Assembly (NCBI GenBank): GCA_964595705.1
Contig: CAZQSC010000003.1
Coordinates: forward strand, 1 to 41,693
Reading direction: 5' to 3'
DNA: 41,693 nt
DNA from: an uncultured bacterium
GTDB lineage: Bacteria > Latescibacterota > MVCY01
Shown: piece by piece, positions 1-41,693 of the stretch
Layout: every line of letters begins with the position of its first letter
Numbering within the stretch: the stretch's first letter is position 1
Translations under genes and position numbers: made by a program
The notes under the pieces: model-generated
Told to the model about the DNA's origin: nothing
Seen by the model: the letters and a program-made list of their open reading frames with translations, nothing else
Database searches by the model: none

Positions 1-153
1 GAGAGGCTCGACTGCGCTTGGCAGTTGATCTACGACCGCCTGAAAAGACTGGGGCGGCTGGAGGTGTTGGAGAGGGTAAGAGAACCCAAGGACTGGTCCC
101 AGGCAAGAGACGGAGGTCCAAGAAAAGTGGTAAGAGAGGATGTTGTCTTATGA
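1..153 (+). CDS. metV: MetV (MTHFR small Fe-S/Zn subunit), 3' end only; 5' part lies outside the window
   Basis: Frame +1 reads ERLDCAWQLIYDRLKRLGRLEVLERVREPKDWSQARDGGPRKVVREDVVL*, the typical MetV C-terminus (CAWxxIYxRL...PKDW...GGPR). Its TGA (151-153) overlaps the metF ATG (ATGA). Not in the ORF track. Confidence 0.85.
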   Translation, partial: ERLDCAWQLIYDRLKRLGRLEVLERVREPKDWSQARDGGPRKVVREDVVL

Positions 154-1106
154 ACCAGGAGAAGAGTTTCAAAGCAGGCAGTAGGCTGGAGAAACTCCTC
201 CTCTCCGGTCATTTTGTGGTTACCGCCGAGTTGGGGCCGCCTAAAAGCGCCGACCTGGAGCTGGTGAACCGCAAGATCGAGTACCTGAAGAACTACGTTG
301 ATGCCGCGAATATCACCGACAACCAGACGGCCATAGCCCGACTCTCCAGCATCGCCACCGGCACCATCCTCTGCCAGAAGGGCCTGGAGCCAGTGATTCA
401 GATGACCTGCCGGGACAGAAATCGCATCGCCATCCAGAGCGATATCCTGGGCGCCTACGCCTTAGGCATAAAGAATATCCTCTGCCTCACCGGCGACCAC
501 CAACGCCTCGGCAACCACCCTGCGGCCAAGGGAGTCTTCGATTTAGATTCGATTCAGCTTATCCAGATGCTGAAGGTGATGCGAGATGAGAAGAGATTTC
601 TCTGCGGGGAGGAGATAAGGAACTCTCCTAAGGCACCGGTGGTTGAACCTCGGATGTTCATCGGCGCAGCCGCCAACCCCTTCGGCGACCCCTTCGAGTT
701 CAGAGTAGTCCGACTGGCAAAGAAGATAGCCGCCGGCGCCGATTTCATCCAGACGCAATGCATCTACGATATGAAACGCTTCCGCCAGTGGATGCAACAG
801 GTACGAGACAGGGGATTGCACCAGAAGGCATACATCTTAGCTGGATTAACCCCCTTAAGATCGGTGAGAATGGCGCAGTATATGAAGGACAGCGTAGCTG
901 GCGTAACCGTGCCCGATGAGATTATTCAGAGGATGGCCCAGGCAAAAGACCCCGCCGAAGAGGGGGTGAAGATCTGTGTGGAACAAATAGAAGAACTTAA
1001 ACAGATAGAAGGCATTGCTGGCATCCACCTGATGGCGGTGGCCTGGGAGAAGATAGTACCTGTGATTGTCGAGCGGGCAGGACTGCTGCCGCGACCGAGC
1101 GTGTAA
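150..1106 (+). CDS. metF: Methylenetetrahydrofolate reductase, catalytic subunit
   Basis: TAELGPPK, NITDNQTA, QMTCRDRNRIAIQSD, LCLTGDH, GADFIQTQ motifs. Start placed at ATG 150 (coupled to metV), not at TTG 18. Confidence 0.95.
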   Translation: MNQEKSFKAGSRLEKLLLSGHFVVTAELGPPKSADLELVNRKIEYLKNYVDAANITDNQTAIARLSSIATGTILCQKGLEPVIQMTCRDRNRIAIQSDILGAYALGIKNILCLTGDHQRLGNHPAAKGVFDLDSIQLIQMLKVMRDEKRFLCGEEIRNSPKAPVVEPRMFIGAAANPFGDPFEFRVVRLAKKIAAGADFIQTQCIYDMKRFRQWMQQVRDRGLHQKAYILAGLTPLRSVRMAQYMKDSVAGVTVPDEIIQRMAQAKDPAEEGVKICVEQIEELKQIEGIAGIHLMAVAWEKIVPVIVERAGLLPRPSV

Positions 1107-1124
1107 CGAAGCTAAGTTTCGAGA

Positions 1125-1163
1125 AATAGCAACCTCCCGCAGTTTTCGAATCTCCAGGAGGTT
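1125..1163. repeat. Degenerate copy of the RAYT-associated REP palindrome
   Basis: aatagcaacctcccgcag-ttttcgaat-ctccaggaggtt; the first 18 nt are identical to the copies at 1656 and 2300, and the right arm has mismatches. Confidence 0.85.
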
Positions 1164-1195
1164 ACGGAGGTTAAATTCATCCAGGAGGCGACTAA

Positions 1196-1660
1196 ATGGA
1201 GACCATTGTCCTAAACAAGCTTGACCCCAACTTCAAGTATGAGATTGCAGCCCAACCGGGGGCAGAGGGCTTCAAGCTCTGTTTCTCCTGCGGCACCTGT
1301 ACCGCCACCTGCCCGGTAGCCGAAATAGACGAAGATTACAATCCCCGACGGATAATCCGCCAGGCATTGTTAGGAATGCGCCAGCAGGTGCTCTCCTCTC
1401 GCTCAATCTGGCTATGCGCCCAGTGTTTTGCCTGCTCTGTGCGCTGCCCCCAGGGAGTGAACTTCCGAGACATAATAGGTGTGCTGCGGCAAATGGCTGT
1501 GAAAGAAGGCTATATGCCCCCGGAAACTGTGAAAGATATAGAAGGAATAGATGTCCTCTCCCAGAGAATACGCCACGAGTTGATCCGCTATTACTTTGAA
1601 CAAAGAGAGAAATTTGAGCAGCTGAAAGAGATCATAGAAGATGAGCTGGGGATAAAATAG
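1196..1660 (+). CDS. hdrC: Heterodisulfide reductase subunit C-like 2x[4Fe-4S] protein
   Basis: CFSCGTCTATCP and IWLCAQCFACSVRCPQGV motifs, NPRRIIRQALLG; AGGAGG RBS upstream. Confidence 0.85.
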   Translation: METIVLNKLDPNFKYEIAAQPGAEGFKLCFSCGTCTATCPVAEIDEDYNPRRIIRQALLGMRQQVLSSRSIWLCAQCFACSVRCPQGVNFRDIIGVLRQMAVKEGYMPPETVKDIEGIDVLSQRIRHELIRYYFEQREKFEQLKEIIEDELGIK

Positions 1661-1696
1661 CAACCTCCCGCAGGTTCAGAACCTGCGGGAGGTTCT
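1656..1696. repeat. REP palindrome, left flank of the RAYT
   Basis: aatagc followed by the perfect inverted repeat aacctcccgcaggtt(cag)aacctgcgggaggtt; 41 bp identical to 2300-2340. Confidence 0.93.
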
Positions 1697-1725
1697 GGAG
1701 GTCTTAGAAGGAAACAAACAAGGAA

Positions 1726-2304
1726 ATGCCGTATCGCCAAGATATCTTTGTACCTGGTAATTATTACCACATTTACAACCGTGGTGCCAATCGCGAGAAT
1801 ATTTTCTTTTCAAAAGAGAATTTCCTCCATTGCCTTAGGCTCCTGGGGAAATATACGAAGTCTTACCTCGTGACGGTCATAGCTTACTGTCTAATGCCGA
1901 ATCATTATCACCTGGTGCTGCGGCAGGATGGTGAGGTTAGTCTCTCCAAGTTTACCAACGTTGTTTTCAACGCATACGTGCAAGCGGTGAACAAGCAACT
2001 CAGACGCAAAGGGACTCTTTTCCAGGGAGGTTTTAAGCATGTGCATGTAGACAGGGATGAGTATGTCCTGCATCTTTGTCGTTATGTCCATCTAAATCCT
2101 GTGGAAGCTGGTATCGTTTCTAGACCAGAAGAATGGGTTTTTTCAAATTACCAGGACTGGATAGGTATGCGGGAAGGGAAGTTAAAGGATGCAGAGTTCA
2201 TTCATTCGTACTTCGCGCAACCTGAAGATTATCAGAAGTTCGTGATGGAATATGAGGTAGAAAGGGAATTGGAGGAGAAGCTTTCTCGGTACTTGTTGGA
2301 ATAG
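1726..2304 (+). mobile_element. REP-associated tyrosine transposase (RAYT, Y1 HUH family)
   Basis: YYHIYNRG N-terminus, AYCLMPNHYHL (HUH), YVHLNPVEAG (catalytic Tyr plus NP), EWVFSNY; flanked by REP palindromes. Confidence 0.92.
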
Positions 2305-2340
2305 CAACCTCCCGCAGGTTCAGAACCTGCGGGAGGTTCT
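2300..2340. repeat. REP palindrome, right flank of the RAYT
   Basis: Identical 41-bp direct copy of 1656-1696. Confidence 0.93.
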
Positions 2341-2348
2341 AGACGCTT

Positions 2349-2472
2349 ATCCCCTCCCCTGGGGGGAGGGGATAAAGGGGAGGGGCGAAAAAGTCTTTGA
2401 AATATCGAGACTTTCACCCTCACCCTTTCCCTCTCCTTCAAGGGAGAGGGAATACTCTGGATTTTTTACGAG
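2349..2472. repeat. Dispersed REP-doublet/MITE-like element, copy 1 (one end missing)
   Basis: Two G/C hairpins (cccctcccct..aggggat; ccctctcctt..aagggagaggg) around the spacer aaaagtctttgaaatatcgagactttc; near-identical reverse complement at about 30390-30547. Confidence 0.88.
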
Positions 2473-2518
2473 AGGACCATTCAGTGTTTTCTGATTTGGA
2501 ATAAGGACACAAGAAGTT

Positions 2519-5500
2519 ATGAAAAACGGAAAGAAAAAGACGGGCGCTGTTTTAGTGATCGGCGGTGGTATAGGTGGCATCCAGGCCTCACTGGATCTGG
2601 CTGAGTCGGGTTTTAAGGTCTATCTTTTAGAGAAATCCCCGGCTATTGGGGGGACAATGGCAATGCTGGACAAGACCTTCCCCACCAATGACTGCTCGAT
2701 GTGCATCCTGGCCCCCAAGCTGGTTGAGTGCGGACGGCACCTGAACATCGAGGTCATCACCTGTGCCGAGCTGTTGGCAGTAGAGGGAGAAGCAGGCAGG
2801 TTCCGGGTTAAAATCAGAAAGCAGCCCCGCTATGTGGACACCCAGAAATGCACCGGCTGTGCCGAGTGTGCCGAAGTCTGTCCGGTGGAGGTGCCCAGCG
2901 AATTCGACCAGGGCCTGGCCAACAGAAAGGCCATCTTCAGACCCTTTCCTCAGGCATTTCCCAATGTCTTCGCCGTCGACAAAAAAGAGCGTCCTCCCTG
3001 CGTTCTTGCCTGCCCGGCAGGGACGAATGTCCAGGGCTATCTGGCTCTGGTCGCCCAGGGAAAATACCAGGAGGCTCTGGCCTTAATCAGGGAAAACATT
3101 CCTTTGCCCGGGGTGATCGGCCGTATCTGTCCTCACCCTTGCGAGGCCCAGTGCAAGAGAGGTTTTTTAGATGAACCACTCTCCATCTGTGCCCTGAAAC
3201 GCTTTGTCGCCGACTTCGTCGAAGAAGAACCGCCGCTGCCCGAAATAGAGCCGAAAGAGGAGAAAGTTGCCATTGTCGGTTCCGGCCCGGCGGGACTGTC
3301 AGCCGCCTACTACCTTGCCCTTCAAGGCTACCAGATTACTGTTTTCGAGGCCTTGCCCCAGGCAGGAGGGATGCTCTATTTCGGCATACCTGAGTACAGA
3401 CTGCCCAAAACCGTGCTCCAGAGGGAGATCGATTATATTCGCCGCCTGGGAGTGGAGATTAAAACCAACACACCCATAGGAAAGGATCTGGACATCGAAG
3501 ATCTCTTTGCTCAAGACTACAGGGCGGTTTTTGTTGCCACGGGGGCTCACCAGAGCCGGAAGTTAGGGGTGCCCGGCGAGGAGTCCGAGGGTGTGGTCCA
3601 TGGGGTCGACTTCCTGAGAGAGCTAAACCTCGGCAGGAGAGTGCAGATAGGAAAACGGGTGGCGGTGATAGGAGGTGGAGATGTAGCCATAGATGCAGCC
3701 AGGTCTGCACTCAGAGTGGGAGCCGAAGAGGTCCTTATCCTCTACCGACGCTCAAGGGAAGAGATGCCCGCCAGCCGAGAGGAGATCGAGGCAGCAGAGA
3801 CCGAGGGGGTGAAGATCCAATATCTGGTTGCCCCGGTAGAGGTGCTGGCCAGCGGAGGAAAGGTGAGCGGCATACGCTTGGTCCGGATGAGATTGGGCGA
3901 ACCAGACTCTTCCGGCAGAAGAAGGCCTGTACCCATCGAAGGCTCTCAGTTCCAGATAGAAGTGGACACGGTGATCCCAGCTATCGGACAGATGCCCGAC
4001 CTCTCGTTGTTGAAAGAAAGCGGTGTGGAGATAAGCCGTTGGGGCACCATCGTAGCCGATCCCCTCACCTTTGCCACCAGCCGTGGGGGCCTGTTTGCTG
4101 GTGGTGACAATGTCACCGGGCCAGCCACCGCCGTGGAGGCCATCGCAGCCGGAAAAGAGGCTGCTGTGTCCATCGACAGATACCTTCGGGGCGAAGACCT
4201 CAAGGAGGGCAGAGAGAAAAGAACATCAAGGCCGCTCGATCTCTCCGACCTTCCCCTGGGCCAGCCCAAGAGGCCCCGGGTGAAAATGCCCACTATCTGT
4301 TTAGAGGAGAGAAGAAAGAGCTTCAAAGAGGTGGAACTGGGCCTGTCGGAGGAGGCTGCAGTGACCGAAGCCCAACGGTGCCTCTCCTGCGGCATCTGCT
4401 CAGAATGCCTCCAATGTCTCAGGGTCTGTAAGGCAGAGGCCATCCTGCACAATATGGTCCCAGAGGAGATGGAACTGGAGGTGGGCTCGGTTCTTCTGGC
4501 CCCTGGGTTTGACGAATACGATCCTCTACCCGACGGGAAATATGGCTACGGTAGATTCCCCAATGTGGTGACCAGTATCCAGTTTGAGCGCATCCTCAGC
4601 GCCTCGGGGCCTTATCAGGGGCATGTGCAGAGACCCTCGGATGGTGCATCTCCCTCAAAAATAGCCTTTATCCAGTGCGTCGGCTCTCGTGACCGCAGCT
4701 GTGGAAACGAATACTGCTCCTCAGTCTGCTGTATGTACGCCATAAAGGAGGCAATTGTAGCCAAAGAGCACGCAAAAGATGTCGAAAGTGCTATTTTCTT
4801 TATGGACTTGCGGGCCTATGGAAAGGACTTCGACAAATACTACCAACGGGCCCAGGATGAATACGGCATCAGGTTTATCAGAGCCAGGGCAGCCGAGGTA
4901 AAACAGGCGGATGGGAATGGAAATTTATTCGTTGAATATGAATCAGAGGATGGCAAAAGGAGATCGGAACAGTTTGACCTGGTGGTCTTATCTGTAGGAT
5001 TTGAACCCCCTGGCGATTTAGGGTCTCTGGCGGAGAAACTGGGCATCAGATTGAACGAGTATGGTTTTTGCAAAACACAGGAATTTAAGCCACTGGAGAG
5101 CTCACGGCCTGGAATATTTGTCTGCGGAGCTGCCAGCGGTCCCAAAGATATCCCGGAGACAGTAACCGGGGCCAGTGGCGCAGCCGCAGAAGTTGCTGCC
5201 CTCCTGGAATCTGCCCGGGGAACCCTGACAGTCGAAAAAACCTATCCCCCTGAGATAGATATCAGGGGAGAGCCGCCCAGAATAGGCGTCTTTATCTGTC
5301 ACTGTGGCATAAATATCGGTGGGGTGGTAAATGTCCCCGAGGTGGTCGAATATGCCCGCGGTCTTCCCTATGTAGCCTACGCCGAAGATAATCTTTACAC
5401 CTGTTCTCAAGACACCCAGGAGAGGATAAAGGAGAAAATAGGGGAACACCGCCTGAACCGGGTAGTGGTGGCCTCCTGTTCTCCTCGGACGCACGAGCCG

Positions 5501-6967
5501 CTTTTCCAGGAGACAATGAGAGAAGCAGGCCTTAACCCCTATCTGTTTGAGATGGCCAACATCAGAGACCAGTGCTCGTGGGTGCATATGGAGGAGCCTG
5601 GAGAGGCTACCCAGAAGGCTAAGGACTTGGTAAGAATGGCAATACACAAAGCTTTCCTGCTTCAGCCTCTGGAAGAGATGAAGCTGGCAGTGAACAGGAA
5701 CGCATTAGTCATAGGTGCCGGGGTAGCAGGGATGACCGCCGCTCTGGCTCTGAGCCGTCAGGGATTCCCTGTCTTCCTGATCGAAAGACAGAACCAGCCT
5801 GGCGGAAACTTCAGGAATATACATTTTAGCTTAAATGGCCAAGATCCAAGGGCATTCTTAAATTGCCTGATAGAAAAAGTGAAGTCAGATAAGAAGATAA
5901 GACTTTACACAAACGCCGAGATAGAACAGATAGAGGGATATGTAGGCAACTTTAAGACCACGATCACCGTGGAAGACAGAGTGGGAGCAGAACCTGAGAG
6001 TGTGGAATTGGAACACGGGGTGATTATTGTGGCCACCGGGGCCACAGAATACAAGCCGTCCGAGTATCTCTACGGTCAAGACCCGAGAGTGTTAACTCAG
6101 CTTCAGCTGGAAAGCCTGTTAGGAGAGAGGAGAGAGGAAAGAAAGACCCTTCTCTCTCGTCTTTCTCCCACAGTGGTAATGATTCAGTGCGTGGGGTCAA
6201 GGGACCAGCAGAGGCCTTACTGCAGCAGGGTATGCTGCACTCAGGCAGTCAAAAATGCTTTGAAAATAAAGGGGAAGAATCCCGACGCAAACATCTACAT
6301 TCTCTATCGAGACATAAGAACCTACGGCTTCAGGGAGGAGTACTACCGGAAGGCAAGGGAACAGGGGGTGATATTCATCCGCTACGACGAGATGGAGAAA
6401 CCGAAGGTAGAGGAGACAGATGGGCACCTGAGCGTTTTGGTTAAAGACCCGGTGTTAGGGGAGACACTTCGCATAGATACAGACCTTCTGGTGCTCAGCT
6501 CGGCTATGGTGCCGCCTGCTGGAAACAGAGATCTGGCGCAGATGCTTAAGGTTCCCTTAAATGACGATGAGTTCTTCCTTGAGGCCCATGTGAAACTTCG
6601 TCCGGTGGATTTTGCCACTGACGGGATATTTGTATGTGGACTCGCCCATGCCCCCAAGTCGGTTGAGGAGACCATCGCCCAGGCCAGTGCCGCTGCCTCC
6701 AGGGCAGCCACCATTCTGTCTAAGAGCTTCATCAAGGTGGAGGGCAAGGTGGCCTCTGTGCGGGAGAGCAGATGCACTGGCTGCGGGATGTGCGAGGCGG
6801 TCTGCCCCTACAATGCAGTGAAAGTAGATCCAGAGAGGGCAGTGGCGGCCGTCAACGAGGCTTTGTGTAAGGGCTGTGGTGCCTGCTCAGCCACCTGCAG
6901 GTCCGGGGCCATAGACATCCGGGGATTCACCGACAACCAGATACTGGCAGCGGTGGAGGCCCTCTAA
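2519..6967 (+). CDS. hdrA: HdrL-type large flavoprotein: two HdrA-like modules plus an inserted GltD/NfnB-like NAD(P)H module and multiple Fe-S clusters
   Basis: GGGIGG...LDKTFPTNDCSMC HdrA start; PPCVLACP...GRICPHPCEAQC, GSGPAG, GGGDVA, YRRSREEMPA GltD-like insert; IQCVGSR...CSxVCC twice; RIGVFICHCGINI; C-terminal 2x CxxCxxCxxxC. Confidence 0.92.
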   Translation: MKNGKKKTGAVLVIGGGIGGIQASLDLAESGFKVYLLEKSPAIGGTMAMLDKTFPTNDCSMCILAPKLVECGRHLNIEVITCAELLAVEGEAGRFRVKIRKQPRYVDTQKCTGCAECAEVCPVEVPSEFDQGLANRKAIFRPFPQAFPNVFAVDKKERPPCVLACPAGTNVQGYLALVAQGKYQEALALIRENIPLPGVIGRICPHPCEAQCKRGFLDEPLSICALKRFVADFVEEEPPLPEIEPKEEKVAIVGSGPAGLSAAYYLALQGYQITVFEALPQAGGMLYFGIPEYRLPKTVLQREIDYIRRLGVEIKTNTPIGKDLDIEDLFAQDYRAVFVATGAHQSRKLGVPGEESEGVVHGVDFLRELNLGRRVQIGKRVAVIGGGDVAIDAARSALRVGAEEVLILYRRSREEMPASREEIEAAETEGVKIQYLVAPVEVLASGGKVSGIRLVRMRLGEPDSSGRRRPVPIEGSQFQIEVDTVIPAIGQMPDLSLLKESGVEISRWGTIVADPLTFATSRGGLFAGGDNVTGPATAVEAIAAGKEAAVSIDRYLRGEDLKEGREKRTSRPLDLSDLPLGQPKRPRVKMPTICLEERRKSFKEVELGLSEEAAVTEAQRCLSCGICSECLQCLRVCKAEAILHNMVPEEMELEVGSVLLAPGFDEYDPLPDGKYGYGRFPNVVTSIQFERILSASGPYQGHVQRPSDGASPSKIAFIQCVGSRDRSCGNEYCSSVCCMYAIKEAIVAKEHAKDVESAIFFMDLRAYGKDFDKYYQRAQDEYGIRFIRARAAEVKQADGNGNLFVEYESEDGKRRSEQFDLVVLSVGFEPPGDLGSLAEKLGIRLNEYGFCKTQEFKPLESSRPGIFVCGAASGPKDIPETVTGASGAAAEVAALLESARGTLTVEKTYPPEIDIRGEPPRIGVFICHCGINIGGVVNVPEVVEYARGLPYVAYAEDNLYTCSQDTQERIKEKIGEHRLNRVVVASCSPRTHEPLFQETMREAGLNPYLFEMANIRDQCSWVHMEEPGEATQKAKDLVRMAIHKAFLLQPLEEMKLAVNRNALVIGAGVAGMTAALALSRQGFPVFLIERQNQPGGNFRNIHFSLNGQDPRAFLNCLIEKVKSDKKIRLYTNAEIEQIEGYVGNFKTTITVEDRVGAEPESVELEHGVIIVATGATEYKPSEYLYGQDPRVLTQLQLESLLGERREERKTLLSRLSPTVVMIQCVGSRDQQRPYCSRVCCTQAVKNALKIKGKNPDANIYILYRDIRTYGFREEYYRKAREQGVIFIRYDEMEKPKVEETDGHLSVLVKDPVLGETLRIDTDLLVLSSAMVPPAGNRDLAQMLKVPLNDDEFFLEAHVKLRPVDFATDGIFVCGLAHAPKSVEETIAQASAAASRAATILSKSFIKVEGKVASVRESRCTGCGMCEAVCPYNAVKVDPERAVAAVNEALCKGCGACSATCRSGAIDIRGFTDNQILAAVEAL

Positions 6968-7024
6968 AAGCCAAAAAGTCTGTCCATTCAATGCCTCAGT
7001 AGATTATTACCAACAATAGGGAGA

Positions 7025-7555
7025 ATGGATCAACATATGAACAGGAAGAAACCCATCAGTGGTGGAGACCAATCTCTGGGTCGGCAGTGGCAGCCCAAGA
7101 TAGTTGCTTTCCTGTGCCACTGGTGTAGCTATGCCGGGGCAGACTTGGCCGGGATAAGCAGAATCCAGTATCCGCCCAACATCCGGGTGATAAGAGTCCC
7201 TTGCTCCAGCCGGGTAAACCCCCTGTACATCATAAAAGCCCTGCAACACGGCGCCGATGGAGTTTTAGTATCCGGCTGCCATCCCGGCGACTGCCACTAC
7301 GGCAGCGGGAACTACCTGGCCCGGCGGAAATTCGCCCTGCTGAAAAGATTTCTCGAATTCATTGGGATAGAACCGGAGAGAGTGCAATTTTCCTGGGTCT
7401 CAGCAGCAGAAGGGCAGAAGTTCGCCTCAGTGGTTAGGGAGGTTACCGAAGATGTGAGAAGGCTCGGCCCTGCACGGAGGTTGGTTAAGCACTTAAATGT
7501 AGCGAGCTTACAAACAGCTCTAGAGGAAAACAAGCAGATCAGCACAAAAGGCTGA
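7025..7555 (+). CDS. mvhD: MvhD/FlxD [2Fe-2S] subunit
   Basis: FLCHWCSYAGADLAG, RVPCSSRV, GCHPGDCHY, WVSAAEG. The start could be ATG 7037. Confidence 0.93.
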   Translation: MDQHMNRKKPISGGDQSLGRQWQPKIVAFLCHWCSYAGADLAGISRIQYPPNIRVIRVPCSSRVNPLYIIKALQHGADGVLVSGCHPGDCHYGSGNYLARRKFALLKRFLEFIGIEPERVQFSWVSAAEGQKFASVVREVTEDVRRLGPARRLVKHLNVASLQTALEENKQISTKG

Positions 7556-7558
7556 ATA

Positions 7559-8545
7559 ATGGAGCAAATTCAATTAAAACTGAGACAGACAGCAGGGCAG
7601 CTGCTCTCCGAAGGCAAGGTTGACCTGCTCATCGGTTACCAACAGGGCTCTCTGCCTCTGAGAACCACCCCCTGTTTTATCGCTCAGGAGCAGGAGGCTG
7701 CCGGGCTGGTGTGGAACTCATTTTGTACCAATAACCTTGCCGTCTATCTGCCTGCACTGTTCAGGCCTGACCCCCGGAGCAAAAAAAGGGAACCGAAGAG
7801 GGTGGGCATTGTGGTTAAAGGCTGCGACTGCCGCTCGGTGATTGGCCACCTGAAAGAGGGCCAGATGTCCCGAGAGAATCTGGTGATAATCGGGCTGCCC
7901 TGTCAGGGAGTGATCGATGAGAAAAAGATTGTGGCAGAGCTTAAGGGAAGGGAGATTATAAAGGCAGAGGAGCAGGGCGAACAGATCCTGGTGGTAGACG
8001 AAGAGGGGGAGAAAATAAGCTTGGCAAAAGGGGATTTCTTGAGAGATTCATGCCAGGTGTGTCAACATCCAGTTCCCCCTGTTTATGATCTCTTAATCGA
8101 GGGGGGGACAGCAAAGCAAGTAGTTCCGGATGAATATGCCGATGTAAAGGAAATGGAGGCCAGATCTATTGAGCAACGTTGGGAGTTTTTCCGGAGGCAG
8201 ATGGAGAAATGCATCAGGTGCTATGCTTGCCGGAACGCCTGTCCTCTCTGCTATTGTCCGGAGTGCTTTGCTGAGCAATCTCAGCCTCGCTGGGTGGGGA
8301 CAACAGACGACTCTTCTGACATTATGGCCTTTCATCTGGGCAGGATATTTCATACCGCCGGCCGCTGTGTTGACTGCGGTGCCTGTGAGGCTGCCTGCCC
8401 AATGGGCGTTGAACTGAGAAAACTCACCCGAAAACTGGCCAAAGATGTAGGGGAGCTATTCGGATACGAGGCCGGAGTTTCTGTTGAGGAACCTCCGCCA
8501 CTGGCAACCTACAGGTTGGATGACTACAACCAGTTCATTAAATAA
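7559..8545 (+). CDS. flxC: FlxC-like 4Fe-4S protein
   Basis: KGCDCRS, CIRCYACRNACPLCYCPEC, HTAGRCVDCGACEAACP; follows flxD/mvhD as in hdr-flxDCBA loci. Confidence 0.78.
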   Translation: MEQIQLKLRQTAGQLLSEGKVDLLIGYQQGSLPLRTTPCFIAQEQEAAGLVWNSFCTNNLAVYLPALFRPDPRSKKREPKRVGIVVKGCDCRSVIGHLKEGQMSRENLVIIGLPCQGVIDEKKIVAELKGREIIKAEEQGEQILVVDEEGEKISLAKGDFLRDSCQVCQHPVPPVYDLLIEGGTAKQVVPDEYADVKEMEARSIEQRWEFFRRQMEKCIRCYACRNACPLCYCPECFAEQSQPRWVGTTDDSSDIMAFHLGRIFHTAGRCVDCGACEAACPMGVELRKLTRKLAKDVGELFGYEAGVSVEEPPPLATYRLDDYNQFIK

Positions 8546-8810
8546 ACCCAGATAACGAGCAGAGTGGGAGAGGGAGAAACAAGAAACAAGGATAAAGGGT
8601 AAAGGATAAAGTAAAAAGTAGCGAGGGCAGAGGGGGAAGAAAAAGCCTTCCTACTTCCCACTTCTTCCTCTGGGAGGGCCCCCAGGGTGCGATATGAAGC
8701 CGTAGCTGGGTAACTCCCAAGAATAAAGACGTTGATTGCCAAGTTCAGCAAAACAATTACCCGAAGTTACCGCTTTGGCGATCCATAACGAAATTAGAGG
8801 CATTTTGAAG

Positions 8811-9824
8811 ATGGCCGAGAAGATCCTGAGCAAAGGCAGACAAAAAGAGTTTCTGAGTCGGCTGATCAAGAACTATCAGGTGTTCGCCCCGGTAGAAAAA
8901 GATGGGAATCTGCTCTTCTCTCAGATCCACTCCCCAGAGGAGCTGGTGCAGAAGTACCGCAACACCAAACGGCCACCCAAGGAGCTGTTCTTTCCTCACT
9001 CAGAGGCCCTTTTCCGCTTTCGAAAAGGGCAGGTGGCCGAAGAAAGCCCCGAGGGGGCTGAGAGGGTGATATTCGGCATGCGCCCCTGTGATGCCCAAAG
9101 CTTGGTCCTGCTGGATATGGTCTTCAACACCGACAAGTTCAAAGACCCCTATTTCATCAACAGGAGAGAGAAGACCACCATAATCTCCATTGCCTGTACC
9201 CACCCTCAAATCACCTGCTTCTGCACTTCCTTCGGCAGCACTCCTGCCTCAGAAGAGGGCTCAGATATTCTGCTTTTCGATCTGGATGGAACTTATCTGG
9301 TTAAGCCTATCACTCAAAAAGGCCAACAGCTTATAGAAAGCCTGAAGGGACTGCTGACCGACGCCCAGCAGTCCGACCTGAAGAAAAGAGACGAGCTGGT
9401 CAAAGTGGCGCTCTCTAAGATAAAATCGGAAGTTCCCATCGAAGGGCTGAAGGAGAAATTGGATGGTATGTTCGATTCTCCGATTTGGGAGAAAATGCAT
9501 CTTAAGTGCCTCGGGTGTGGCATCTGCACCTACCTCTGTCCCACCTGCCACTGCTTTGACATCGTTGACGAGGCGGTGGACTCAGAGGGCAAGAGAGTCA
9601 GAAATTGGGACTCCTGTATGTATCCTCAGTTCACACTGCAGGCATCAGGACTTAACCCGCGTCTATCAAACAAAGAGAGACTTAGACAGAGGGTAATGCA
9701 TAAATTCAACTACTCCGTGGCCAACTATGGACAGGCCTTCTGCGTGGGCTGCGGAAGGTGTGTCCGCAACTGTCCGGTAAATCTTGACATTCGGGAGATC
9801 ATAAAGCTGATAAGTGAGAAGTAA
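8811..9824 (+). CDS. flxB: FlxB-like (AsrA/HydB family) 4Fe-4S protein
   Basis: PPKELFFP, FGMRPCD, CLGCGICTYLCPTCHCFD, RNWDSC, CVGCGRCVRNCP. Start moved to ATG 8811. Confidence 0.8.
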   Translation: MAEKILSKGRQKEFLSRLIKNYQVFAPVEKDGNLLFSQIHSPEELVQKYRNTKRPPKELFFPHSEALFRFRKGQVAEESPEGAERVIFGMRPCDAQSLVLLDMVFNTDKFKDPYFINRREKTTIISIACTHPQITCFCTSFGSTPASEEGSDILLFDLDGTYLVKPITQKGQQLIESLKGLLTDAQQSDLKKRDELVKVALSKIKSEVPIEGLKEKLDGMFDSPIWEKMHLKCLGCGICTYLCPTCHCFDIVDEAVDSEGKRVRNWDSCMYPQFTLQASGLNPRLSNKERLRQRVMHKFNYSVANYGQAFCVGCGRCVRNCPVNLDIREIIKLISEK

Positions 9825-9845
9825 GAAGTGTGGAGAGATTCTTCA

Positions 9846-10691
9846 ATGACGAATCCATATCAACCCCATCTGGCCAGAATTACCAGAATAGTAGATGAGA
9901 ACGAGGCAAAGGACATAAAGACCTTTGAGGTGGTTTTTTGTGATACCCAGCAGGCGGAGAGTTTCAGCTTTGTCTGTGGCCAGTTTGCTCAGGTGTCCGT
10001 CTTTGGGGCTGGTGAAGCTCCATTTGGCATCGCCTCATCCCCCACCGACCGAGGATTTCTCCAGTTCACCGTCAAGCGCTATCCCACTGGGACAGTCACT
10101 ACTGCCTTGCACAACTGCCAGGAAGACGATCTGATCGGAGTCAGAGGCCCTTATGGCAATGGTTATCCTCTCCAGCTCTTAGAAGGCAGCAATGTGGTGA
10201 TCGTCGGGGGAGGGTTTGCCTTCACCACCCTCAGGTCTCTCATCAATTATATCCTCCATCCGGAGAACAGGGAGCGTTTCGGAGAGCTCACCGTGCTCTC
10301 TGCTGCTCGCAATTCCGGAGAGATGATATACAAGTACGAACTGAAGAGATGGGCAGAGAGGAACGACATCCGTCTGGTTCTTACCATTGACAAAGAGGAG
10401 GGGGGATGGGAGGGGGAAGTGGGATTTGCCGCCCCGGTGCTGAAACAGATAGCCCCTTCTTCAGACAACGCTGTGGCAGTGGTGTGTGGCCCGGCGATTA
10501 TGATAAAGACCTGTGTCTCTGTTTTACTTGAACTGGGATTTGCCCCCGACCGGATACTCACCTCCTTAGAGATGAAGATGAAATGCGGCATCGGTATGTG
10601 CGGCAGATGTAACATCGGGGACAAGTATGTCTGCCGAGACGGTCCGGTCTTCACTTACCAGCAACTTCAAGGAATGCCTAAGGAGTATTGA
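9846..10691 (+). CDS. flxA: FlxA-like (AsrB/HydG/PyrK family) FAD/NAD-binding [2Fe-2S] subunit
   Basis: GQFAQVS..GEAPF, VRGPYGNG, GGGFA, VCGP, KMKCGIGMCGRCNIG..VCRDGPVF. Start moved to ATG 9846 behind GGAGAG. Confidence 0.83.
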   Translation: MTNPYQPHLARITRIVDENEAKDIKTFEVVFCDTQQAESFSFVCGQFAQVSVFGAGEAPFGIASSPTDRGFLQFTVKRYPTGTVTTALHNCQEDDLIGVRGPYGNGYPLQLLEGSNVVIVGGGFAFTTLRSLINYILHPENRERFGELTVLSAARNSGEMIYKYELKRWAERNDIRLVLTIDKEEGGWEGEVGFAAPVLKQIAPSSDNAVAVVCGPAIMIKTCVSVLLELGFAPDRILTSLEMKMKCGIGMCGRCNIGDKYVCRDGPVFTYQQLQGMPKEY

Positions 10692-10835
10692 CCAAGCAGA
10701 TCGACAAAACAGACGGGTAACATAGAGCAGGGGACGATTCCCTTAGAGGCTTGCTGGAAGAACACTCTATACTAAAACTGGCGTAGCTTCGCCTCAAATC
10801 GACGAGGCCTTGAACCATCTCTACAGTCAAAAATC

Positions 10836-10897
10836 GTAGTGTAACCCCTTTATGGGGCGTAATCCTGCCTTTACGGGGGACAAGCCCCCTACACTAC
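10836..10897. repeat. GTAG-type inverted REP doublet (REPIN-like)
   Basis: Terminal inverted gtagtgta...tacactac, each end adjoining a small G/C hairpin (cccctttatgggg; gggggacaagccccc). Confidence 0.7.
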
Positions 10898-10935
10898 TTA
10901 ATGAAGACATGTAATAATACCAAGGATATAAAGGG

Positions 10936-11937
10936 ATGAAACAGATAATAGAGAAGGCCCAAAAGAATCCTTTAAAGATCGTCTTTCCTGAGTATGAAGA
11001 TGACCGCATACTGAAGGCTCTGTCTCGCTTAAGGGCAGAGAGAATAGCTTATCCTGTATTATTAGGCGATGAAGCGAAGATTATTTCCAGGGCTAAGCAG
11101 CTCGGGGTGGATTTAGAGGGTGTGGAGATAGTGAATCCCAACCGTGACCCCAATAAAGAGGAGTATGTGGAGCTTCTCTACCAGCGCTTGGTCAGAAAGG
11201 GGATAACAAGAGAACAAGCAAAAGAGCGCATTCTCGGTTCCCTATCTTACTATGCTGGGGCGATGGTAAAAACAGGAAGAGCCGCAGGGGCGGTCTCTGG
11301 CGCTACCCACCCCACCAGCGATACCATCAGGGGGGCCCTCTATACCATAGGTCCCCAGAAGGGAATCAAGACAATTTCCTCTTTTTCTGTTATGGAGCTC
11401 TCTGCCTGTCCTTACGCATACCGCGGATACTTAGTCTATGCCGACTGTGCTGTAGTGGTAGATCCCACATCAGAGCAGTTGGCCGAGATCGCTATTTGTA
11501 CGGCTAAATCGGCTGCCCAACTGTTGGGTTTGACTCCCCGAGTGGCGCTTTTGTCTTTCTCCACCTATGGCAGTGCTGCTCACCCATTGGTAGATAAGGT
11601 GAAAAAGGCCACCGAAATCGCCCAGCAGCGCTGTCCCGATATCTTAATTGACGGAGAACTTCAGGTAGACGCAGCTTTAGTGCCTGAAGTGGCCCAGAGA
11701 AAATGCCCCTCTTCACCTGTGGGAGGGAAAGCAAATATCTTGATCTTCCCTAACTTAAATACCGGCAACATCGCCTATAAGCTCACCCAGAGATTGGCTG
11801 GGGCCACTGCCTACGGACCCGTGCTTCAGGGACTGAAATATCCCTACAACGATCTTTCCCGAGGCTGTAGTGTGGAGGATATAATAGGCGTTGCCGCAGT
11901 AACCGTAGTTCAAGCTCAACAGAGGGAGAAGAGGTGA
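10936..11937 (+). CDS. pta: Phosphate acetyltransferase
   Basis: IVFPE, ADCAV, LSFSTYGS, DGELQVDAA, FPNLNTGNIAYK, NDLSRGCS. Confidence 0.96.
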   Translation: MKQIIEKAQKNPLKIVFPEYEDDRILKALSRLRAERIAYPVLLGDEAKIISRAKQLGVDLEGVEIVNPNRDPNKEEYVELLYQRLVRKGITREQAKERILGSLSYYAGAMVKTGRAAGAVSGATHPTSDTIRGALYTIGPQKGIKTISSFSVMELSACPYAYRGYLVYADCAVVVDPTSEQLAEIAICTAKSAAQLLGLTPRVALLSFSTYGSAAHPLVDKVKKATEIAQQRCPDILIDGELQVDAALVPEVAQRKCPSSPVGGKANILIFPNLNTGNIAYKLTQRLAGATAYGPVLQGLKYPYNDLSRGCSVEDIIGVAAVTVVQAQQREKR

Positions 11938-13145
11938 AGATACTGGTGATTAATTCCGGGAGCTCTTCTATAAAGTATCAACTGTTTTCGATGCCTCAGG
12001 AGAAGATATTAGCCAGAGGGTTATTGGAGAGAATAGGCCTGTCCTGTTCTGTGCTTCATCACAGCCGAGAAGAGAACTCGGAGGTGGAAATCTCAAAGCA
12101 GATAAAGAACCACCACCAGGGGTTAAAAATAGTGCTGGAGGTCCTCTCACATCCCCAGTACGGTGCTGTTGAAGATATAGATGAGATAAATGCTGTCGGC
12201 CACCGGGTAGTGCACGGTGGTGAGAAGTACACTGCCTCCTGTTTGGTAGACGAGGATCTGGTCTCCACGGTTAGAGAATTCTGTGAACTGGCCCCTCTCC
12301 ACAATCCCCCCAATCTGGCAGGGATAGAGGCCTGTCAGGAACTACTTCCCTCTGTCCCTCAGGTAGCGGTCTTTGACACCGCCTTTCATCAAACCATTGC
12401 TGACCATGCCTATCTTTATGCTATTCCTTATCTTTACTATGAAAAGTATCGGGTGAGGAGATACGGTTTTCACGGCACTTCCCATCGTTATGTAGCCTTA
12501 CGGGCAGCCCAGATATTGAGACAGCCCTTAACAGAGCTGAAGATAATCACTTGCCACCTGGGCAACGGCTGCAGTATCACCGCAGTGAAGGGGGGAAAAT
12601 CAGTGGAGACCTCTATGGGGTTTACCCCTTTGGAAGGTCTAGTGATGGGAACCCGCAGCGGCGATCTCGACCCCGCCGCAGCGTTTTACCTGATGGAGAA
12701 GCTGGGGCTGTCTGCCTCCCAGATGAAGCAGATACTGAATAAAAAGAGCGGTCTTCTGGGAGTCTCTGATGTAAGCAACGATATGCGAGATATTTGGAAG
12801 GCAAAGGAGGCTGGCAACCCCAAGGCAGATTTGAGCCTGAGGATCTTCTGGCACCGGTTGAAAAAGTACATCGGGGCTTACGTCGCAGTTATGAATGGCT
12901 TAGATGCTTTAGTCTTCACTGCTGGTATCGGAGAGAACGACTGTTACACCCGGCAGAAGGTCTGTGAGGGGATGGATTACCTGGGCATAGAGATAGACGA
13001 AGAGAAAAACGTTACCGTACAGGCAAAGGAGGCCACAATCTCCTCTGCCTCCTCCCGGGTAAAGGTCCTGGTGGTCCCCACCAACGAGGAGCTGATGATC
13101 GCCCGGGACACCTACCAGATAGCAAAAGGAAAAACTGAGGGATAA
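11934..13145 (+). CDS. ackA: Acetate kinase
   Basis: INSGSSSIK, GHRVVHGG, APLHNP, FDTAFH, YGFHGTSH, MGTRSGD, TNEE; GTGA overlap with pta. Confidence 0.97.
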   Translation: MKILVINSGSSSIKYQLFSMPQEKILARGLLERIGLSCSVLHHSREENSEVEISKQIKNHHQGLKIVLEVLSHPQYGAVEDIDEINAVGHRVVHGGEKYTASCLVDEDLVSTVREFCELAPLHNPPNLAGIEACQELLPSVPQVAVFDTAFHQTIADHAYLYAIPYLYYEKYRVRRYGFHGTSHRYVALRAAQILRQPLTELKIITCHLGNGCSITAVKGGKSVETSMGFTPLEGLVMGTRSGDLDPAAAFYLMEKLGLSASQMKQILNKKSGLLGVSDVSNDMRDIWKAKEAGNPKADLSLRIFWHRLKKYIGAYVAVMNGLDALVFTAGIGENDCYTRQKVCEGMDYLGIEIDEEKNVTVQAKEATISSASSRVKVLVVPTNEELMIARDTYQIAKGKTEG

Positions 13146-13150
13146 TAGCG

Positions 13151-13651
13151 ATGATTCTTAAAGGGAAGGCATGGAAATTCGGGGATGGGATAAGCACTGA
13201 CCTTATATGTCCGGGCAGATATTTTCACCTTCGCTCCAACCTGCCTGAACTGGCCCACCACCTATTGGAGGATGTAGACCCGGAGTTTGCCCGGAAGGTC
13301 AACAGAGGGGATTTTATAGTAGCTGGTGAGAATTTTGGGCTGGGCTCAAGCAGGGAACATGCACCCCGAATCATAAAGCTGGCAGGTGTAGGGGCTGTGC
13401 TGGCGAAATCCTTCGCCAGAATATTCTACCGCAACGCCATAAACATTGGATTGCCAGCCTTAGAGTGCAACACCGACAACATAGCCACCGGAGACCTTGT
13501 GGAAGTGGACCTTTCTGAGGGAGTGATTCTCAACCAAACCAGAGGATTGGAGCTTAAGGCCAGACCACTTCCCCCGGTAATGCTGAAAATCCTCTCCGAC
13601 GGCGGTCTGGTAGCTCACATCCAGAAATATGGGGATTTCAAGTTAGACTGA
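13151..13651 (+). CDS. Aconitase-family small subunit (LeuD/HacB/DmdB type)
   Basis: GKAWKFGD.ISTD, NFGLGSSREHAP, SFARIFYRNAINIG, GGL. Confidence 0.88.
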   Translation: MILKGKAWKFGDGISTDLICPGRYFHLRSNLPELAHHLLEDVDPEFARKVNRGDFIVAGENFGLGSSREHAPRIIKLAGVGAVLAKSFARIFYRNAINIGLPALECNTDNIATGDLVEVDLSEGVILNQTRGLELKARPLPPVMLKILSDGGLVAHIQKYGDFKLD

Positions 13652-13723
13652 ACGCCAGTCCTATTGATGGCCTTTCCTTCTTGTCTGTCAGATGTAATCC
13701 CCTAGCGCGGTTAAACCGCAATT

Positions 13724-13805
13724 TAACCGCAGAGAACGCAGAGTGGGCGCAAAGATTGCCGAGGTATTTCTTATCTTTGTGCCCACTCTGCGTTCTCTGC
13801 GGTTA
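13724..13805. repeat. 33-bp inverted repeat between convergent genes; probable bidirectional terminator
   Basis: taaccgcagagaacgcagagtgggcgcaaagat / atctttgtgcccactctgcgttctctgcggtta, 32 of 33 paired (the remaining pair is G-T), 16-nt loop, T-run downstream on +. Confidence 0.85.
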
Positions 13806-13852
13806 GATTTTTCTTGCCCAAAAACAAAAAATTGATTAGTAATACTATAATG

Positions 13853-14860
13853 TCAGAGCCCGGAGAGCTTGTCTTTCACCCCCTGAGAGGCCACATATTC
13901 TAATTTGCCGTCTTTTTCAAAGAAGATCAGAGCCTCCACATTGTCCAGTCGTTCAACCAACTTCATCCCTTTTTCCGGACCCAGGACGAAGACCGCTGTA
14001 GCCAGGATGTCGGCATCTGTCGCCGTCCGTGTCCAGACGGTGGCGCTCACACACCTGCTGGCCGGGTAGCCAGTATGGGGATCCAGAATGTGATGGTACC
14101 TTTTCCCGTCCTTTATAAAGAACCTTTCATAATCGCCTGAAGTGGCTACGGCCGAAAGCCCCACTTTCCTTGCTCTAATGAGCTTTCCCCTCTCTCGGGG
14201 ATGGCGAATAGCGATCTGCCAGTCTCCGCCGTAGGGTTTTTTGCCCCACAGGCGAACATCTCCCCCGGCATCCACCAGGCCGCTTCTAACCCCTCTCTTC
14301 TTTAGGAACTCAACAGCACAATCCACCGCATAGCCTTTGGCTACCCCCCCTAAATCCAGCTTTATCTTTGGCTTCAGCAACCGAACTCTTCCCGCCTCAA
14401 GCTGAATATTCTGATAGCCAACCAGAGTAAGTGCAGAGACAAGCTGCCCAGGCAGAGGGACGCTGGGGTTAGGTGAGTCAAATCCCCATAACTCTTTTAC
14501 AGGACCGACGGTAATGTCAAAGGCACCGCCTGAGAGTTCAGAGAAGTATTGGGACCTTTTAAGTACCTGTTCCATATCTGGCGAAATGGAAACCCACCCT
14601 TTCCCTGCCGTCGAGTCGATAAGAGCAACCTCACTGGTAGAAGAATAGCTATCCATCATCCGGTCAATGCGCTCCATCTCCTCGAAGACCTCTCTGAGCA
14701 GATTCCGGGCAGTGGAACTGTCTTTAGCACAAAGCTTAACCGTGACCACTGTGTCCATCATAGGACGCACCGCCTCCCAGAGGTGGACAGGACGATAAAT
14801 CCTCCAGAAGGCAAAGGCAACAAGTAGTACAAGCAGCAGATAGGAGATAATCCTTTTCAT
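13853..14860 (-). CDS. apbE: FAD:protein FMN transferase
   Basis: MMDT, GAFDITVGP, DLGGVAKGYAVD, DAGGD, ATSGDYERF, YHHILDP, ADILATA; N-terminal membrane anchor. Confidence 0.93.
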   Translation of the reverse strand: MKRIISYLLLVLLVAFAFWRIYRPVHLWEAVRPMMDTVVTVKLCAKDSSTARNLLREVFEEMERIDRMMDSYSSTSEVALIDSTAGKGWVSISPDMEQVLKRSQYFSELSGGAFDITVGPVKELWGFDSPNPSVPLPGQLVSALTLVGYQNIQLEAGRVRLLKPKIKLDLGGVAKGYAVDCAVEFLKKRGVRSGLVDAGGDVRLWGKKPYGGDWQIAIRHPRERGKLIRARKVGLSAVATSGDYERFFIKDGKRYHHILDPHTGYPASRCVSATVWTRTATDADILATAVFVLGPEKGMKLVERLDNVEALIFFEKDGKLEYVASQGVKDKLSGL

Positions 14861-14862
14861 AA

Positions 14863-15444
14863 TCAGAACTCGATCTTTAATATCTCATCCTGGAAGTGAA
14901 GCACCAGCCTTGAGCCGACATACCCCAACAGGGCGCCGGCAAGCACATCGGAGGGATAGTGTCTGCCCAGGTAGATTCTAGACAGACCGACAATTGAGGC
15001 TACTGCATAGGAGAGCACGCGATATCGGGGATAACGGTAAGCCAGGATGGTAGCCATAGCAAAGCCTCCTGTAGCATGTCCAGAGGGGAAGGAGGAATTG
15101 AAACTGGAGCAGGTTCCCTCAGGCCTTTTTCGGTTGACCGAGACCTTAAGCGCCTGGACAACTATCGCCGTGGTGGCCATTGAAGTGAAGGCAAGCTTGG
15201 CTGTCTGCTTCTGGTAATTGTTACCGTAAGTGGAGAACATCAGACAGAGGCAAAGTCCGCTCTCTGAACTGCCCAGATGGGTTGCAGCTTTCATCACTAC
15301 ATCCAGTGTCGGGGAACGGTAAGAGTCGTGCAACAGCTTGTATAATTTTCCATCTATACTTTCTGCGGGGATAGAGGTAGCGGATGAAAGGAGCCCCAAA
15401 AGGAGGAGGAGGAACAAGGCTGGAAGAAGAAATTTAGTCTTCAC
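14863..15444 (-). CDS. PAP2-family phosphatase
   Basis: KVSVNRKRP, SFPSGH, SRIYLGRHYPSDVLAG; hydrophobic N-terminal signal. Confidence 0.92.
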   Translation of the reverse strand: MKTKFLLPALFLLLLLGLLSSATSIPAESIDGKLYKLLHDSYRSPTLDVVMKAATHLGSSESGLCLCLMFSTYGNNYQKQTAKLAFTSMATTAIVVQALKVSVNRKRPEGTCSSFNSSFPSGHATGGFAMATILAYRYPRYRVLSYAVASIVGLSRIYLGRHYPSDVLAGALLGYVGSRLVLHFQDEILKIEF

Positions 15445-15474
15445 CGGTTACCCTTATTTCGTCTTTTGTTGGTT

Positions 15475-15897
15475 TTAGTTCGAGGGAGAGGTTTTATGCC
15501 CACAGTAAGGACAGGCTACCCAATCTGAGTCTAAAGGGCGGCCACAACTGGGACATTCGGCCTTAAGGGGGGTCTGACAATAGGGACAGAGTTTAAAGTC
15601 CTTTCGGACAGGCCTCCCACAGTGGGGACATCTGGAAGCAAAGAATACAAAGTCCCTGAAGGCCCTACTGAAGTCTTTGAAGGCAAACCTGAAATCAAAC
15701 CAGTCAAAGGGGTCCTCTTCAAAACAAAAAGAGCAAAAGAATTTGCCGTTGACCACTCTTTGGCACTGCTGGCAGAAGGCCCGCCCACACCTGACACACA
15801 CGCCTACTGCCTCAGCATCCGGGTGATTAAAACACTTCACTTCAGCTCCAACCCCTTTTGTGGCGGCAGAAGGTTTATTTTTTAAACCTTCTGCCAC
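15475..15897 (-). CDS. Zinc-finger protein: B-box-like domain plus double zinc ribbon
   Basis: CFNH..CVRC..CQQC..CSFC followed by CPHC, CPYC, CPSC, CPYCG. Confidence 0.8.
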   Translation of the reverse strand: MAEGLKNKPSAATKGVGAEVKCFNHPDAEAVGVCVRCGRAFCQQCQRVVNGKFFCSFCFEEDPFDWFDFRFAFKDFSRAFRDFVFFASRCPHCGRPVRKDFKLCPYCQTPLKAECPSCGRPLDSDWVACPYCGHKTSPSN

Positions 15898-15913
15898 CCT
15901 TTTCTTTGATTTG

Positions 15914-16741
15914 TCACAGAGAAATGAACTGAGAAAGGTGTTTGAACCCCAGGATTAAACCTTCTTTTCTGCGCTCTCCCTCAAACACAGGGTCTTCGTG
16001 TTCGATGGACAGCGCCCCATCGTAACCCACATCCAGAAGGGCGGAGATAAATTGCTGCCAATCAATATCTCCCCATCCGGGGATTCTGAACCGCCACCAG
16101 CCCTTGCCCACTATTCCCTCCCGGGCCAGGATATCTTCTCGTATCTCAGTGTCTTTGGCATGGATGTGGTAGATCCTGCTGCCGTAGTCTTTGACAGCCT
16201 GGATGTAATCTATTCCCAGCAAGACCAAGTGCGAGGGGTCCAACCCCAGTCCCAGAGTCTCAGAGGGGATGGTATCAAACATAGCATCCCAGTCCGCCGG
16301 TCGGGAGCCACCTCCGCCGTGACAGTTCTCAAATGCTATCTTTATCCCCTTGTTGGAGGCCTTCTCTACAATTGGCGACCAGACTTCCTTGAACAGAGCG
16401 ATACTTTGCTCCACAGAATCCCCTTCTCCCTTGCCCGGAAAGGTGGTGAACACCTTCACCCCCAACATCTCGCAGACATCTAAGGCCCTTAGGAGATACT
16501 CAGCCACCTGTTGGCCTCTGGGCCTGTCGGGATCTAAGGGATTGGAATAATGGCCAATAGCAGAGATACAGATCCTGTGTTTCTGCACTGTTTTTCTGAT
16601 CTTATCGGCCTCTTTTGGGGTCAGTTTGGTGGCATCTAAGGTAGACCCCGGACCGGCTGAAAGAGACAGACTGGTGAACCCCACCTCAGAGGCGAACTTC
16701 ACCTCCTCCTCTGAATAGTTGGTTAGAAATCCTAATTTCAT
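15914..16741 (-). CDS. Sugar phosphate isomerase/epimerase (xylose isomerase-like TIM barrel)
   Basis: IAFENC, LDPSHL, HIHAKD, PGWGDIDW, LSIEHED; start at ATG 16741 behind AAAGGAG. Confidence 0.9.
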   Translation of the reverse strand: MKLGFLTNYSEEEVKFASEVGFTSLSLSAGPGSTLDATKLTPKEADKIRKTVQKHRICISAIGHYSNPLDPDRPRGQQVAEYLLRALDVCEMLGVKVFTTFPGKGEGDSVEQSIALFKEVWSPIVEKASNKGIKIAFENCHGGGGSRPADWDAMFDTIPSETLGLGLDPSHLVLLGIDYIQAVKDYGSRIYHIHAKDTEIREDILAREGIVGKGWWRFRIPGWGDIDWQQFISALLDVGYDGALSIEHEDPVFEGERRKEGLILGFKHLSQFISL

Positions 16742-16988
16742 GGTAAGCACTCCTTTCTGGAATTTCTGAGGCATTGGTTTAAAAACGTTATGAAACCCGA
16801 CTATCATCAAACTGGTAAAATTTTTTCAACCCATGGACCTCCTTTCGCTTATGAATAGACATCTTCACAAGGCAAGATCTTAACAAATGAGTCCAGTTTT
16901 CGAAGACACCCAATGAAGAATGGCAAATTGAAAGATGCAAAATGAAGGGCAGGATCCTCTGGTGCCAGTTGAAAGCAAGCCCCTCCAT

Positions 16989-18731
16989 TCAGCCTCCCTT
17001 TTCCAGCCTTGCCATCTCCTCCTCTACTATGCTCTCATCCAGTTTTTTGAACAGAGGATAGGGTTTGGGCAATTGTTGGCCGGGAGGCAATTGGCTGGGT
17101 GACCAGCTTAGCTGTCCCCCAGATTTTCTCCAGACCAACGCCTGGTGGCTCCTCTCTCTTTCCCGGAAGCTCTTAATCTCTATCTCTCCTATAATATTGC
17201 CCTCATATCCCAGCATTTGGTGCAGGGCCTGAGATGAGAAGGGGAGAAAGGGCAAGAAGAGAATCTTAAGGGAGTCAATGACCCGGAGACAGACAAATAG
17301 CGTTGTCGCTGCTGCCGGAGGGTTCGTTTTAATGGCCGCCCAGGGTGTTTTGCTGTCGAAGTAGCGGTTAGCCTCTGCGGTCAGTTTCATAACCTCACTC
17401 AGAGCAGCTTTGAATCGGCACTGTTCAATTAGCTGGCCCAAAGCGCCAAACCCCTCCTCTACCTTTGCCAGGATTGTCCGGTCGGCCTCGTCCAGTTTTC
17501 CCGGGGCCGGCACCTGCCGGCCGAAGTTCTTGTAGGTGAAGGTCAGTATCCGGTGAACTAAGTTGCCCCAGGTGGCCACCAGCTCATTGTTGTTGTGGAA
17601 CCAGAAATCCTTCCAGGTGAAATCGGTGTCCCGACTCTCAGGGGCGTTGGCGGTAAGATAGTAGCGCAGGGAGTCGGGGCCATAGCGGGAAAGGTAATCC
17701 GGCAGCCATACAGCCCAGTTGCGACTGGTGGAGAATTTCTGCCCCTCGAAGGTGAGATACTCATTGGCAGGCACATCATAGGGTAGATTCAACCCCCCGT
17801 AGCCCATAAGCATAGCTGGCCAGATGATAGTATGAAAGGGTATGTTATCCTTGGCAATGAAGTAGTAACTCCGGACCGGTTTTTGCCACCACTGCCTCCA
17901 ACTGTCGGGCTGGCCGTTGTTCTGGGCCCATTCAATGGTAGCCGAAAGGTATCCGATGACCGCCTCAAACCAGACATAAATGCGTTTCTGCTCGTAGCCT
18001 TTCACTGGCACCGGCACACCCCAGTCAATATCTCGGGTAATAGGACGTCCCCTTAGACCCTCTTTGAGCAGGTTCAGGGTGAAATTGGCTACATTGGGCC
18101 GCCAGTGTTTCTGTTTGCTCACCCAGTCCAAAAGGGGCTGTTCAAACTGAGAAAGGTCTAAGAAGAAGTGTTCTGTCTTGCGCACTGCCGGTCGACTCTG
18201 GCAGAACCGACAGCGAGGCTGAACCAGTTTTAAGGCATCGAAGGGCTTGCCGCAGTTGTCGCACTGGTCGCCTCTGGCCTCCGGGAAACCACAGTAAGGA
18301 CAGGTGCCTTCTACATAACGATCGGGCAGAAACCTCCTGCAGCGTTCACAGTAAAAGGCCTCCATCGCCTCCTTGTAGATGTGCCCTTGGCTCAAAAGCT
18401 TCAAAAACATATCCTGTGCCACCTGATAATGGTTCTCTGTATCCGTGTAGGTGAACAGATCAAAGCTCAAACCCAGTTGGGCAAAGCAGCTAAGAAACTC
18501 GTTGTGATAACGCTCGACGATCTGCTGCGGCAACACTCCCTCCTGCTCTGCCCGGACAGTAATAGGAGTGCCGTGAGTATCGCTGCCGGAGACCATCAAT
18601 ACATCATTACCCTTTAGGCGATGGTAGCGAGCGAATATCTCAGCGGGCAGATAGGCACCAGCTATGTGCCCTAAGTGGCGGGAGCCACTTGCGTAGGGCC
18701 AGGCAACAAAAATACCAATCCTTTCGACCAT
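16989..18731 (-). CDS. metG: Methionyl-tRNA synthetase (no C-terminal tRNA-binding domain)
   Basis: AWPYASG..HLGH, SGSDTHG, four CxxC knuckles, YVWFEA, KDNIPFH, KFSTS. Confidence 0.96.
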   Translation of the reverse strand: MVERIGIFVAWPYASGSRHLGHIAGAYLPAEIFARYHRLKGNDVLMVSGSDTHGTPITVRAEQEGVLPQQIVERYHNEFLSCFAQLGLSFDLFTYTDTENHYQVAQDMFLKLLSQGHIYKEAMEAFYCERCRRFLPDRYVEGTCPYCGFPEARGDQCDNCGKPFDALKLVQPRCRFCQSRPAVRKTEHFFLDLSQFEQPLLDWVSKQKHWRPNVANFTLNLLKEGLRGRPITRDIDWGVPVPVKGYEQKRIYVWFEAVIGYLSATIEWAQNNGQPDSWRQWWQKPVRSYYFIAKDNIPFHTIIWPAMLMGYGGLNLPYDVPANEYLTFEGQKFSTSRNWAVWLPDYLSRYGPDSLRYYLTANAPESRDTDFTWKDFWFHNNNELVATWGNLVHRILTFTYKNFGRQVPAPGKLDEADRTILAKVEEGFGALGQLIEQCRFKAALSEVMKLTAEANRYFDSKTPWAAIKTNPPAAATTLFVCLRVIDSLKILFLPFLPFSSQALHQMLGYEGNIIGEIEIKSFRERERSHQALVWRKSGGQLSWSPSQLPPGQQLPKPYPLFKKLDESIVEEEMARLEKGG

Positions 18732-18793
18732 TCTCCTCTCTTTCAGTTAAAAGCGATGGTTTCTAAACACCCCTTTCTCTACATTTCTGAGCC

Positions 18794-19507
18794 CTATTCC
18801 CACGAGCTTATTATCTTTTCGGCAAACCCCAGGCTTTCGGGCGTGTCTATATCTACCCAAAATCTGTCGGTTATCTCATAGGCTCGGACCTTTCTCTGTG
18901 TAGCCAAAGCCCTCACTGCATCGGAAAGAGAACAAAACCCTCTGCGGATGGTTCGTTCCAGCACCTTGAAGAAATTGGGAGAGCAGAGGAACATACCTGT
19001 ATCTATCCCATTGTATTGCTCCAGATGTTTCCCTATATCTTCTATTTTCCCTTTGCGCACTTTTACTTTGGTGGCATCATGGATGTCAAAGATATTCTTG
19101 AGACTCTTGTCCACACAGAGTATGCTCTCTTCTCTGTCCAATTTGTGTCTTTTAAGCTCGGAAAGCGTCTTATGGTCAAAGAGGTGATCTGACATCAACA
19201 GGACAAAATTAGTTTGCAGTAAGGGTTTTGCCTTCAAAACAGAGATGCCATTAGGTTGCCACCACTGGGGATTGTCCACATATTCAATATTCACCCCAAG
19301 TCGGCTTCCGTTGCCCAATCTCGCTTTCAGCTTATGCCCCAGATACCCGGTGACAACGACTATCCGGTGTATCCCTGCCTTTTTCACCGAGTGAATAATC
19401 CGCTCTATCAAGGGGATGCCTAAAATGGGGATGAGAGGTTTTGGGGTACGGTGGGTGTAGGGTCTCAATCTTTTACCTCTTCCTGCTGCTATTATCAAAG
19501 CTTTCAC
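18794..19507 (-). CDS. Nucleotidyltransferase, IPCT/LicC-like cytidylyltransferase
   Basis: AAGRGKRL..PKPL, NGISV, LMSDH, DATKV, IDTG, WVDIDTPE. Confidence 0.85.
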   Translation of the reverse strand: MKALIIAAGRGKRLRPYTHRTPKPLIPILGIPLIERIIHSVKKAGIHRIVVVTGYLGHKLKARLGNGSRLGVNIEYVDNPQWWQPNGISVLKAKPLLQTNFVLLMSDHLFDHKTLSELKRHKLDREESILCVDKSLKNIFDIHDATKVKVRKGKIEDIGKHLEQYNGIDTGMFLCSPNFFKVLERTIRRGFCSLSDAVRALATQRKVRAYEITDRFWVDIDTPESLGFAEKIISSWE

Positions 19508-20880
19508 TTCACATCACTCTCCTTCAGGTGTTTACACGCTCTCAAGGCATATACAACGGCTGTCACTGTAGCGTGAATCAGGATGGCGAACAAAGAGTAG
19601 AGAGGTGCGCCCAATATAACTCCCAATAGAATGTAATATATGTATATGTTCTTCCGGCCGTCGAACCTCCTGAACTTCCGATCGAAGGGGGCGCAGTCTG
19701 ACAGGGAGATGCCCATAACCTCTTTGAACTGCATATAGCAATGGGTGGCGAATCCGTTGAACAGAACGATGCCCAGGGCTATTTTCAGCGGCGCTTGATT
19801 CCCAGCACCGGTTAGCGAAAATCTATCCGGGTGAGAAGAGAGAAACCAGGCTAAACTTATATACCAGGACTGTTCGAATAGGAAGTCAAAGGAGTGCTCT
19901 ATGTTGCCCAATTTCGTCAATCTTCCCCTTATTCGGGCCAATTTTCCGTCCAGCCCGTCCATTACCGAGACTACATAAGTGAGAACTGAACCCGCCAGCA
20001 GATGGCCGGTGAGGAAAAGGAAAGTCACCAGATAAGCAACTATATTGGTCAGAACAGTCAGTTGATTGGGGGTAATCTTCAACTCGGACAGATAGTAGAG
20101 GATTTTGTTCTCTATGTGTCGGTTTATATACCAGGCATGGAAATCAAGGGTGCCTTTCTGAGTGGCCCTCACAAGCTCCCTTTTGCAAGATGCCAAATCC
20201 TTTTTTGAATCCACTCGACACCAGAAAGGCCTCACCTGACGCCTCATCCCAGGTACATAGGAGGGGATATCAAGGACATTCAACCCCTTAACCTCGAATC
20301 TCTCTGCTATCCGTTGAAGAGACTCTATCCAATTCTGCCCCTTATCAGCACACTCCTCCAGGAGAGGAAACACCTCTGGAGAGAGTTTACATAATCCGGT
20401 GAAGATACCATTTCCCTTCTGTATGCCTATCTGCCTTATTCTGTTGTTACTCACCACCACTTTTGTGGAGGTATCCGCACTGTGGTGGCTCCAGTCGTTA
20501 TCGTAACATAAGGTTATCCCCTTTTTTTCTTTCAAATGTTCCAGTATCCGTCCATCAAAGACCAAATTGGCGGGAAGCAGTAGAAAATCCTCTTTTATAA
20601 CATCTCTTGCGGCCAGAATTGCCTCTGTCAGTGTTCCTCCATCGTTGGACACTGTGACATACTCTATGTGAAGTCCTAAGTCTTCAACTCCCTTTAGGTG
20701 GCATTCTATCGTTTCTCTGTTGTAAGCAGAGAGAATAACCACCTCTGTCACCCCCGCCGAGGCCAAAAGCACCAGGGTTCTTTCCACTACGGAAGAACCG
20801 CAAAGCTTAAGAAAAGCTATTGGGCCTGCCTTGTCGTCAAGCGAGCTACTCTCTTGCACTACTGGAATTAAGGCCTTCAT
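19504..20880 (-). CDS. Fusion of a degenerate NTP-transferase domain and a CDP-alcohol phosphotransferase (IPCT/DIPPS-like architecture)
   Basis: N-terminal NTase-like fold lacking the AAGxGxR loop; C-terminal ITPNQLT, DGLDGKLAR...G and transmembrane helices. Confidence 0.82.
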   Translation of the reverse strand: MKALIPVVQESSSLDDKAGPIAFLKLCGSSVVERTLVLLASAGVTEVVILSAYNRETIECHLKGVEDLGLHIEYVTVSNDGGTLTEAILAARDVIKEDFLLLPANLVFDGRILEHLKEKKGITLCYDNDWSHHSADTSTKVVVSNNRIRQIGIQKGNGIFTGLCKLSPEVFPLLEECADKGQNWIESLQRIAERFEVKGLNVLDIPSYVPGMRRQVRPFWCRVDSKKDLASCKRELVRATQKGTLDFHAWYINRHIENKILYYLSELKITPNQLTVLTNIVAYLVTFLFLTGHLLAGSVLTYVVSVMDGLDGKLARIRGRLTKLGNIEHSFDFLFEQSWYISLAWFLSSHPDRFSLTGAGNQAPLKIALGIVLFNGFATHCYMQFKEVMGISLSDCAPFDRKFRRFDGRKNIYIYYILLGVILGAPLYSLFAILIHATVTAVVYALRACKHLKESDVK

Positions 20881-21001
20881 CTACTGCTCCAAACCGCAAT
20901 ACTTTTACGAACCGGGAATCGCCCGCACCTTCTCTCCTACTGAAGACTATTTTCTATAGCGGGTTATGATAATTCTCTCCACTGTAATCCAACTTCTTCT
21001 G

Positions 21002-23008
21002 CTATCTTCCTTCCAAAATCGCCTCCACCTTTGAAATTACATTATCTACAGTAAATCCGAACCTTTCAAAGAGGACTTTAGCGGGGGCAGAGGCGCCGAA
21101 GGTGGTTATCCCTATTACCTCGCCATCGGGCCCCACGTAACGGTGCCACCCCTGGGGGTAGGCCGCCTCTATCGCCAGTCTGGCAGTAACCTTGGGCGGA
21201 AGAATTGCATCTTTATAGGCTTGGGGCTGCTTCTCAAAGAGCTCCTGGCTTGGCATATTGACTACTCTGGCAGCAATCCCCTTGTTTGTCAGTTTTTCAT
21301 AGGCTTCGGGGGCTAAATGGACCTCCGAGCCGGTGGCCAGCATAATGACTTCTGGCTCTCCGGAAGGTGGATCGACCAGAACATAGGCACCTTGCTTAAG
21401 GCCTGCGGCCGGGGCAAACTTTCCCCTATCTATAATTGGAAGTTTTTGCCTGGTTAGTATTAAAGCAATAGGTCCATCTCTGTTCTCCAACGCCACCTCC
21501 CAGGCTACTGCAGTTTCTGCAGCATCTGCCGGACGGATAACAGTCAGGTTTGGCACAGCCCTCAAACTCGGCAGATGTTCGATGGGCTGATGAGTGGGGC
21601 CATCCTCGCCAAGGCCTATGGAATCGTGAGTAAAAACGTATATTACAGGAAGTTTCATCATAGCAGCTAATCTTATAGCCGGCCGCATATAGTCGGAAAA
21701 GACCAGAAAAGTCCCGCCGTAGGGGATCAGGGCCTGGCTTAAAGCTATGCCATTTAGTATCGCTCCCATAGCATGTTCTCTTATGCCGAAATGAAGATTC
21801 CTTCCAGTGTGGTCGATCCCGAAGTCTCCAAGGCCTTTAAGATAAGTCTGGGTGGAAGGGGCAAGATCGGCAGAGCCCCCGATGAGATTGGGGATGTGAG
21901 GGGCTATGGCATTCAACACTTTACCCGAAGCACTCCGGGTTGCCACAGGGGTGTCCACTTCTTCAAAAGCAGGGATTTTCTCTTTCCAACTGCTTATAAA
22001 TTTTCTTTCAGAGAACATCTGCCACTGCTGGGCCAGCTCAGGGAATTCTCTGCGATAGGCCTCGAATAGCTTTTGCCAGGCTTTTTCGTGTTCTTCACCC
22101 TGTTGGATGGCTTTGCGGAAGTGCGCCAAGACTTCCTGTGGCACATAAAAGTCGGGCTCCAAGGGCCAGTTCAGATTCTGCTTGGTGAGTTTAATCTCTT
22201 CGGGCCCCAAAGGCGCTCCATGGGAGGCGGCGGTGTCCTGTTTGTTAGGGCTGCCGTAGGCGATATGGGTTCTGGCGACAATGAGTGAGGGCCTTTCTTG
22301 CTCTCCCTGAGCTTTGGCTATCGCTTCGGCAATTCCCTTGAGGTCGTATCCATCTACATGCTCCACGTGCCATCCCAGTGCTGCAAATCTTTTCCCTACA
22401 TCTTCGCTGAATGCCAGTTCGGTAGGGCCCTCTATGGTGATGTGATTGTCATCGTAAATATAGATGATCTTGCCGAGCTTGAGGTGACCGGCCAGGGAGG
22501 CAGCTTCTGAGGAGACTCCTTCCATCAGATCCCCATCGCTTACAATCGCATAGATGTGATAATCGAACAACGGATAGTCCGGGCGATTGAAGTATTCAGC
22601 AAGATATCGCTGGGCTATGGCCATGCCTACTCCTGTACCAAAGCCCTGTCCCAGTGGCCCGGTGGTAGTTTCAACTCCTGAACAGATGTCATACTCGGGA
22701 TGTCCCGGGGTTTTGCTTCCCCACTGACGGAAGTTTTTTATCTCGTCGATGGAGATATCATATCCAGTGAGATAAAGAAGGGCGTAAAGTAGGGTCGAAC
22801 CGTGGCCAGCAGAGAGAACAAATCTGTCTCTGCCAGGCCAGCGGGGGTTTTGAGGATTATGGCGTAAAAATTTCGTCCACACAACATAAGCTATAGCCGC
22901 TGCTCCCATAGGCATTCCGGGGTGTCCGGAATTTGCCTTCTCCACAGCATCAACCGCCAGCATTCTGATGGTATCGATACAGAGATCATCAACTTTGGTC
23001 TGCTCCAT
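21002..23008 (-). CDS. tkt: Transketolase
   Basis: [50 protein letters not shown]. Confidence 0.97.
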
Positions 23009-23115
23009 CCTCCTCCTCCGTTATGAGATTTGTGAATCTTATATCTTGACTTTGTCAGATTGGGGCATTGACTTTATAATGACAAAATCCAAAGCCCAAG
23101 CAGCTTTGGCTCCCC

Positions 23116-24276
23116 TTAGCTCCAAACGCCAGGGACTTTATAACCACAGAACTTACATTTGCCCTCTTTCAGGTTGACCTCTAACACGCTGTAACCTCTT
23201 CTCCTAACCACTACCTTGCCGCACTTCGGACAATAGGTATTTTCCGCCTCACTGCCAGCCACATTTCCAATATAGACATAATTTAAACCAGTCTCCTTCG
23301 CTATCTTCCTTGCCCTCTCCAGGGTCTTCACCGGAGTAGGGGGATAATTTCTCATCTTATAGGCAGGATAGAACCGGGAGAAGTGGAGTGGCACATCCGG
23401 CCCCAGGTTCTCTGCTATCCAGTTACATACCCCTTTGAACTCCTCGTCACTGTCGTTCTCTGTGGGGACAACCAAGTAGACAATCTCGAACCACATACCC
23501 AGTTGTTTCAAAAGCTTCAGGGTATCTAAAACCGGCTGCAATCTGGCAGAGCATATCCTCTCGTAATAGTTCTCGCTGTAGGCCTTCAGATCGATCTTCA
23601 CTGCATCTAAATACCTACACCACTGCTCCATAGGCCTGGGGTTTATAAAGCCGTTGGAGACAACTACATTCTTCAGCCCCAGCTCCTTTGCCGCTATGGA
23701 GGTGTCAAGCACATATTCATAAAAAATCACTGGTTCTGAATAGGTGTAGGCGATCGATTTCACCCCTGCCTGCCGTGCCAACTGAGCTACCCTCTCCGGA
23801 GGCAGATAGACATTTCTCAACTGCTCAGGGCCTACCTGAGATATGTCCCAGTTTTGGCAGAACTTGCATTCAATATTACATCCAGCAGTGGCGATGGAGA
23901 AGGCACCTGTGCCTGGCAGAAGGTGGAAGAAGGGTTTCTTCTCTATGGGATCTACATGGACAGCACAGGGGTTGGCGTAGACCAAGGTATAGTAGGTCCC
24001 GTCTACATTCTTCCTCACTTTGCACAGGCCCTTTTGCCCCTCACCTACTGTACAGCCCCAGGGGCAGAGCTCGCATCTGACTGCTCTTCTGCCCAACTTC
24101 ACATAGTGCATTGCCTCCTTGGCTACAAATATGTGCTTGCGGTCCGCAATGTCAGACGAGGCCTCTGCCTGTCCGAAAGGCCGAACCATATCCATAATCT
24201 GGGAGACCAAGGCCAGGGAGGCTCCCTTTTCTGCTATGTCGCAGAGAAACCGCCGTCTCGATATCTCCGAAGCCAT
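23116..24276 (-). CDS. amrS: AmmeMemoRadiSam system radical SAM enzyme with Tat-like leader
   Basis: CELCP..C..GLC, DPIEKKPFFH, GCNIECKFCQNWDISQ, YTYSEP, HFSRFYP, YVYIGN, terminal CxxC pairs; start at ATG 24276 behind GGGAGGTG. Confidence 0.9.
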   Translation of the reverse strand: MASEISRRRFLCDIAEKGASLALVSQIMDMVRPFGQAEASSDIADRKHIFVAKEAMHYVKLGRRAVRCELCPWGCTVGEGQKGLCKVRKNVDGTYYTLVYANPCAVHVDPIEKKPFFHLLPGTGAFSIATAGCNIECKFCQNWDISQVGPEQLRNVYLPPERVAQLARQAGVKSIAYTYSEPVIFYEYVLDTSIAAKELGLKNVVVSNGFINPRPMEQWCRYLDAVKIDLKAYSENYYERICSARLQPVLDTLKLLKQLGMWFEIVYLVVPTENDSDEEFKGVCNWIAENLGPDVPLHFSRFYPAYKMRNYPPTPVKTLERARKIAKETGLNYVYIGNVAGSEAENTYCPKCGKVVVRRRGYSVLEVNLKEGKCKFCGYKVPGVWS

Positions 24277-24299
24277 CAAAATCACCTCCCAATCTTTTT

Positions 24300-24328
24300 A
24301 TTATAAATAAATATCCGGCTAAACGCAA
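24300..24328 (-). promoter_or_regulatory. Putative sigma70 promoter for amrS
   Basis: Minus strand reads TTGCGT-17 nt-TATAAT just upstream of the RBS. Confidence 0.65.
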
Positions 24329-24418
24329 GACAAAAATGTCCCCGGCTCCTCCGGTGGCCTCTGCTGTCATCCACTCTCCTATGAACCCCTGTACTCCGAA
24401 GGGATTTCAAAAAATGGC

Positions 24419-24446
24419 TTGACTTTTCCATATTTTTGGATATCTT
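24419..24446 (+). promoter_or_regulatory. Putative sigma70 promoter for argS
   Basis: TTGACT-16 nt-TATCTT about 110 nt before the argS ATG. Confidence 0.45.
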
Positions 24447-24553
24447 TACCTAAGGGTAAAAAGGCCCTCCCCTGAGCTTTACACTCTCCCCCCTCCAGTA
24501 GGTATCCAAAACAGGAGCGGATTTAGTAAAAAAATAGCATAGGGTCTTGTAAT

Positions 24554-26266
24554 ATGGCAAGTTTTGCAGCAGAAAAAGTGACTGATGAAATAGTCGATAT
24601 CCTCAAACAGCAGGTCAATCTGAGCCCGACTCAGATCAGAGATGCACTGGGAACTCCCCCCACGGCCGAGCTGGGGGATTATGCCTTTGGCTGTTTCACA
24701 CTGGCTAAAGAATGGAAAAAATCCCCGGCTGTCATAGCTCAGGAGTTGACAAAGAGATTAAAACCACAAAATTACATCAAAGAGATTGAAAACGCAGGGC
24801 CTTATATCAACTTCACTGTGAACAAAGAGAAATTCACTGTGCTGGTTTTAAAGGAGATATTCGCCCTGGGAAGCTCTTATGGCAACTGGGATGTGGGAGC
24901 TGGAAAGACAGTGGTGGTGGATTTTTCCTCGCCCAATATCGCTAAGCCCTTCGGGGTCGGACACCTCAGATCTACGGTAATTGGAAATTCTATCTGTAAA
25001 CTCTACAAGTCCTTAGGGTACACTTGTATTGGTATCAACCACTTAGGGGACTGGGGAACCCAGTTTGGAAAGCTCATTGTGGCTTACAAAAAATGGGGGA
25101 AGAAAGAACAACTAAAGGCCGAGCCAGTCCGACAACTGTACAATCTTTATGTGAAGTTTCATGCTGAGGCTCAGAAGGAGAAGTCATTAGAAGAGGAGGC
25201 CAGGGAGTGGTTTCGGAAGTTAGAGGCAGGAGAACAGGAGGCCACCCGTCTATGGCGCTGGTTCCGAGACATCAGTCTAAAAAAGTTCCAGAGAATCTAC
25301 GACATATTAGATATACATTTTGATTCCTATGCCGGGGAGAGTTTCTACAACCCGATGTTGGCCGAAACAATAGAGGAGGTGAAGGCTGCTGGTTTTGCCC
25401 AGGAAAGCCAGGGGGCGTTGATCGTCGATCTGAAGAGATTTGGAATGCCCCCCTGCCTGCTGCGTAAAACTGACGGTTCAACCCTGTATGCCACCCGGGA
25501 CATCGCCGCAGCAATATACCGGTTCAACACCTACGGCTTCGATAAGATGATCTATGTAGTGGGGGCAGACCAAAAACTCCACTTTCAACAAATCTTTAAG
25601 GTTCTGGAATTGCTCGGCTACCCCTGGGCGAACGCCCTGGTGCATGTGCCCTTCGGTCTGGTGAGATTTGGAAATGGTAAAATGTCCACCCGGAAAGGGA
25701 ATGTCGTCTTCTTAGAGGAGGTGTTCCAGAAGGCGGTTGAGCTGACAGAGAAGATAATAGAAGAAAAGAACCCGGAGCTGGGAGATAAACGGGAGGTTGC
25801 CACACAGGTGGGAGTGGGCGCTATTGTCTTCAACGATCTGAGTACCAAAAGAATGAAGGATGTGGACTTCTCCTGGGATAGAATGTTGAACTTCAACGGA
25901 CAGACAGGGCCATATGTTCAGTATACCTATGCCCGGTTCTCCAGCGTCCTCAGGAAATACGGTCGCCAGGTGGACGATAATGTGAACTTCTCTCTGCTCA
26001 ACTCGGATATGGAAACGGGGCTGGTCAAGCTGTTAAGTAGATTTCCGGAGACCGTCAAGAGAGCAGCCGACGAATACGAGCCCTCAGTGGTAGCCACTTA
26101 CCTTCTGGACCTTTGCGAGGCAAGCAACCGATTTTACAACCACTTCCGGGTACTCTCCGAGGATCTGGAGACTACAAAGGCCAGAGTGCTTCTGGTCTGG
26201 TGCATCAGGACAGTTCTGGGGAAGGCCCTTAAACTTCTGGGCATGAAGACACCAGAGAGGATGTAA
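24554..26266 (+). CDS. argS: Arginyl-tRNA synthetase
   Basis: DFSSPNIAKPFGVGHLRST, NHLGDWGTQFG, YATRD, KMSTRKG, GPYVQY, terminal PERM. Confidence 0.97.
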   Translation: MASFAAEKVTDEIVDILKQQVNLSPTQIRDALGTPPTAELGDYAFGCFTLAKEWKKSPAVIAQELTKRLKPQNYIKEIENAGPYINFTVNKEKFTVLVLKEIFALGSSYGNWDVGAGKTVVVDFSSPNIAKPFGVGHLRSTVIGNSICKLYKSLGYTCIGINHLGDWGTQFGKLIVAYKKWGKKEQLKAEPVRQLYNLYVKFHAEAQKEKSLEEEAREWFRKLEAGEQEATRLWRWFRDISLKKFQRIYDILDIHFDSYAGESFYNPMLAETIEEVKAAGFAQESQGALIVDLKRFGMPPCLLRKTDGSTLYATRDIAAAIYRFNTYGFDKMIYVVGADQKLHFQQIFKVLELLGYPWANALVHVPFGLVRFGNGKMSTRKGNVVFLEEVFQKAVELTEKIIEEKNPELGDKREVATQVGVGAIVFNDLSTKRMKDVDFSWDRMLNFNGQTGPYVQYTYARFSSVLRKYGRQVDDNVNFSLLNSDMETGLVKLLSRFPETVKRAADEYEPSVVATYLLDLCEASNRFYNHFRVLSEDLETTKARVLLVWCIRTVLGKALKLLGMKTPERM

Positions 26267-26277
26267 GTTCAAGGGAG

Positions 26278-26484
26278 ATGAGGCTTAAGATGTTTTTCAA
26301 AATACTGCTCTGGGGTTTGATTCTCCTTTTGCTCTACAAAGCAATCAGCTTCCTTTTGGGGGGGATAGGGAATATTTCCAGATACCATAAGAGGGAAAAC
26401 CCTTCTGGCGACATAGATATTGACGAATCAAAGATAGAAGACGCCGACTTCCGAGAGATAAAGAACTCTGAAGAGAAGTTATAA
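26278..26484 (+). CDS. Small single-pass membrane protein
   Basis: AAGGGAG RBS, hydrophobic N-terminus, acidic IEDADFREIK tail; fills the gap in the + strand gene run. Confidence 0.7.
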   Translation: MRLKMFFKILLWGLILLLLYKAISFLLGGIGNISRYHKRENPSGDIDIDESKIEDADFREIKNSEEKL

Positions 26485-26540
26485 CCGACTGCAAATCTCT
26501 AAATGTCCTCCTGTAGGGAAATAACCTGGCGAACAGAGAA

Positions 26541-27488
26541 ATGGGAAAGGCAGAGATAATCGGACAGATTATAAATCTATCGGGGTGCAAAAAGACCACG
26601 GTAACCCGAGTGGTGGAATCGATGCTCTCGGTGATAAAAGAAGCCATAGAACGCCACGAACCTATACAACTACGAGGCTTTGGGAGCTTTAAGGTGGTAC
26701 GGAGGAAAGCCCGGGCAATTGTTCACCCGGCTACCAGAGAGAAACTGCAGCTTCCCCCCAGAGATGAACCCCAGTTTGAACCCTACCCTAAGTTCAAGAA
26801 AGCGGTGATGGAGGCTTTTGGGCAGAAAACCGATGTCGATTTAGAACATCGCCTCCGAGAGGCCAGAGCGGAGGTCGAAAGGGGCAATGCCCTTCAGGCG
26901 GTGAAGATCTACAACTCTATGCTGAGCCAAAAACCCCGCGAGTTCAGAGCACGGATTGGGTTGGGACTGGCCTACGAATCGATGGGCGAACACCAAAAAG
27001 CAGCAGAGGAATATAAGAAGATCCTCAGGCTTCAACCCGATAATGTAGAAGCGCACTATAACTTAGGAGCTGTCTACTGGGAGATGGGTTTGATTGATAT
27101 AGCCCAGGAGGAGTTCAAAAAGGCCTTAGAGCTTGCCCCCTCCAGTGCTGAGGCCCACTACAATATGGGCCTGGCCCTCTATAAAAAGGGACTTTACGAA
27201 AAGGCAATCTCGGAGCTGGAAAGAGCAGTACAGATCGATCCTGAATCCACGAAATCCTATTACTACCTGGGTGCCTCTTACAGCCAGCTACAGATGCACG
27301 AGAGGGCCATCGAAGTGTTTGAACAACTGTTGGAGAAAGAACCACATAACAGAAGTGTATTCTGGCAGTTAGGACTTTTGTATGACAAAGAAGGACGCCA
27401 TGAAGAGGCAGTGAGGATGTACAGAAAGGCTAACGCACCTGCAGAAGAGGAAACGCCATCGGAGGGGAGCGATAAGTACAGAGAATAG
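26541..27488 (+). CDS. HU/IHF-family DNA-binding domain fused to TPR repeats
   Basis: MGKAEII...IQLRGFGSFKVVRRKAR...HPAT...F.P...FK (HU fold, about 90 aa) followed by about six TPRs (AHYNLG, AHYNMG, YYYLG...). Confidence 0.88.
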   Translation: MGKAEIIGQIINLSGCKKTTVTRVVESMLSVIKEAIERHEPIQLRGFGSFKVVRRKARAIVHPATREKLQLPPRDEPQFEPYPKFKKAVMEAFGQKTDVDLEHRLREARAEVERGNALQAVKIYNSMLSQKPREFRARIGLGLAYESMGEHQKAAEEYKKILRLQPDNVEAHYNLGAVYWEMGLIDIAQEEFKKALELAPSSAEAHYNMGLALYKKGLYEKAISELERAVQIDPESTKSYYYLGASYSQLQMHERAIEVFEQLLEKEPHNRSVFWQLGLLYDKEGRHEEAVRMYRKANAPAEEETPSEGSDKYRE

Positions 27489-27522
27489 TTTTCTTTCTGG
27501 CTTGCTCTTGCGGAGGAGAAGA

Positions 27523-28509
27523 GTGACCTACCAGCAACTGCTTTCTTCGATAAAACAGCGGGAATTTCTGCCGCTCTACCTGCTGGTCGGAGAGGGATTC
27601 CAACGGCAACAGGCTCTCTCTGCTTTAGTAACGGCTATTGTAGACCCCGCTACCAGGGATTTTAACCTTGATCTCTTCCACGCCGAGGAGGTAATCCCCA
27701 GCACGCTGGTAGAGGCAGTTTCCTCATTTCCCTTGATTGCGGAGCGGAGAGTGGTAGTGGTGAAAGAGTGCGATAAACTCCCTCCTAAAACACTGGAAGA
27801 TTTGGTCAACATAGTCACTGCTGCCGGTCTCTCTACCTCGTTAATATTAGATGCCGAGAAGGTTGACTTCCGTAGGGATCCATTTCGTCAAATAAGAGCC
27901 AAAGGATGGACAGTCGAATTTAAGCCCCTTTATGACAATCAGATCCCCGGTTGGATTCAAAACAGAGCGAGAGAGAAGGGCAAACAGATATCGGAAGATG
28001 CGGTGGATCTGCTTCACAGCAGTGTGGGAACAGACCTGTGGGCTCTGGCAAATGAGATCGACAAACTCTGTCTTTTTGTGAAACAGGCTCCCTCAATTAC
28101 CCGAGAGGATGTGGAGAAAGTGGTGGGTATTACCAAGAAGAACAGCATCTTTGAGCTGACAGACGCCATTGGAAACCAACAGAAGGACAGGGCGTTGTTT
28201 ATCCTGGATCGAATGCTGGAGGCAGGAGAGAGTGCCACCCGGATCATCTTTATGATAACCAGGTACCTGAAGACTATAATTAGGGCCAAAAAAGGCATAG
28301 AGGAGCATCTGCCTCGTGAACAGATAGGAGAAAGAACAGGTATACACTCTTACTTTCTGGAGCGATTTCTGGCTCAGGCGAGAGGTTTCTCTGAAGCTCG
28401 AATAAAAAGGGGATTAGATGCCCTTCTGCAGGCCGATAGCAATCTAAAGCGGAGCTATCAGAACCCACGGCTTATAATGGAACTCTTAGTTTACCAGCTA
28501 TGTGAATGA
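27523..28509 (+). CDS. holA: DNA polymerase III subunit delta
   Basis: PLYLLVGE, DFNL, FPLIAERRVVVV, NEIDKL, SIFELTDAI, AD..LK; GTG start behind GGAGGA. Confidence 0.92.
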   Translation: MTYQQLLSSIKQREFLPLYLLVGEGFQRQQALSALVTAIVDPATRDFNLDLFHAEEVIPSTLVEAVSSFPLIAERRVVVVKECDKLPPKTLEDLVNIVTAAGLSTSLILDAEKVDFRRDPFRQIRAKGWTVEFKPLYDNQIPGWIQNRAREKGKQISEDAVDLLHSSVGTDLWALANEIDKLCLFVKQAPSITREDVEKVVGITKKNSIFELTDAIGNQQKDRALFILDRMLEAGESATRIIFMITRYLKTIIRAKKGIEEHLPREQIGERTGIHSYFLERFLAQARGFSEARIKRGLDALLQADSNLKRSYQNPRLIMELLVYQLCE

Positions 28510-30230
28510 TGCAAGAGACAGAGCACATACGACTTGAACAGCGCTGGGTTTTCCCCCCAGAGCCTCCCCGAGAGCAATTGGAGAGGTTAGCGGCAGAACT
28601 TAAAGTGCCGTTGATCATCGCCAGGGTTCTTTGGAACCGCGGCATAGAAAATTTTGAAGGCTCTAAAAGGTTTTTGCAACCCTCACTGGAGAACCTGCAC
28701 GACCCGTTTGCAATGGCAGATATGGAAAAAGCCGTAGAGCGACTCAGCAAGGCTATCGACTCCGGAGAGCAGATTATGATCTACGGCGATTACGATGTCG
28801 ATGGAGTCACTGCCGTCTCTTTTCTGCTGAAGATTCTGAGAAATTTCGGGGCTCCTCTTTCCTTCTATATTCCAGACAGGCTGACCGAAGGCTACGGTAT
28901 CTCCAGGGAAGGTATTAAAGAGGCCCAAAAAAGAGGGATATCTCTCATTATCTCAGTTGACTGTGGCATAACCGCAGCGGAGGAGATACAACTGGCCAGG
29001 GAGCTGGGTATGGATGTCATCGTCACCGATCATCACCAGCCGGCAGAGGAACTTCCCGAAGCGGTTGCAGTGCTTGACCCCAAACGGGACGGCTGCCCCT
29101 ATCCCTTTAAGGAGTTAGCCGGAGTAGGGGTGGCGTTCAAATTGGCCCAGGCCCTCTTCCAGAAGAGAAACTTGGATGAGGCCCAACTTTATGAACATCT
29201 CGACCTAGTAGCCTTGGGCACTGCTGCCGACATTGTGCCTCTCAGAGATGAAAACCGAGTGCTGACCAAACACGGAATAGATAGGATGGCGGTCACCAGT
29301 AACCTTGGACTCAAGGCCCTGTTAGAGAACACGGGATTAACTGGCAAGCTTCTGGGCACAGGACACCTGGTCTTTATCATTGCCCCTCGGATTAATGCAG
29401 TTGGACGTATGGGGAGTGCCGGACGGGCGGTAAGACTCCTAACCACCGAAAATGAGGGACAGGCTCGCAATATCGCCAAGATACTGGAGTCGGAAAATAG
29501 GAAGAGAAAGGGAACGGACGACCAGATCTTCTTAGAGGCCTCCCAAATGGCCAGAGAGAGTGTCGACCGGGAATCTAACCCCGCCATTGTGCTCGCCTCT
29601 GAGGGGTGGCACCCCGGGGTGATCGGAATCGTGGCCTCCAGGCTTGCCGAGGAGTTCTATCTGCCCACCATACTGATAGCTCTGGATGGGGAAGAGGGGA
29701 GGGGGTCGGGTCGCAGCATCCCCGATTTCGACATCTATAAGGCCCTGAAAAGGTGTAAATCCAACCTTCTGGGCTTCGGCGGACATAAATACGCTGCCGG
29801 GCTCACCATAAAGAGGGAAAAGATAGAGCAGTTCAGAGAAGATTTCCAGACGGTAGCAAGGTCGGTGCTGAGCCCTGAGCGGCTGATACCTAAAGTTAAG
29901 ATTGACGCTGAGCTTAATCTCAGTCAAATCGACCACCGACTGCTCAGATTGCTCAGATATTTCGCCCCCTACGGCCCCCAGAACATGAGACCGGTTATGG
30001 TCTCCAGGAACTTAGAGGTGGTAGGTACCCCGATGGTAGTGGGTAAGGAACACCTCAGATTTAAGGTCCGTCAAGGCGGAACCGTCTTCAATTGCATCGG
30101 CTTCAGAATGGGCCACCTCCTCTATCGCCTCATTCCTGGGGAGAAAAACCTGGACATGGTATATGTGATTGAAGAAGATCAATGGCAGGGAGAACGAAGG
30201 ATTCAACTTCGTGTAAAAGATATAAGATAA
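28506..30230 (+). CDS. recJ: Single-stranded-DNA-specific exonuclease RecJ
   Basis: YGDYDVDG, VDCG, TDHH, PRINAVGR, GSGRS, GGHKYAAG. Confidence 0.97.
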   Translation: MMQETEHIRLEQRWVFPPEPPREQLERLAAELKVPLIIARVLWNRGIENFEGSKRFLQPSLENLHDPFAMADMEKAVERLSKAIDSGEQIMIYGDYDVDGVTAVSFLLKILRNFGAPLSFYIPDRLTEGYGISREGIKEAQKRGISLIISVDCGITAAEEIQLARELGMDVIVTDHHQPAEELPEAVAVLDPKRDGCPYPFKELAGVGVAFKLAQALFQKRNLDEAQLYEHLDLVALGTAADIVPLRDENRVLTKHGIDRMAVTSNLGLKALLENTGLTGKLLGTGHLVFIIAPRINAVGRMGSAGRAVRLLTTENEGQARNIAKILESENRKRKGTDDQIFLEASQMARESVDRESNPAIVLASEGWHPGVIGIVASRLAEEFYLPTILIALDGEEGRGSGRSIPDFDIYKALKRCKSNLLGFGGHKYAAGLTIKREKIEQFREDFQTVARSVLSPERLIPKVKIDAELNLSQIDHRLLRLLRYFAPYGPQNMRPVMVSRNLEVVGTPMVVGKEHLRFKVRQGGTVFNCIGFRMGHLLYRLIPGEKNLDMVYVIEEDQWQGERRIQLRVKDIR

Positions 30231-30382
30231 GGCAAAGTTAAAATTTCTGTGAAAATGGAGAAGAGAATGAACCACAGAGTACACAGAAGTTAGAGGTGCT
30301 TCTCCGTGTAGTCCAAAAGAATTTCCACTGAAGGAGATTAGACAACGGATTATATCAGGTGTGATTACAATTAATATATCTC

Positions 30383-30573
30383 TGATTGACTCGTAAAAAC
30401 TCCAGAGTATTCCCTCTCCCTTGAGGGAGAGGGCAAGGGTGAGGGTGAAAGTCTCGATATTTCAAAGACTTTTCCACCCCTTCCCCTTTACCCTGTTAGA
30501 TAAGATCCTCTATCTAACAGGGTGAATCCCCTCCCCCAGGGGAGGGAAAATACGACTTTTTACGAACGGATCA
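30383..30573. mobile_element. MITE-like element, copy 2 (both ends present) with a nested 36-bp hairpin insert
   Basis: Imperfect 20-bp TIRs tgattgactcgtaaaaactc / gactttttacgaacggatca, TCTC on both flanks, internal sequence matches the reverse complement of 2349-2472. Confidence 0.75.
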
Positions 30574-30635
30574 TCTCTGTGTTCTCTGTGATAGAAGATA
30601 TTGACAATATATACGATAAAATCAGGGGGAGAGAG

Positions 30636-31559
30636 ATGTCATTTCCAAAAGCGGAGAAGATATGGTTTAATGGTAACTTAGTAGACTGGGACGATGCCCG
30701 TATACATGTGTTGTCCCATGTTGTTCACTATGGCTCCAGTGCCTTTGAGGGGTTCAGGTGTTATGAGACTAAGCGAGGGCCAGCTTGCTTCCGCTTAAAA
30801 GACCATCTGCGTCGCCTTTTTGACTCCTGTAAGCTGTACCGGATGAAGATCCCCTATTCGCTGGAAGAGCTTTCGCAGGCTGTTCTGGGGACAATCCGTG
30901 CCAACCGGCTGCGGAGCTGTTATGTGCGTCCTATTGTCTTTCGGGGCTATAATTCCTTAGGAGTAGATCCTACCCCCTGTCCAGTTGAGGTAGCCATCGC
31001 TACCTGGAGATGGGGAAAATACCTGGGAGCCGATTCCGATCAGAAAGGAGTCGCTGTCCGGGTATCCTCGTGGAATAGAATGGCTCCCAACACCCTGCCG
31101 GCTTCGGCAAAGGTGGCTGCTAACTATATGAATTCCCAACTAATCAAACTGGAAGCCCTGGCCGATGGCTACGCAGAGGGAATTGCCTTAGACCCCTACG
31201 GGTATCTCAGTGAGGGCAGCGGAGAGAATATCTTTTTGGTCAGAGATGGAGTGCTGTTTACCCCTCCTCTTGCCTCCTCTATTTTGCCTGGAATCACCAG
31301 GAGTACGGTAATCACCATAGCCAACGATATGGGCATACCAGTCAATGAACAACTGGTTCCCAGAGAGATGCTCTACATCGCCGACGAAATATTTCTCACT
31401 GGCAGCGCAGCCGAGATCATACCAGTATGCTCGGTCGACAGGATCCCAGTGGGAAATGGGCACAGAGGGCCAATAACGGAGAAACTACAGAAAGAGTTTC
31501 AAGCCATCACCTCTGGGGAAAAAGAGGATCGGTACGGCTGGCTCACTTTTGTATACTGA
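30636..31559 (+). CDS. ilvE: Branched-chain amino acid aminotransferase
   Basis: VHYGSSAFEGFR, YVRP, AKVAANY, SEGSGENIF, LPGITR, GSAAEI; start moved to ATG 30636. Confidence 0.96.
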   Translation: MSFPKAEKIWFNGNLVDWDDARIHVLSHVVHYGSSAFEGFRCYETKRGPACFRLKDHLRRLFDSCKLYRMKIPYSLEELSQAVLGTIRANRLRSCYVRPIVFRGYNSLGVDPTPCPVEVAIATWRWGKYLGADSDQKGVAVRVSSWNRMAPNTLPASAKVAANYMNSQLIKLEALADGYAEGIALDPYGYLSEGSGENIFLVRDGVLFTPPLASSILPGITRSTVITIANDMGIPVNEQLVPREMLYIADEIFLTGSAAEIIPVCSVDRIPVGNGHRGPITEKLQKEFQAITSGEKEDRYGWLTFVY

Positions 31560-31566
31560 ACCTGCA

Positions 31567-32379
31567 ATGAGAAGAATAGCAATCATAGGCGCCGGCAATA
31601 TGGGGCAGGCCCTGACCGCTGGGATCCTGGATGCAGGGCTAACACCGCCCCAGGGAATAACCCTTGCCGATGTAGATACTGCCAAGCTGAGAAAAGTTAA
31701 AGAGAGCTGGAAAGTCAACATCTCAAAGGAGAATCAGGAGGCGGCTGAGGTCGCCCAGATCATTATCTTGGCGGTTAAACCAGGAGTGATCAGCGGGGTG
31801 CTGGAGGAGATTGCCCAGGTACTCACTCCTCAGAAACTCCTCATCTCCGTGGCTGCCGGGATTACCACCTCTTCTATCGAGGCACAACTGCCCCAGCGGG
31901 TTCCGGTAGTCCGGGTTATGCCCAATATGCCCGCTCTGATCCGAGAGGGGATATCTGCACTCTGCTGGGGCAAATATGTGAAAGAGCATCATATTCAACT
32001 GGCCTCCGAAATACTGAGCTCGGTAGGAGAGGTAGTAGTGGTGGAGGAGGGGCAGATGGACGCTGTCACTGGACTCTCGGGCAGTGGCCCTGCCTATGTC
32101 TTCACCCTAATTGAGGCCCTCTCCGATGGGGGTGTGAAGGCAGGGCTTCCTCGGAAGCTCGCCCTGAGACTAGCAGTGCAGACTGTCCTGGGGGCTGCGA
32201 AGATGACTGCCCAAACTGGGGAGCACCCGGCCGTACTCAGAGAGGAGGTAACCTCCCCAGGGGGAACGACCATCGCGGCCCTACACCAGTTGGAGGCGAA
32301 AGGCTTCAGAAATGCCCTCATAAGCGCAGTTGAGGCAGCCGCAGAAAGATCCAGAGAACTACGCATAAAAAGTGTGTGA
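31567..32379 (+). CDS. proC: Pyrroline-5-carboxylate reductase
   Basis: IGAGNMG, LAVKP, RVMPN, SGSGPAY, VTSPGGTT. Confidence 0.96.
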   Translation: MRRIAIIGAGNMGQALTAGILDAGLTPPQGITLADVDTAKLRKVKESWKVNISKENQEAAEVAQIIILAVKPGVISGVLEEIAQVLTPQKLLISVAAGITTSSIEAQLPQRVPVVRVMPNMPALIREGISALCWGKYVKEHHIQLASEILSSVGEVVVVEEGQMDAVTGLSGSGPAYVFTLIEALSDGGVKAGLPRKLALRLAVQTVLGAAKMTAQTGEHPAVLREEVTSPGGTTIAALHQLEAKGFRNALISAVEAAAERSRELRIKSV

Positions 32380-32505
32380 AGTACAAGTACAAAGTGGAAG
32401 AGATAATAACTTCACATTTTAGGTTCACTTCGCACCTGCTTTGTGAGCTAAGATTCCAGAGAACAAAAGGAGTATTGCCAAAATCACTGGCAGAAAGCAC
32501 CCACA

Positions 32506-33231
32506 ATGATAATTCTACCTGCCTTGGACCTGAAAGATGGGAAATGCGTCCGCCTGCTCCGAGGAGAAAAACACCGGCAGACTGTTTATTCAGACGATCC
32601 GGTGAAAATGGCACTTAAGTGGCAGAGCCAAGGAGCTAAGTACCTCCATTTAATAGACTTAGATGGGGCATTCCAGGGAGAGCCGAAAAATATAGAGATC
32701 ATAAAGAACATTCGCCACAAGATTCAGATTCCGATAGAATTAGGCGGAGGCATCCGGAATATGGGCTCTATAGTGAAACTGCTTTCCCTGGGCTTGGACC
32801 GCATAATCCTGGGCACCGTGGCAGTATCTGATCCCGATTTAGTTAAAAGGGCAGTCGAGCGTTTCGGCCCGGAGAAGATTGTGGTGGGTATCGACGCAAG
32901 GGGAGAGAGGGTAGCGGTTAAAGGCTGGGAGGAACTTTCGGAGATCTCCGCCTTAGAATTGGCCCTCAGGATGAGGCAGACAGGCATCGAGCGGATTATC
33001 TACACCGACATCTCCCGTGACGGGACAATGGCTGGCCCTAACACTACGATTGCAAAAGACTTAGCTCAGAGAAGCGGCCTTAAGGTGATTCTCTCCGGGG
33101 GTGTCTGTAGCCTGGAGGACATTATGCGTGTTTCTCAGTTGGAGAGATTCGGGATAGAGGGGGTAATTGTGGGAAAGGCGCTCTATGAGGGGAAAGTGAA
33201 CCTAAAAGAAGCAATCCAAGCAGTCTGTTAA
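32506..33231 (+). CDS. hisA: ProFAR isomerase
   Basis: PALDLKDGKCVRL, HLIDLDGA, GGGIR, TDISRDG, SGG, GKALYEG. Confidence 0.96.
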   Translation: MIILPALDLKDGKCVRLLRGEKHRQTVYSDDPVKMALKWQSQGAKYLHLIDLDGAFQGEPKNIEIIKNIRHKIQIPIELGGGIRNMGSIVKLLSLGLDRIILGTVAVSDPDLVKRAVERFGPEKIVVGIDARGERVAVKGWEELSEISALELALRMRQTGIERIIYTDISRDGTMAGPNTTIAKDLAQRSGLKVILSGGVCSLEDIMRVSQLERFGIEGVIVGKALYEGKVNLKEAIQAVC

Positions 33232-33246
33232 ACCCTTTCTGCTTTC

Positions 33247-34530
33247 TCAGAGTATCTTGTTCATCACTAAGCCGCTGGGGACCTTGGGATAAAAATAGGT
33301 CGACTTAGGTGGCATTCTCTCACCCTGACTGGCCACCGCTTCTAACTGTTCTGCTGTCACTGGCTTGAGGAACAATGCCAGTTGATACTGCCCCTCGTCG
33401 ACCAGCCTGATTGCCCTCTGGGCATCAGCAGCGTAGAGAATCTCTGTATCAGTGGGTTGTATCCCAAGGATATGTCGGATCACCAGTGAGTGCAGTATCG
33501 CCACATCTAATCTCCTCCACTGAGCTGACTTGGGCTCGGTGACAAATTTATCTACCAGCTTTTGATCCTTCAGTTTCAAGAGAAAGAGCTTCTTCGAGGC
33601 ATAAAGGCCGAAGCTCTCTTCCTGCTTCTCTTGCAACCGGCCCAACATATTCTGCGGTGGATATTCAATGGGTTCAAAACAGAAAAATTCCTCTAACCGG
33701 GAGAGAAACTTCTCCAGTTCAAATTGGGCAATCCCTCTGAGCACCCGATGCACAGGTAGAATGGTAAGGCCAGAGTTGGAGAGGTTGGTGAAATACATAA
33801 GCACGTAGTCCCAGCTGCCTGTTTGTCCTGGATTCCTACGGCGCATCTCGTCTCGGAAGGCTAAGGCTGTCTCGTAGCGGTGATGGCCATCGGCAATAAA
33901 GATCACCTTTTGCTCCATTTTTTCCACCACCTGCTCGATCAGCTCTGGCTCCGTGATTCTGTATATCTCTCGCTTCACCCCATCGGGGTTGGTAACCCTG
34001 ATATCAGGACTGTCTCCAATACAGGGCACAACTGTTTTTTCTATACTCAGTTCTGGATCTGAGTAAAGGGAGAAGATAGGGCTGAAGTTAGCCTTACAGT
34101 TGCGAATAAGACCCATTCGGTCTATCCGGGCCTTCTCTATGGTGTTTTCGTGAGGATAGATTACGCCAGAGGCGAATTCCTCTAAGCGGGCCAGGGCGAT
34201 AAATCCCCATCGGATCTTCTCCTCCCCGGTGGGGAGACTGTAGGTTTCCCGACATACATATATCGCTGGCTTGGGGTCTTGCACTAAGACTCGTTCTCCA
34301 AGCCACCTGTTCCAGAATCTACAGGCCCTTGTGTCCCTGTTCTCCTGCTCATTATCTCCAGGCAACTGCTTACCAAAAATCAGTCTGACGACATTCCACT
34401 GGCTGCGTCGGTAAAGCTCCTCCTGGAGTTCAGGGGAAATCACATCCCAAGGGGGAGCTACGACTGAGTCCAGATCGCCTACCTTTTCCTCATTATACAC
34501 CACTGCCCGAAAGGGAATAATCTGCGCCAT
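33247..34530 (-). CDS. DUF1015 family protein
   Basis: APPWDVIS, PHENT, IADGHHRYETA, PVHR, MPPKSTYFYPK..SGL. Confidence 0.92.
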   Translation of the reverse strand: MAQIIPFRAVVYNEEKVGDLDSVVAPPWDVISPELQEELYRRSQWNVVRLIFGKQLPGDNEQENRDTRACRFWNRWLGERVLVQDPKPAIYVCRETYSLPTGEEKIRWGFIALARLEEFASGVIYPHENTIEKARIDRMGLIRNCKANFSPIFSLYSDPELSIEKTVVPCIGDSPDIRVTNPDGVKREIYRITEPELIEQVVEKMEQKVIFIADGHHRYETALAFRDEMRRRNPGQTGSWDYVLMYFTNLSNSGLTILPVHRVLRGIAQFELEKFLSRLEEFFCFEPIEYPPQNMLGRLQEKQEESFGLYASKKLFLLKLKDQKLVDKFVTEPKSAQWRRLDVAILHSLVIRHILGIQPTDTEILYAADAQRAIRLVDEGQYQLALFLKPVTAEQLEAVASQGERMPPKSTYFYPKVPSGLVMNKIL

Positions 34531-34580
34531 ATCACCTCCTAAAGTAACACTCTAAGTTTGGCAAAATAATAAGGGTTTAT

Positions 34581-34839
34581 AAATTCTAAGCTCCGAATCA
34601 CAAATTCCAAATAAATTCAAAACTCCAAGCTCCAAACTTTCCGCAGGACAAACTAATACATTCCCACTTACCCTGTTATGGGCCCGGTTCTATCGGCGTC
34701 TGCAGACACCTCCCACATCTTTTTAAGCAAGACAGACTATGAGGCCTCAGGCACGCCTGACTATAGCAGGGGTCGTTTGAACATTTGAATTTTGGTTATT
34801 GGAACTTGTTTGGGATTTGGAGTTTGTTGCTTGGAGTTT
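34581..34839. repeat. Inverted pair of degenerate heptamer arrays enclosing two REP-like hairpins
   Basis: 34581-34637 has roughly 7-nt periodic (t/c)ccaaa units; 34775-34839 has the complementary tttgga units; inside are ggcgtctgcagacacc and tcaggcacgcctga. Confidence 0.7.
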
Positions 34840-34865
34840 ACAAAAGCTTGGTTAATTTTTCTTGT

Positions 34866-35918
34866 TCACTGTTCCTTCTGGATCTCCTCTAACAGGGCAT
34901 CTACAAGCTGGGTTTCTTTCACCTTTTTTATCACCTTGCCCTGTTTGAAAACCAGCCCTTCTCCTTTTCCGCCGGCGATGCCGAAGTCGGCCTCTCTTGC
35001 TTCTCCGGGACCGTTGACCACACAGCCCATCACGGCGATCTTAAGCGGTTTTTCTATATTCCTCACCCTCTGTTCCACCTCTTCGGCCAACGGGATCAGG
35101 TCAATCTGGGCCCGGCCACAGGTGGGGCAGGAGATAACTATAGGACCCCTTTGCCTTAATCCCAAAGACTTTAAGATCTCAAAGCCCACCTTCACCTCTT
35201 CTATCGGGTCGCTGGTGAGAGAGACCCGGATGGTATCGCCGATTCCCTGAGCAAGCACTGTCCCAATGCCCACTGCCGATCTTATGCTGCCGGCTTTCAA
35301 AGTGCCCGCCTCGGTGACCCCCACATGCAAGGGATAGTTCACCTTCTCAGAGATCAGCTCATAAGCGAGAATAGTTACCGGCACATCGGAGCTTTTGAGA
35401 GAGATGACTATCTCCTCGAATCCCAGTCTTTCTAAGATAGCCACATGTCTTAGGGCGCTTTCCACCATAGCCTCGGCGGTGGGCCAGCCGTATTTCTGCA
35501 GAAGCTCTTTCTCCAGAGAGCCGGAGTTAACCCCAATTCTGATAGGGATTTTTCTCTCACTAGCAGCTTTTACTACCGCCTCTATCCTCTCCCTTGAGCC
35601 GATGTTTCCCGGATTGATGCGCAGTTTGTCCACCCCAGCCTCCACAGCGGAGAGGGCCAGACGGTAGTCGAAGTGGATATCCGCCACCAAGGGGATGGCG
35701 ATTTGGTGTTTGATTTCCGACAGAGCCTTAGCGGCGGCCTGATCCGGCACCGCCACTCTCACGATCTCACAGCCTGCCTGCTGGAGGCGATGAATCTGCC
35801 CTACTGTTGCGTCTATATCCCTGGTGTCAGTATTGGTCATCGACTGCACCGTCACCGGGCTGCCGCCCCCTATGGGGACATTGCCCACAAGGACTTTCTT
35901 GGTAAGTTTTCTTTGCAT
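34866..35918 (-). CDS. ispG: HMBPP synthase (4-hydroxy-3-methylbut-2-en-1-yl diphosphate synthase)
   Basis: [50 protein letters not shown]. Confidence 0.97.
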
Positions 35919-36012
35919 AACCTCAAGATTCACAGAAAACTGTGGAAGAAACAGTCAGTAGGCAGTAAGGAGTAAGCAGTAAGGACCAAGAGGCAACCAA
36001 TTGCCCGTTCAC

Positions 36013-37122
36013 CTACGCAGGGAACATACTGGTGCTACACCCCTGCTTTTTCCCCTCTCCCTCGGCTCTATCCACTGCCTCTGCCACCAGATCACCCACC
36101 TGGGAGGTGGAGTAACCCATCTTGCCGGCAGACATACTTTTAAGCTTTGTACTCACCACCTCTATGATGGCCTTCTCCAGAGCCTGGGCTGCCTTTTTCT
36201 CACCCAGCACCTCTAACATCATCTGACAGGCAGAGATGGCGGCTATTGGATTTATCATCCCTTTGCCGGCATACTTGGGGGCAGAGCCGCCGATAGGTTC
36301 AAACATTGAGACCCCCTCGGGGTTTATATTTCCTCCGGCAGCAACCCCCAGTCCCCCCTGGATTATGGCCCCTAAGTCGGTGATGATATCGCCGAACATA
36401 TTGTCGGTGACGATGACATCAAACCATTCCGGATTTTTCACCATCCACATACAGGTGGCATCCACATGGGCGTATTGGCGCTTTATGTCGGGGTAATCCC
36501 TTTCTCCTATCTCGTGGAAGGCCCTCTCCCATAGGTCGAAGGCATAGATGAGGACATTAGTTTTGCCGCACAGAGTGAGGGTCTTCTTTCTGTTTCTTTG
36601 ACGGCAAAACTGGAAGGCATATCGGAGGCATCTTTCTACTCCCTTGCGGGTATTGATTGACTCTTGAATAGCCACCTCATCGGGAGTGCCCCTCTTAAGC
36701 ACTCCTCCGGCGCCAGCATAAAGTCCCTCAGTATTCTCTCTTACCACCACAAAGTCTATGTCCTCAGGGCCCTTATCTCGCAGAGGAGTCCAAACCCCAG
36801 GGTAGAGTTTAACCGGACGCAGGTTGATGTATTGATCCAAGGAAAACCGGAGCTTCAACAGAATGCCCTTCTCTAATATCCCGGGCTTGACATCGGGGTG
36901 GCCAATTGCCCCCAAGTAGATGGCATCAAACTGCCTCAACTCTCCGATTGCTGAATCTGGCAGTGTCTCGCCCGTTCTCAGGTATCTCTCGCCTCCGAAG
37001 TCGAAGGTTGTTATCTCGTATTTAAATCCGACTTTCTGGCTTACTGCCTTCAAGACCTTCAGTCCTTCGGCAACAACTTCCGGACCGGTTCCATCTCCTG
37101 GAATTACAGCTATTTTGTGCAA
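36013..37122 (-). CDS. leuB: 3-isopropylmalate dehydrogenase
   Basis: PGDGTGPEV, RENTEG, NMFGDIITD, FEPIGGSAP; lies near leuC and leuD. Confidence 0.88.
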   Translation of the reverse strand: MHKIAVIPGDGTGPEVVAEGLKVLKAVSQKVGFKYEITTFDFGGERYLRTGETLPDSAIGELRQFDAIYLGAIGHPDVKPGILEKGILLKLRFSLDQYINLRPVKLYPGVWTPLRDKGPEDIDFVVVRENTEGLYAGAGGVLKRGTPDEVAIQESINTRKGVERCLRYAFQFCRQRNRKKTLTLCGKTNVLIYAFDLWERAFHEIGERDYPDIKRQYAHVDATCMWMVKNPEWFDVIVTDNMFGDIITDLGAIIQGGLGVAAGGNINPEGVSMFEPIGGSAPKYAGKGMINPIAAISACQMMLEVLGEKKAAQALEKAIIEVVSTKLKSMSAGKMGYSTSQVGDLVAEAVDRAEGEGKKQGCSTSMFPA

Positions 37123-37272
37123 CCTAACCCCCTATTTTTATTGGTATAGTGTAATTTACCGCCAGGGATGCAAAAAAGGCAAAGAAAAGACCCTTTTGTC
37201 ATTGGAAAGACAAGATTATCTCTATCTAATGTGTTTTCTCTTCGCTATCTGTAAGGTGGTATAAAAACAGTT

Positions 37273-38931
37273 TTACTCAGCCTCATCCTCTATGTCCAAC
37301 CACACCTCTTGTTTCTTGTGAGCAATATGAAGGCTCAGTGCCAGTCCTCCGTAAAGCACGGCCGCGCTTATGATGAACATCACCCACATTGGAGGGGTAA
37401 AGTTGACCAGCAGGGCGATCAGGCCAACTGCCAGTGATGCAGGCAATGAGAACCTGAGGAACGCCTTCTTATCCATCAGCAGAACACCAAGGTTAACCGC
37501 CAGGATCACTACCAGCCATCCTCCTACAGTCAGTGCCCAATGGGGATAACCTCCGTATGGCTTTTTGAGTTCCTCGATAAGAGACCAGAGTATGATGGCC
37601 CCTAAAAGCAGCGGGGTGAGGAATTTCACACAGAGGTTCCACCACCGGCCGATCTTGACCTCTGAGTGTCGATTTACATAGTTTCGGAACCGTTCGGCTC
37701 CGAACAGATAAGCGATGACCACCGCCTCCATAAACCCCACGGCCGCTAGGCCGAAATTGTTAACAAAGTGGTCCACAATGTCCAGCCAGTAAAGCCCGGC
37801 TCCAGTGGTGAATATCAACCCCAAGGCAAAGGCGGGCACAGAGACAATCCAGGTGGCCCTGCTCTGGCTCAGGTTCCACTTATCTCGTATGGCTGCCACT
37901 GCCGCCTCCACCAGAGAGAAGGCCGAGTCAATGCCCAGGGTCAACAGGGTAAGGAAGAACAGCACCCCGAACAGGGAGGGCACCCCAGGCAGAAGCGATA
38001 TCGCCTCCGGGTAGGTCACAAAAGCCAATCCCGGTCCACCTGCAACCACCTTTTGCACCCCCATACCAGTGGCCTGGGCGAAGTAGCCGAGAATGCTAAA
38101 GACAGCAAATCCAGCAAAATAACTGGTCCCACAGTTGGCAAACGAAGTGATCAGGGCGTTGTTGTTCACATCGGACCGCCTGGGCAGGTAGCTGGCGTAG
38201 GCAATCAGGATTCCAAAGCCCAGACTTAAGGAGAAGAATATCTGACCGTAAGCCGCCAGCCACACCCTGGGCTCAAGCAGTTTTGAGAAGTCCGGAGTCA
38301 GGTAGTATTTGACGCCCTCCATAGCTCCGGGCAGTGTCAGTCCCCGTACCACGAAGAGTGCAAGCAAAATAACCGGCATAGGCACAGTGATCATCACCAC
38401 CTTCCCTACCCTTCGTACTCCGTGCCGTACAATCCAGATGATGCTGACCCAGGTGAGCGTCAGGCCCAATACCACCGGCCATCTGATGCCACCCAGTTTC
38501 CCCGGCCCCTCAGTCAGCCGGAGGAATCTGTGATAGAAGAAATCTTGAGCTTCTCCCTTCCAGGATAGTGAGACAGAATAGTAAAGGTAGTTCCAACACC
38601 AGGCCATCACCACCGCATAGTAAACCACGATAATAAAACCGACCAAGATTGCCCACCAGCCGAGCCATTCCCATCTTTTCCCCACCTTGGCAAAGGAATA
38701 GGGAGCAGAGCCTTGCATCTTCTGCCCTAAGCCATACTCCAGGATCATCAATGGGATACCCGCCGTCAGAAGGGCAACCAAGTAGGGGATCAAAAACGCC
38801 CCGCCTCCGTTTTGATAGGCGACAAACGGGAACCGCCACACATTTCCCAATCCGACAGCCGAGCCGATAGCGGCCATAGTGAAGGCCGCCCGGTTCATCC
38901 AGCGATCTCTACTCACCTCGGCCATAGACAC
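37273..38931 (-). CDS. NSS-family (LeuT/MetP-like) sodium-dependent transporter with extra C-terminal helices
   Basis: AIGSAVGLGNVWRFP, NGGGAFL, QIFFSLS, GPGLAF, GIDS. Confidence 0.93.
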   Translation of the reverse strand: MSMAEVSRDRWMNRAAFTMAAIGSAVGLGNVWRFPFVAYQNGGGAFLIPYLVALLTAGIPLMILEYGLGQKMQGSAPYSFAKVGKRWEWLGWWAILVGFIIVVYYAVVMAWCWNYLYYSVSLSWKGEAQDFFYHRFLRLTEGPGKLGGIRWPVVLGLTLTWVSIIWIVRHGVRRVGKVVMITVPMPVILLALFVVRGLTLPGAMEGVKYYLTPDFSKLLEPRVWLAAYGQIFFSLSLGFGILIAYASYLPRRSDVNNNALITSFANCGTSYFAGFAVFSILGYFAQATGMGVQKVVAGGPGLAFVTYPEAISLLPGVPSLFGVLFFLTLLTLGIDSAFSLVEAAVAAIRDKWNLSQSRATWIVSVPAFALGLIFTTGAGLYWLDIVDHFVNNFGLAAVGFMEAVVIAYLFGAERFRNYVNRHSEVKIGRWWNLCVKFLTPLLLGAIILWSLIEELKKPYGGYPHWALTVGGWLVVILAVNLGVLLMDKKAFLRFSLPASLAVGLIALLVNFTPPMWVMFIISAAVLYGGLALSLHIAHKKQEVWLDIEDEAE

Positions 38932-38980
38932 TCCTTTCTGCTCGCTGGCTCTTTGTTACCCTGTTTCAAGGATTCCTTCG

Positions 38981-39016
38981 CCCTCACCCCGACCCTCTCC
39001 GTTCAAGAGAGAGGGA
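38981..39016. repeat. Solo REP of the ccctcaccc..ccctctcc..gagaggga family
   Basis: ccctcaccccgaccctctccgttcaagagagaggga resembles the hairpin unit at about 2417-2451. Confidence 0.7.
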
Positions 39017-39047
39017 GAAATTTAAACTTCTTACAGCTCAATCATTC

Positions 39048-39563
39048 TTAGCCGACGCCGATTGTCGCTTCTCTTTGCCGAATGTATTCTAACAGTCCTC
39101 CCGCTTTAAGCATCTCCAGAGCGAAGTCTGGCAGTGGCGCGAAACGGTAAGTCTCTCCCTTGGTACAGTTCTGGATTAGTCCCGCCTTGAGGTCTATCTC
39201 CAACTGGTCGCCGTCGGAGACTCTATCTGCAATCCCTGGGCACTCAAGGGCCAGGAATCCGTTGTTAATGGCGTTGCGGAAGAAGATGCGGGCGAAGCTG
39301 TTGGCTATGACTGCTCTTACTCCAGCACCCCGCAAGGCCCAGACGGCATGTTCCCTGCTTGAGCCACAACCAAAGTCGTCGGAGGCGATTACAAAATCAC
39401 CTGGCTTGACCTTTTTGATAAACTCCGGGTCAATGTCCTCCATAGCGTGCCGGGCCAGCTCTGCCTCTTGGTCGGTGTTTAAATACCGGGCAGGGATGAT
39501 CTCATCGGTGTTGATGTGGGGCCGCTTGTAAACGTGGGCGTAACCTCTCCAGATTTCAGACAT
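39048..39563 (-). CDS. leuD: 3-isopropylmalate dehydratase small subunit
   Basis: [40 protein letters not shown]; downstream of leuC. Confidence 0.92.
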
Positions 39564-39595
39564 TGACCTTCTCCTCTCTTTAGAACCTCGCGTGT

Positions 39596-40288
39596 TTATC
39601 TGAACACTGATTTTATCTGTCCCCAGGTTGAATTCGCCACCGCTGTATGCTTGATCCCGTATTCGGTACTATTTACCTTTGCATAAGTTAGTGACCATAC
39701 TATTTGTGAGATTTCGTGGATTTCATTTACACGCCAATTATTCACTCTAACAAGTCCGGTGTCTCTGGCAAAGCAGAGAGTTTCTTCTCTACTACTTCCG
39801 AAAAGCATCTCATAGTAACGGTAGTATATATGGCAGATCGCGTCTTCAAAAATTCCAGCGGGAGTATCAATCGAACTTGTACAGCTTATCCATCCTTCAA
39901 AACTATCTGGAAGAAAACGCCAAGGTAGACAAACATCTTTTTCCAGAGTATTCACTACCACATGGTACTTTATGAACTCCCTTTGTGAATCTTTATCATA
40001 CTCCCGAAGTGTATCCCCGGAAGCGTTGTATCTCTGGTAGAAGACTATTTTCCCCTCCTTGATCTCAAAATACTCCTTCCCTTCGAAAGTTACAATTACA
40101 GTGATTTTCCTCTCCATATAAGACGTATCTCTCAGACCTATTTCCTTTCTGTAGATGCTGTATTGCCATTGGTCCCCCACATGGAGGGGATAGTAATCTC
40201 TCAGACTCTCGGCAGAACACTTTCCTGTCGTAGATGATATTATAAAAGCAGTTACTGTTAACCACAACCATATTCTTGTTGCTCTCAT
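39596..40288 (-). CDS. Secreted hypothetical protein with C-terminal TWGQIK motif
   Basis: Signal-peptide-like N-terminus, [19 protein letters not shown], ends [16 protein letters not shown]; visibly more AT-rich than its neighbours. Alternative start at 40306. Confidence 0.8.
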
Positions 40289-40315
40289 GGATCTTCCACC
40301 CCTCATCCATTGGAA

Positions 40316-41581
40316 TTATCTAAGCACTTCCCTTGGATCAGCGATGAACCCTTTTATTGCCGAGGCTGCTACAGTAGCTGGGCTGGCTAAATAGACTTCA
40401 GACTTAGGGTGGCCCATTCTTCCCACGAAGTTACGGTTAGTTGAGGAGATACAGCGCTCCCCCTCTGCCAATACTCCCATATAGCCGCCTAAGCAGGCGC
40501 CGCAGGTAGCAGTGGAGATGGCACAGCCGGCGTCGCTAAATGTGTCAAACAGCCCCTCTTCCATTGCCTGCCTCCACACCTGGGTGGTTGCTGGCACCAC
40601 AATCATCCGCACCCAGGGGGCAATCTGCCTACCCTTGAGAATCTCCGCTGCAATCCGCAGGTCCTCTATCCTGCCATTGGTGCAGGAGCCCAGATAGGCC
40701 TGGTCGATCCGTATCTGCCCCACTTCAGAAACCGGATGCCCGTTGGAAGGCAGATGGGGAAAGGCGACCATCGGCTCCAACTCGGTGACATCTATCTCCA
40801 CCACCTGGGAATACTGGGCATCCTGGTCCGAGTAAAAAGGCTCGAACTGTTTGTCAGTCCGGGCCCTGACGTAGTCGAAGGTTTTCTGGTCAGGGGCCAT
40901 AATGCCTGTTTTAGCCCCTGCTTCTACCGCCATATTGGTGATCGTCATTCTGGCCTCCACGGAAAGCTCCTCTATCACAGGGCCGGTGAACTCCATGGCC
41001 TGATACAAAGCCCCATCTACGCCGATCTTGCTGATAATCTGAAGTATAATATCTTTTGAGTAAACACCCTTCTGGAGCCTCCCGGTAAGCACAAATTTGA
41101 TGCTTGGGGGCACTTTAAACCACAGCTCTCCGGAATAGATGGCTGCTGCCAGGTCGGTGCTTCCCACGCCGGCGGCAAAAGCACCCAAGGCTCCGTGGGT
41201 GCAGGTGTGAGAATCTCCGCACACAATGGTTGTCCCTGGCAGTACAAACCCCTGTTCGGGCAGAATGGCATGGCATACCCCGTGGTGGCCTATCTCATAA
41301 TAGTTCTTAATTCCATGCTGGTTGGCCCAATCTCTCAGCCTTTTCGCCAACTGAGCGCTTTTAATGTCCTTGTTTGGCACAAAATGGTCGGGGGTGACCA
41401 CGATACTGTCAGGATTGAAAACCCTGTCCATCTCTTTTGACTTCAGCATAGAGATTGCCGGAGGGGTGGTCACATCATTACACAGAACTACATCCAGTTT
41501 GGCATTTATCAACTCCCCTGGCCTGACTTTGCTCCGGCCACAGTGGGCCGCCAAGATCTTCTCTGTTATGGTCATAGGCAT
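40316..41581 (-). CDS. leuC: 3-isopropylmalate dehydratase large subunit
   Basis: [47 protein letters not shown]. Confidence 0.93.
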
Positions 41582-41693
41582 GTGGATTACCTCTTAAGCT
41601 ATTCTATTGGGGCATAGGTATCTCTAAAAACCGAGCTTACAATGCAAAATTATTGATCGTCATTCCGTGGTGACAAGCCGAATTTACCGCCAA

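Follow-up and report, generated by a model that had tools for sequence, protein, structure and literature searches.

Desulfovibrio reportedly carries the FlxABCD-HdrABC system (Hdr-Flox) of Ramos et al. 2015. Flx proteins bear characteristic marks: FlxA is an FAD/NAD(P)H/[2Fe-2S] protein, FlxB resembles AsrA and sulfhydrogenase beta subunits, and FlxD is MvhD-like. The type IV, or Hdr-type, methylene-THF reductase is known from Moorella thermoacetica as HdrCBA-MvhD-MetVF (PMC5861303, PMC8760232, PMC9430772, in the portions of these papers available to us). Large HdrA fusions are described in excerpts from two further sources: the HdrL of Desulfobacterium autotrophicum, an HdrA-glutamate-synthase-type fusion with mvhD following it (PMC2702500), and the HdrA-NfnB proteins of ANME archaea, in which an NfnB-like insert splits the inserted ferredoxin domain and fused HdrA units carry complementary domains (PMC9012536).

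The locus considered here lies at the start of a 41,693-nucleotide stretch of DNA (the window), whose base 1 is also that of contig C3 in G000, the MAG of an uncultured Latescibacterota anaerobe. Based on gene calls from Pfam, NCBIfam and PDB sequence searches, the cluster reads metV'-metF-hdrC-(REP/RAYT)-hdrL-mvhD-flxC-flxB-flxA-pta-ackA, all on the + strand:

1-153, + strand: metV, 3' part (final 50 codons and stop), cut by the contig start; PF12225 at 7-99
150-1106, + strand: metF, methylene-THF reductase catalytic subunit, 318 aa; PF02219, E 2.7e-41
1131-1163: degenerate REP-like hairpin copy in the metF-hdrC spacer
1196-1660, + strand: hdrC-like gene, 154 aa, two [4Fe-4S] motifs; Pfam Fer4_8/Fer4_17
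1662-1694: REP hairpin with a perfect 15-bp stem, left flank of the RAYT gene
1726-2304, + strand: RAYT-like IS200/Y1 transposase, 192 aa, between hdrC and hdrL; PF01797
2306-2338: the same REP hairpin again, flanking the RAYT gene on the right
2519-6967, + strand: hdrL, 1482 aa; four-piece match to HdrA structure 5odc_A
7025-7555, + strand: mvhD/flxD, [2Fe-2S] adaptor, 176 aa; PF02662, E 2.1e-57
7559-8545, + strand: flxC-like Fe-S protein, 328 aa; Fer4 motifs, weak FrhB_FdhB_C match
8736-9824, + strand: flxB-like gene, 362 aa, sulfhydrogenase beta/AsrA-like; PF17179 (Fer4_22)
9828-10691, + strand: flxA-like gene, 287 aa; FAD_binding_6, NAD_binding_1 and DHODB_Fe-S
10936-11937, + strand: pta, phosphotransacetylase; PF01515, E 2.8e-117
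11934-13145, + strand: ackA, acetate kinase; PF00871, E 2.8e-158

The gene set and order given in an earlier note on this DNA are borne out, except that metV is partial. Because the window begins at base 1 of the contig, 50 codons of metV are left (coding 1-150, stop 151-153), and this piece aligns at 88% identity with residues 170-219 in the full-length, 219-aa MetV of the same-genus genome G002; MetF is 93% identical to its G002 ortholog. Stop and start codons overlap between metV and metF (TTATGA, including the metF ATG) and between pta and ackA, where the ackA start falls within the end of pta. The flxC-like protein has no NCBIfam match, and the position of its gene is kept in syntenic blocks. 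The flxB-like protein matches NF040829, NF040833 and TIGR02910, each under its cut-off, and the flxA-like product is a PyrK/NfnA/sulfhydrogenase-gamma (AsrB)-like FAD-NAD(P)H-[2Fe-2S] subunit by Pfam and by NCBIfam matches under the equivalog cut-offs. By Pfam and these sub-cut-off NCBIfam matches, the marks of FlxA, FlxB and FlxD are all present in the window genes.

The hdrC-like protein has two CxxCxxCxxxCP motifs with all eight cysteines invariant; HdrC chains are its top PDB matches (E 2.8e-23), and its TIGR03290 match lies under the cut-off. In a tree of HdrC sequences, 17 of the 21 HdrB-adjacent proteins share one clade (96/94), and the 61 HdrB-less rows are all placed opposite (94/88). 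The window HdrC sits within the HdrB-less set, distant from the HdrC of G024, a genome of the same phylum with the order hdrC-hdrB-hdrL-mvhD-metV-metF. No natural fusion of MetF or MetV with HdrC occurs among 17 longer homologues, whose fusion partners are MvhD, NarI-like and Pyr_redox domains. [quoted passage not shown] Residues 157-559 match NfnB chains 4ylf_B (E 1e-108) and 5jca_L (E 2e-101) in the PDB sequence search, and each TrxR-like domain holds one Glu/Lys pair (E690/K743 and E1198/K1245). According to the accessible part of its description, the "HdrA" of M. thermoacetica, at 1487 aa, has the same domain layout (PMC9430772).

Between hdrC and hdrL lies a REP/RAYT element, recognisable as a Y1 transposase flanked by inverted, palindromic REP copies (identical 33-nt hairpins) that recur in the genome, with more copies in contigs C3 and C26. 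The RAYT gene is full length in G003, a remnant in G002 and absent between hdrC and hdrL in the other-phylum loci. The insertion stretches the distance between hdrC and hdrL to 858 nt, so co-transcription within the genus should not be assumed.

The earlier note had seen no HdrB gene in the window, and the genome-wide search that it proposed extends this absence to the whole MAG (2.6 Mb, 91% complete, 321 contigs). PF02754 (CCG) has no match in G000, with the control positive in 12 of 14 reference genomes, and an HMM custom-built from 27 HdrB ORFs has none in any of the six translated frames with the threshold relaxed to E<=10. CCG is found in none of the six genomes of the genus, compared with 22 of 25 other genomes in the phylum. 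The earlier note named two places where an hdrB in close relatives would count against it, immediately upstream of the window and between hdrC and hdrL, and neither holds one: in G002 metV follows a spacer of 222 bp and part of a divergent ORF, and the hdrC-hdrL interval of the relatives has RAYT or a RAYT remnant alone. These results strongly suggest that HdrB is missing from G000, which is suggested rather than proven because the MAG is incomplete.

The cluster is not peculiar to G000 but is widespread, occurring in at least six other phyla. Synteny was compared in the best 80 public loci with this HdrC type, 76 of them classable. In 28 of these best 80 loci hdrC is metF-linked (metF directly upstream in 24 and nearby in 4), and 27 of the 28 metF-linked loci from other phyla have no HdrB-HMM match in flanks of up to 10 kb per side; the order metF-hdrC-hdrA without hdrB, which the earlier note suggested seeking in relatives, does recur. 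The metF-hdrC gap has a median of 23 nt (27 loci, many phyla) and is <=100 nt in 23 of 27, with several 4-nt overlaps; in G013, hdrC adjoins metF although it has no hdrL as a direct neighbour. Among loci with >=8.3 kb downstream (n=18), and with hdrL set at >=1300 aa, 11 carry the full metVF-hdrC-hdrL-mvhD-flxCBA block (10 scripted, L091 by inspection), under record titles naming Planctomycetota, Spirochaetota, Chloroflexota, Bacillota, Atribacterota and Calditrichota. CCG has no match in G031 (4.7 Mb) or G034 (2.4 Mb), both of them carriers from other phyla, and of five carrier genomes examined besides G000, three have CCG proteins elsewhere in the genome.

A sister block, hdrC-hdrB-hdrL-mvhD-flxCBA without metVF, is present at L099, L103, L104 and L105, from Syntrophaceae/Thermodesulfobacteriota MAGs and one Thermoplasmatales MAG. 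The hdrL-mvhD-flxCBA module thus has two alternative partners, metVF-hdrC where HdrB is lacking and hdrC-hdrB where metVF is lacking, and this swap lends comparative support, at the gene level, to the earlier proposal that MetVF takes the place of HdrB. HdrB-less HdrC also lies beside flxA, with HdrA/Flx genes and no metVF, in 17 of 79 classed HdrC rows (Cloacimonadota, Fermentibacterota and others), so this HdrC type is not MetVF-specific. In the same-genus genome G004 (80% complete), mvhD-flxCBA-pta-ackA is placed after a restriction/helicase island; an hdrL ortholog was not found there, nor was metF at E<=1e-30.

Judging from gene content, domain architecture and synteny, we consider it on balance probable that these genes specify a methylene-THF reductase of the Hdr-type (type IV, Moorella-type) that does without HdrB and acts with bifurcation in the Wood-Ljungdahl pathway. 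Because HdrL has the architecture of Moorella HdrA, the cluster is best read as a type IV reductase variant that has apparently lost HdrB and gained Flx. The earlier note had proposed a new hybrid, but an HdrA with the layout of HdrL is already part of the Moorella hdrCBA-mvhD-metVF enzyme; as far as sequence comparison can tell, the novelty is that HdrB has been lost and Flx added. The range of phyla suggests a widespread variant of a proposed electron-bifurcating reductase.

In such an enzyme, MetF (flavin) and MetV (Fe-S) would carry out methylene-THF reduction, and HdrC, through two [4Fe-4S] clusters, would be the wire to MetV/MetF that it is to HdrB in canonical Hdr. HdrL, a pseudo-dimer whose two HdrA units are joined in one chain, would split electron pairs, both units having the putative Glu/Lys signature of a bifurcating flavin. 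Electrons may enter from NAD(P)H via FlxA-FlxB-FlxC-MvhD and/or the GltD/NfnB-like module of HdrL. The high-potential electron would then pass from HdrC through MetV and MetF to methylene-THF (E0' -200 mV), while ferredoxin and/or NADP+ would receive the low-potential electron via the inserted ferredoxin domain of HdrL, the domain that bears the NfnB-like module. No disulfide would be involved, and the reverse reaction, methyl-group oxidation, may be possible.

An ordinary Moorella-type HdrCBA-MvhD-MetVF complex, its HdrB unassembled, binned out or upstream of the contig break, would fit a fragmented and incomplete MAG with a break inside metV, as well as the hdrB-containing order in G024 of the same phylum. 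Even so, we regard it as highly improbable given the failure of both CCG and the HdrB HMM to find a match, the sequence preceding metV in G002, the 27 HdrB-less metF-linked loci and the distance of the window HdrC from that of G024. It is conceivable, if rather unlikely, that the genes are neighbours encoding two enzymes: MetVF as a type II reductase using free reduced ferredoxin, and HdrC-HdrL-MvhD-FlxCBA as an independent soluble NADH/NADPH/ferredoxin oxidoreductase (Nfn- or Flx-like) for carrier supply or balance, with a tie that is regulatory rather than physical. In the passages available to us, MetVF purified alone uses reduced ferredoxin (PMC8760232), and HdrCBA-MvhD of S. ovata failed to co-purify with MetVF (PMC9430772); thus, the link may be loose or purely genetic. 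The NfnB-like module in HdrL, the NfnA/PyrK-like FlxA, the 17 rows lacking metVF and the mvhD-flxCBA retained in G004 are also consistent with separate enzymes. However, the same excerpted S. ovata study detected contacts of MetF/MetV with HdrA, HdrB and MvhD in pull-downs (PMC9430772), and the tight metF-hdrC spacing holds across many phyla and in G013 without adjacent hdrL. Furthermore, MetVF and HdrB alternate on one hdrL-flx module, and a bifurcating HdrA with HdrC and no terminal acceptor module would have no outlet for the high-potential electron.

Alternatively, the same complex might run in the oxidative direction, with methyl-THF oxidation driven uphill to NAD+ by co-oxidation of reduced ferredoxin/NADPH (confurcation) in acetate or methyl-group oxidation, and with Pta-AckA serving acetate activation. 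This seems improbable to us. In its favour, pta-ackA lies directly downstream, with the flxA-pta junction kept in four of five other genus genomes; the literature brings up Hdr-type reductases in connection with syntrophic acetate oxidisers; and flavin-based bifurcation is reversible in principle, according to part of one account (PMC5861303). Yet pta-ackA is equally fit for acetate formation, and dsrA and [FeFe]-hydrogenase, looked for in G000 as electron sinks, were not found. Rnf-type subunits are present. The Wood-Ljungdahl link that the earlier note drew from pta-ackA gains from the acsB, fhs and folD genes found in the genome search it called for, but the adjacency itself is conserved within the genus only, occurring in none of the best 80 other loci.

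To return to the reductive, HdrB-less reading, we tentatively entertain a bolder form of it, in which MetVF-HdrC-HdrL-MvhD-FlxABC may be a distinct, ancient and widespread fifth reductase type, free of HdrB and disulfide, that passes electrons from NADH (Flx) to methylene-THF via HdrC and, simultaneously, to NADP+ and/or ferredoxin via the NfnB-like arm of HdrL. If this is true, Hdr-type reductases would have as their second acceptor a pyridine nucleotide or ferredoxin that HdrL handles internally, the HdrB of the Moorella enzyme would be accessory, and the Wood-Ljungdahl reductase step would be energy-conserving in at least seven phyla, mostly of uncultured anaerobes.

In the literature searched, we found no description of an HdrB-less, Flx-linked reductase variant. 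The cluster and the Moorella type IV enzyme share MetF, MetV, MvhD and HdrC as well as a giant HdrA, about 1480 aa long, and the available parts of the published description match HdrL in the GltD-type NAD(P)H/FAD insert, the Glu/Lys residues in both TrxR-like domains and a second HdrA unit without the inserted ferredoxin domain. It differs in lacking HdrB at the level of cluster, genome and genus, in its order (metVF-hdrC-hdrL-mvhD here, hdrCBA-mvhD-metVF in Moorella), and in its three added Flx-like genes and internal REP/RAYT element. Likened to Hdr-Flox by domain sets, it has an MvhD-like FlxD, two Fe-S proteins and a PyrK-like protein beside hdrA and hdrC, but it has MetVF instead of HdrB, the DsrC disulfide-reducing subunit, and its HdrA is of the double, GltD-containing HdrL type. 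The HdrL-type loci of D. autotrophicum and ANME archaea display comparable HdrA fusions, with a glutamate-synthase-type or an NfnB-like part respectively, but the excerpts at hand describe them with dsr, fdh or hdrBC partners rather than with metVF-hdrC and flxCBA without HdrB. Finally, the cluster resembles the NfnAB transhydrogenase in the NfnB-like insert of HdrL and in the PyrK/NfnA domain set of FlxA, whereas the NfnB-like part, a free subunit in NfnAB, is here an insert inside an HdrA fusion.

The metV-to-ackA cluster opens contig C3 of the source MAG, G000 (2.6 Mb in 321 contigs, 91% complete, 4% contamination), and position 1 is the first base of that contig. Domain searches bore out every gene that the earlier note had named, with one qualification: the contig edge leaves no more than a stub of metV.

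Genes of the cluster (positions, strand, identity)
1-150, stop 151-153, plus: 3' end of metV, last 50 codons (PF12225 match 7-99)
150-1106, plus: metF, its ATG overlapping the metV stop as TTATGA
1196-1660, plus: hdrC-like gene
1726-2304, plus: IS200/Y1 transposase
2519-6967, plus: hdrL, 1482 aa
7025-7555, plus: mvhD
7559-8545, plus: Flx-like gene, flxC-like
8736-9824, plus: Flx-like gene, flxB-like
9828-10691, plus: Flx-like gene, flxA-like
10936-11937, plus: pta
11934-13145, plus: ackA

The metV stub is 88% identical to residues 170-219 of MetV from G002, a genome of the same genus, and the 5' part of the gene was not found anywhere in G000. The sequencing runs found comprise 8 DNA rows from 3 studies and none of RNA; metagenome contigs from 4 runs placed on 1-7600 were short, low-depth pieces that gave no extension of metV. 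Contig C141, which carries an hdrA-mvhD fusion and folD, was ruled out as the sequence joined to the window start, as fpg and other genes follow folD there. Within the cluster, two identical 33-nt hairpins with 15-bp stems (1662-1694 and 2306-2338) flank the Y1 transposase as a REP/RAYT element, a degenerate copy lies in the metF-hdrC spacer (1131-1163), and metagenome contigs with many different flanks pile up on the hairpins. A separate short repeat in the flxA-pta spacer (10817-10899) recurs on many contigs of the genus. These repeats are probably what causes the contig breaks at metV, metF, and hdrC in G000 and in its congeners G001 and G003. The cluster itself is chromosomal, as the ten ORFs scanned at 13.8-41.6 kb are mostly housekeeping genes (ApbE, MetRS, transketolase, ArgRS, RecJ, and an aconitase-family protein). 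The ApbE-family flavin transferase is encoded just downstream of the cluster (13853-14860, minus strand), and G000 also encodes Rnf-type subunits.

The lack of HdrB that the earlier note had observed in the window extends to the whole MAG and to all six genomes of the genus. A search for the CCG domain (PF02754) gave no match in the whole of G000, the same search being positive in 12 of 14 control genomes; the domain was found in 0/6 genomes of the genus (57-91% complete) versus 22/25 other sampled genomes of the phylum. An HMM built from 27 HdrB ORFs of the fetched loci picked up seven further CCG proteins in those loci but, even with the threshold relaxed to E ≤ 10, matched nothing in G000 translated in all six frames. 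The earlier note had held that an hdrB gene immediately upstream, or between hdrC and hdrL in close relatives, would refute its proposal by pointing to recent loss, and in the relatives examined we found none in either place. In G002, metV is complete (219 aa); upstream of it lie a 222-bp spacer and, where the contig ends, part of a divergent ORF (97 aa) without a Pfam match. The hdrC-hdrL interval in the genus holds only the transposase (complete in G003) or its remnant (G002). These assemblies make a strong, though not a conclusive, case that HdrB is absent.

At E ≤ 1e-10, 192 homologues of the HdrC-like protein come from many phyla, most of them 150-165 aa long. An HdrC alignment scan with one genome per species yielded 541 relatives, from which the best 80 loci were kept and their ORFs labelled by phmmer with the window proteins plus MetV (from G002), HdrB (from G024, of the same phylum), and FolD (from G013, a further genome). 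Four loci with an HdrC ORF of >260 aa (L081, L083, L086, and L106) were left out of the classing; the remaining 76 loci contain 79 HdrC rows.

Surroundings of hdrC in the 79 rows (from the best 80 loci)
24 rows: metF directly upstream of hdrC
4 rows: metF nearby
20 rows: hdrB directly downstream of hdrC
17 rows: flxA directly upstream of hdrC, neither metF nor hdrB present
14 rows: other

The HdrB HMM had no match anywhere in the fetched DNA of 27 of the 28 metF-linked loci, the exception being a 548-aa MvhD/HdrC/HdrB-like fusion in L054. At least 8.3 kb downstream of hdrC is available in 18 of the 28, and 11 of these carry the full block hdrL (at least 1300 aa)-mvhD-flxC-flxB-flxA (10 by script and L091 by inspection). 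Record titles assign these to Planctomycetota/Pirellulales (L043, L048), Spirochaetaceae (L051), Chloroflexota/Anaerolineae (L061, L065, L077), Bacillota (L071, L091), and Calditrichales (L115); L080 is titled Atribacterota, to which L098 is assigned by HdrC kinship, and the closest record, L036 (the G002 contig), is titled Candidatus Latescibacteria. The synteny search suggested in the earlier note, for metF-hdrC-hdrA without hdrB in relatives, has thus located the arrangement in loci of many phyla. Four of the seven remaining flanked loci (L042, L063, L068, L082) have hdrC, a shorter GltD-like gene, an ORF of ~630-680 aa that is taken to be NuoF-like by its likeness to a scanned ORF of L079, and an HdrA of ~1000-1100 aa, continuing with mvhD-flxCBA or, in L042, with mvhD only; L052, L054, and L066 show other arrangements again. 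Spacing is tight, with a median metF-hdrC gap of 23 nt (≤100 nt in 23/27), and in other phyla hdrC usually abuts hdrL.

Upstream of metV, many loci carry a split HdrA (~400 + 520 aa) or an HdrA-MvhD fusion, plus folD. In L040, L043, L048, and L066 (Planctomycetota and others), metV is preceded by an HdrA-like ORF or a separate MvhD and then folD, the HdrA-like ORF upstream of folD being shown as an HdrA-MvhD fusion only in L043. Other methyl-branch genes of G000 also adjoin HdrA-like genes: on C141 (241-3186), folD comes right after a 684-aa HdrA-MvhD fusion, and on C94 (3360-6415) a 430-aa HdrA-like flavoprotein is encoded directly downstream of fhs. Contig C12 (4170-10756) encodes in one row a NuoD-like protein (Complex1_49kDa), a GltD-like Fe-S flavoprotein (623 aa), and FlxB-like, FlxA-like, and NuoH-like proteins, a set suggestive of a membrane-bound complex linked to a module of the sulfide-dehydrogenase/Nfn-like kind.

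An HdrC tree (83 rows, IQ-TREE) places all 61 HdrB-less rows together with support of 94/88, just under the program's support mark. Among the HdrB-adjacent HdrCs, 17 of 21 form a clade with one unclassed row (96/94), and the other four, including that of G024, form a long-branch clade. The window HdrC groups with those of G001 and G002, then with G013 (99/91), and then with two spirochaete metF-linked HdrCs. HdrB-lessness is therefore a trait of an old, widely spread HdrC lineage and did not arise here by recent loss within the genus. A sister block has hdrB in place of metVF and reads hdrC-hdrB-hdrL (~1480-1650 aa)-mvhD-flxC-flxB-flxA. It is present in three Thermodesulfobacteriota/Syntrophaceae loci (L099, L103, L105) and one from Thermoplasmatales (L104); L094 (Zixiibacteriota) starts in the same way, its fetched DNA ending at flxB. 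In G024, hdrC-hdrB-hdrL-mvhD-metV-metF follows the Moorella order with HdrB within the same phylum. In G013, hdrC follows metF with no adjacent hdrL, which ties HdrC more closely to MetVF than to HdrL.

The gene content, the absence of HdrB, the conservation, and the tight spacing are direct observations. In the proposed mechanism, electrons from NAD(P)H would enter via FlxA-FlxB-FlxC-MvhD and/or the GltD module of HdrL and be bifurcated at a flavin in HdrL. The high-potential electron would pass through the two HdrC clusters to MetV, the MetF flavin, and methylene-THF (E0' -200 mV), and the low-potential electron would reach ferredoxin or NADP+ by way of the inserted ferredoxin domain with its NfnB-like module. 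The domains of the FlxA-like protein are those of PyrK/NfnA, and its model matches are to sulfhydrogenase gamma and AsrB; the FlxB-like protein matches sulfhydrogenase beta and AsrA models, in both cases below equivalog cut-offs, and the FlxC-like protein has Fer4 motifs and a weak FrhB_FdhB_C match only; these are features of the Desulfovibrio FlxABC proteins, the FlxC-like protein being a putative counterpart. For the Moorella enzyme, the reaction 2 NADH + methylene-THF + oxidised Fd(?) -> 2 NAD+ + methyl-THF + reduced Fd(?) has been proposed (PMC5861303), and NADP+ has been suggested as the acceptor for a Chloroflexi cluster (PMC5736913).

Several observations count against a single complex. 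MetVF alone works with reduced ferredoxin (PMC8760232), and in S. ovata Hdr was not co-purified with MetVF, yet contacts were detected in pull-downs (PMC9430772). The REP/RAYT insertion puts 858 nt between hdrC and hdrL in the genus, and the 17 flxA-linked rows use the same HdrC type without metVF. In the congener G004, mvhD-flxCBA-pta-ackA occurs without hdrL or metF: neither an hdrL ortholog nor, at E ≤ 1e-30, metF was found in this 80%-complete MAG. There, a DNA methylase, a DUF1828 protein, and a ResIII helicase stand in place of hdrL (contig C207, 1-7104), an arrangement that could reflect a mobile-island insertion, loss, or a chimeric contig. Complex prediction for MetV (G002) and MetF alignments with HdrC as partner scored 0.00 in two runs, a result that weighs on neither side as to binding. 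None of 17 longer homologues fuses HdrC to MetF or MetV, an absence that is weak evidence. MetV as a structural stand-in for HdrB was dropped (hhalign probability against the HdrB profile, 0.3%). A MetV model (pLDDT 83.9) had no Foldseek match in the PDB at E ≤ 0.001 and no HdrB chain among the matches listed, and a phmmer search of PDB sequences with MetV as query had 0 matches.

The flxA-linked loci (L037-L067), from Cloacimonadota, Fermentibacterota, Aegiribacteria, and related MAGs, read flxC-flxC-mvhD-hdrA (~1015 aa)-mvhD-flxCBA-hdrC and lack both hdrB and metVF (for example, L044 5903-7500 and L055 6001-7218); here the same HdrC lineage serves a further arrangement without HdrB. In the three such loci scanned, the ORF after hdrC was ruled out as a divergent HdrB, being FrhB/FdhB-like in L044 and a sulphur-transport protein (PF04143) in L053 and L055; no CCG domain was found in seven other ORFs scanned (a GAF/HD regulator, HdrA-like halves, an HdrA-MvhD fusion, and a NuoF-like protein). 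The mvhD-folD-metV-metF-hdrC cluster of G013 (L030, minus strand) includes a 227-aa ORF between metV and metF (3980-4663) and a 354-aa ORF between mvhD and folD (6417-7481), which have no Pfam match and could be real unknown subunits or spurious ORFs.

The metabolic setting matches the proposed role, in that a search of G000 for Wood-Ljungdahl genes, as the earlier note had advised, recovered acsB, fhs, and folD, along with Rnf-type subunits; dsrA and [FeFe]-hydrogenase were looked for in G000 and not found. The link to pta-ackA, from which the earlier note had read acetate metabolism, is kept in 4/5 other genomes of the genus and in 0/80 other HdrC loci. This adjacency is a lineage feature and is uninformative on reaction direction.

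How the very exergonic reduction of methylene-THF is coupled to energy conservation is a long-standing question in acetogen bioenergetics, and published work on the Hdr-type enzyme leaves both the second electron acceptor and the role of HdrB open (PMC5861303, PMC8760232, PMC9430772). A conserved natural variant without HdrB, with HdrC, a Moorella-type giant HdrA, MvhD, and an NAD(P)H-dehydrogenase module, narrows this question, as it predicts direct electron transfer from HdrC to MetVF with no disulfide needed. It also offers a defined set of subunits with which one can test directly what HdrB and HdrC do and what the second acceptor is. Occurring in MAGs titled Planctomycetota, Spirochaetota, Chloroflexota, Bacillota, Atribacterota, Calditrichota, and Latescibacteria, the block bears on models of Wood-Ljungdahl energetics for uncultured sediment and digester anaerobes. 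A survey of bifurcating enzymes required or assumed HdrABC for calling a bifurcating reductase, and surveys of this kind would miss the HdrB-less block (PMC6085437). In the full-text literature searched, which covered few subscription journals, we found no account of a MetVF cluster that lacks HdrB or is linked to Flx; an earlier mention may exist, and supplementary Hdr-cluster figures of PMC10553843 and PMC9012536 could show related arrangements.

Comparison with known systems centers on HdrL, a name that comes from D. autotrophicum (PMC2702500). It aligns in four pieces with the solved HdrA of M. thermolithotrophicus (5odc_A), with one insert.

Segments of HdrL and their counterparts
HdrL 10-156: HdrA 145-291
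HdrL 158 to ~626: NfnB/GltD-like insert (4ylf_B, E 1e-108; 5jca_L, E 2e-101)
HdrL 627-808: HdrA 293-474
HdrL 918-1072: HdrA 2-156
HdrL 1301-1480: HdrA 466-647

The first HdrA unit is without the N-terminal domain, and the NAD(P)H/FAD module splits its inserted ferredoxin domain. In the second unit, the N-terminal and C-terminal ferredoxin domains are present. Because the TrxR-like stretch of the second unit (~1072-1300) is some 80 residues shorter than that of HdrA, we infer that the inserted ferredoxin domain is missing there, as published for Moorella HdrA. Both units retain the Glu/Lys pair by which bifurcating HdrA flavins are recognised (E690/K743 and E1198/K1245). The HdrA of M. thermoacetica has 1487 aa, a GltD insert, an HdrA-like region at 922-1487 without the inserted ferredoxin domain, and the pairs E696/K750 and E1204/K1246 (PMC9430772), and NADH is reported to be oxidised at this subunit (PMC8760232). 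In ANME archaea, NfnB inserts of a similar kind have been described, as have fused HdrAs that are complementary (PMC9012536). Since HdrL has the layout of the M. thermoacetica HdrA, the closest known system is the type IV methylene-THF reductase, MetVF-HdrCBA-MvhD (classification in PMC8760232). Of the earlier proposal of a new reductase complex, the HdrB-less block has proved real and widespread, and the layout of HdrL is already that of Moorella HdrA; we rate the kind as already known and the HdrB-less, Flx-linked form as apparently new. The two systems share the giant-HdrA layout, a likeness drawn from the published description, but the cluster in the window differs from the Moorella type in having no HdrB, a different gene order, and appended Flx-like genes.
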